Shown one piece after another: positions 1-64,000 of a stretch of DNA of 64,000 bases. The translations under genes were made by a program, and so were the position numbers. This DNA comes from Eledone cirrhosa (taxonomy: Eukaryota). Every line of letters begins with the position of its first letter. The stretch's first letter is position 1. The stretch is from positions 14,632,001 to 14,696,000 of the forward strand of contig OZ024758.1 in the NCBI GenBank assembly GCA_964016885.1, written 5' to 3'. Below the pieces are notes generated by a model. It had not been told where the DNA came from. It was given only the letters and a program-made list of their open reading frames with translations, and made no database searches.

Positions 1-1035
1 GTTGTTTTGTTTTGTTTTGATTATTTCATTCAGGCGGAATGATGGGGTTTGAGGGAAATTTGCCTACTATTTCTAGCAGGTCGAGTATCCACATAGAGGT
101 TGTTTTGTTTTGTTTTGATTATTTCATTCAGGCGGAATGATGGGGTTTGAGGGAAATTTGCCTACTATTTTTAGCAGGTCGAGTATCCACATAGAGGTTG
201 TTTTGTTTTGATTATTTCATTCAGGCGGAATGAGGGGGTTTGAGGGAAATTTGCCTACTATTTCTAGCAGGTCGAGTATCCACATAGAGGTTGTTTTGTT
301 TTGTTTTGATTATTTCATTCAGGCGGAATGATGGGGTTTGAGGGAAATTTGCCTACTATTTCTAGCAGGTCGAGTATCCACATAGAGGTTGTTTTGTTTT
401 GTTTTGATTATTTCATTCAGGCGGAATGATGGGGTTTGAGGGAAATTTGCCTACTATTTCTAGTAGGTCGAGTATCCACATAGAGGTTGTTTTGTTTTGA
501 TTATTTCATTCCAGGCGGAATGATGGGGCTTGAGGGAAATTTGCCTACTATTTCTAGTAGGTCGAGTATCCACATAGAGGTTGTTTTGTTTTGATTATTT
601 CATTCCAGGCGGAATGGTGTGATTCGAGGGAATTTGGCTATTATTTCTAGCAGGTTTAAATGACTACATAGAGGTTCTCTTGTTTTGATTTGATTATTTA
701 TTCTAGGCAAATCTGAGTTCAAATCCCGCAGAGGTTAACTTTGCCTTTCATCCTTACGGGGTCGATAAAATAAAGTACCAGTAATGTACTGGGTAATTGA
801 TGGCCTTGTGCCTAAAGTAGAAACAATTGATGCCACAATTGATGAAACAATTTCATTCCAGGCAAAATGATGGGATTCGAGGGAATTTGACTATTATTTC
901 TAGCAGGTTTAAGTGACTACGGAGAGGTTGTTTTGTTTTGATTTTATTATTTTAATTCCATGCAGAATGGTGGGATTTGAGGGGGATTAGACTATTATAT
1001 CTAGCAGGTCTAAGTGTCTACATAGAGGTTCTCTT
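1..1035. repeat. 93-98-bp tandem repeat: six near-identical units (1-~600), then degenerate copies
   Basis: Units start at 1, 99, 197, 290, 388, 486, 580; length differences are mostly the number of GTTTT pentamers. A SINE fragment interrupts at ~712-826. Confidence 0.9.
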
Positions 1036-1661
1036 CATCAGGCGTTGATCTATTATTTACTTTATTCCGTAACCATTGTATGGTTAGATTTTATAATTTC
1101 ATTATGATTATATTGATTGTTATTATCGGGTGGTTCAGGATTGGTAGAGTACTTGAGCCACCCCGGGTGGTTCGCCCTACTCCTCCCTATTGAGGGAATT
1201 AATTTTTTTTATAGTTTTATATATTTTATATTTTTATATATTTCAGTGTTCATTGTTATTGTTATTGTTGTGTAATTTTTACTCGATTTTATAGTACCCC
1301 CCCTCCTCCCCACAGTCCCTGTTTTTATATTGTCCCCATATGTCGGCCCTTGTGGCCAATAAATAAAACCAAACCATTATTATAGCCAATATACTCATTA
1401 ACTTAGGAAATTGGCCTTGTGCCTAGTAAATAAACCACCACCATCATCATCATCATCATCATCGTCATCTCAGCATATCCATATCCCAGTGTGATTCTTT
1501 TCTTTTTTTCCCCCCCCTCTTGTTTATTTTGTTTGTTGTTGTTTGTTATATTTCTGCTATCTAGAGAGGGGCAGTAGTGTCATAGCATTAACATTCTTGT
1601 GTCTTCTCTTGAATTCCTGCCACTCATTTATATAGCGAGGGCGATATGTGGAATTACTCAC

Positions 1662-1682
1662 AGGGAAACAATTTTACTCCAG
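1662..1682 (-). CDS. Candidate 21-nt microexon of the same minus-strand gene
   Basis: Minus strand ttcattcatttag|CTGGAGTAAAATTGTTTCCCT|gtgagt; phase 1-1, continues exon 2946-3213 as AGVKLFP. Confidence 0.4.
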
Positions 1683-2945
1683 CTAAATGAATGAATAAAT
1701 AAATGAAAATAGTCACTGACATCTGTTTCCCCATGTTATAGAGGAAATGGAACCTACAGAATGGTATTACCTCTCAGATTAACAAGTTTGTCTGTCCCCA
1801 CCACGTTCTCTCTTTCCTTTCCTTCCCATTTTCATCATCTAAAAATTAAATGCTGTCTACTTTTCTTCCTTTTTTTCCTCCCCTCCCCCTTACGATTTGA
1901 TCAACAACGATAACCATAGTGGTTTCTACTTTAAGCTCAAGGCCAGCTATTTGGGAATGGAACCTACAGGATGGTATTATCTCTCAGATTAACAAGTTTG
2001 CCTGTCCCTTCCACATTCTCTCTTGCTTTTCGTTTGCATCTAAAAATTAACCCTTTAGTATTTACATTACTGTATATATACTATTGTATTTTCCTGGTAA
2101 AGGCTTTACCTCACATAACATTGAATCTATGAGATTTTGATGTTATTTATTTTGAGAAAAATACCTTAACGTTAGTATGAGTGGCCAATTGCAACCGGTT
2201 TGAATAGAAAGAGTGTGAGAGTTCTGGTCGGATATAGCCAATTTAATTGCTGTCTATTTTTCTTCCTGTTCCCCCCCCCCCCCCCCCTATGATTTGATCA
2301 CCAACGATAAATATAGTGGTTTCTAGTTTAAGCTCAAGACCAGCAATTTGGGAATGGAACTTATAGAATGGCGGTGGATTGGCAGTATCAGTAGAGAGTC
2401 GGACACCATGCTTTGAAGCATAGAGTTACGTCCCTTTATGATCTGAGTTCAAATCCCGCCGAGGTTAACTTTGCCTTTCATCCTTACGGGGTCGATAAAA
2501 TAGAGTACCAGTAATGCACTGGGTAATTGCTGGCCTTGTGCCAAAAAGTAGAAACAATTATCTCTCAAATTATAGGGTAGTTTATTGGCAGTATCGGTAG
2601 AGCGTCAAGTACCATGCTTTGTAGCATATAGTTATGGCCCTTTGCGTTCTGCATTCAAATCCCGCTGAGGTTAACTTTGCCTTTCATCCTTACAGGGTCG
2701 ATAAAATAAAGTACCAGTAATGCACTGGGATTCGATATTATGTGAGATAATTATATGATGAAAATACAATAGTAAATATAGAGTAATGTAAATGCTAAGG
2801 GTTAACCCCTTTTTTAAAATTGAGACAGCCTATAATCACCACTGGGCCTACATTTTTCGAACTTTTCTATGGACTAACTTTTGTTGATCCATACCATCAC
2901 TAGTTACCTCAGATTCTGGAATATACTAAATATTGTTAAGCTAAC

Positions 2946-3213
2946 CTTTTGACAATGGTGGTGGTGGTGGTGGTGGTGGTGGTGGTGGTGATGATGATGG
3001 TGGTGGTGATGATGATGATGATGATGGTAGTAGTGGTGGTAATGATGATAGTGATAAAGGGAAATGGTGGTGGTGGTGGTGACGATGATGATGGTGATGA
3101 TGGATCCGCTGTTCTAGCTCAGTTGTCTCCGTATTGTTTGCTAAATCATGTCTGTAACTATTAGTAAGTGATTGGAGAAAGTATTGATTGATGTGATGTG
3201 TCATCAACATACA
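2946..3213 (-). CDS. Candidate exon of an unidentified minus-strand gene, His/Ser/Pro-rich
   Basis: Minus-strand acceptor (t)15atctcag|TGT and donor AAAG|gttagc; 268 nt, one open frame: CMLMTHHINQYFLQSLTNSYRHDLANNTETTELEQRI-polyH-...-polyS/polyP-LSK. The 3' half is trinucleotide repeat. Confidence 0.45.
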
Positions 3214-3541
3214 CTGAGATAAAAAAAAAAAAAAATCTAACTGAAAACAAACATCATATAACCAACACATAAAATATATATATACACCGATATAATTCAT
3301 ACAAACACACATTAACAGTGTGGGGTGTAACATAAACATTATTATTACTATTGGCAATGGAATGACAAATATTAACTCTTTGCAGATAGTAAACTGCCTC
3401 TGGTTCTCTCATACAAACTGTTTGTTTTTAAATGTTGATTTTATATTTACAAAAAAAAGAAAACCATCCTTGTAATTTTACGTAAGGATCTTTGTTAACC
3501 CTTTAGCATTTACATTATTCCATCCTCCCACTTTTCTCCTA

Positions 3542-6443
3542 TGTAAAGTGGTCGTGTAGGTTACATGACAAAAGGCACCCAGTCCACACTGTAAAGTGGT
3601 TGTGTAGGTTACATGACAAAAATCACCCAGTCCACACTGTAAAGTGGTTGTGTAGGTTACAAGACAAAAATCACCCAGTCCACACTGTAAGTGGTTGTGT
3701 AGGTTACATGACAAAAATCACCCAGTCCACACTGTAAAGTGGTTGTGTAGGTTACAAGACAAAAATCACCCAGTCCACACCGTAAAGTGGTTGGGTAGGT
3801 TACATGCAAAAGGCACCCAGTCCACACTGTAAAGAGGTTGTGTAGGTTACATGACAAAAATCACCCAGTCCACACTGTAAAGTGGTTGTGTAGGTTACAT
3901 GACAAAAATCACCCAGTCCACACTGTAAAGAGGTTGTGTAGGTTACATGACAAAAATCACCCAGTCCACACTGTAAAGTGGTTGTGTAGGTTACATGACA
4001 AAAGGCACCCAGTCCACACCGTAAAGTGGTTGTGTAGGTTACACGACAAAAGGCACCCAGTCCACACTGTAAAGTGGTTGTGTAGGTGACATGACAAAAG
4101 GCACCCAGTCCACACTGTAAAGTGGTTGTGTAGGTGACATGACAAAAGGCACCCAGTCCACACTGTAAAGTGGTTGTGTAGGTTACATGACAAAAGACAC
4201 CCAGTCCACACTGTAAAGTGGTTGTGTAGGTTACATGACAAAAGACAACCAGTCCACACTGTAAAGTGGTTGTGTAGGTGACATGACAAAAGGCACCCAG
4301 TCCACACTGTAAAGTGGTTGTGTAGGTGACATGACAAAAGGAACCCAGTCCACACTGTAAAGTGGTTGTGTAGGTTACATGACAAAAATCACCCAGTCCA
4401 CACTGTAAAGTGGTTGTGTAGGTTACATGACAAAAATCACCCAGTCCACACTGTAAAGTGGTTGTGTAGGTTACATGACAAAAATCACCCAGTCCACACT
4501 GTAAAGTGGTTGTGTAGGTTACATGACAAAAATCACCCAGTCCACACTGTAAAGTGGTTGTGTAGGTTACATGACAAAAATCACCCAGTCCACACTGTAA
4601 AGTGGTTGTGTAGGTTACATGACAAAAGGCACCCAGTCCACACTGTAAAGTGGTTGTGTAGGTTACATGACAAAAGGCACCCAGTCCACACTGTAAAGTG
4701 GTTGTGTAGGTTACATGACAAAAGGCACCCAGTCCACACTGTAAAGTGCTTGGTAGGTTACATGACAAAAGGCACCCAGTCCACACTGTAAAGTGGTTGT
4801 GTAGGTTACATGACAAAAGGCACCCAGTCCACACTGTAAAGTGGTTGTGTAGGTTACATGACAAAAATCACCCAGTCCACACTGTAAAGTGGTTGTGTAG
4901 GTTACATGACAAAAGACACCCAGTCCACACTGTAAAGTGGTTGTGTAGGTTACATGACAAAAATCACCCAGTCCACACTGTAAAGTGGTTGTGTAGGTTA
5001 CATGACAAAAATCACCCAGTCCACACTGTAAAGTGGTTGTGTAGGTTACATGACAAAAATCACCCAGTCCACACTGTAAAGTGGTTGTGTAGGTTACATG
5101 ACAAAAATCACCCAGTCCACACTGTAAAGTGGTTGTGTAGGTGTCATGACAAAAATCACCCAGTCCACACTGTAAAGTGGTTGTGTAGGTTACATGACAA
5201 AAATCACCCAGTCCACACTGTAAAGTGGTTGTGTAGGTTACAAGCCAAAAATCACCCAGTCCACACCATAAAGTGGTTGGGTAGGTTACATGACAAAAGG
5301 CACCCAGTCCACACTGTAAAGTGCTTGGTAGGTTACATGACAAAAGGCACCCAGTCCACACTGTAAAGTGGTTGTGTAGGTTACATGACAAAAGGCACCC
5401 AGTCCACACTGTAAAGTGGTTGTGTAGGTGACATGACAAAAGACACCCAGTCCACACTGTAAAGTGATTGTGTAGGTGACATGACAAAAGGCACCCAGTC
5501 CACACTGTAAAGTGGTTGTGTAGGTTACATGACAAAAATCACCCAGTCCACACTGTAAAGTGGTTGTGTAGGTTACATGACAAAAATCACCCAGTCCACA
5601 CTGTAAAGAGGTTGTGTAGGTTACACGACAAAAGGCACCCAGTCCACACTGTAAAGTGGTTGTGTAGGTTACATGACAAAAGACACCCAGTCCACACTGT
5701 AAAGTGGTTGTGTAGGTTACATGACAAAAGACACCCAGTCCACACTGTAAAGTGGTTGTGTAGGTGACATGACAAAAGGAACCCAGTCCACACCGTAAAG
5801 TGGTTGTGTAGGTTACATGACAAAAATCACCCAGTCCACACTGTAAAGTGGTTGTGTAGGTTACATAACAAAAAGCACTCAGTCCACACTGTAAAGTGGT
5901 TGTGTAGGTTACACGACAAAAATCACCCAGTCCACATTGTAAAGTGGTTGTTAGGTTACATGACAAAAGGCACCCAGTCCACACTGTAAAGTGGTTGTGT
6001 AGGTTACATGACAAAAGGCACCCAGTCCACACTGTAAAGTGGTTGTGTAGGTTACATGAGAAAAGGAACCCAGTCCACACTGTAAAGTGGTTGTGTAGGT
6101 TACATGACAAAAGGCACCCAGTCCACACTGTAAAGTGGTTGTTAGGTTACATGACAAAAAGCACTCAGTCCACATTGTAAAGTGGTTGTGTAGGTGACAT
6201 GACAAAAGGCACCCAGTCCACACCGTAAAGTGGTTGTGTAGGTTACATGACAAAAGGCACCTAGTCCACACTGTAAAGTGGTTGTGTAGGTTACATGACA
6301 AAAGGAACCCAGTCCACATTGTAAAGTGGTTGTGTAGGTGACATGACAAAAAGCACTCAGTCCACACTGTAAAGTGGTTGTGTAGGTGACATGACAAAAA
6401 GCACTCAGTCCACATTATAAAGTGGTCATGTAGGTGACACGAC
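3542..6443. repeat. 48-bp minisatellite, ~60 copies
   Basis: Unit gtaaagtggttgtgtaggttacatgacaaaaatcacccagtccacact, variants aatcac/aggcac/agacac; explains the 16-aa periodic ORFs. Confidence 0.97.
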
Positions 6444-7365
6444 ACGCAAGTTTGAATAGGTAAGAGAATTCTGGCCAGATATGGCCGGTTTAAATACTAA
6501 AGGGTTAAGTTATATTCCAAATATCAGGTTAATAGTGAGATGGTGAGCTATATTACTAAATCCCTCCAAATTCTTGATTATTTTAAAAATCATGTAAAAA
6601 TCATAAGCAGTGTCATTCATTAGGAATCGAATCTGATTCAATCTTGGGCCTTCTCACTCCTGTTGAATAAACCACTCCCTGTTTGAGCTCCACTCCTTTC
6701 TATTTGGTTTTGGTTGTGTCAAGAGTATAGCTGTGCTCACCACACTTGGGCAGTTGCGGGTTGGAATATAGTAACAGAAATGTTAGAATACCAGCTCAAA
6801 TCTTTTTCAGTTTTTAGTCATCCCTTTTTAATCCAAGTCCAAGTCCTGTTGATACTGCTTTTTGTTTTTTGAGATTATATTCAAATGACCTTTTTTAAAA
6901 TTTGTTTTTGCTCAGTTTGAGGAGAAAGAGTGGCACCCATGACCCTTTTTGGGGGCTCCATGGCTAGTGTGAAGAAGGTGAGGGTATTAACCCTTTCATT
7001 ACCATATTTCTAATGAAAGACACTGCTTATGATTTCCAAATAATTTTCAAAATACTCAAGAATTTAGACGAGTTTAGTAATATAACGAACTTTCTTATTT
7101 TTTCAGCTGGTGTTTGAAGCATAACTTAACAAAGGTTCTTACATAAAATTATCATGGAAAGTTTTAAAATAAATATAGACACTTTAAAACAAACAGTTTT
7201 GTATCACAGAAACAAGAGTAGTTCTGGATAGTTTGGTGTCATAATAACTAAATTGGGTGATGGATTAAAATGGGTGAAGATGGGTGACCTTGTTCCAGTT
7301 TGAAAAATAATTATTTACTGACACAAACTGTACAATGATGAATTAAGTAATTTGCAATATTTAGT

Positions 7366-7716
7366 TACTCCAAAGACCCTTTGGAGTAATGTTACATGAT
7401 AAAGTGCGTAACTCGGAGATCAGAGAGTCACTCCAGGTAGAGCCTGGTGATCACAGCTCTGATACTATGGGCATGTGGTTAGAATGTCTCAGGAAAGAAT
7501 CGCTGGACAGATTCTACGGGCAAAACCAACTGGCAGGAGACCCAGGGGTAGACCTCGAGCAAGATGGTTGGCTAACATCCATGAGTTTCACTAGTCACGC
7601 TTGAGGATCCAGCTGGATCAGTTGGAGATGGTTGCTTCTGACATCACCCTAAGGAAGGGGTGTTTGAGGGCTCTGCCCCCACAACCCTCTCAGGAATAAA
7701 TGGGCAAAGAAGAAGT
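7366..7716 (+). mobile_element. Degraded RTE-clade LINE 3' fragment (second family)
   Basis: HDKVRNSEIRESLQVEP, then after a frameshift YYGHVVRMSQERIAGQILRAKPTGRRPRGRPRARW; (GAA)n tail. Related pieces at 14455-14615 (-), 30490-30740 (-; LKQVEKFKYL...ARIAKAGAVM), 41760-42110 (-), 42110-42465 (+). Confidence 0.8.
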
Positions 7717-9652
7717 AGGTTGTTATCAAAAGAATTAACTCTTTGGTTATTATATTTCTAATGAAAGACTGTTTATAATCTAAAAAAATAATTTAAAATT
7801 TCAAGGGGTTCAGTAATATAACTAGCTTTCTCATTATTAAGTTTAGGTCAATCGATTGGCAGAGTCGGCAGAGCGTTGGATAAATGCATGTTTCACAGTA
7901 TTTGTGTTCTGCATTCAAATCCCGCCGAGGTTAGCTTTGTCTTTTATCCTTTCAGGGGTCGATAAAATAAAATACCAGTAATGCATGCACTGGGGTCAAT
8001 TTAATCGGCTTTCCTCACCCCCAAAAATGGTTGGCCTTGTGCCTACCTAAATCAGAAACCATTATCAAGCTGGTGTTTGAATGTTCTTATATAAAATTAT
8101 GATGGAATATTTTTAGATAAATATCTACACTTCAAAGTAAACAGTTGTCTTGTAGAACCATGTGTAGGTTGGTTGGGTATTAAATATGTTTCAAATAATG
8201 TTTCAAAAGTGTTAAACAACTTCATAGTTGTTTAATTGACGACAATGATGATGATGATAGCGATGATTAGTAGTAGTAGTAGTGCTAGAAGTGGTGAGGG
8301 TAGAAATAATTATAGTAATGGTCTTGTGGTGATGATGATGATGGTTAGTAGTAGTAGTAGTAGGTAGTATTGGTAGTGTTAGAAGTGGTGAGAGGAGTAA
8401 TGGTCCTGTGGTGGTGATGGTAGCAAGAAATACATGTGAAATAACAGTTTAATGTTTAATATTTCTTTAACTTTTAACATCCTGTAATAATTTAGAAAAT
8501 CTCTAAAAACATTTATTTATAATATTTTTACAAATGTACGGACTGTTGTGGAAATTTGCAGTATTAAAGTAAATAATTTAATTTTTAATGTCATATAATC
8601 ATAGTATTAATAAGATGTAGTTTGCTTGAAGCATTGTATATTATAATATGGAAAGTGATATAAGGCCAAACAATGCAAAGATGAAGGTAACGAAAAAGTT
8701 AGTTACCTGGTTAGCTTTGTTGTTTTTTGTTGTTGTTTCTTTTGTCCTAATATTTCGGGCCTTAAAGTCCCTTTGTCAGAGAATAAGGAATTCTCAGAGA
8801 GAAAAAAAAAAAAAAAATGTTCCGGTCTCTTCTCTTTGAAATTAGATTTGAATTTAAAATTGATAAACCGCTTTCAAGTGTTGTTTGATGTTTACTTTAG
8901 TATTCACGACAAGCTGGAGGATGATGTCAGTTATCATATATAATTGTTTCTACTTTTGGCACAAGGCCAGCAATTATCCCAGGGTATTACTGGTACTATT
9001 TTTTATCCCCCCCCCCCCCCCCCGTAAGGATGAAAGACAAAGTTAACTTCGGCGGGATTTGAACTCAGTTCGTAAAGGGATGTAACTGTGCTGCAAAGCA
9101 TGGGGTCCGACCCTCTACCGATAATATTTCCTGGAATCAAATTTCTTGTGTAAATTGTTGTTTAGGTTGTGTGGGTGTGGGTGTGTCCGTTTATGTCAAG
9201 TATTCTGTACTGTCAAGTATTGTGTTGTTGATTTGAGGGTTGAGTCTATGTATAATCATGGTACTGTTTTCTATTTTTCAAGAATGTCTTGCTAATGCGG
9301 TTTCATGTGGTTCAGGACGTTGTATTACCGTTTCAGTTTCTTTTATAAGATAAAAAAAGGTTTTGTTTATGGGTTTTTTTTTATAAGTAAATTATTTAAT
9401 TCTGGCATCTTTTAGTTCTACAAGATAAAGACAACTTGATAAGACTTATTAACTGCTCACCAGACAGCTTCACTATCTGTTTAATTTTCTATTACACATT
9501 AACCCTTTTGTATGAACCTGCTTCTCGTATCTTTGATACAAAACCACCTTACTTCAGTATTTTACAGACCTTTTAATTTGTTCTGCACACCAGTTGAGAA
9601 GTAAATCTTTATGCCGGTTTCGCTGCATCTCATAAGATGCTTTTGGGGTGAC

Positions 9653-9866
9653 TTAACCCTTTAGCATTCAAACCAGCCATATCCGACCAGAATTCTCTGA
9701 CATCTTCCTGTTCAAACCGGCTGTAACTGGCCACTCATACCAACGTTTATGTATTATTCACAAAATAAATATCAAAATCTCATAGATTCGATATTATATG
9801 AGATAAAGCCTTTTTCTGTGAAAATACAATAGTCAATATAAAGTAATGTAAATGCTAAAGGGTTAA
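9653..9866. mobile_element. MITE family A (~200-230 bp), piggyBac-type ends; representative copy
   Basis: TTAA|CCCTTTAGCATT ... AATGCTAAAGGG|TTAA. Other copies at about 2047-2245, 16680-16904, 18691-18905, 23220-23432, 26532-26750, 28137-28352, 32196-32406, 34578-34801, 38923-39135, 44055-44261, 44401-44601, 44664-44868, 45243-45443, 45490-45634, 50288-50498, 51456-51662. TTAA duplication plus CCC termini is the piggyBac hallmark. Confidence 0.9.
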
Positions 9867-11138
9867 GACAGGGGCCCCAATCTTATGAAAAACAATGTGA
9901 AATAAAGTAATTTCCTCAAGAATACAACAGGATGCCTGGTCAAGGAATCAAAGCCATGATCTTATGACTGTGAGTCTAGCATTCTAACCACTTGGCAACA
10001 TGCCTTCAATTTACTAGAAATAACAGCCAATCTCCCTCAAATTAATCCCTATTGTCTTGAAAAATAAGTAGAGCATGTTTATGGTCAAATCATGTCTCCT
10101 GTCACCTGAAAAACAGTGATACTTCTATCAGTTGTTGCAATCAACAGATTCACTTCCCTGACATTTGTACATTATTCTATGTACTATACATGCACCTTTG
10201 ATGAGTTGTAGTGCACCTGAGCACTGTACACAATAATTTCAAATCCCGCCGAGGTTAACTTTGCCCTTCATCCTTACGGGGTCGATAAAATAAAGTACCA
10301 GTAATGTACTGGGTAATTGCTGGTCTTGTACCAAAAGTAGAAACAATTATATTATAAAGAGCATTACACTTTAAATCATAATAGAGTAATAAGATGAACT
10401 AACACATTTATTTGTGGGTAAATATATCTGTCTGTGTCTATACATACATATATATATATATAATTGTTTCTACTTTTGGCACAAGGCCAGCAATTATCCC
10501 AGTGCATTACTGGTACTTTATTTTATCGACCCTGTAAGGCAAAGTTAACCTCAGCGGTATTTGAACTCAGATCATATATATATAATAGAGACAATTGGGA
10601 CAAGCAAACCCAATTGTCTATAGTTAGTATTCTTTTCACCTTAGCGAATCTGGTCCCTTACGATTTGAACACATATAAGTATATATCTGTGTTCGTTTTT
10701 CTTTTATATTCTGGAGGCACATGGCTTAGTGGTTAGAGCATTAGCCTTGCAATCGAAAGGTTGTGAGTTCAATTCTCAGACTGGGTGATGTGTTGTTTCC
10801 TTGAGCAAGACACTTTATTTCACATTGCTCCAGTTTACTCAGCTGTAGAAATGAGATGATAAGGACTGGGGTCCATATCATTCCACTGCAAAGAGGTCGT
10901 GGAGGTGCCACAGCAAAAAAGCACCCAGCACTCACTGTAAATGAGGTTGGTGTTAGGAAGGGCATCCAGCTGTAGAAATCAAGCCAGAATCAGTTCCCGT
11001 CCCACATTTGCAAGCAGGGAAAAGCGGACGTAAAAATGCTGATGATGATGATTCTATTATAATATACGGCTCGGAAATATCTCTTTCTTAGAGCTATTTT
11101 ATTGTAAGAGACTATTTTGAGTTCCTACCTCACTCAAT

Positions 11139-11149
11139 ATATACTTTTG

Positions 11150-11180
<31 letters not shown>

Positions 11181-11205
11181 ATATATATATATATATATAC
11201 CTTTG

Positions 11206-11236
<31 letters not shown>

Positions 11237-11358
11237 TGCACATACATATGCATATATATATATAATCTAAATGATATGTGTTGTGTGTGTGTGAATATAT
11301 ATGTGTGTGTATATATGCATATATGTATGGTATATATATACATATATGTATGTGTATA

Positions 11359-11437
<79 letters not shown>

Positions 11438-11457
11438 GAATTAAATAATGTTTTATG

Positions 11458-11491
<34 letters not shown>

Positions 11492-11502
11492 CATAATACA
11501 TA

Positions 11503-11540
<38 letters not shown>

Positions 11541-11551
11541 CATAATACATA

Positions 11552-11591
<40 letters not shown>

Positions 11592-11610
11592 CATATATAT
11601 ACATATATAC

Positions 11611-11643
<33 letters not shown>

Positions 11644-11672
11644 CATATATATACATATATACATATATATAC

Positions 11673-11703
<31 letters not shown>

Positions 11704-12056
11704 CATATATATATATATACATATATATACATACATATATATATATACATATACATATATATATATACATATACATATATATACATATACATATATATAT
11801 ACATATATATACATATACATATATATATACATATATATATATACATATACATATATATACATATACATATATATATACATATACATATATATATACATAT
11901 ACATATATATACATATACATATATATATACATATACATATATATATACATATACATATACATATATATATATACATATATATATATACATATATACATAC
12001 ACATATACATATATACATATACATATACATATATACATATACATATACATATATAC

Positions 12057-12092
<36 letters not shown>
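11139..12092. repeat. ~950-bp compound (TA)n/(TATAC)n microsatellite
   Basis: Direct inspection; source of the YI-repeat ORFs. Others: (GT)n 19636-19748, (CT)n 21512-21595, (CA/TA) 22817-23048, GATA-type 61336-61363 and 61630-61760. Confidence 0.97.
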
Positions 12093-12093
<1 letters not shown>

Positions 12094-12690
12094 GTATATA
12101 TTCATATGCACAACACATGTCATATGCTGTAATCATCAGTTATTACCATCAGTTACATATCGTAATGAGCAAAGTGGTCTGAAAAATAATGTGAAGATGG
12201 AAGAATTATTAAGAGAAAACATGTGAGGTTGTTTGAGATGTGCTTCTGGTGCAATATAATTTGCATGAAATGTGTATCATTTGAATTTCTGCTGACAAAT
12301 TCAGCAAGTCAGGAAACAGATATGCTGCAATTGCAGTGGCAGTGAGAATATATACCCTCCAGCAATATTACAAATGTAAAAAGAGGAGGAAAAATATAAA
12401 TATAAATATAAATATAAAGACAGTTAAAAATACAATGAAATACTATTAGAAAAAATGCTTCACATTTGGGGGAGGGGGGTGAAAAAAATTTCAGTATCGA
12501 CCATAATAATATGCCATGTATGTTTGTGTGTGTTATACACGTATATAATAATACAACAAGGACGAATGGTTACTCCTTCATTATGTTTATTGGTTGGTGA
12601 CGTGCGTTTCGCTATTGATCAGCTCAAGGTTCGATCTGTATCAGTCTAGCCTGACTCTGTAATCAATGACTCATCAGACCTCTTTGGTAG

Positions 12691-12730
<40 letters not shown>

Positions 12731-13215
12731 ATAAGCAGCGATTCTTTGCTTAAACTTTAATCTATTATTTTAATAAATATATATATATAGGGTGATGTGT
12801 TGTTTCCTTGAGCAAGACACTTTATTTCACATTGCTCCAGTTTACTCAGCTGTAGAAATGAGATGACAGGGACTGGTGTCCATATCATTCCACTGCAAAG
12901 TGGTCGTGGAGGTGCCACGGCAAAAAAGCACCCAGCACTCACTGTAAATGAGGTTGGTGTTAGGAAGGGCATCCAGCTGTAGAAATCAAGTCAGAATCAG
13001 TTCCCGTCCCACCCTTGCAAGCAGGGAAAAGCGGACGTAAAATGATGATGATGATATATATGAAAAGATTCAGGACACCGATGGTAGAGCTCCGGCCGTT
13101 TCGTCAGCTAGATCCGAACTGGGGGTCCTGAATCTTTTCATATTACCCACTCTACTACCCCAAGTATTGTGTACTCTGCTGGGTTATGGTCCACCTGGTA
13201 TTTTATCACACCCTT

Positions 13216-13255
<40 letters not shown>

Positions 13256-13734
13256 AAAAGTTTGGTAGAAATATCCAAGGGTAAGAGTACTCAGTCCATA
13301 GAACGAGTGTAGTATAAATAATTATATATATTTCATCATCATCATCATTTTATGTCCGCTTTTCCCTGCTTGCAAGGGTGGGACGGGAGCTGATTCTGGC
13401 TTGATTTCTACAGCTGGATGCCCTTCCTAACACCAACCTCATTTACAGTGAGTGCTAGGTGCTTTTTTGCCGTGGCACCTCCACAACCACTTTGCAGTGG
13501 AATGATAGGGACCCCAGTCCCTATCATCTCATTTCTACAGCTGAGTAAACTGGAGCAATGTGAAATAAAGTGTCTTGCTCAAGGAAACAACACATCACCC
13601 AGTCTGAGAATTGAACTCACAACCTTTCGATTGCAAGGCCAATGCTCTAACCACTAAGCCATGTGCCTCCATAGTATATTTATATGTATATATCCGTATC
13701 TATCCTTTGAGACCCTGTCTCTATCTTTGTACAG

Positions 13735-13780
13735 CTGAAGCAGGGCTTCAACAGCATTCTAATAGATATTACCTGTACAG
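13735..13780 (+). CDS. Candidate 46-nt exon (possible divergent DOK7 exon 2)
   Basis: ctctatctttgtacag|CTG...ACAG|gtaatc; 46 nt, phase 0-1, reads LKQGFNSILIDITCT and joins exon 29089 to give D. Length and phase equal recalled human exon 2, but the sequence does not resemble WKSRWLVLRKPSPVA. Confidence 0.3.
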
Positions 13781-14666
13781 GTAATCTAAGAGTTTCTTCA
13801 ACATATGATCATAAGGTCATGGCTTTGATTTCTGGACAGAGTGACATGTTTGTGATCTTGAGCAAGATACTTCATTTCACATTGCTTAGGTAGGGGAAAG
13901 TGGTGCAGTACTTACCAAACAGTGTTCTGTGAGATGTAGCTTGATGCATGGCAAAAATAATGGTTTCTGATTTGGGCACAAGGCCAACAATTTTCAGGGA
14001 GGGGAAAGTCAACTAAATTGATCCTAGTGTGTTAGGCAAAGCTAACCTTGGCGGGATTTGAACTCAGAGAACATAAAGGGCCGTAACTATATGCTGCATA
14101 TCATGTTGGCCGGCGCTCTACTGAAACTGCATAATAAAATTACATTTTAACCGTTTCATTACTATATTGGTATTTCAAATAAAAATATCTTTGAACACTG
14201 ATCAACATATAGGAGGGATTAGTAATAGAACTTTCTCATTAAGCTGGTGTTTGGAGCATAACTTATCTATGTTTCTTAGATAAAATTATGATGGAAGGTT
14301 TTCAGATAAATACAACCACTTCAAAGTAAACAACATTCTCTCGTCGTACCAAGGGCGTATTCCTAATAAAGTCTTCATAACTTTACTGTATATATTGAAT
14401 CAAGAAATAAGTAGAAAATATTTTACTGTACTTTAAATTTTTATATAGGAAAGGAGACCAGCCAAGCCCATGGATGTTATCCAACCATCTTGCTCAGGGT
14501 CTACCCTTGGGTCTCCTGTAAAATCTTGCCTGTAAAATCTGTCCAGCGACTCTTTCCCGAGACATTCTAACCATATACCCATTATATCAGAGCTGTAATC
14601 TCTCAGTTCAGAGAAGTTTGTGGAAACTTACTTTAGTTAATCTATATTCTGAGGTATATGTGTTGA

Positions 14667-14711
<45 letters not shown>

Positions 14712-16218
14712 TAGGGTGACTTTGGACATCCTGCAGGACTAAAAACAAAACCTGTCAAAGGGCAAAGGAGCTCTTAAGAGTCAATGGCCATCCAAAATCA
14801 CCGGGAGAGATGACCCCCTTAGCCTTTGTCAAGGCAGAATTCTAGGAGAAGGAAAACTCTGATATCACACCTGCAACCCTGATGATATCCAATGATGTTG
14901 ACTTGTTCTTCTTTTTGGTAAATATCATCTTGGTTAAGAGAGTGAGACTGGCTTTGTGCAGTGCCTTTGCTCACTATAAAAACTTCACGGCACAGGCATT
15001 GCTTTATATCTGGAGATCTCTCTGCACTTGTCGTCACATGGTACCATGGGCCCAGCACTATGTGTCAATAATTGTCACATGTGTAGTGTTTGTACCAAAG
15101 TTTTCAAGTCGCTGGCCGGACTGAAAAGTCACACTCGTTCAGCGCATCGGTAGGGGTCCTCCTACATGGATATAAAGTAGTGGCCGTACTCGAAAACGAG
15201 TTGGCAGCCACCATATATATATATATATATATATATATATGGATATATCATCATCATCATTATCTTCGTTTAATGTCCATTTTCCACGCTAGCATGGATT
15301 AGACGATGTATATAAATAATATCTGTGTGTGTATATATACACACAAAGCAGGCAAAAAATGTCTTCTACTGTAGCTACAGGTTCACCAATGTTTTGTGAG
15401 TGTAAACTGACGGGGTTCAATTGTATCTGTTTTTTGTTAAAAAGTAATTTAGTCATTTGTTAAATAGATTGGGGCTGATATGATTAACTTAATCCTATAA
15501 TATTTACATTACTCTATATTTACTATTGTCTTTTCATGGTAAAGGCTTTATCTCACTTATATCTAATCTACAAGCGTTTGATATTTAATTTGAGAACAAT
15601 ACCTTAACATTGGTATGAATGTCCAGTTACAGACGGTTTGAACAGAAAGAGGTGAGAGATTTCTGGTCGGATACGGTCGATTTAAATGTGCTGCTACAGC
15701 ATGGTCACATTCCATTGAGTGTGACTAGTAAAAGAATAAAGGCATACCATCTATCTATCTATTTATCCTGCATTTTTTCATATCATCATCATCATCATCA
15801 TTTTACGCCCGCCTTTCCCTGCTTGCAAGGGTGGGACGGGAACAGATTCTGGCTTGATTTCTACAGCTGGATGCCCTTCCTAACACCAACCTCATTTACA
15901 GTGAGTGCTGGGTGCTTTTTTGCCGTGGCACCTTCACGACCACTTTACAGTGGAATGATAGGGACCACAGTCCTATCATCTCATTTCTACAGCTGAGTAA
16001 ACTGGAGCAATGTGAAATAAAGTGTCTTGGTCAAGGGAACAACACATCACACAGTCTGAGAATTGAACTCACAACCTTTCAATTGCAAGGCCAATGCTCT
16101 AAACACTAAGCCGTGTACCTCCATATATATGTATATATATCTCTGTGTGTGTGTATACCAGGTTTAATCGGGAGTAACCACAGTAAATAAGGTACTCAAT
16201 ACATAGTAGAGAATATAC

Positions 16219-16355
16219 AAGATTTAAGATAGAAATGGCTTCTACAGAACTAAAACTGTTTCATTTGAAGGAAATCATCAGGAAAGCCCCTGATGATTTT
16301 CTTCAAATGAAACATTAGTTCTAGTCCTGTAGAAGCTATTTCTATATTAAATCTT
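16219..16355. repeat. Fold-back (inverted-repeat) element beside (TA)n, possibly Penelope-derived
   Basis: aagatttaagatagaaatggcttctacagaact...gtttcatttgaaggaaatcatcagg mirrored by cctgatgattttcttcaaatgaaac...ctgtagaagctatttctatattaaatctt; partial relative at 19770-19855. Confidence 0.75.
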
Positions 16356-17717
16356 ATATATATATATATATATATATATATTGGTGGAGGGGACACATGT
16401 GTAATATAATCTGAGTTTGAGTTAAATTTCTTAGACCATCTTGTGTATATTGACATATTACCCCACCACCACCACCTACCCACACTCTACACCCAACCCC
16501 ACACTGACACTCAGGTTCATTTAGTAGTTTGTTGTTCCAGTAACTTTAGATATCGGTAAAAACAAACAATAAAGATACTTCTACATATGTAGCCTAGCTT
16601 CCTGATATATTAACCCAATCTTCCTTCGTTGAAATCCCTAGAATCTTTGGTGCTTTAACCTTTTTAATACCAAACTGCCCTAACCCTTTAGCATTTAAAC
16701 CGGCCGTATCTGACCAGAATTCTCTCACCTCTTTCTGTTCAAACCAGCCATAATTGACCATCATACTGATGTTAAGGTATTGTTCTCAAAATAAATATCA
16801 AAATCTCATAGATTCGATATTATGTGAGATAATTAGATGAGGTAAAGTCTTTACCATGAAAATATAATAGTAAATATTGAGTAATGTAAATGCTAAAGGG
16901 TTAAACTGGTTTCGTTTTATGATACCAAAAAATATAACAAAAAAACTCCCTATTTTAAAATGTTCAAATTTATATTAAAACCTTCCATTAAACTTTTTTA
17001 AAAGAAATTTTTGTTCAGCAATGTTTGAAACACCAGCTTGATAATGAAAAGGTTAATTCTTTGAAGTATATGTATAATGTAGGATAAAGGATAAAGATCC
17101 TGTAACTCCTCATTGAGTGGTAGGGCACTTTTAAACCTGGCGAAGCCCAACTCTCTCCAGGTCTGAACACAGCCGATTTTTTCTATAGAGGAAGAATTGA
17201 CCCCAGTACTGGACTGGTACTTTCGTATAATGTACTAAGTGTTTAATACAACAGTCCAACCCATGCTAGCATAGGAAATAGATGTAAAATAATGATGTTG
17301 ACAATGAATAGTCCTTAACATTCAGACAAGATAATCTTTGTCAAAAGCTCATTGAATAATATGGTTTATTTTAACCCTGACTAGCTTAAAGATGTTAGTC
17401 AGTTTCACTAATAACTTTTTAATTGAAACCATTAATAAGCCAAGAATATATGAGGTTAATTAGTCTGTATCACATCTGGCATACAGAGTTGGTGAAGTCC
17501 AAATTGGTTGCTCTCGTGTCTTAGATACAAGAGGAAATGGTAAATAATGGTTTCTAACTTAGGCACAAGGCCAGCAATTTAAATGGAAGGGGAAGTCAAT
17601 TACATTGACTCCAGTGCATTACAGGTACTTTATCAACCCCATAAGGATAAAAGGTAAAGCTAACCTAGGTAGGATTTGAACCCAGAATGTAAAAAGCCGT
17701 ATCTCTATGCTGTAAAG

Positions 17718-17948
17718 CAGGCATATCAAACATGCGGCCCTTTACAAGGACACCTGCGGCCCGCACAAAAGTTTTTATAGCACGAGCATGTTTTATCTTC
17801 GTAATATAAGATTAAAAAATGTATTGTAATGTGCGCAATTAGTTGTCGTATGTGGCCCTCAGACAACACATATCTGACCCATGTGGCCCTCAGACAACAC
17901 ATATGTGACCCACGTGGCCCTCGAGGAACCCTCAGTTTAACATGCCAG
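17718..17948. mobile_element. hAT (Charlie-like) MITE with perfect 8-bp TSD, inserted in a SINE-1 copy
   Basis: ctgtaaag|caggcatatcaaac...gtttaacatgccag|ctgtaaag; internal tggccc repeats. Confidence 0.88.
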
Positions 17949-19480
17949 CTGTAAAGCATCTTGTTCAACGTTGTACTGACACTGCCAACCCACCAGCCCC
18001 AGGAAATTATAAATAATTGTTTCCACTTTTGGCACAAGGCCAGCAATCAATTATCCCAGTGTATTACTGGTACTTTTATTTTATCGACCCCGTAAGGATG
18101 AAAGGCAAAGTTAACCTCGGCGGGATTTGAACTCAGAATGGAAAGAGCCGTAACTCTATGCGTCAAAGCATGGCGTCCGACCCTCTACCGATACTGCCAA
18201 TCCACAATGATTTCTATTATAGGCTCAAGGCCAGCAATTTGGAGGGGTGGGAAGAAAGTCAATCAAATCAACCCCAGTGGGAGACTGGTACTTTATTTCA
18301 TCAACCCCTGTAAGGATGAAAGACAAAGTTAACCTAGGTGGGATTTGAACCCAGAACGTACAGGGCAATAACTCTATGCTGCAAAGTATGGTGTCTGACA
18401 CTTTACCAATACTGCCAGTCTGACACTTTACCAATACTGCCAGTCTGACGCTTTACCAATACCCACAGGAAATTATTAATAATAAAAGCAAATGTTTTCC
18501 TGATGTAATTAGGTCAGTAGTGACAAGCCTGAAAGGTTATATATTTCAGGCAGCCCATAAATATAGAAGGATATATGAACCCTTTGGAGACCATATTTCT
18601 AATGTTGTTGGTGTTGTTGTTACAGCTCCCACCTATGTAGGTTAAGCAGCTTCCTTATGAGGTTACATCTCAGAAAGTTTCTTCTGTGTTTTAACCTTTT
18701 ACCATTTACATTACTCTATATATACTATTGTATTTTCACAGTAAAAGCTTTATCTCACATAATATCGAATCTATGAGATTTCGATATTATTTATTTTGAG
18801 AACAATACCCCAACATCACTATAAGTGGCTGGTTATGGCCAGTTTGGACAGAAAGAGGTGAGAGAATTTTGGCCGGATACGGCCGGTTTAAATGATAAAG
18901 GGTTACTGTGCCCCAGTCCTATCATATTTCTAATGAAGGACTGTCTATGATTTTTAAATCATTTTGAAAATCATCAAGAATTTGGAGTGATTTAGTAACA
19001 CAACTTTCTCATTGTGTTTGAAATATAAATTATCAAAGGTTGTTACATAAAATTATGACAGAAGGCTTTTATAAAATTATGTTTATATATATATATATAT
19101 ATACACATGAAATTCTGCAGTACCAAGGTGCCCCATCTAGGGAGTTGCTAATCTGAGGATTCTTTACGGACATGTAACCCTCCCATTTTATTTTTATTTT
19201 TATTTTTATTTTTATTTCTGCTTTAAATATAGTAATAATCTCATAATCTCTCCCCAAGTTCCGAAGATCTGCTCCATAATATTATTCTATGTTACTTATA
19301 TTTCTCTGCACCAAATCAATAACTTTCTTACCATTGATTGATCCAGAAACATTATATGGAGTAATGAAACAATTGTAAACTGACATTACTATCCCCTTTC
19401 TATATTAAACTGCACTTAATGTTGATACTGTGTGACTAATGTCTTCTATGTGAATTTGTGGTCATGATTTGCTTAACTAC

Positions 19481-19515
<35 letters not shown>

Positions 19516-19621
19516 TAAAATAACAGATTAAATATTTGCTCTACGGTTCTTATATATTTGATATATATTTATCCTTATCGAGCCCTCTTTGGATTTTAGT
19601 CTTCAAATTTATTATTATTAC

Positions 19622-19751
<130 letters not shown>

Positions 19752-21509
19752 CATATGTGTGTGCATCACAGGTTCAGCCACAGTAAGTAAGGTACTCAAT
19801 ACATAGTAGTTCTAATGAAACAGTTCTAGTTCTGTAGAAGCCATTTCTATATTAATTAAATATAAATATAAATATTGTAGTGTGTGTATATATATATGTG
19901 TGTGTGTGTGTGTATACACATACATAATTTTATGTAGAAATTTTATAAAGACCAGCTTTATAATGAGAAAGTTAAGTTTTATTATTATATCTTTCGAAAT
20001 TATTGATTATTTCAATCACTCAAAACTGACCATTTATTTTAAAACACACACACACACACACACACACACGTGTGTGTATGTGGTTTAAAATAAACCGGCA
20101 GTTTAGTATCAAAAGAGTTAAATCAATATGGCTGCAACTTCCATTGTACTCATCTGTGATGCTAGAAACTAAACACTATTAATATAGAAGCTGTAGGTTT
20201 TTAGCATCAAATTGTGCCACTCCTCGTTCTAGGAATCAATGAATCAACCATTAACTGCCCCAATACCATCCAGTGTTAGTCTTTCAACAAATTGTAAGCA
20301 ATGAGCTGTATGTAGTAAGATTCTGTTACACTTAGTCATTCTCACACCATTTCCGGAACTATAATACTTATTCGTCTTATCACATCAAATTGAACAGTTT
20401 CTAATAAAGGAACTCTTGTATTCTAGCAACTTTAGTCAGAATTATTTTTTTCCACATTTGAAAATGCTCTTTGAGACATAGAATACATTTTACATATGTT
20501 TATGTTTATATTTATATTTATGTCTGGTGAAGAGAGAATGCCAAGCTGTTTGTATCTCTGATTTCCTTGAATAACTTGAGAGTTTTTTGCTGTTGTTTTT
20601 TTTAATATATTTTATCAACAAAAATTATTTATTTTTCATCACTGTTAGTCTAAATTTGGTGTATAGCCTGGTGCCTTAAAGTTCAGCAAATGTTAACTCT
20701 TTGTTGGCAAATTCTGAAAGATAATTTCCTTTCTTCTCTTTACTATTCAAAATAACATTACTAATTTACCAGTATCCATTAAGTCTGCTCTAACAAAACT
20801 AACTTGTTCTACAACAACCAATTTCTCATTGGACGTCATCATCATTGTCTAATGTCCATTTTCCATGCTGGCATGGCTTAGAAGAGTTATCCTTTTGTGA
20901 ACAATGCTAGGTAAAGTGACCATGTCTTGCTCGTACAGAACCAATTTCTGGCTTGGTTTCTACAGCTGGATGCCCTTCCCAGCGCCAACCTCATTTACAG
21001 TGAGTACTGGGTGCTTTTTGTCATGACACCTACACGACCACTTTACAGTGTGGACTGGGTGCTTTTTGTCATAACTAGCCACTCATACTGATGTTAAGGT
21101 ATTGTTCTCAAAATAAATATCAAAATCTCATAGATTCTATATAATGTAAGATAATTATGTGAGGTAAAGACTTTACCACAAAAGTATAATAGTATATATG
21201 GAGTAATGTAAATGCTAACAGGTTAGAATGGGTAGTTTTGTTTCGTAGAACCAGAACCAGTTGTGTTCAGGCTGGTAACAAAAGAGTTAACAGCAGAAAG
21301 CAATAAACTACTAGGAGGAAGTTATAAATGATAAAGGTTTTCTATGAGGAAATGTTTTCTTGGAGTAATTAGGGCAATATTGACAAGGTTAAAGGTCATA
21401 TATTTAGGGCAGCCCATAAATATAGGTTTCATTAAACAATCAAAATATGACTAGATTATTGCCTGGAGCATAAAGACCAACTAGATGCTGGGAAAATGTT
21501 TTCTACTAT

Positions 21510-21602
<93 letters not shown>

Positions 21603-22371
21603 ATGTATGCATATGTGGCATATATATATATGTGTGTGTATATATATGTGTATGTATATATGGCATATATATATATAAATACACACACACATATATATAT
21701 ATAGATATATATATATATATATATAGGTAAACAATAAAAGTTAAAAAAACACAGAGAAATGTTTGAAGATAATGTTTTTCTTTAATCCAACAGTCAATAT
21801 TTTTATAATTGCTACATTAAATGGATTTAAATTATGAAATTGTTTTGATTGGTATATCAATCAATCTTACCAAATATTAAAAATGGTTTGTTCTCATATT
21901 CTGTGGTTTGCACTGGCCCTGATAAAGAATTTTGTTTTAGCCATATCCCTCTCCCCCCAAGGGTGAAGACCCCCTTCAACCCAATCAGACCTACAGCCAA
22001 CCACTGAAATAAACCATCAGCTCTGATAAACCCAAACAAATTAATGACATGAAGTTGTGTGCTCAGCTAATATAAAGAGTAACGACCCCCTTTGGTTACG
22101 AATGACCATGGGATTTGCACCTAGAAAGTTGTCCTCTGGGCACAAGTCCAGGCAAGGTAGTTTGTGGAAGACCAGTAGTCACCCATGCATACCAGTCTCC
22201 CTTCTCCACGCCACCAATGTCCTGCCACCAGCTTGACACCTGTGATGTTGCAAGCCATTTTTAAAACTGAGTGAACTGGAGCAACGTGAAATAAAGTGTC
22301 TTGCTCAAGAACACAACGCAAAGCCTGGCCCGAGAATCAAACTGACAACCTCACAATTGTTATCCCGACAC

Positions 22372-22523
22372 TCTAACCATTAAGCCATGCACCTTTGCCC
22401 TAACCACTAAGCCATGCACCTTTGCCCTAACCACTAAGCCATGCACCTTTGCCCTAACCATTAAGCCATGCACCTTTGCCCTAACCACTAAGCCATGCAC
22501 CTTTGCCCTAACCACTAAGCCAT
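22372..22523. repeat. 27-bp tandem repeat (~5.5 copies) at the head of a minus-strand tRNA-derived SINE (~22080-22392)
   Basis: Unit taagccatgcacctttgccctaaccac; the reverse complement contains tggcttagtggttag. Confidence 0.9.
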
Positions 22524-23772
22524 ACACTCTGCTCTAAGATAACTTCAATTATAAAGTAGGATCTGGCTTGCTAATCTATTTAATTAATTACTCCTTATTC
22601 TCATTAATATTTAGCAAATGCTGCTACATTTTGTTGTAATAAGGTCTTACACTAAGTTGTTGTATATAGTGTTTTCTTCTTTTGTTAGTTTGAAAGTTCA
22701 ATGTCCTTGTGAAAGTAAACATTCTAAACTGTTAACTTAAAATTACAGATGTTTTCAAATATAGTCTCTCCTCTCTAGTAAAACCATGTGAATGTCCCCA
22801 AAGAATTATAAAAAATCACACACACATGCATTCATACATACACACACATACATACATACATACATAAATATATATATATATACACACGCACGCACACACA
22901 CACATATATATATACATACATTACATGCATACCTATATACACACACACATACATACGCGCATATATATGCACACACGCATATATGCATACACACATATAT
23001 GCATACACGCACACATACATACATACATACACACATATACATACATACAAATAGATGTTAAGAAAACTGTTTTATCTATCTTAAACACTAATATTTTTTA
23101 TAGAATCTTTTTGATTTGGTTGGAATGCAGTTGAAGTGGTTAACTCTTTTGATATTAAACTGCCTGAAACTATCCTTGGTTTTAATGTTTAGATTTATCT
23201 AAAATATATCCATCATAATTTAACCCTCTAGCATTTACATTTCTATTTTCATGAGAAAGGGTTTACCTCACATAATTATTTCACATGATATCGAATCTAT
23301 GAGATTTTGATATTATTTATTTTGAGAACAATACCATAACATCAGTATGAGTGGCCGGTTACAGCCAGTTTGAACAAAAAGAGGTGAGAGGATTCTGGCC
23401 AGATACAATTGGTTTAAATGTTAAAGGGTTAATCATAAGTAAGTTGGTTATTTTACTAAATCCCTCCAAATTCTTGATTTTCAAAATTATTTGAAAATCA
23501 TAGACAATGTCATTCATTAGGAATATGGTTGCAACAAAGTAAAATATTATGCTTTTTTTTAAATAAAATATTTCAAATTAGTTGCAGTGCAGTTGAAATG
23601 ATTAACTCTTCTGAAACTAACCCAGCCAAAATGATCTCTGGTTCTATAAAACAAAACCACCTATTTTTAAGGTTTAACTATTTAAATTTAAATTTTCCCA
23701 CATAGATTTATATAAGAACCATATGTTAAGTTACTATCTTAGTAATGAAATGATTAATGATTTTAGTAAATC

Positions 23773-23895
23773 TAGTGTTGGATTTAACATTGTGCCTAGG
23801 TGTGCTTAAGCACAGGGGCATATCTCCTTCAGGGCCCAAGTAAGGGGCCTCATAACTTAACTAGCACGGCCTCATTTGTCCCAAATCTGGCACTG
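23773..23895. mobile_element. Short hAT-type MITE with 8-bp TSD, inserted in a MITE-B copy
   Basis: agtaaatc|tagtgttggattt...aaatctggcactg|agtaaatc. Confidence 0.82.
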
Positions 23896-26800
23896 AGTAA
23901 ATCCCTGCATATTTTTCATTAATTAATTAAAATAGACTGTATTTCATCAGAAATACAGTCACTTTGGGAGACTGCTTTTTGTGAAATTCAAGGATTTATC
24001 AGGCAAATTACATAACATTTTCAAAACTGCATAATTTATTATCTTGCCATTGCCATACATTCCGCCAAACACCTTCCTGTCCATCTCCTTTTCTGCTGTC
24101 CCCTGGCCCTTTCCCCCTGCATTTGTCTTTCAAGAATGTGGGTAGTCAAATTTTGGACCCTGATGACATATGGTCTACCTGTGTTGTACAAATGTGTGTT
24201 ATTTAATTGTAATTAAAAGATCTCTATCAACTTTTGATACCAAACCACCTGAAACTTCTCCTGGTTCTATGATACTAATCTGTTTATTTTGAAGTGTCTA
24301 TATTTATCTAAAAAAAGCCTTCCAAATTATTTTTATGTAAGAAGTTTTGTTAAGCAATGTTCTAAATACCAGATTGATAATAAGAATATTAGTCTAAATT
24401 CTTGATTTCAAAGTGATTTGAAAACCATAGAGAGTGCCTTGAAAGGGTTAACCATTTTTTTACCATCCCAGTCAAAACCGGCTCTGGTTCTATAAAATAA
24501 AGCCATCCATTTTATATTATATATAAATCGAGAGTCGATCGACAAGAACCCAGACCTCATTCGCTTAATGAGTGGGGTGAGCTCATCATATCGGACCAAG
24601 GAAACAATGTTTCCATTGGTCTTTCTAATTACTTATACTATCTGTTGGTCGCAATTCCAGACAGAAGGAGCAAATGAAATAAAGTGTCTTGCTCAAGAAC
24701 ATAACGCATCAGCCGGCCAGGGAATCGAAATCACAACCTCGCGATTGTGAATCCAATTCTCTAACCACTCAGCCACACACCTTCACATGTATATATAAAT
24801 ATATTCTGAAAAATCAAGAAACGAGAAGAAAATAGTGCTAGTTCAGTATTGTTGGGAGAGTATAGTGATCCCATATATATCTAGTTATATTTCTAAAGTA
24901 AACTTTTTTTAAAAGATATATACATTAAAGTTAGAGTGAAAGATAAGAGTTTTAAATGTTATTAACTTCCAAGATAACATTTTGACTTTGTGCTGAATTT
25001 TTTGAATTCCCTAAATCCACACTGATAAACCAAAACTTGTTTGTCTTACAAAACACAACCACCACTTAAAAAAAAAAAAAAGGTTTAGTCTAATTGAACT
25101 TAGAAGTTGACTAAAACAAATTTCTGCTTAAATAATTATTGTAACTTTAATTAAAAATGTTCTTAGTAGCTTAGAATTATATATTGGTAATTACAATAAA
25201 ACAAACAACAAAAAAAAACAAACAAACACAGATTAATTTTTAAATTAATTGTTTTTCTCTGTAAAATATCTTGATAATTACAAATCAAATTTTTATAACT
25301 TTTTTTTATAAAATAACAATACAAAATAATTATTTTTAAATAATGTGACTTGAGATCTTTATCAATGAGAAAATTACAATGGTAGACTTGTTGGTCACAT
25401 TTTATTTTAGTTAATGGTTTTGTCTCTAAATTTAGAGGTTAACCCTTTAATTATTATATTTTTAGAAGGCAAGTACATTGGCAGTATCAGGAGAGCTTCG
25501 GGCAACATGCTTTATGGCATATAGTTACGGCCCTTTACCTTCTGAATTTATATCTTGCTAAGGTTAGCTTTGCCTTTCATCCTTACGAGGCCGACAAAAT
25601 AAAGTACCAGTAATGCACTGGGGTCGATTTAATCGATGCCCCCCCCCCCCTCCGCTTCATAATTGTGGGCCTTGTGCCTAAATCAGAAACCATTAGTGGA
25701 TTGGCAATATCGGTAGAGGGTCAGACGCCATGCTTTCCAGCATAGTTACGTCCCTTTGCGGACTGAGTTCAAATCCCGCCGAGGTTAACTTTGCCTTTCA
25801 TCCGTACGGGGTCGATAAAATAAAGTACCAGTAATGTACTGGGTAATTGCTGGCCTTGTGCCAATAGTAGAAACAATTATTATATTTTTATAAGGCATTA
25901 TCGGTAGAGCATCAGACAATATGCATTACGGCATATAGTTACAGCCCTTTGTGTACTGAATTCAAATCTCGCTGAGGGTAGCTTTGCCTTTCATCCTTAC
26001 GAGGCAGTATCGGGGGATTGGCATAGAGTTACCGCCCTTTACGATCTGAGTTCAAATCCTGCTGAGGTTAGCTTTACCTTTCATCTTTACAGGGTCGATA
26101 AAATAATAAAGTACCAGAAATATAGTGGGGTTGATTTAATCAACTTTCCTCTTCCCAAAAAATTGTTGGCCTTGTGCCTAAATCAGAAACCAAACTAAAT
26201 TTACTAAAACCTTACTGCTGCTGTCGGAAAGCCTCTACAAACCATGTTCAATTATTCTATTTATATATATATATATTTATTTCTATGGTTTAGAAGGAAG
26301 TGGAAGTACTCATGATCTTGAAAGACTCTTTGAGGATGAAGAGATTGATACAGTTAATGTTCAGTTTGAACATCTGTAAATCAACATCTGCATGAAATAT
26401 CTAGCCAGGAAGGGAGTTCCTGCTGGTTGAATTTTGGTGTCTTATGTTAAGGGTAGGGATTAGTACAGGCTCTGGGAGTTAATAACTAAAATATAAGTCC
26501 AAGTTAATGGATTGGTGGATTTGATAGAGTATTAACCCTTTAGCATTTAAACCAGCCGTATCCAACCAGAATTCTCTCACCTCTTTCTGTTCAAACCGGC
26601 TCTAACTACTAGCCACTCATACTGATGTTAAGGTATTTTTCTCAAAATAAATAATATCAAAATCTCATAGATTCAATATTATGTGAGGTAAAGCTTTTAC
26701 CATGAAAATACAATAGTAAATATAGAGAAATGTAAATGCTAGAGGGTTAAGACAGTAGGTTGTTATATCAAGGAGATTTGGCTGCTGTTTCTTGCAACCA

Positions 26801-27155
26801 CAAAGAGGCTTCCTCACTTGCTCACTTTATTCTGGTATAGCAACAAGAAGGGTATCATCCCTTTCTAAAAATATCTGTTTAACAAGTCATGCTTATATTT
26901 TCATTTGCCAAAATATCCCTGCTATGCCTGTATGTATGGAGGGGAAAAACATCTAAAACTAAAATAAATGAATAAATATGAAAATCCATCTGAGATATTT
27001 TGGCAATTAAATTAGTTCAGATAAGCCAGTAAATTAAGTTAGTATAGCATTCCACATTTAATCATCAAGTCATGGGATGCACTGCTATCTAGATAATGTA
27101 TGCACAATTTCAATAAAATATGCAGCCATGTTGAAGTGGATAAATATTAACCCTT

Positions 27156-28125
27156 GTGATACCAAACCACCTGAAACCACCCTTGGGTCTATGATACTAA
27201 ACTATTTGATACGAAACCACCCTTGGTTCTATGATACTAAACTATTTGATACCAAACCACCTGAAACCACCCTTGCTTCTATGATACCAAACCACTTGAA
27301 ACCACCCTTGCTTCTATGATACTAAACTATTTGATACCAAACCACCTGAAACCACCCTTGGGTCTATGATACTAAACTATTTGATACCAAACCACCTGAA
27401 ACCACCCTTGGTTCTATGATACTAAACTATTTGATACCAAACCACCTGAAACCACCCTTGGGTCTATGATACTAAACTATTTGATACCAAACCACCTGAA
27501 ACCACCCTTGGGTCTATGATACTAAACTATTTGATACCAAACCACCTGAAACCACCCTTGGGTCTATGATACTAAACTATTTGATACCAAACCACATGAA
27601 ACCACCCTTGCTTATATGATACTAAACTATTTGATACCAAACCACCTGAAACCACCCTTGGGTCTATGATACTAAACTATTTGATACCAAACCACCTGAA
27701 ACCACCCTTGGTTCTATGATACTAAACTATTTGATACCAAACCACCTGAAACCACCCTTGGGTCTATGATACTAAACTATTTGATACCAAACCACCTGAA
27801 ACCACCCTTGGGTCTATGATACTAAACTATTTGATACCAAACCACCTGAAACCACCCTTGGTTCTATGATACTAAACTATTTAATACCAAACCACCTGAA
27901 ACCACCCTTGGGTCTATGATACTAAACTATTTAATACCAAACCACCTGAAACCACCCTTGGTTCTATGATACTAAACTATTTAATACCAAACCACCTGAA
28001 ACCACCCTTGGTTCTATGATACTAAACTATTTAATACCAAACCACCTGAAACCACCCTTGGTTCTATGATACTAAACTATTTAATACCAAACCACCTGAA
28101 ACCACCCTTGCTTCTATGATACTAA
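27156..28125. repeat. 50-bp minisatellite, ~19 copies, from the left end of MITE family B
   Basis: Unit ttgataccaaaccacctgaaaccacccttgggtctatgatactaaactat; begins right after ttaaccctt at 27147 and matches the single-copy MITE end at ~24230-24290. Confidence 0.95.
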
Positions 28126-29088
28126 GCTGTTTATTTTTAACCCTTTAGCATTTAAACCAGCCGTATCCGGCCAGAATTCTCTCACCTCTTTCTGTTCAAA
28201 CCAGCCATAATTGGCTGCTCATACTGATGTAAAGGTATTGTTCTCAAAATAAATAATATCAAAATCTCGTAACTTCCATATTATGTGAGGTAAAGCCTTT
28301 ATCGTGAAAATACAATAGTAAATGTAGAGTAATGTAAATGGTAAAGGGTTAAGTGTTTATATATATATATAAAACTCTTCCAATCATTAACTCTTGTGAT
28401 AACAACCACCTGAAGCCATCTTTAGTTCTATGATACTAAACTGTTTGTTTTTAAGTGTTTATATATTTATATAAAATGTTTCCATCATAAATTTAAGAAC
28501 CTTTGTTAACTCTTTTGTTACCATATTTTTAACAGAAAACTCTAAATATGATTTTCAAATGAAAATCAAGAATTTAGAGGGATTTAGTAATATAATTAAC
28601 TTTCTCACTATGATTGGAAGGTTTTAGATAGATATACACACTTTAAAACAAACAGCTTTGTATAGTAGAACCAGTAGTAGTTTGGTATTAAAAGGGTTAG
28701 GCTATGTTTCAAACACCAACTTAACCATTTAGCATTTAAACCGGCCAATATCCGGCCAGAATTTTCTCACCTCTTTAAAAATCATCTGCAGCGTCTTTCA
28801 TTAGAAATATGGTAAAGAAAGGGTTAAATCTATAATAAGAATTCAACTCCAAGTTAATTATTTTCAGTTTCAGTATCTCAATTAATTTCTCAGTTTTTAG
28901 TATTTTAATTAATTTGCCACAAATGGAAGCTGCTAAAGTGATGTTGGATTAGTGACAAAATAAATTGAATGAGATTTCCTTTTCTTTTCCTATAAACGTA
29001 CATTCTACAAAAACCTGTGACATTAATATATTTCATTTTATTTCAATTAAATTTCTGTTATTATTATTATTTTTCCATTGTTTTTCAG

Positions 29089-29319
29089 ACCGTTTGCAGG
29101 TGTATCTCTACAAAGACTGCAAAGATGCTCTCAAAGACGGAAATGCAAAAAACACATTTCCACTTGAGGGTTTCTATGGCATTGAATCTGGGTTCACTTA
29201 TGAAAAGGAGGACAATGTCATGGCCATTATTTGCCAGAAGTCTGTGATTCTTATGTCTTTTGAATCAAGAGAGCTTATGATACATTTTGAATTACGTATT
29301 CGACGATGTCTTGGAGAAG
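29089..29319 (+). CDS. DOK7: DOK7 orthologue, PH-domain exon (equivalent to human exon 3)
   Basis: Acceptor ttttcag|AC, donor GAAG|gtttgt; 231 nt, phase 1-1. Reads (D)RLQVYLYKDCKDALKDGNAKNTFPLEGFYGIESGFTYEKEDNVMAIICQKSVILMSFESRELMIHFELRIRRCLGE, which aligns by eye with recalled human DOK7 DCLLMLVYKD...LEDICGLEPGLPYE...LAIVCLSQAIMLGFDSHEAMCAWDARIRYALGE. Confidence 0.92.
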
Positions 29320-29715
29320 GTTTGTATTAGCTGCCTAATTTTTTAACATTTTCATGACTACATTTCTAATGAAATAACACTATGGTTTTTAAATAATTTT
29401 TATGATAATGAAGAATTTTCAGCAATTTAATAAAATAATTAACATTTTTCACATTTGATATCGCTAGTGCACGCATGATATTTGTTTATGTTCTGCATAA
29501 ACAAGTCACACAGCTTAGCTGTTGATTAGGTATGTAAAGATCTGTAACTTACTTAGAAATACAAATGAGAGTTGGCATCAGTAAGGACATCTGGCCATAG
29601 AATTCTGCCGCCAAATGTTTCCAGTCCATGCCAGTATGAGAAAAAGATAAAAAATAACAAAGTAAATCTCCTAAGGATGTATATGTATACTGATGTGTTG
29701 TGTATCTCTTTACAG

Positions 29716-29925
29716 AACACCAGTATCGAGTGAGGATCTTAAAGGTACCCCAGGGTAGTAAACTACCTTTAGAAAATGTCCGAATGCACATCCACCATGA
29801 CAAATTTTGCCTGGCAGCTTATATTCCACCTAAAATGTTACAATCTTGGAGGATACATGATTTACGCAGATTTGGTGTTGTTGAAGGGAAATTTGTCTTT
29901 GAAGGTGGCTCACGCTGTAGAAAAG
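29716..29925 (+). CDS. DOK7: DOK7 orthologue, IRS-type PTB-domain exon
   Basis: tttacag|AA ... AAAG|gtaag; 210 nt, phase 1-1. EHQYRVRILKVPQGSKLPLENVRMHIHHDKFCLAAYIPPKMLQSWRIHDLRRFGVVEGKFVFEGGSRCRK matches the Dok-7 PTB signature IPP..W...DLRRYG....F.FEGG.RC. Confidence 0.93.
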
Positions 29926-30778
29926 GTAAGAAGTCTTTTTAATATTTCTCTTCTTTCAGCATTAAAAAAAAATTTTAATTAATTTTTTTTTTTCACAGAA
30001 TAATGAGGAGAACTCAATGCAAGGAAGCTGTTAAAATAGCAAAATGCTGTCAATGACAGCGTCAGGTAAAATTTACCTCAAAGGACTGAAATTAGCAGCT
30101 AGAAGTGTGTTGGCCCATAAAAGTGATAGAAAGAAAATAGACGATACAAGATCACACAAATATCTTTTAACTTCTTCAGCTCTCAGACCGAATGTGGTTT
30201 CGCATGATTTAACTTTTTTAAAAACAACGTTGTCTCTGATTGAGACGAAGCAAGAGTGTATTTGAATACATATAAAAATGAGAAAACTCATTAACTTTTG
30301 TTGCTTTACTCTCTAATCAGGGGATTAAGAGCAGGACCGCTAAGATATGAGGGAGATTATCCTCATATCAAAGTCCTGTCCTAAATATTTGCAATAAAAG
30401 ATTAAACTGCAATAAGAAAAGTTCTATACTGATAACCTAGTTTGCATCATAACTTCTGCCATCACCGCCACATCTGTTTTACCATCCTTGAGACTTGCAT
30501 CAGTTCAGTTAGGCAGTTTTTCTCCAAAATAGAAGCGAGTTTGGCTTTTACGCCTACCTCCCTTCTTCTGATTACTGAGTGCATTACTGCACCAGCTTTT
30601 GCAATTCTTGCACTTAATTCATACTCCTGCCTTCCATCACTCGTGAACACGGCTCTGAGATATTTGAACTTCTCTACCTGCTTCAGTGGAATTCCATTCA
30701 CATGTAGCATGCACTGCGTAAGCTTCCTTGAGAGGACAAGTCATTAAAATGTTTTCTAAATATATTTTATTCAAACAG

Positions 30779-30895
30779 GTTCAGGTGTCCACATTATTGC
30801 TACAGAACAAGGAGAAGAGGTGGCTGAAATATTCCAAGCTGCTAGTGAAGGAAAACCTACAGCAGGTGAGCGAAAATGGCCAGTGATGCTAAGAA
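30779..30895 (+). CDS. DOK7: DOK7 orthologue, PTB C-terminal exon (alternative donor after 30865)
   Basis: tcaaacag|GT; GSGVHIIATEQGEEVAEIFQAASEGKPTAGERKWPVMLR; donors g|gtgagc (30866) and a|gtaagt (30896), both phase 1. Resembles DOK7 AGVFFLSSAEGEQISFLFD. Too short for the ORF track. Confidence 0.88.
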
Positions 30896-31157
30896 GTAAG
30901 TCAAGTGTGTTATTTTCAACTAGAAACATATTCTGGTTCTAACCCTTGGGCTTACGCTGCACTTGCTTCTTAGAATGGAATCATCATTGCATTTTTTTTT
31001 TTTTTGTTCCTTTTGTATTTCACATTTTATTTACATCAACTTCTTCTTCATACTTTCATATGCCACAGATCTTAACCCTTTTTATGCCATATTTCTAATG
31101 AAAGACACTGCCTAGATTTTTAGCAAATAATTTTGAAAATAATCCAAAATTTGGAGA

Positions 31158-31320
31158 GATTTGATATAGTAATATAAGGGCGGTGGATTTGATATAGTAA
31201 TATAAGGGCGGTGGATTTGATATAATAATATAAGGGCGGTGGATTTGATATAGTAATATAAGGGCGGTGGATTTGATATAATAATATAAGGGCGGTGGAT
31301 TTGATATAATAATATAAGGG
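31158..31320. repeat. 28-bp tandem repeat (~5.5 copies) at a MITE-B/SINE junction
   Basis: Unit ggatttgatatagtaatataagggcggt. Confidence 0.9.
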
Positions 31321-33849
31321 ATGTGCATTGGCAGAATCAGTAGAGCGTCGGAGAACATGCTTAGCGGCATAGAGTTACGACCGTTTACGTTCTGGGTTCA
31401 AATCCTGCTGAGGTTAACTTTGCCTTTCATCTTTACAGGGATCGATAAAATAAAGTACCAGTAATGAACTGGGGTTGATTTAATTGACTTTCCCCTCCCC
31501 CAAAATTGGTAGCCTTGTGTCTATAGTAGAAATCATTATTTATTTGATTTTTGAAGGGTGGTGGATTGGCAGAATCAGTAGAGCGTCGGAGAACATGCTT
31601 AGTGGCATAGAATTACTACCCTTTACGTTCTGAGTTTAAATCCTGCCAGGGTTAGCTTTACCTTTTCCCTTTCCTCCCAAAATTCAAAATTGTTGGCCTT
31701 ATGCCATTATTTATTTGTTGTTTGGAACATAAGATAACAAATGTTCTTACTTAAAATGATGCAGAACTGAAGTTTGGTATGAAAAAGGGTTAATTTGTAG
31801 ACACCATTTGTGTTACCTTTGGCCAAATTAAGATGTCTGTCATTTGAAATGAATGTTGCACAGAAATAGTAACACAATAAATTGATTGCTTTGCTTTATT
31901 TTGACTTTTTGCATGTTTCTCTCTCTCTCTTTTTAATTAACACCTGCAGATCTCATTCCTGGGTTTTTGATTTCTTTTTCTTATTATTAATACACTGATC
32001 TGGCTAATTTACAACTTAACTTTTCATCAGTTTTTTTTCTTTGTCATTTTTTTTGGAGTGGAAGTTACTTTACTCTAAACTCTTAACAATCCTTTAATGA
32101 TTTAGCTGAAAATATCTATAAATAGGTTAGTTAATTCAAAAGTTTATAGTATCTCTACTAGTGGATAGATTGTGAAAATTTACAATATTAAAGTCTAATC
32201 CTTTAGCATTTACATTACTCTATATTTACTATTGTATTTTCATGGTAAAGGCTTTACCTCACATAATATTGATCTATGAGATTTTGATATTTATTTTGAG
32301 AACAATACCTTAACATTAGTATGAGCAACCAGTTACAGCCAGTTTGAACAGAAAGAGGTGAGAAAATTCTGGCCGGATATGGCCAGTTTAAATGCTAAAG
32401 GGCTAAAGTCAGTTTCAAGCCCAGGTGTGGTGGATTGACAAAATCAGTAGAGTGTCGGAGAACATGTTTAGCGGCATAGGGTTATGACCCTTTATGTTCT
32501 GAGTTCAAATCCCACCAAAATTAACTTGGCCTTTCATCTTTACGGGGTCAATAAAATAAAGCACTAGTAATGCACTGGGATCGATTTAATCGACTTTCCC
32601 CTCTCCCCAAATTGCTGGCCTTGTACCTAAATGAGAAACCATGGATTGGCAGTGTCGGTAGAAGGTCGGACGCCATGCTTTGACGCATAGAGTTATGGCC
32701 TTTGCCTTTCATCCTTACGGATAAATAAAGTACCAGTAATGCACTGGGTAATTGCTGGCCTTGTGCCAAAAGTAGAAACAATTATTATTAAGAGGGTCAG
32801 ACACCGTGCTTTGTAGCATAGAGTTATGCTGCTTTACGGTCCGAGTTCAAATCCTGCCGAGGTTAACTTTGCCCTTCATCCTTACGGGGTTGATAAAATA
32901 AAGTACCAGTAATGTACTGAGATAATTGCTGGCCTTGTGCCAAAAGTAGAAACCCTTATTATTATTGTTATTATTATCATTATTATTAAGCTGGTGTTTG
33001 GAGAATAATTGTTGGCTCAGTTTCTTTCTTTGTTATCAATCTGTTCCGTTTCTTACAACAACCAAAAATAAAAAGATAAATTAATAGCTGCTACATAGTA
33101 ATACAACCACTTTTTCTTTTCTCTTTCTTCCCTTCACCATAAACTTGTTGAAATTAAAATCAGTTGTACTAGAATTTCGTACAAGTCTTTGTAACACAGC
33201 AAAAGCAAATGATAATCTCTTATCTGTCGAGAAAATGGCCATCTTTCTCTAATTAAAAAGCAGACACCGTTTCATACTAGATTACTTTTATCAACTTGAA
33301 GCTAAATAATCTTTTAACATGCTTAGATTGTTAATTCAATCTTTGTTGCTAATCATACTACAGCTAATTAGTGCTAGCACTGAGAAATCATCAGGGAATG
33401 CGTGTGTGAAGGCACGTAGCCTAGTGATAAGGGTGTTGGACTTACGATCATAAAGTCGTGGGTTCAATTCCTGGGCTGGGTTGTGTGTTGTGTTCTTGAG
33501 CAAAAACATTTCATTTCACGTTGTTCCAGTATACTCTGCTTCAACCATAGAATGACTTCCTTATTCATAGAAGCACATCATCTTATGTTGTTATTTTTTT
33601 TCTTTTCTATTTTTTTTTAAATTTATTAATTAAATAAATTTAGAAGCTTTCGCTTATGGCTTCAGCTTGAAATTTTCAGAAAATCTTAGGAAATATTAAT
33701 AGAATGTTTACAAATATTTTTAGTGAATTCATGGAATTTGAGATTTTAAGTTATGTGAAATTATTTTCATATAATTTCTCCTTAAATTTCTAATATTTAC
33801 TAGAAGATACTTTTAAAAAAATTGTTTATTTTTTAAAAATTTTTTGTAG

Positions 33850-34484
33850 GGTCCCAGATAAATGAGTTTTTAGACAGTCCTTTCAAATCTCAATACAGCG
33901 ACACACCAAGCTCAGCCAGCTCAATTGAAATGGATTCTCGATCAAATGACTCTGAATGGCGAAAACGGCATTCAATAAGTGCAGCAGACTATGGCTGGGC
34001 CCAGGGATATGGAGAAAAAAATAAACTAATTAGTATTGAGAACTTGGAAAATGAGGCCCGCGATCACTTACTCGCTATTTATGATATCCCACCTCGGCGT
34101 ATACGGAAAGTGGAATTTTTAAGTCCAAATCGTAATTCTCTCCAGCCTTCTCCTAACAGAAATACATTAATCCCTCACTTAACAGAAGGTTCCACAAATG
34201 CGAAATTGAACTGTGTGGACAACAGCAAAAATTATTATTCAAATACCAGTCGAAATGGGAACCAGTACCACTCATTTGAGTCTTTCATGCCATCCCCTAC
34301 CAATGGGAACACCCACTATGAAAATGAAATCACTATGTCTGCTCAGTTTTCTGGTGGGAGTGTTATTGATACAGAAATTGACCGAGCAACCACCCAGACA
34401 CGGCGCCAGGATGCCCAGAATAAATTACATAAAGAAGAGCAAAATCTTCAGCGAGAAATTACTTTGCTAGATGAAATGCTGCAG
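33850..34484 (+). CDS. DOK7: DOK7 orthologue, first tail exon (YDIP motif, probable short coiled coil at end)
   Basis: tttttgtag|GG, open and in frame with ORF 33930; donor CAG|gtaagt; 635 nt, phase 1-0. Confidence 0.88.
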
Positions 34485-35223
34485 GTAAGTAGAAACTTTT
34501 CTCATAAAATGCTTGATAATCCTTTTGATTTCAAACTGCCTGAAACTTTACCTGGTTCTATGATGGAAAACTTTATTTTAACCCTTTAGCATTTACATTA
34601 CTCTATATTTACTGTTGTATTTTCACAGTAAAGGCTTTATCTCATATAATTACTTCACATAATATCGAATCTATGAGATTTTGATATTATTTATTTTGAG
34701 AACAATACCTTAACATCAGTATGAGCATCTGGTTATGGCCGGTTTGAAGAGAAAGAGGTGAGAGAATTCTGGCCGGATATGGCCAGTTTAAATAGGGTTA
34801 AAGTGTTTCTATTCATCTAAAAACCCTTTACCACATTCTGAGGCTAGACATGTCACATGATGTTTTTCTCATATGTTCCATTCCTGGCATGGATGTATAC
34901 CAGGTTCATTTAACACAGCAACAACACTACCACTTTACAGTATAGGCTAAGTGAATTTTATTGTGGCACCAGCAACACCTAGATTATATGCACCTATACT
35001 CTAGATTATATACACTACACACACATCATTATCATCATCACCGTTTAACGTCCATTTCCCACACTTGCATGGGTTAGACAAGTTGTCCTGTTGTGGGCAA
35101 TGCTAGGTGAGGTGACCATGTCTTGTTCATACAGAACTGATTTGGGCTTGGTTTCTACAGCTGCCTGCCCTTCCTAATGCCAACCTCATTTACAGGGAGT
35201 ACTGGGTGCTTTTTGTCAAGACA

Positions 35224-35266
<43 letters not shown>

Positions 35267-35493
35267 TCATCATCGTTTAACGTCCATCTTCCATGCTAGC
35301 ATGGGTTATATATATATATATAATGATTTATTTAAGAAAATTACTTCCCAGCCAAATTACATATTTCTTTTTAGGGGATTTCCTGACAAAGATTTCAGTT
35401 TTATTATTTTTAGATGTATTGGAATATATGTTCGATGTATAATAGAATTAGTTATTTTGTATATTAAAGTCATATATTATTCATTTCATTTAG

Positions 35494-38092
35494 GTTTGGC
35501 AGTTAGAAGAGACCAAACCAAACGGGGGCCAGACACAACCAAAATATGTTGTAAGTATGCAGGGACAGCCAGCATTACCTAACAAAAAGTCCTACCAAAA
35601 TACAAATGCTTGGGTTGATGCTAACTTTACTGATAATGAAGTGCAGTTCCGCAGTAACAGCTGCTCATTAAATAACACCACTCCTCCTAATCGAACTGGT
35701 TCTGGCTATTGGGACAGTGGCATGCTGAGCCCAAATCTTTTGTCTAAACTTAACAAGATTCCACAAAATTCCCAGTTAGCAGCACCTCTACCTTATGTAA
35801 ACCTGGAAAAATATGATGCCGGTGATGATCGCCGACATTTATCTGTATCATCAAGTGAAAGCTCTGATATTTTACTTCCGACAGACACCAGATCCCAAAA
35901 TTATGATAACTTAAATCTGGAGCACAATCAACCACCTTTACCTGCTAAATCACAACAATTAATTGATTATCATAATAATGTTTATTTCTCTCAACAAGAT
36001 TCAAAAACTGAAAACATCTCCCAGAACATAAATTCTCCTAAAACAGAAGAATTTTCTAGAGAATATTCACCACCTCCAAAATTACCTCCCAAGGGTCCAT
36101 TATTACAAAATCGAAATCGTCAACGCCAGTTACTACCTTCAGCAAACAATCCAGTCTCACCTGTTCCACATATATCTCGAAGACACACCATGTCTCCAGA
36201 TTCTTCCAGTAGTTCTGATTTAAGTCCATATCATATGCCACAAATTGGGAATCCATCGTCTGTCCGTTTAAAAGACCAAGATAATAACTGTGATGATTCG
36301 TATTTCATGATGAGTGGATTTGCTAAGGAAGAGAAGTGTGAGGAGTCGGACCTCCTGAAATCTCCAGTCCTACCTCATGGTAACTCAAACATGATACGTG
36401 CTTACATGGATATGACTGGTAAGTTTGAGATTCCAACAGGCTTCCCTCCACCTCCTTGTCCATCCACTCACAACTCTCCTGGTCGGACTTCCATCTACGA
36501 TCCCAATATAACTCAGTGCTGCGCCCCTCCGCCTCCATTAAGCACAATGCCAGCTGAAATGATGAGATCCCAACCAATAGCAACAGGGAATCCAGATGAA
36601 AACTATATGGAGATGGGAGGCAGCCCTAAAAAATCAGTTGCAGATAACTTGCAAGCCTCAAATCTAAGTATATGTTCAAATCCTAGTTCTCCAACATATT
36701 TTTCCAAAGATATCGCCGCTTCAGTGAGTTCAGATTTCTCATCTTCTTCATCTTCATCTACAAATTGTAACCCAGTACCATTTCCTAATTTGAAAAACTT
36801 TCAGATGTTAAATAATGAAAAATCAAATGAGGTAACTGGAAGCAATCAATCTATAAATAAAGGATCTAGCAAAGATAAACCACAGGAAAACAATATGAAA
36901 GCCCCAGGGTTTTTCTCTCGTTTAATCCGACGTAATTCCAAGGACCAAACCAAGAACTCTTCTCTAAGCCAAGAAAATTTGGCTTCATCAAACTCACCTG
37001 TTGACAGAACTAGTTCAGTGGGACCTCCTTGTAATCCTGAAACTGTAGAGAATGTAGAATCTTTACCACCAGACCAAGCTCAGTTATCAGGGGAACGGCA
37101 GCGATCTTCTAGTTTCCCCAGTGAAAATTGCTACCAAGATATGGTTCCAGAACTACCCAAGTGTAATCCTTTGGTTGGCCAGAAGCAGACTGCTGGTTAC
37201 CCACCTCTACCTTTCAACTGTCACCGGGGTAGTACCTCCTCCTGCAATCCCAATTCTAATAACACAACTCCAACAAAATGTCATAATTGCCAGCAATCAT
37301 CTCTGAACCAGATTAAATGTAATTATAAAATACAATCTTGTGCTTCTCATTCCACCTGCCAGAGTCCTTCCAAAGAGTCACACTTAGATACAACTAACCA
37401 AAATCTGAAACAGATTTCATCAAAGTCTTTTGAATCTAATGGTCCTGAACATTACCCCAACAGTGATGTATCTGATTCCTATATATTCATGGGACCACTT
37501 TTCGGTAAAGAAGAAGAAATGTCTAATAATGAAATCAGTAACAATTCCCCAACAAATAATGATTCTTGCACTAAAAGCAATCTATTAACAGAAGAAATAC
37601 TGCCTCCTGAACAGTTCCAGACCAATAATTCTTCAAAAACAGATGATGAGAAATTATTAGAACTGTATCATTTGGGCAAGTCTCAGTTAAAGGGGGAAGA
37701 CAGTTTCGAATCAGCCCCGACTCCAAATACATCAGAACTAAAAGATAAACTTAGTTTACCATTGAACCCAGCTATAACTCCAGATGAACAAGCTGCTGCT
37801 ATAGCCAGACATGTAGCTGGATTACCTCCATTTATACCCCCTAAAACCAAATCTCATCCGTGTAGTTTATCCCCTGTGTTTGAATCAAATCCTTGTTTGA
37901 CACCAGAGCCAACAGGAATGAAAATCAAATATGAACCGGAGTTCCAGGAGATTCCCGAACCTTTCCAACTGAAGGATTTATCAGATTATGTTCAACAAAA
38001 GCAACAGGAGCAATCGTCTTTACGTATTGCTCCTGCGTCAGACCCACTGGTTGAAGAAACTGTATGGATCCCTAGGACAACTGATGCAACAG
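35494..38092 (+). CDS. DOK7: DOK7 orthologue, 2.6-kb Ser/Pro/Asn-rich tail exon with multiple tyrosine motifs
   Basis: ttcatttag|GTT phase 0, in frame with the 877-aa ORF at 35557; donor ACAG|gtaagc phase 1; 2599 nt stop-free, non-repetitive. Confidence 0.9.
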
Positions 38093-38535
38093 GTAAGCTT
38101 GCAACATTTCAGTTTTTTTTTTTTTTTATGAAAATCTTCATTATTAATATTTTACCATATTTTAAGGCAGCAAATTGGCAGAGTCGTTAGAATGTTGGAA
38201 AAATGCTTTGTGGTATTTATTCTGGCTCTCTGCTCTTTGAATTCAACTTTGCTTTTCGTCCGTTCAAGGTCGATAAAAAAGTACCAGTCTAGTACTGGGG
38301 TTGATTCTTCCTCTATATCTCTTTCTCACTTCTTTTCTCTCACACTCTCTATCCTTCTCTGGAAGAAATCTGCTGTGTTCAGACCTAGAGAGGAGATGGG
38401 CTCCACTAGGCTTAAAAAATGCCCTAAGAGAACGTTGCATGTCAATGTTTTATAACAACTGTGTTTGTTCAATTTTTACTTTACAGAAGTTGAAAGGTAA
38501 AAATTATATATATTTCAGACTGAAAATTTTTGAAT

Positions 38536-38873
38536 GGAGGCACATGGCTTAGTGGTTATAGCATTGGCCTTCCAATCGAAAGGTTGCGAGTTCAATTCTC
38601 AGACCGGGTGATGTGTTGTTTCCTTGAGCAAGACACTTTATTTCACATTGCTCCAGTTTACTCAGCTGTAGAAATGAGATGATAGGGACTGGGGTCCCTA
38701 TCATTCCACTGCAAAGTGGTCGTGGAGGTGCCACGACAAAAAAGCACCCAACACTCACTGTAAATGAGGTTGGTGTTAGGAAGGGCATCCAGCTGTAGAA
38801 ATCAAGCCAGAATCAGTTCCCGTCCCACCCTTGCAAGCAGGGAAAAGCGGACGTAAAATGATGATGATGATGA
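38536..38873 (+). mobile_element. tRNA-derived SINE family 2 (~340 bp, (GAT)n tail) in the last DOK7 intron
   Basis: A box tggcttagtgg, B box gagttcaattc, ccttgagcaagacac domain, tail cccttgcaagcagggaaaagcggacgtaaaatgatgatg. Near-identical copies at 10713-11052 (+), 12790-13054 (+, 5' truncated), 13333-13670 (-), 15784-16122 (-); older relatives at 20838-21070, 35030-35226, 40435-40650 (-). Confidence 0.92.
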
Positions 38874-39237
38874 TAACACTAGGGTCTATTTCTTTACATG
38901 AATTGTTTGCACTTTTAGTCATCTAACCCTTTAGCATTTAAACTGGCTATTTCTGGCTAGAATTCTCTCACCTCTTTCTGTTCAAACCAGCTGTAACTGG
39001 CCACTCATCTTATGTTAAAGTATTGTTCTCAAAATCTCATAAATTCAATATTATGTGAGATAATTATGTGAGGTAAAGCCTTTACCATGAAAATACAATG
39101 GTAAATATAGAGTAATGTAAATGCTAAAGGGTTAAATTGTTTATAAGATTGTTGATAATATAGCTTTATAAAATTAATGTATGTAGCGACTGTATTAACG
39201 ATATAGTAACTGTGGTTTTTCAATATTTACTTTACAG

Positions 39238-39974
39238 AAGATGAAAGTTTCCAGGTATTTGAAGGAAAACAACTGAAATCAAATGATGCTAGTCCCCAAG
39301 ATGAGGATTCGTCAGTGACACCTGTTACGGGAATTGTTGAGTCTGTGTCAACTGAGGATGCTGTGCGCAGCAGTCCTGCATCAACAATTTTAAGACCTCG
39401 GTCTGGTAAAGACTACCAACTTGTTGAACGAAAGAAATCCATTGATGGCAGCAGTGCTGATACCAGCAACCCCCAAACACCACAGTCTGTTTCTGCAAGT
39501 CTTGTATTTACATTTGATAATTTACCTCAAGTAGTTTCAAACAATATTAACAATGCCTCTCCTACATCCCAAAATGAAAATCCAGCTTATGTAAATTTAG
39601 GTCGCGACCCAGATACAAATGATCCCATATTTTCTTATGTGAATATCGACATGACACCTCCATGCTCTCCTTTTACCTCTGTAGATCATCCAGAGCCCCT
39701 TTTGAACTATGCTGAGATTGACCTTTCTTCTAATTATACGAACTGTTCGAACCAAATGAAAGCAACAAATCCAAGAGATTCTATCATAGACTATGCTACA
39801 ATTGATATGGTTGCCACTGTAGCAGCTCAAAAGGCAGGGGAAGAACATGCTCAATCACGTGGGGAATGTTTCCAAGCATCTAACCGGAAATATTCTTCAA
39901 CAAATCTCAGTAAAGAGAGTAAATCAATTACAGGACATCTAAAAGAAAAAAAATCTTCCAGTATTTCAGAATGA
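39238..39974 (+). CDS. DOK7: DOK7 orthologue, terminal coding exon
   Basis: tttacag|AA phase 1 (NAGNAG, alternative start 39241), in frame with ORF 39315, ends TGA at 39972-39974; contains YVNL, YVNI, LNYAEIDL, IDYATIDM. Confidence 0.88.
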
Positions 39975-41336
39975 AATACGTTTATTTTTGGGGAGATTTT
40001 TTGGTTGTATAGTTGTACAAAGACGATAATGAAAATGAAAGGAGCCAATCTTCACAAACAATGTTTCTATTGGTATTGATCTGTCCATTGCTGATACTAT
40101 CTACTGGTCACAACTCCTGGTAGAGAGACTCAGGAGTTAAACTCAAGATGTACTGAGCCAGATCTGACACCATAAACCATCCTGTCATGCTCTTAAATAA
40201 TTCCATCATGTGAGGAGTTAACAGAGTTGTTAGGGTGTGTGATTAAATGCTTTGATATTTATTCTGGCTCACTGTATTCTGAGTTCAAATCCTGTCTTTC
40301 ATCCTTTCAAGATCTATAATATATACATATATACATATATATATATATATTGTTATACTTGGGGAGGGTCATATTGTTGTAATAATATTGCCAGAATTAA
40401 TAACAGAACACACTCACACTACAATATATATCATTATCATCATCATCATCATCATCATCACCATTTAACATCCATTTTTCCACGCTACCATGGGTTAGAC
40501 GAGTTGTCCTGTTGTAGGCAATGCTAGGTCAGGTGACCATGTCTTGCTCATACTGAACTGATTTTTGCTTGATTTCTACAGCTGGATGCCCTTCCTAACA
40601 CCAACCTCATTTCCAGTGAGTGCTGGGTGCTTTTTGTTGTAACACCTACATTCAAATCCTGCCAGAAGTTGTGACCATCAGATAGTAACAGCAATGGAAA
40701 GACCAATTGGGACATAGTTTCCTTGTTTTCCAATCTGGCAATCGATTCCTTTATGGAACAAGAAGCTTTCAACTGAAGTTTTCTTTTTCAGTTCTTTTTC
40801 TTTTTTGTTATACATGTGTGTATATATAAATCAGGCTGGATTCAGTTAGAAACTGGTTAGATCATTACTCACCAGAGTACTCGATACTTGCTGTAGTAGA
40901 GTATGGTTATATGAATGAGTCAGGACCCCGACAGCTGAGCTCTTGCCATTTCAACAAGTAATTCCAGACTGGGACTGGAACTAGTTGTTGAAACAGCAAG
41001 AGCTCAGCTGTCAGAACCCCGTTCATACATATATATATATATAATGTAAAATAAAATGAATATTATTATTGAAGGCCAGCAATAGTTTGAGAAATTTGAC
41101 ATTATCTAGGAACATCAATGTCTGAGATGTGTTGTTCATAGGAATGGAATTTTCCAGAACTAAATATAATGTAACACTATGGAATAAAACTGCCATAGTT
41201 GATAGAGAACCACAGGGAAAACTTTGACAAATCTAAGAAGCAGTATGTAATGAAAAAATAATCATATACAGCTTACACCTATGTAGATTTAACTGGCCTC
41301 CTTCGAGGTTGCATCTCATAGGATGTTCCTTGGATG

Positions 41337-41534
41337 TTTTAATGATCGGGTCCCTAGTCCTAAGAAGCCGTATATGCTTTAATGATGGGGTTCCCATTTC
41401 TAAGAAGCTGTTTGTTTTAATGATAGGATCCCCAGTCCTATGATATTGTATATGTTTTCATGGTAGGGTCCCTAATCCTAAGAAGCTGTATATGTTTTAA
41501 TGATGAGTCCCCAGTCCTAAGAAGCTGTATATGT
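41337..41534. repeat. Degenerate ~40-bp tandem repeat, 5 copies
   Basis: ttttaatgatggggtccccagtcctaagaagctgtatatg-like units. Confidence 0.8.
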
Positions 41535-43569
41535 AACTTTTACCAATAATTCAATCAGTAAGGAAAGTACCGACATCAGCTCAATGTGACTGAAATCGTA
41601 ATATTTATCATCAAACATTTTAAGGCTGTTTACCTGCTAAAGCAAGAGTTAGCTTTGCACACTTCATGAGAGGCTTCATACGCATCATGGGTTTTTTTGT
41701 TTTTTTTTGTTTTTAGGCAATATTTTACAACTAAATGCCCATCTTGGTGCCACTTATTTTTCGCCCACTTATTCCTGATGGGTCATGGGGACAGAGTCCT
41801 CAAACACCCCTTCCAGCGGATCCTGTCAGAAGCAACTAACCACATGTCCATAGTTTCGGAGCTGTAATCTCTCAATTCGGAGAAGTAGTGGCTCTACTTG
41901 GAGTGACTCCCTGACCTCTGAGCTACGTATTCTGTCAAGTAACATTACTCCAAAAACCCTTCAGAGGAACCCATTTCCAGCCGCTTATATTCATGATTGT
42001 ATTCTTTCGGTCATTACCTAAGAATCATGACTATAAGGAATGGTTGGCACGAACACCGAATTGAAGATAGCAAGTTTTGCTTTTACACCTACCTTTCTTC
42101 TGATGACCGACCTACAGGATAAAGTGGGAAGCGCTGGCTGCTGATGCAGAGGTCAGACCAAGTATGTGGAGACTGTTCAGCTTGGCAGTTTCTACTTCAG
42201 CTGTTAAAGGCTAAAGTGGTGTCAGGTGGTAGAAGGATCCCCCGGTTCAATCAGGAGGTTAAAAACACCATCTGAGCAAAGAAGGAGGCTTACAAAGCTT
42301 GACTTGAAAATAAGTCTTCCTTCTTGCACTCGTGGTACAAGTCAAGCATGAAAAGTTGCAGCAGAGACAGTAAAGGTGTCCAACGTTAAAACATGGGAGG
42401 ACTTTGGGGTTAAGCTGGAATCCAACTTCAGATCAACAAATAAAGTATTCTGGTAGACCATCCATGTTCCTGGGGCCAACCCTATAAATAAACGAAAAGT
42501 GCAATATTATTTCAGCATGTATCTGGCTTAGTGGATCATTATTACCTTTAACTTAAAATTAAAGGTTCCTAGTTCAAATCCAGTCTAGGAATTGGGAATA
42601 TGTACTCATCTAGGGTATATATGATGTTGAAAGCTGCAAATTGGCAATCGTTAGAATATCAGATAGAATGCTTTGCAGTATTTGTTCTGGCTCTCTGAAT
42701 TCAAATTCTGCTCAGGTTTAACTTTGCCTTTCATCCATTCAGGGTCAATAAATAAACAAGTTTGCCAGTGTAGTATTGAAGTTGATTCTTCCTGGAGTTC
42801 TCTGAAGTTTAGAGCTGAAGTGGGATGGGCTCTGTCATGTTTAGATGCCCCTACGACTCCATTTATGGATGGATGGATGGAAATATGATATACACTGCTG
42901 ATCGGAGATCAAGCCACACAAACTATAATGTAGATTATGTAAATATACAGGCTAAACATGGTTTTAATGGTCTGGAAAACTAATTGTATTAATCATGTAG
43001 GAAATTTGTTCATCTATTGTTCTAAACCTAAATTATTTTCTGTTTATTATAAATCCAGGTAAATCCAACTGACAGTCCAACACTACTGCCATAAATATCC
43101 AAACCTTGGTTATCATTCTTGTAAATCTCTGATTATTTCTTTTATTTAAATGTTTGTCAAATATTCTTTGATATGCCAAGCTATTTTTTTAAATACCTAC
43201 TCTGTACCAATCCAGATTTTACCCTATTTTTTACTCAGAGGGTGTAGAGCATCTTCTATTAGCTCATCATGTTTTATAAAGGTAAAAATTAACATGGCTG
43301 GTTTAGTATTTAGTAAAAAGAAAGAAAAAAATTAACAGACTTGTGTCCTGTCACTACAGGAGCTTCATTTTAAATGAAATGATCTCTAAAGCTATCGCAT
43401 TGTAATATGGTGAGCTTCATTTTAAATGAAATGATCTCTAAAGCTATTGTATTGTAATATGAGGAAATTAGACAAAATGGTGGTTGACTGCAATGTAGGA
43501 AGTTTTTGAGGCTGTTAACATAATACCACTTTCATAGATTCACTTATATTCATCTTTGATGGTCTATAC

Positions 43570-43844
43570 CAGGGGGCTGAAAACCTTTTTAGACCATCCC
43601 CTCCCCCCAAAATCAAGGAATCCTTGACACTTCATCAAACACAGGCATGTATAAAAATAATAAATGACTAACTCAGTAAATAAACAATAAAGACTAATTA
43701 TATATAAATCAAAAACCTGTACAAACAACTTGTATTTTATTGTATTATTTTATGTATTTGCATTTCTTATACAAATGTCAGATTTTGGCCTGAAAGTTTA
43801 TTGAACACTTTGAGGAGTCCCATCAACCATTTTGGGACTCCCTG
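43570..43844. mobile_element. Degraded hAT-like MITE
   Basis: cagggggctgaaaacctttt ... tttgggactccctg termini; no clear TSD. Confidence 0.45.
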
Positions 43845-46012
43845 GTGAATACTATTAGAAAAATCAGTTATATTTTGAAATTTTTCAAAAATCTTAATCC
43901 ATTCTTATAAAATCAATCGTTTATGTGCCTGGTACATTTATTTTTAAACTATTGGCACAAGAAGTTAAGCTTTGAAATGTTTAATCATGTCAAAAGGTTT
44001 CCTTCAGTCATGGTTGACTACGAGTTGCATCCATGATGATTTTTTTTTTTTTTTTTAACCCATTAGCATTTACATTACTCTATATTTACTATTATATTTT
44101 CGCAGTTAAAGGCTTTATCTCACATAATATTGAATCTACGAGATTTTGATATTATTCATTTTGAGAACAATACCTTAACATCAGTATCAGTGGCCAGTTA
44201 CGGCCGGTTTGAACAGAAAGAGATGAGAGAATTATGACCGGTTTAAATGCGAAAGGGTTAAAGATATCATTTAGGATCAATGCTACTTATGGCTGAAAAG
44301 ACCAATAATGCTACAAGAGTGACAATCTTTGTTGCAGTGTTTTGCTGTACTGTCTAGTCATGTAATACTGGAAAATATTTACCTTTTTTCCCCAATTCTT
44401 TTAACCCTTTAGTATTTACATTACTCTATATTTACTATTATATTTTCATGGTAAAGGCTTTATCTTACATAATTATCTCACATAATATTGAATCTATGAG
44501 AGTTTGATATTATTTATTTTGAAAACAATACCTTAACATCAGTATGGGTAGGTGGCCAGAATTCTGGTGGGATACAGTCGGTTTAAATGCTAAAGGGTTA
44601 AATATTTGTTGGCATTGGTGAATAGAAAGAAATAATTTTAAAGCTGGGGAAAATTATGACATAAGCATTTTACTCTATATTTACTATTGTATTTTCATGG
44701 TAAATTATCATGTAATTATCTCACATAATAGCGAATCTATGAGATTTTAATATTTATTTTGAGAACAATACCTTAACATCAGTATGAGCGGCTGATTACA
44801 GCTAGTTTGAACAAAAAGAGGTGAAAGAATTCTGGCTGGATACAGCCAGTTTAAATGCTAAAGGGTTAAACTACTGCCAAAACACATCAAACTAAAATTT
44901 ATCTCTGTGTTTTTAAAACAACCAAATATATTTTTTATGGTAATGTATTAGAAATCCTCAGAAGCTTAACATTTGAGGTAAAGCTCATACTTTAAATATT
45001 TTTGTGCATAAGCTCTGTCATACATATGTAGTCTGTTGACCCTTCACGCTATATAAATGGGGTTGGACCTTTTTTTTTATCGCAAAGAAAAAGAAAATTT
45101 GAATATCTATAATTTATTTTGTTAGCTTTAATAGGGATCATTTTTCCACTAATATCATCTCTTCACAGAATAATAACTAAAATTTATTAATTAATGTGAC
45201 ATTTTTAGATATACAGGGAGATGAATATTCTTGTAAATATTCTTAACCTTTTAGCATTTACATTACTATTATATTTTTATGGTAAAGGCTTTATCTCACA
45301 TAATATCAAATCTATGAGATTTTGATGTTATTTTGAGAACAATATCTTAACGTCAGTATGAGTGACCAGTCATGGCCGGTTTGAAAAGAAAGTGGTGAGA
45401 GAATTCTGGCCGGATATGGCCAGTTTAAATGCTAATGGGTTAATATAGATTTAATGTCATTGAAATATGATAATATTGCTATAAACACTTTATCTCACAT
45501 AATATCAAATCTACGAGATTTTGATATCATTTATTTTGAGAATAATACCTTAACATCAGTATGAGCAGTCGGTTTGAACAGAAAGAGGTGAGAAAATTCT
45601 GATCAAATATAGCCGGTTTAAATGCTAAAGGGTTAAAGCTATTATCATGTCACAGCAACCTCAGAGGAAGAACAATGAATGAATGTATTTCACTGTAGTT
45701 TGTCAGGACTTGTTAAGGCATAAATGACTATTCCCAGCCAGACTAAATATATATTCATTATACATATTATATATGGTTTTTATATAGTTTCTTTATTTTG
45801 AATGATGCTGTGTTAGGGCTACATATATATTTGATCTAGCTGTAATCATGTCACAGACCCCTCAACATCAAGGTTAAGAGCAGTGGATGAATGCATTTCA
45901 GTATCAGTACATCTCATCAACATACGCTTACTTATACCCACATGTTGAGGTATTAAAAAGACATGACTCACAACGTGACTAAATATATGCTTATTATACA
46001 TAAACATATATA

Positions 46013-46187
46013 CAGACCTGTCAACTCTCCCCGGCCGACGGAGGAGATCTACCAACTTTGGGGTGGGTGAGAGATGTCTTCTCTTGTGAAAATGGGTATA
46101 GCTTTCATTATGTAAAATCTCCCCATTTTGGGGCATTTTTTTTTTTGTGGTACTCCCCATTTGGGTTTTTAGAGGTTGGCAGGTCTG
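46013..46187. mobile_element. TIR MITE family C; second copy at 46445-46640
   Basis: cagacctgtcaac ... gttggcaggtctg TIRs; the two copies are clearly homologous internally. No clean TSD. Confidence 0.8.
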
Positions 46188-46655
46188 ATATATATGGGTT
46201 CTTATACATCTTTATTATAAACTACACTGTGTTAGTGCTATCACTAATGATATATATATTATCTAACAGCTTCATGAAAATATTTTGATACACATCTTCC
46301 AACACCATTTTTAATAATCATTAATGTTATCTTAATTTATTGCTATTTTCTCTATTTCATTATTTATATTTAAAAAAAAAATACTTTGCCTCTGCTTCGA
46401 GTTTGAAGTGCCATTGTAAACACCAAATTGCAATGATACTATATTAGACCTGTCAACTCTCCCCATCCGACAGGGAAGATCTCCCACCCACTCTGGGGTG
46501 GGTGAGAGATGTCTTCTCTTGTGAACATAGGTACAGCTTTCATTATGTAAAATCTCCCCATTTTGCTTCATTTCTCCCCGTTTTGGGGCACTTTTTGTCA
46601 TGGTACTCCCAGTTTGGGTTTTTAGAGTTTGGCAGGTCTGCTATTTTACAAAATA

Positions 46656-47056
46656 CAGGTTGAAGCTTTTATCTGAAAACTTCCTAAATTTGAAAGTTTT
46701 TTTCTAGTGCTGACGTGACTCACCACAAACAGTAATTATGTTTGTGTCCATTTGTTATAAGTACAGTAAATATAAAACATTATTTTAATGTGAAATCTGA
46801 ATTTCAACACAGAAAAATCCCTGAGTGTAAACTAGCATGAATATCTGTATGTGTTTTAAATTAATATAAATTTATATAAAACATATCTTTAGAGGACAGT
46901 GTCGAGAATCACTGCTTTAAGGTCTGTGTACAAGCTGTAAATGGATCTCGTGTTGAGGCTTGGGTTCCACTCCCAAGCTGTCCCATTGTATACAATTATT
47001 CCTAAATCTGAAACACTTCCAGTCCCAAATATTTCAGATAAAGGATTCTCAACCTG
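46656..47056. mobile_element. Tigger/pogo-like MITE
   Basis: TA|caggttga...ttatctgaaa ... tttcagataa...tcaacctg|TA; TA duplication and imperfect ~25-bp TIR. Confidence 0.75.
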
Positions 47057-47769
47057 TACCAATTATTAAACTCCCCGTTTGATTAACTTCAACTCTGTAA
47101 CATTTCACATCAAAGCCTGGCTTTATCTTCATTAACCTGATTTTGGTCACGATAATAACTCCCGCATACACACACACACACACACACACGTTTTTGTCAA
47201 CGAAAAACAAAAATACGTGCAATGTATTTTTAACTCTTAAAGTGCTTTTCTTCCCTTCGACTGGCAAAGAGAGCTAATTCATTCAAGGGAGGTAACTTTT
47301 GCTTTCTCCGTGTAACTTGTCTGTCTATTGTAAATACGTATCTAAACAAACTTCTCCGTCCAGTTTTGCTGCGGGTGTCAATAAAGATGGGCCTGCTATC
47401 ATACTTCAAAACACTTTACTGTCATCAAACTTTCGCCTTTGGTGCTTCACTCGTATGGATTCCATTTTAAAAAACAAAAATCTATTGTTGCTATATTAAT
47501 TCTATTCCTTTTTTCATATTTGCCCTTTACTTAAAATTGTTATTTGCTCATGACTCCATTTGTTATGCTTGCATTTGTTTCATGAATGTCAACAAAAGAA
47601 GGGCGGCTTTCTGTATGAAATCTCAATAATCACAGTTGTTTTGGGGTTTTTTTCTTATTATTTGAATATTCAATCTAACAGGTAGGGAGAAATATGTATG
47701 CAGTAGATGTACAGGGAAATTAAACAGTAGAAGTCGCATTGATAGACACATTTTTCAAATGCAGGAAGG

Positions 47770-48362
47770 CGCTATAGAAGTGGTGGATAGATTAGCATGG
47801 GAGGAGGGTGTTCCGAGGCCATAGTATCTAGAATAAGGACGGGTTGGAAGAAGTTTAGGGAGCTGCTTCCTCTGTTGACGAAGAAGGGTTTCTCCTTGCG
47901 TACGAAAGGCCGGTTGTATGATGCCTGTGTGAGGAGCATGATGCTGCATGGTAGTGAGACATGGGCAACAACTGCAGAGGATATGCAACGGCTGGAGAGA
48001 AATGAGGCAAACATGCTCCATTGGATGTGAGTGAACGACCCAGCATAAATGTGTTGAGAGAGAAACTGTGTCTGAGAGGGATAGAATGTAGGAAGAGGAG
48101 ACTGAGGTGGTATGGACATGTGATGCGCATGGAGGATGACCGATGGGTGAAGAAGTGCCAGGAAATGCCAGTTGAAGGAAGACGTAGAGGTAGACCACGA
48201 AAAACATGGGCGGAGGTGGTGAGAACAGACCTCAGATCATTGAAGCTCACGGTGGAGATGACGAAGGACCGTGACGAGTGGAGAGATGCTGTGCTGAATA
48301 AGACCCGTCCCACCCTTGCAAGCAGGGAAAAGCGGACGTAAAATGATGATGATGATGATGAA
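47770..48362 (+). mobile_element. 5'-truncated RTE-clade LINE (ORF C-terminus plus (GAT)n tail), frameshifted near 48025
   Basis: GGGCSEAIVSRIRTGWKKFRELLPLL...KGRLYDACVRSMMLHGSETW...RRLRWYGHVMRM...GRRRGRPRKTW...DRDEWR: typical RTE post-RT motifs. Confidence 0.93.
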
Positions 48363-49044
48363 TGCAGTGAATTAGCAGAGTATTTGAAATTAGAGATTAA
48401 ATGCCTTAGTATATGTCCTGACTCTGAGTTCAAATCCTGCTGGAGTCAACTCTACATTTGACTCTTTCTGAGGAAAGTGGCAGAGTTGGCAGATTTAGTG
48501 ATAAATGCCTCAGTGTTTGTTCTGGCTCTTTGCACACTGAGTTCAAATCCCGCCAGAGTCAAGTTCACATTTCACCCTTTCAGAGGCAGTGGATTGACAT
48601 AATTGTTAAAGAGTTAGACGAGATGCTTTGCACTATCTGATCCAGTTGTGTGTGTTCTGAGTTGAAATCCCACCTTCTTCTGTCAGGAGTTACAATTGAC
48701 AGATAGTATTATTAGTGGATTGAGTTCAAATCCCGCCGAGGTTAACTTTGCCTTTCATCCTTACGGGGGTTGATAAAATAAAGTACCAGTAATACACTAG
48801 GATAATTGCTGGCCTTGTGCCAAAAGTAGAAACAAGTATTATTAGTGGAAACACTGTTCCTTTCATTCAGTTTAAGTATCAGTCTCTTTTACTCTTTTAA
48901 ATATTCCAATCTTCTAGCAGCCTTCCTCCTTCACCTAAAGAAAATATGTTTTATGGCAAATGGTATATTACTATAACAATAACTATCATATTTCTTTCTA
49001 CATCACAGTTTCACTTCATCAATATTATTATTATTATTATTAAT

Positions 49045-49260
49045 GGGCGGTGGATTGGCAGTATCGGTAGAGAGTCGGACGCCATGCTTTGAAGCATAGA
49101 GTTACGTCCCTTTACGATCTGAGTTCAAATCCCGCCGAGGTTGACTTTGCCTTTCATCCTTACAGGGGTCGATAAAATAAAGTACCAGTAATGTACTGGG
49201 TAATTGCTGGCCTTGTGCCTAAAGTAGAAACAATTATTATTATTATTATTATTATTATTG
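49045..49260 (+). mobile_element. tRNA-derived SINE family 1 (~190-240 bp, (ATT)n tail); representative copy
   Basis: Head ggcggtggattggcagtatcggtagag, B-box-like gagttcaaatccc, core gcctttcatccttacggggtcgataaaataaagtaccag, end ggccttgtgcctaaagtagaaacaattatt. More than 25 full or partial copies on both strands; clusters at 2370-2730, 17545-18470, 25475-26190, 31320-31710, 32428-32990, 48720-50090. Confidence 0.88.
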
Positions 49261-52200
49261 TGGGTGGTATCGGTAGAGCGTCAGACACTATGCTTTGTGG
49301 CATAAGGTTACAACTGAATCCTTTTATGTTCTGAGTTCAGATACTGCCGAGGTTGGCTTTACTTTTCATTCTTATGGGGTCGATAAAATAAAGTACCAGT
49401 GATTACTGGGGTCATTTAACCAACTTTCTCTCCCCCAATATTGCTGGCCTTGTGCCTAAATCAGAAGCCATTATTATTATTATTATTATTATTATGAGGG
49501 CAAATCCTGCCGAGGTTAACTTTGCCTTTCATCCTTACGGGGGTCGATAAAATAAAGTACCAGTAATACACTGGGGTAATTGCTGGCCTTGTGCCAAAAG
49601 TAGAAACAATTATTATGAGGGTGGTAGGTTGGTATTGGCAGTATCAGTAGAGTGTCAGACATTGTGCTGTGTGGCATAAGGTTACATCCCTTTACGTTCT
49701 GAGTTGAAATACCGCCATGGTTAGTTAGCTTTGCCTTTCATCTTTGCGAGGCCGATAAAATAAGGTACCAGTAATACACTGAGGTCGATTTAATTGACTT
49801 TCCCCCTGCCCTAAAATTGCTGGCCTTGTGCCTAAAGTAGAAACCATTATCATTATTATCATGGTGGTAAATTGGCAGAATTGTTAAGAGTTTCACACAG
49901 AATACCTTGTGGTGTTTAATTATGACTTTTTACATTTTGTGTTCTCATCCCGCCAAGGTCAACTTTATCTTTCATCATTTCAAGATCTAAAAAATAAAAT
50001 ACCAGTCAAATGCTGGAGTTGGTTTAATCGATTTTCCCCTCTCCCTCACAAAATTGCTGGTCTTGTGCCTAAATTAAAGACCATTATTATTATCACACCA
50101 CCACCCCACCCCATACACCTCAATCAACTGAATCTGACAAAATCATTCTTGGAAAAAGAACAAAAAAAAGAAATCTTTGCTTAACAATATCTATAATAAC
50201 TTGACATATACAGATGTAAGAAAAGTTGTATTTTCTAAGTATTTGCTTCATGTTAACAATTCTTTTCCTCTTTTAATGTTTTACTGTTTAACCCTTTAGC
50301 ATTTACATTACTCTATATTTACTATTATATTTTCACAGTAAAGGCTTTACCTCACATAATAGCGAATCTACGAGATTTCGATATTATTTTGAGAACAATA
50401 CCTTAACATAAGTATAAGCAGCTGATTATGGCTGGTTTGAACAGAAAGCGGTGAGAGAATTCTGGCCAGATACGACCAGTTTAAATGCTAAAGGGTTAAA
50501 AAAACTTCATCTACATCTAACAGCCATCAGCTTTTTTTATATTTAAAAAAAAAAAATTTAATTAGCTGAAATTTATTTTTGCTTATCTGAAATTTCTATC
50601 AATATCTGGTGCTATTCTCTGACAATAATCAATATGTCTATCATGTTCAAATTCAATTTCATTCAAAATAAAATCTAAAATATAATCTCTCTTCATGAAG
50701 TTACAGATCTTTTTATCCAGGTATAATTAGACACAGACATTTTAATTCCCAGTAACTCACCAGACTAGTTTATTCACATTAGGTTACAGTGTGGCATAAG
50801 ATATAATTTGAAACATTTACACCTTCATATTATTGTAGTTGCTTGTAGAAAGCTTACCAAATAAAGGGTTGGGAGGACCTTTCAGTTGTGTCAAAGACAT
50901 GACAACCTCTCCTGTGCATTTGATAGAACATGAGACCGTACATAAGCGAGACAATACATCCCTGCCCTGTCTGGGAGATCAGTAGCTCCACTTCAGTACT
51001 GACTTCGTCTATCTAGACCTGTCCAACCCTTGCTAGCAGGGAAAGTAGACATTAAAACAACGATGAGGGATTATAGCTTATTAATGAGACAACACATAAC
51101 CTGCCCTGTCTGGGAGATCAGTAGCTCCACTTCAGTACTGACTTGGTCTATCTAGACCTGTCCAACCCTTGTTAGCAGGGAAAGCAGACATTAAAACAAC
51201 GATAATGATGATGAGGTGGAAGAGGGGTATGGAGAATACTTCCAACTGTGTAATATGTTTCTATTGGATTATTATATAGTCCTAAAAAATAGATAGTCTG
51301 GCACAAGGCTAGAACAAAAGGTGCTGCAAACTTGGTGTTGTACCTATTTATAACTATAATTTACCAAAGTCATTCTTCACAGATTTGTTTTTCTCTTCAT
51401 ATCAAAAGTTCATGTCCCTTTTTCATCTTAATATGGAGTTATTTTAAAAACTTGATAGCATTTATATTACTCTATATATACTATTGTATTTTCACAGTAA
51501 ACACTTTATCTCACATAATATCAAATTTATGAGATTTTGATATTATTTATTTTGAGAACAATACCATGACAGAAGTATGAGCAGCTGGTTATGGCTGGTT
51601 TGAACAGAAAGAGGTGAGAGAATTCTGGCCGGATTTGGCTGGTTTAAATACTAAAGGGTTAAAGGAGCACATTATTTTCTGTTTATGTCTCAAATATAGA
51701 ATGTAGAATAGCAACTGTGTGATCAAGATGCTAGTTATTGTGTCTTATTAGCAATACATATAACTACTGCCAAATATGTGTTGTTTCAAATAAAATAACA
51801 AAAGACTCCTAATATAAGTTCTACATTGGTTTTTTACTGATTAACCCTTTCGCTAATTGAACTAATTGATCACAAAATAATACATTCTGTGGCCAGTTTA
51901 ATATTTTCTGGATTTAAAATATATATATATATAAACACCCTTGCTAGCAGGGAAAGAGGACATTAAAATGACAACGATGATGATATCAATTTAATAAACT
52001 AGTGTAAGAGATATTTTACACTAGTTTTATTAGTATTAAAATTTATTTAGAAGTAATGTTTTACAGTCCTTCCTGGCACCAACTGTTTCAGTCGCTTCTT
52101 ATGTCACTTCAAAAAGGACCCTATGACGAGCATGAAGCCTTTTATAGGACCCCCTGTGGAAAAACTGCCTTAAAATGATTGCTGCTGCATTTATGATATA

Positions 52201-52717
52201 ATTACTGTATTAACTTTTATAATTTTTTCACTTCAAAACAATGAATTTCTCCACTTAAAATCTCTTTCTAAATTTCAATCAATAGTGTTCAATAGAACTG
52301 ATCCATTAAGGTGATCAAATTTTTACAGTCATCAATAAACTCCAAGATATTATCAATATTATATTATTTCAATGTGAATCTGTTTTCCTAATATTAAACA
52401 AATAATAATAGTATTTTGAACATTTAGAAATAAATCTAAATCCCCTACAGTGTATTAAGAGCTGGGATCTATATGTAAAATATCTCAGATTTCGTCAGTA
52501 CAAAGTAATTAATGAGTTGAAACAGAGTTGTTCAATGCTGCCAACAGTTGCCCTTCATTGAAGAAAAATGGGGAAGAAAAGAAATGTAAATCTAATTCTA
52601 TAATAGTCCCTGCTTGTTATTTCTGCAGCAGAATATAAAACATCATAAACATATTTCCTCCAACTATCCCTGTTGTCATTGCTTTGAGTTCTTTAAGACC
52701 ACTTTAGGATCTGGTTG

Positions 52718-53608
52718 GTCTCTCTATCTACCATTAAGGCATTCTTGGTCTCTATTTACCGTTAGGACCTTCCTGATCTCTCTATCTACTACTAGAACAT
52801 TCATGGTCTCTCTATCTACCACTAGGACCTTCCTGATCTCTCTCTCTACCACTAGGACCTTCCTGATCTCTCTATCTACCACTAGGGCATTCTTGCTCTC
52901 TCTATCTACCACTAGGACATTCTTGGTCTCTCTATCTACCACTAGTACTAGGGCATTCTTGGCCTCTCTCTATCTACCACTAGGACATTCTTGCTCTCTC
53001 TATCTACCACTAGGACATTCTTGGTCTCTCTATCTACCACTAGTACTAGGGCATTCTTGGCCTCTCTCTATCTACCACTAGGACATTCTTGCTCTCTCTA
53101 TCTACCACTAGGACATTCTTGCTCTCTCTATCTACCACTAGGACATTCTTGCTCTCTCTATCTACCACTAGGACATTCTTGCTCTCTCTATCTACCACTA
53201 GGACATTCTTGCTCTCTCTATCTACCACTAGGACATTCTTGCTCTCTCTATCTACCACTAGGACATTCTTGCTCTCTCTATCTACCACTAGGACATTCTT
53301 GCTCTCTCTATCTACCACTAGGACATTCTTGGTCTCTCTATCTACTACTAGGGCTTCTTGGCCTCTCTATCTACCACTAGGGCATTCTTGGCCTCTCTAT
53401 CTACTACTAGGGCATTCTTGGTTTCTCTATCTACCACTAGGGCCTTCTAGGTCTCTCTATCTACCACTAGGGCATTCTTGGTCTCTCTATCAACCACTAG
53501 GGCATTCTTGGTCTCTCTATCAACCACTAGGGCCTTCTAGGTCTCTCTATCAACCACTAGGGCCTTCTAGGTCTCTCTATCTACCATTAGGGCATTCTTG
53601 GTTTCTCT
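52718..53608. repeat. ~30-bp minisatellite, ~29 copies
   Basis: Unit tctctatctaccactaggacattcttgctc; homogeneous centre, divergent edges. Confidence 0.95.
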
Positions 53609-53679
53609 TTCCAGGGATCATATCCTCCAATAAGATTTTAGAAAGACCATAAGTTGAGCTTATAAATCTGTAAATCTTG

Positions 53680-53905
53680 TGAAGGCGGGTGGCTTAGTGG
53701 TTAGAGAATTGGATTTGAAATCATTAAGTTGTGAGTTTGATTCCCGGACTGGGCAATGTGTTATATCCTTGAGCCAGGAGTTGCAACCGCTAGATAGTAT
53801 TAGCAATGGAAAGACCAATGGAAACATTGTTTCCTTAGTTCGATTTGACGAGCTCCACCCCCACCACTCAGTAAGCGAATGAGGTCTTAGGATCTTGTCG
53901 ATCAA
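53680..53905 (+). mobile_element. tRNA-derived SINE family 3
   Basis: tgaaggcgggtggcttagtggttagag head, gagtttgattccc B box, ccttgagc domain; reverse copy at ~24530-24787. Confidence 0.75.
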
Positions 53906-54143
53906 TTCCTTCCAAATTTTCTGTTACATAATTGTAGCCTTTATGGACGATATTAACAAGAGTTCAATTTAGTATTTGTATCAAATGTTGAACCTGTTTA
54001 ACCACATAAAGTCCACTCATTTCCTGCAGCCTGCCCCATTTTTCTCTTGCAATACTTTCATGCTAAGAATAATGGTGAATCCAATAAAATTGTGTCTTAT
54101 TAGCAATATAACTACTGCCAAATATATGTTATTTCAAATACCA

Positions 54144-54397
54144 ATTAACCCTTTCGCTATCATATTTCTAATGAAAGACACAGCTTATAATTTTCTATTA
54201 ATTTTGTAAATAATCAAGAATCTAGAGGGATTTAGTAAAATAACTAACTTTCTCATTATTAAGCTGATGTTTGGAACCAAATTTAACAGAAGTTCTTGCA
54301 TAAAATTATGATGGGAAATTATTAGATAAATATAAACACTTTAGAATAAACAATTTCATATCATAGAACCAGGTATTTTGGTATCAAGAAAGGTTAA
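54144..54397. mobile_element. MITE family B (~250-290 bp), TTAA/CCCTTT ends; representative copy
   Basis: ttaaccctttcgctatcatatttctaatgaaagacac ... ggtatcaagaaaggttaa. Related copies at about 3372-3494 plus 6509-6627, 6987-7240, 7735-8180, 14147-14360, 16655-17060, 23140-23530, 23602-23960, 24226-24451, 27147-28385, 28387-28827, 31072-31793. Confidence 0.82.
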
Positions 54398-55907
54398 ACA
54401 TTACTTTGTAACTCCATGAAACAACTAGTCACCATCATCTGTAACTTCAAGTGACTTATTGATGTCTCGCTGGTTTATCTGAAGCATAACTTATATTTTC
54501 AATGCAGAGAAATGTTTTCACCGAAGTAGAACTGTTATGTCTCACCCAGCTTAACACAATCATCTGGTCCTTTGATGCCTTTAGCAAAAACAAACTCTGG
54601 GAGGCATTGAGGCCACACTTTCAGCTCCTTTCCCGCCCATGTTTTTTTTTTAAATTCATTTTTTCATATATGTCCAAGCTGAGCCACAACCACTTAACCA
54701 TTATGAGCATTGCATACCCCTCTGCTGGCTGTATATATATAGCAATTGTTTTGGTAAAAACAGGAGCAAGCAGGAGAAAGCTCTCAACATTCGTAGTTTG
54801 TAGTTATGATGGAGATTCAGTATAACAACATTAAGAAAGATGCTGATGCTACATAAATTGATTTATGTAACATCAGCATCTTTCTTAATGTTATTATTAT
54901 ATATAGAGATAGATAGATCAGGATTTTACCAGTTTTAAACTAGTAAGATCATTATTCAGCTGAGTACTTGATACTTAGGATAGTAGAGTGTAACTATATT
55001 AGAGAGAGTCAGGGCCTGGCAGTTGAGCTCTTGCCATTTCAACAGTTAATTCCAGACTCAGCTGTCAACACAGCAAGAGCTCAGCCATTGGGCCCCGACT
55101 CTTATATATATACACACATATATATATAGGGGTGAATTAGCAGTTCGCTCCACAAAACACAAGCACCAGACAAGAAGATCCATATAACAGAGAATATATA
55201 TCTGTCTTATGTATTGAGTCACTCCATAAGTAAATGTGTGTTGTTATTTTTATATAACCCGACTTATTTTATTAAGGTTGAGTCAGTAGCCTGTGACCCT
55301 GGAGTTTCTCCACTGTGTTTACAGGTTCATCAGACAGAATCTATAAAGAATTCTCAGATAAATAAATAGTCCAGTTAGTTGCAGAGCTCAGTCTTTTACT
55401 ACTGCCATAGTCATTATTACCATTATTGCTACTGCTATTAATACTGCTGCTATATCTCTGATAATGTCATGTGTATTACAACCCCTTTGATTTATATTTA
55501 TTTTTTGTCAGAAACCTGAATCATTCATGTCAAACTTAATTTGGACAGTTTTCTTACTGTTCCAACATTTCTTCATTTTTATATTTTGAATGAAAATAAA
55601 ATAAAATAAAATAAATAAATACTATTTCATGAATATTTAAAGAACTTTCAATTTCAAAATATTTGTATTTTAATATTTGTCAGAGTTGTTACAGTGTTGG
55701 ATTAAATGCCTCAGTTATTTCTTCCAGTTCTTTGTACTCCTCAGTTCAAATAGTCGGGGTCAATTTTGCCTTTCATCCTTTTTGAAAAAGGACCAGTCTA
55801 GAGGCAGTTGATTGTTGGAAATGTTAAAAGCATCAGAAGGGATGTCTGCTTTGCGATATATCTGTTCTAAGTTGAAATCCTGTTTTTGTTGCTGAGGAAA
55901 ACAGTTC

Positions 55908-56200
55908 AGCTTCTGCCAGGAGTTAAAAACTAACTGACAGATAGTATATCAGCAATGGAAAGACCAATGTAATCATAGTTTCCTTGGTCTGATCTGATGT
56001 TCAGCTCATTTCTTTTGCCAGGAGTTAAAACTAACTGACAGAAAGTATCAGCAACAGAAAGATCAATGTAATCATAATTTCCTTGGTCTGATCTGATGGT
56101 CAGCTCCTTTCTTCTGCCAGGAGTTGTGACAAACAGACAGTATCAGCAATGGAAAAACCAATGTAAACGTAGTTTCCTTGGTTTGATCTGATGATCAGCT
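55908..56200 (+). repeat. Three ~100-bp tandem copies of a SINE family 3 internal segment
   Basis: gccaggagtt...gatagtatcagcaatggaaagaccaatg...gtttccttggtc also occurs singly at 53773-53850 (+) and 24590-24660 (-). Confidence 0.8.
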
Positions 56201-57377
56201 ATACTTCCTTTTTGTTCTTTCCTTATATTTGTCAAACAACAAGATTTTGGCTTGCTACTTAGTGAACAACTTGATTTTTTTTCTGGTCATCTTAATCACC
56301 AACATTCTAAAATCTATCATAGCCTTCATTGACCAATAGATTAATTAAATCAATTATATTGATTCACATACAACACAGAAATAGAGTCTTTCATGTGTTG
56401 TTGGTCATACAAACATTTGGACAAAGTCTGCTGGGCTGAGTAGAACCTCGCTCCCTAGAAAATCCTATTAATAAACAATAGGCCAACCTGATAGGTGATA
56501 GATGCCTAGGCTGGTTTTAAGACTTAGTCCACCTCTGGAACCAAAACCTTCTTTATACAATTCTCTCTTTCTTTCTATCACAAATGTTTCATGCCCAATG
56601 ATATTCTAAACATGACCTGTGTGTTCTTTATATATACTAGGATTTTTTTCAACACGCTGACGCATATGTGTATGAGAATATGCATACATTTATATGTATG
56701 AGTATATAAATATAAATGCGCAAACACAGACACTCTCAGACATAAATTCACACAAACACACACATACATTCCTACAAACATACATACACACACATTTACA
56801 AAAACACACACATACTAACACACAGTGTAGCAAATGAAAACGCCAGCTGCTGTTTTGCTATAGTTTTTTCACCATCCCCTTCCTTCCTTTTACACACATA
56901 CATTCACACAAACACACACATTATGTGACGGACAGACGGAAGTCGCTCAAATTTATATATATATTATATTTATTTTGCAAGAATATATGCCATTTGTAAA
57001 TTTATATCATGAATATTTTATAACATTTTTAATTTATTTAATGTCAGATTTGATTAAAACTTGTAATATTTACATAACATTCTAAGCATATATTTTACTT
57101 CTCGATGTTTTATACAATAATAACTTAATACTTGTTTTGTCTTAATTTGTCCACTTCATTGACACACTCTCTCTCTCTCTATCTTCCCTTTCTTTCTCCA
57201 TTTGTGGTAAAATTTTCCATTTTCTTTTTCTATTTTTTTTGTAAAGAAATGCTATCATTAAATTTAATTAACTATAAACTCCTTGTTTTGTTGTCATTAC
57301 TTCTCAAAATCTAATAAGAATTACATCTAATATATAATAGCATTGTGTATTTGTCTGTCACACACTAGAGATGACTG

Positions 57378-57730
57378 GAAGGAAGGGGTGATTACATCGA
57401 CCGAGGAAGGAAGGAGGGATTATGTTGACTGAGGAAGGGAGGGGTGATTATGTTGACTGAGGAAGGGAGGGGTGATTATGTTGACTGAGGAAGGGAGGGG
57501 GGATTATGTCGACTGGGGAAGGAAGGGGTGATAACGTCGACCGAGGAAGGAAGGGGTGATAACGTCGACTGAGGAAGGAAAGGGTGATTATGTTGACTGA
57601 GGAAGGGAGGGGATTATGTCGACTGAGGAAGGAATGGGTGATAACGTCGACTGAGGAAGGAATGGGTGATAACGTCGACTGAGGAAGAAAGGGGTGATTA
57701 CGTCGAGTGAGGAAGGAAGGGGCGATAACG
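57378..57730. repeat. ~28-29-bp purine-rich minisatellite, ~12 copies
   Basis: Unit ggaaggaaggggtgattatgtcgactga. Confidence 0.9.
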
Positions 57731-58091
57731 TAGGCCCTATACCATGCTTTATACCTGTCATGTCATTTTAGAGACAATGTTTTATAACCAGGAACTCATT
57801 TTGGTGCCAACCCTTTTCATTGCTTCTTATGACATGCAAGGATATTGTGTACTTATTTTAAATCATGAAAGGTTGAAGACAACAACCTCTCTAGTGCTCG
57901 TTCCATCATAAAAAGCATCCACTTTACTTTGGTGAACTAAGTGGTTGGCATTAGGAAGTGTATCCAGTCATGGAAACCTTGCCAAAAATAGAAGATATGA
58001 ATACGCCAAGGTTCTTAAAACATGACAACCAGTACCAGCTTGGAAAAAAAGACATAAAATGATGATGATGGTGATACACACAGAAAAGGAT

Positions 58092-61082
58092 ACTTTACAG
58101 AGTGTATGTGGTGCGTTTCTTGTGGCACCAACAATATCACTTTACAGAGTGTATGTGGTGCGTTTCTTGTGGCACCAACTATATCACTTTACAGTGTGTA
58201 CTGGGTGCCTTTCTTGTGGCACCAACAATATCACTTTACAGAGTGTACTGGGTGCCTTTCTTGTGGCACCAACAATATCACTTTACAGAGTGTACTGGGT
58301 GCCTTTCTTGTGGCACCAACAATATCACTTTACAGAGTGTACTGGGTGTGTTTCTTGTGGCACCAACAATATCACTTTACAGAGTGTACTGGGTGCCTTT
58401 CTTGTGGCACCAACAATATCACTTTACAGAGTGTACTGGGTGCCTTTCTTGTGGCACCAACAATATCACTTTACAGAGTGTACTGGGTGCCTTTCTTGTG
58501 GCACCAACAATATCACTTTACAGAGTGTACTGGGTGTGTTTCTTGTAGTACCAACAATATCACTTTACAGAGTGTACTGGGTGCCTTTCTTGTGGCACCA
58601 ACAATATCACTTTACAGAGTGTACTGGGTGTGTTTCTTGTGGCACCAACAATATCACTTTACAGAGTGTACTGGGTGCCTTTCTTGTGGCACCAACAATA
58701 TCACTTTACAGAGTGTACTGGGTGTGTTTCTTGTAGTACCAACAATATCACTTTACAGAGTGTACTGGGTGCCTTTCTTGTGGCACCAACAATATCACTT
58801 TACAGAGTGTACTGGGTGCCTTTCTTGTGGCACCAACAATATCACTTTACAGAGTGTACTGGGTGCCTTTCTTGTAGTACCAACAATATCACTTTACAGA
58901 GTGTACTGGGTGCCTTTCTTGTGGCACCAACAATATCACTTTACAGAGTGTACTGGGTGTGTTTCTTGTAGTACCAACAATATCACTTTACAGAGTGTAC
59001 TGGGTGCCTTTCTTGTGGCACCAACAATATCACTTTACAGTGTGTACTGGGTGCCTTTCTTGTGGCACCAACAATATCACTTTACAGAGTGTACTGGGTG
59101 TGTTTCTTGTAGTACCAACAATATCACTTTACAGAGTGTACTGGGTGCCTTTCTTGTGGCACCAACAATATCACTTTACAGAGTGTACTGGGTGTGTTTC
59201 TTGTAGTACCAACAATATCACTTTACAGAGTGTACTGGGTGCCTTTCTTGTGGCACCAACAATATCACTTTACAGAGTGTACTGGGTGCCTTTCTTGTGT
59301 CACCAACAATATCACTTTACAGAGTGTACTGGGTGTGTTTCTTGTAGTACCAACAATATCACTTTACAGAGTGTACTGGGTGCCTTTCTTGTGGCACCAA
59401 CAATATCACTTTAACGAGTGTACTGGGTGCCTTTCTTGTGGTACCAACAATATCACTTTACAGAGTGTACTGGGTGCCTTTCTTGTGGCACCAACAATAT
59501 CACTTTACAGAGTGTACTGGGTGCCTTTCTTGTGGCACCAACAATATCACTTTAACGAGTGTACTGGGTGCCTTTCTTGTGGCACCAACAATATCACTTT
59601 ACAGAGTGTACTGGGTGCCTTTCTTGTGGCACCAACAATATCACTTTACAGAGTGTACTGGGTGCCTTTCTTGTGGCACCAACAATATCACTTTAACGAG
59701 TGTACTGGGTGTGTTTCTTGTGGCACCAACAATATCACTTTACAGAGTGTACTGGGTGCTTTCTTGTGGCACCAACTATATCACTTTAACGAGTGTACTG
59801 GGTGCTTTCTTGTGGCACCAACAATATCACTTTACAGAGTGTACTGGGTGCCTTTCTTGTGGCACCAACAATATCACTTTACAGAGTGTACTGGGTGCCT
59901 TTCTTGTGGCACCAACAATATCACTTTAACGAGTGTACTGGGTGTGTTTCTTGTGGCACCAACAATATCACTTTACAGAGTGTACTGGGTGTGTTTCTTG
60001 TGGCACCAACAATATCACTTTACAGAGTGTACTGGGTGCCTTTCTTGTGGCACCAACAATATCACTTTAACGAGTGTACTGGGTGCTTTCTTGTGGCACC
60101 AACAATATCACTTTACAGAGTGTACTGGGTGCCTTTCTTGTGGCACCAACAATATCACTTTAACGAGTGTACTGGGTGCTTTCTTGTGGCACCAACAATA
60201 TCACTTTAACGAGTGTACTGGGTGCTTTCTTGTAGTACCAACAATATCACTTTACAGAGTGTACTGGGTGCCTTTCTTGTGGCACCAACAATATCACTTT
60301 AACGAGTGTACTGGGTGTGTTTCTTGTGGCACCAACAATATCACTTTACAGAGTGTACTGGGTGCCTTTCTTGTGGCACCAACAATATCACTTTACAGAG
60401 TGTACTGGGTGTGTTTCTTGTGGCACCAACAATATCACTTTACAGAGTGTACTGGGTGTGTTTCTTGTAGTACCAACAATATCACTTTACAGAGTGTACT
60501 GGGTGCTTTCTTGTGGCACCAACAATATCACTTTACAGAGTGTACTGGGTGCCTTTCTTGTGGCACCAACTATATCACTTTACAGAGTGTACTGGGTGTG
60601 TTTCTTGTGGCACCAACTATATCACTTTACAGAGTGTACTGGGTGCCTTTCTTGTGGCACCAACTATATCACTTTACAGAGTGTACTGGGTGCCTTTCTT
60701 GTGGCACCAACAATATCACTTTACAGAGTGTACTGGGTGTGTTTCTTGTAGTACCAACAATATCACTTTACAGAGTGTACTGGGTGCCGTTCTTGTGGCA
60801 CCAACAATATCACTTTACAGAGTGTACTGGGTGCCTTTCTTGTGGTACCAACAATATCACTTTACAGAGTGTACTGGGTGCCTTTCTTGTGGCACCAACA
60901 ATATCACTTTACAGTGTGTACTGGGTACCTTTCTTGTGGCACCAACAATATCACTTTACAGAGTGTACTGGGTGCCTTTCTTGTGGCACCAACAATATCA
61001 CTTTACAGTGTGTACTGGGTACCTTTCTTGTGGCACCAACAATATCACTTTACAGAGTGTACTGTGTGCATTTTATCATGGT
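58092..61082. repeat. 47-bp minisatellite, ~63 copies
   Basis: Unit tttacagagtgtactgggtgcctttcttgtggcaccaacaatatcac, with interspersed variants (gtgtgtttc, gtagtacc, tttaacgag). Confidence 0.97.
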
Positions 61083-61534
61083 ACAAACACTAGAAAGGTT
61101 GTCACAAGTTCATCCAGAGTGAAGAGTCCTCTCAAACCCTATACTGTCCCTGCTGGACCCCAATACAATGATAGCGTTCGGTCTCTTACCACATTGAAAA
61201 ATCTATATTTGAGGATAAACAATATCATTGTACAGTGTGGGTTTAAAGAGATATTTCGGTACCAATATCACTCCCTCTAACCATCCTCGTTTCCACAGAG
61301 CAGCAGGCATTTTATGTCACAGGCACAACCACTTAAGATAGATAGATAGATAGATAGATAAGATAAGGTGTTGTAAAAACCAGGTAGACCATAAGCCACC
61401 AGAGTACTTGATACTTGGGGTAGTAGAGTGGGTAATATGAAAAGATTCAGGACCCCGAACGGCTGAGCTCCGGCCGTTTCGACAGTTAGATCCAATGTTT
61501 CCCATTGACAATAGCCCCCCTCATATAGATAGAT

Positions 61535-62520
61535 ATATTTCTTTATTAGCCACAAGGGCGCACAAGAAAAGGGGACAATAGAAAGACATGCCAGGGATTG
61601 TACATACAGTCGTGTAAAAAATATAAAAATATAGATAGATAGATAGACATTAATAGATAGACAGACAGACAGATAGATAGATAGGTAGGTAGATATGTAG
61701 ATAAGTAGGTAGGTAGATAGACAGTTAGGGAGTAGGTAGGTAGGTAGATAGATAGATAGATTTCTTTATTTGCCACAAGGGTGCACAAGAAAAGGGGACA
61801 TGCCGGGGATTTTACATACAGTCGTGTAAAAAAATATTAAACAAACAATTACAACAATCGAAATCCCCAATAGGGGGGAAGCGCCACAAATGGGTTGTTT
61901 AATACCCAGGAGCGTGTTGTGCAAGTGCTCATTTCTTCCTTTTGCTCTCTTCTTTAACCTTCAGGCTTATAAACAGAGAAGGCCCAATCACTCGGGCCAT
62001 TTTTGCCACATTCACCCACCTTTCAGTAAATTTACTGGGGTGCAGTGCCTCTCTCTCCACCCTGATTCCCCTTCTAAAGTGATACTTAAAGAAGGGAATC
62101 AATTGTTGTCCGTAGATAGATAATTTTCTTTTTATTTGCCACCAGGGCATCAAAAAGTGGGACAAGTACAATGGGGGGAGTTTACATGCAAAGGCGTCCT
62201 CAATAAGGAGGAGGCAATAACAATGTATAAAAATAAAATAAAATATAACAAAATAAATTTTATAACAAAATCCTCAATAGGGAGGTGGCGCCTTGGGGGG
62301 TCGCACACACCCCCGAAAAAAAAGTGTGCAACCCTTCTCCTCAGGAGCACAGAGAGAGGGGTGCTCCCTTGATCTTTCATCTTCCTCACTTATAGTCTGA
62401 TGTAGAGTGAAGGCCCATTCACACGGGCCATTCTCGCCACTTTCACCCATCTTTCATAAAAACGGCTGGGGTGCAGCACCTCTCTCTCCATCCTGATCCT
62501 TCTTCCGAAATGATATCGGA
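61535..62520 (-). mobile_element. Several nested 3' fragments of an L1/Tx1-like LINE within GATA tracts
   Basis: Minus-strand FKYHFRRGIRVEREALHPSKFTERWVNVAKMARV occurs twice (61985-62090, 62420-62520); repeated 3' ends cccttgtggc(t)aataaag at 61540, 61765, 62125. A similar 3' end lies on + at 1130-1367. Clade assignment from recall. Confidence 0.55.
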
Positions 62521-63195
62521 AGAAGATAGATAAACAGACAGATAGGTAGTAGGTTGGTAGGTGGATTTGGGTGAGTGGGCGTATGGATGACTGGACAGAT
62601 CAGCACGAAAGGCTAAGTACAGTTATCCCCCATGCATGTTACAGCTGCACGGGAGATAACTGCAATACGATGATTACAGTTAAGTGAAAAAAGTTAAGTC
62701 TATGTTTAAAATGTCCGTAGTAAAGAAAGATATAGAATGGAGTTAGGAAATTAGATCTCGGAGTATGGTCCCTAATAGATGAGACAGCCCAGTTTATCGT
62801 CACTTGTTCATGTTTATACAAAAAAAAAAAAAAAGAAAGCTTTATAGTATTTGTTCCGGCTCTCTCTAAGTTCAAATCCCGCCGAGCTCATCTTTGGCTT
62901 CCATCCTTTCAAGGAAGATAAAAAAAAAAAACGTACCTGTCTAGTATTTGAATCGATTCTTCCTCTATATTTCTTTCTCATTTCCATTCTCTCTCTCAAT
63001 CATTCTCTGGAAGAAATCTGCTGTATTCAGGCCTGGAGAGGAGGTGGGCTCCGCCATGTTTAAAACATGCCATAGAAACGCCGTATGTCAATACAGCGTT
63101 CCTACGTCTCCAGCAGGAGTTACGGGACGAGCAGACGTTATATCACCACGCCATCTATTGAGTAAACACAGAAACTAGGAGAGTTGTTTCCCATT

Positions 63196-63882
63196 GACCA
63201 TACAACACACAAGCAGGTAATACACACATCTAGGACTACATACAACACACAAGCAGGTAATACATACATCTAGGACCACGTACAACACACAAGCAGGTAG
63301 TACACACATCTAGGACCACATACAACACACAAGCTGGTAATACACACATCTAGGACCACATACAACACACAAGCTGGTAATACATACATCTAGGACCACA
63401 TACAACACACAAGCAGGTAATACACGCATCTAGGACCACATACAACAAACAAGCAGGTAATACATACATCTTGGACCACATACAACACACAAGCAGGTAG
63501 TACATACATCTAGGACCACATACAACACCCAAGCAGTTAACACACATCTAGGACCACATACAACAAACAAGCTGGTAATACATAAATCTAGGACCACATA
63601 CAACACACAAGCAGGTAGTACACACATCTAGGACCACATACAACACACAAGCTGGTAATACATACATCTAGGACCACATACAACACACAAGCAGGTAATA
63701 CACGCATCTAGGACCACATACAACAAACAAGCAGGTAATACACGCATCTAGGACCACATACAACAAACAAGCAGGTAATACACACATCTATGACTACATA
63801 CAACATACAAGCAGGTAATACACACATCTAGGACCACATACAACACACAAGCAGGTTTGTACATATATCTAGAACCACATAC
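63196..63882. repeat. 40-bp minisatellite, ~17 copies
   Basis: Unit ggaccacatacaacacacaagcaggtaatacacacatcta. Confidence 0.95.
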
Positions 63883-64000
63883 ATCACAAGACAAGCGAAA
63901 GGGGGTGGACAAACGAACCACTGCCAGAACATTTGAAAAACATAGGTAATAGTTTTCATTAGAAATATGGTAATGAAATGGTTAATGAATAAATTTCTCT

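Follow-up and report, generated by a model that had tools for sequence, protein, structure and literature searches.

DOK7 is treated as a dedicated activator of MuSK with a two-tyrosine Crk tail. The gene examined here, in a window of 64,000 nucleotides of the Eledone cirrhosa genome (contig OZ024758.1), raises the question of what kind of adaptor DOK7 is, joining a Dok-7-type PH-PTB head to a tail several times longer and rich in predicted signalling motifs. The passage of the DOK7 signal onward from MuSK is described, in the available text of one source, as not understood (PMC7744297). The reading favoured here, with a probability of about 0.7, is that the octopod DOK7 product works as a receptor-kinase docking platform, bound to MuSK and IRS/FRS2/Gab-like, which would be ancestral and trimmed in tetrapods.

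The initial annotation had joined six exons totalling 4529 nt in one open frame and this is borne out by the window sequence, with AG/GT ends throughout and a single terminal stop, the Eledone joins being predicted from sequence (Table 1). Two more coding exons (57 and 46 nt) were sought in the window, not found there and located ~9 kb upstream, so that the gene start lies outside the window and the full protein is predicted at 1543 aa. Both donor forms of the PTB-closing exon (30865 and 30895) occur in Octopus sinensis, in isoforms X1 and X2. Pfam searches with single exons gave nothing above the cut-off (IRS, E 6.5e-4, at the 29716..29925 exon). ESM Atlas matches were all <0.9 and serve as leads only. 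Some mollusc models span just a portion of the tail, and the Octopus bimaculoides model P0008 begins downstream of the PTB, as would be expected if the 1.5-kaa protein were a gene-model fusion with tail exons from another transcript, or with inert motifs. This is scarcely credible given compatible exon phases with no stop between exons, a comparable length in four octopods and most other molluscs, and the strong and selective retention of motif tyrosines (see below). Intron-free Logan contigs of relatives carry the PH-PTB and tail together (P0003, 1273 aa on a 4057-nt contig; P0019, 1632 aa on 5808 nt; P0010/P0011), and these transcript-type contigs speak against a separate tail transcript, a possibility that the annotation had itself raised.

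Table 1. Features of the Eledone cirrhosa DOK7 gene in window coordinates; fractions count molluscs in the alignment.
Feature	Position	Strand	Evidence
Coding exon 3, 231 nt, most of PH domain	29089..29319	+	Sole PDB match Dok-7 3ml4, E 3.7e-7; splice sites
Exon, 210 nt, first part of IRS-type PTB; DLRRFG and GGSRC arginines	29716..29925	+	Dok-7 E 3.3e-11
Exon closing PTB domain; alternative donor at 30865	30779..30895	+	Octopus sinensis isoforms X1/X2
First tail exon, 635 nt; YDIP; conserved helical-looking segment at exon end	33850..34484	+	Splice sites, conservation
YDIP (Y298), predicted Crk/Nck SH2-type site	34080..34091	+	Tyr and Pro in 22/23
Large tail exon, 2599 nt	35494..38092	+	Splice sites
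YVNL (Y533), predicted Grb2 SH2-type site	35794..35805	+	Tyr 23/23, +3 residue 22/23; local identity 0.88
PPKLPPK, predicted SH3-type ligand	36073..36093	+	PPxLPPK in 23/23
YxxM triad YFMM 36301, YMDM 36403, YMEM 36604; predicted p85 SH2-type	36301..36615	+	Tyr+Met 23/23 each
RQRSSSFP, predicted Akt/14-3-3-type	37096..37119	+	RS[SA]SFP in 22/23; full RxRSxSxP in 18/23
YQDM 37132, YIFM 37480, weakly kept YxxM	37132..37491	+	Tyr+Met 3/23 and 4/23
PPFIPPK, predicted SH3-type ligand, conserved island	37825..37845	+	PPxxPPK in 22/23
Last coding exon including stop codon	39238..39974	+	Splice sites; join to preceding exon in Logan proteins P0010/P0011
RPRSGKDY island	39393..39416	+	Tyr in 18/23
C-terminal module YVNI 39636, YAEIDL 39708, YATIDM 39792, AT..A.K.G..HAQ.R	39636..39869	+	Tyr 17, 18, 18/23

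In IRS proteins a PH-PTB head is followed by a long tail carrying clustered YMxM, YxN sites and, near its C-terminus, SHP2-type sites; FRS2 begins with a myristoylation-type sequence and lacks a PH domain, and Gab has a PH but no PTB domain. The Eledone product starts with MADMNII followed by a PH domain, unlike FRS2, and has a PTB, unlike Gab/DOS. With IRS1/2 and chico it shares a PH-PTB head and a long tail with clustered YMxM and YxN, but the PH-PTB is not IRS-type. Against the PDB this head matched Dok-7 (3ML4) at E 1.9e-43, with DOK5 next at E 1e-4 and no IRS-1 at E<=10; for the 210-nt PTB exon the second-best match was again DOK5 (E 0.098). All 27 DOK7-type PH-PTBs separated from four octopod paralogues in the tree (100/100), in which the outgroup comprises this genome's paralogues only, branches are long and the bootstrap is not fully settled. 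The annotated Dok-7-type head thus stands, apart from IRS, and the same genome carries distinct IRS, FRS2 and DOK genes. The PTB arginines RRFG and GGSRC align to mouse RRYG and GGTRC; arginines of this type bind phosphotyrosine, and the strict pattern occurs in 88 of 120 matches. Coding exons at the PH-PTB end measure 57/46/231/210/117 nt, against 54/46/231/201/120 nt in human DOK7. Coding exon 3 ends at c.334 in Eledone and c.331 in human, where intron 3 is placed (PMC6207248). Best match, tree grouping, exon boundaries, PTB arginines and a YxxP in the tail agree that the Eledone gene is, by sequence, the octopod DOK7 orthologue and not an IRS.

Vertebrate DOK7 (504 aa; mouse 3ML4) is alike in its orthologous PH-PTB over 205 residues, its third-exon boundary, a Crk-type Y[DQ]xP in the tail and the presence of MuSK in the genome. 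Human DOK7 has about one-third of the Eledone length, the vertebrate tail being ~300 aa against ~1,330 aa in the octopod, which adds three YxxM, YxN, SH3 ligands and a C-terminal tyrosine pair. The single octopod YDxP cannot be aligned by position to the vertebrate Y396/Y406 pair given in the available text of PMC7744297.

All of the annotated tail motifs are present, the five YxxM at the coordinates given, together with YENE, two YVNL, YDNL, YVNI, YDIP, three PxxPxK and RQRSSSFP. Compared with 5000 shuffled versions of the tail, YxxM (5 observed, 0.77 expected, p=0.0006), YxN[LIV] (4 and 0.51, p=0.002) and PxxPx[KR] (4 and 1.0, p=0.02) were enriched, while the YxxP class was not (3 and 3.6). 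In an alignment with 23 other, non-cephalopod molluscs the 13 motif tyrosines were kept in a median of 18/23 species against 0/23 for 25 other tail tyrosines (p=1.3e-4), a comparison across non-independent species by an aligner that can pull like motifs together. Motif tyrosines are thus far better kept than their neighbours, and YDIP and RQRSSSFP hold up as annotated. The other motif classes divide: the YxxM triad, the YVNL at 35794, YVNI, PKLPPK and PFIPPK were kept, whereas the remainder were not conserved beyond cephalopods. Rejected as conserved sites were YENE (0/23), the YVNL at 39588 (2/23), YDNL (Tyr in 7/23) and, from the same alignment, YQDM, YIFM and PPLPAK.

The best-conserved element is the C-terminal SHP2-type tyrosine pair, overlooked in the initial annotation, whose DOK7 identity and multi-motif tail stand while several of its motifs lack wider conservation. 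The tyrosines of YAEIDL and YATIDM lie 28 residues apart, are conserved in molluscs and are SHP2-type by sequence; the module is predicted to comprise a Grb2-type site and an SHP2-type pair. The SHP2 activation motif of Gab and FRS2 is a pair of C-terminal Tyr-x-x-[ILV] sites spaced by about 30 residues, and the octopod pair resembles the SHP2-activating Y627/Y659 pair of Gab1, as given in the available text of PMC2747914, and the YIQLDL/YAEIDF pair of octopod FRS2. A profile built from molluscs and an annelid only matched 60/61 fish proteins and long bird, marsupial, camel and deer DOK7 isoforms, with no match among 90 reversed control sequences. In the search for long isoforms no human sequence came up, the 120 matches listed of 481 including none from placentals. 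The profile also weakly matched octopod FRS2 (E 3.6e-4), therefore part of its signal is a generic SHP2-type pattern. Placental forms of ~500 aa end before the module, which is also missing from 26/27 arthropod-type proteins. Five mollusc models and Logan P0003 likewise end before it, so there are isoforms or split models.

The initial annotation had left it between an ancestral and a lineage-specific adaptor, and the same layout across bilaterians favours the former. A long, motif-rich DOK7 is found in molluscs, an annelid, arthropods, hemichordates, amphioxus and fishes, and in a length-unbiased search 35 of the best 36 matches were at least 881 aa. Mean YxxM per protein was 4.4 in molluscs, 14 in amphioxus, 4 in ambulacrarians, 2.4 in sharks and rays and 3.3 in ray-finned fish, against 0.3-1.4 in shuffled sequences; three gastropod models (Candidula, Aplysia, Lymnaea) had none. 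The middle tail is not alignable between phyla, therefore turnover or parallel origin of single YxxM sites is possible. Long tails with these motifs could on this account have been gained convergently, within disordered sequence, in several lineages, the short vertebrate form being nearer the ancestor, since short linear motifs are easily gained, the module is missing from most arthropod proteins and FRS2 has a similar tyrosine pair. Such convergence is improbable when module order, spacing and the trailing AT..A.K.G..HAQ.R are common to octopus, amphioxus and sharks, an RPRSGKxY-type island is common to molluscs, insects (12/18) and amphioxus (3/3; vertebrates 0), and no sampled bilaterian branch is without a long form. 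The long motif-rich tail is thus likely to be the ancestral state rather than an octopus oddity.

Long vertebrate DOK7 and fish dok7b (585-1156 aa, database models) share the YVNI / Y-x-E-L / YAxID module, and fishes keep 2-5 YxxM as in the octopod. The long vertebrate isoforms are shorter than the octopod protein and lack RPRSGKxY, with no YxxM in sampled amphibians, birds and mammals and one in reptiles, and placental long DOK7 has a degraded first-tyrosine context (HYLGLQL). We infer from these motifs a stepwise trimming in tetrapods, in which the YxxM cluster would have been lost and the module kept, among placentals, by long isoforms only.

The upstream kinase had been annotated as a MuSK/Ror-type or insulin-type receptor. 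Known DOK7 engages pY553 of MuSK, forms dimers and switches the kinase on. The genome has a MuSK orthologue (E 3e-49, versus Trk 5e-27 and ROR1 3e-22) in which LDRL..N..Y.RM aligns to the human docking site and the docking tyrosine is kept, while no NxxY was found in the Ror-type juxtamembrane. The octopod MuSK site reads NQSY where human has NPMY, lacking the Pro of NPxY, and with the IRS-like YMxM cluster this would suit a similar multi-effector dock serving chiefly an insulin-type or other NPxY receptor as a second IRS-like protein. The available text of PMC12445529 also states that a MuSK/Dok-7 role in non-vertebrate chordates is uninvestigated. That reading appears rather unlikely, since the PH-PTB is DOK7-type, IRS and FRS2 are encoded separately in the genome, and the MuSK site retains Leu-Asp-Arg-Leu, Asn(-3), Tyr and Arg-Met in its surroundings. 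MuSK is a stronger candidate partner than either Ror or the insulin receptor.

In the docking platform favoured here, phosphorylation and partners being read from the motifs, the PH-PTB head would dock onto MuSK at its phosphorylated juxtamembrane tyrosine, with the long tail of the bound DOK7 then phosphorylated. The tail would recruit Crk via YDIP and PxLPPK, Grb2 via YVNL (Y533) and YVNI (Y1432), PI3K p85 via the three conserved YxxM (Y702, Y736 and Y803), and SHP2 via the YAEIDL/YATIDM pair (Y1456 and Y1484).

SHP2 is known to brake MuSK, and the available text of PMC13599456 names no recruiter of SHP2. A search of openly accessible main texts listed no paper on invertebrate DOK7 tails or the long-isoform module, though an earlier description may exist. 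A tentative and on balance doubtful extension is that the 504-aa DOK7 of the textbooks is itself derived, an isoform whose tail has been clipped. On this view the ancestral module (Grb2-type YVN[IV], SHP2-type YA[QL]ID and a conserved helical segment), shared by descent between octopus and camel, persists in the longer vertebrate isoforms, human NM_001301071 (10 exons, a codon 598) probably among them, and would be the so far missing link that brings SHP2 to MuSK at the neuromuscular junction. If so, the short DOK7 isoform would be an accelerator and the long an accelerator-plus-brake, which would matter for gene therapy and for how DOK7 variants are interpreted. If DOK7 was ancestrally IRS/FRS2/Gab-like and a module of SHP2/Grb2 type is retained by long isoforms, particular tyrosines could be tested directly in myotubes of fish, chick and mammals, and the mollusc MuSK-DOK7 pair would offer a way to ask what the module did before the vertebrate neuromuscular junction.

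The window gene is DOK7, as the initial annotation had proposed, and comparison of its sequence establishes the orthology. The Octopus sinensis orthologue matched mouse Dok-7 (3ML4) with an E of 1.9e-43 over 205 residues, the second-best of its nine PDB matches being DOK5 (E 1e-4), with IRS-1 absent from the nine. The genome that holds the window has a separate IRS gene, an FRS2-like protein and two other PH-PTB genes. Of the 31 PH-PTB rows in an IQ-TREE analysis, 27 were DOK7-type, among them the window and eight vertebrates, and these split 100/100 from the four paralogues just named, the window sitting with vertebrate DOK7 and apart from the genome's IRS and FRS2-like paralogues, in a tree with long outgroup branches and a bootstrap not fully settled, built without DOK1-6 of other species. 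In keeping with this, coding exon 3 has its end at c.334, as against c.331 in human DOK7 (PMC6207248).

The six annotated exons have AG/GT ends throughout and compatible phases, sum to 4529 nt without an internal stop, and contain in translation every motif previously named. Coding starts outside the window, in two exons of 57 and 46 nt found some 9 kb upstream of it, and their inclusion gives a predicted protein of 1543 aa. The proteins most similar to it, labelled "uncharacterized", come from O. sinensis (XP_029644002.1, 1551 aa, with 83-99% identity per exon) and from O. bimaculoides, O. vulgaris and Argonauta; the source is a cephalopod of octopod type. That PH-PTB and tail exons share one transcript is indirectly supported by Logan contigs of relatives, which are probably transcripts because introns are absent: the protein P0003 (1273 aa, 4057-nt contig) runs from the PH-PTB through the end of the large tail exon, P0010 and P0011 cross the last exon joint, and P0019 is a complete bivalve-like protein (1632 aa on 5808 nt). 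P0003 ends right past the large exon, and therefore a form lacking the last exon may exist. Elsewhere in the window are long tandem repeats, an array rich in TA and remnants of LINE-like reverse transcriptases, and frames of at least 100 aa give no sign of a further protein gene.

Coordinates of the DOK7 features, related loci and repeats
Feature	Location	Strand	Remarks
DOK7, six exons	window 29089-39974	plus	PH-PTB head and long tail
EEQNLQREITLLDEML segment	window 34422-34484		
RPRSGK[DE]Y island	window 39393-39416		RPRSGKDY kept in 18/23 molluscs; common to mollusc, insect and amphioxus DOK7
YVNI, YAEIDL, YATIDM	window 39636, 39708, 39792		C-terminal module
Repeats and remnants	window 3800-6500, 52600-53650, 58000-61300, 11130-12180; 45846-48445		
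L019, MuSK orthologue	G000:C13:10762401-10772400	minus	Fz-kringle-kinase; E 3e-49 to MuSK
L027, Ror-type kinase exon	G000:C306:68001-78000	plus	Transmembrane and kinase; assigned by eye
L008, FRS2-like gene	G000:C10:22676591-22679806	minus	471-aa frame; PTB best match FRS3/FRS2, E 5e-32

Compared with 5000 shuffled tails, enrichment was seen for YxxM (5 vs 0.77), YxN[LIV] (4 vs 0.51) and PxxPx[KR] (4 vs 1.0) and none for YxxP (3 vs 3.6). Conservation was demonstrated by aligning the window protein with three cephalopods and 23 of the 28 non-cephalopod mollusc matches listed from a search limited to 853-2715 aa, leaving out a second Haliotis, one Logan protein and the Candidula, Aplysia and Lymnaea models (881-965 aa, without YxxM). 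With a mean tail identity of 0.245, the Tyr and Met of YFMM, YMDM and YMEM and the Tyr of YVNL(533) are kept in 23/23 non-cephalopod molluscs, YDIP in 22/23, YVNI(1432) in 17/23 and YAEI and YATI each in 18/23, five of the 23 models ending before these C-terminal sites; PPxLPPK is present in 23/23, and PPxxPPK and RS[SA]SFP in 22/23. The motifs initially listed are kept in part, YENE (0/23), YVNL(1416) (2/23), YQDM (3/23), YIFM (4/23), YDNL (Tyr in 7/23) and PPLPAK not being conserved. Motif tyrosines do behave as conserved spots, the 13 having a median of 18/23 compared with 0/23 for the other 25 tail tyrosines (p=1.3e-4, among related species and with an aligner that favours like motifs). 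The RPRSGK[DE]Y island is absent from sampled vertebrate DOK7 and has no known partner. By consensus motif, p85, Grb2, Crk SH2/SH3, SHP2 and 14-3-3 are presumed to bind the tail sites. The YAEIDL/YATIDM pair, 28 residues apart and missed initially, resembles a tyrosine pair in octopod FRS2 and the SHP2-activating Gab1 pair Y627/Y659 (PMC2747914).

The Candidula, Aplysia and Lymnaea proteins (P0031, P0033 and P0035) retain the PH-PTB and C-terminal module without YxxM, reflecting either exon skipping or faulty models in these heterobranch gastropods. The window's EEQNLQREITLLDEML is similar to the EALQLEKRLSLL that follows the PTB in vertebrates, a coiled-coil/nuclear export segment, but its position is some 180 residues farther downstream.

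The initial annotation left open whether the long tail was ancestral or lineage-specific; its distribution, demonstrated across bilaterians, bears out the former, and a long motif-rich tail is likely to be ancestral. The length-limited search gave 148 relatives (120 listed), spread over molluscs, Owenia, chelicerates, insects and fishes. In a length-unbiased search 35 of the 36 top matches were at least 881 aa, and further relatives occur in amphioxus (1350 aa), hemichordates and echinoderms. In hand-picked sets of 2-55 proteins, mean YxxM per tail was 4.4 in molluscs (0.76 shuffled; 25 proteins, omitting the Candidula, Aplysia and Lymnaea models), 18 in Owenia, 2.5 in chelicerates, 1.5 in insects, 4.0 in ambulacrarians, 14 in amphioxus (1.4 shuffled), 2.4 in sharks and rays (0.27 shuffled), 3.3 in ray-finned fish (0.25 shuffled), 1.0 in reptiles and 0 in sampled amphibians, birds, marsupials and placentals. 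A C-terminal module profile built on 24 mollusc/annelid sequences matched 60/61 fish proteins and only 1/27 arthropod-type proteins listed from the length-limited search, amphioxus (E 4e-9), Limulus, a scorpion and 120/134 vertebrate proteins pre-selected for similar tails (partial bird models making up 12 of the 14 misses), with 0/90 reversed controls scoring and octopod FRS2 scoring weakly (E 3.6e-4). The order of YVNI, L[NH]Y[AM]E[IL], YAxID and AT..A.K.G..HAQ.R is identical in octopus and shark, and fish DOK7 has a Crk pair (YQVP/YDTP near 400/410) followed by YxxM sites and then the module.

The likely upstream kinase is encoded on C13 by a gene closer to MuSK than to Trk (5e-27) or ROR1 (3e-22). 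The stretch LDRLPQNQSYHRM of its product lines up with human LDRLHPNPMYQRM, which contains the Tyr553 docking site (PMC7744297), with NQSY instead of NPxY; as the Pro is replaced, DOK7 docking may be weaker or altered. The PTB arginines of octopod DOK7 are intact. The juxtamembrane region of the Ror-type kinase exon has no NxxY. The most likely mechanism, to which we give a probability of about 0.7 with phosphorylation, partners, tissue and kinase all presumptive, is that MuSK would autophosphorylate, DOK7 would dock and dimerise through its PH-PTB by analogy to vertebrates, and its tail would be phosphorylated and recruit Crk, Grb2-Sos, p85 and SHP2, with RSSSFP as a putative serine feedback point. 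The FRS2-like gene was found although true FRS2 was concluded to be lost in molluscs (PMC7260276); it has a myristoylation-type MGCIYS start, YxN sites and a YIQLDL/YAEIDF pair, and could have an upstream PH exon.

The module persists (E 3e-8 to 7e-8) in placental isoforms of 463-586 aa from camel and, in two cases, from deer, with its first tyrosine context degraded to HYLGLQL in placentals. The ~500-aa deer forms stop at GGLK-VKPPP, long and short forms parting exactly past GGLK, which at the protein level fits read-through of a splice donor. Human transcript NM_001301071.2, which has exon 10 and codon 598 (PMC10256249), would likewise carry the module; a stop at codon 598 with a missense change is reported there in one fatal neonatal case, weak evidence without a functional test. 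Invertebrate DOK7 is named in some database records and so the gene itself is not new; the long invertebrate DOK7 with a multi-motif tail is real, and its main value lies in the light it sheds on vertebrate DOK7.
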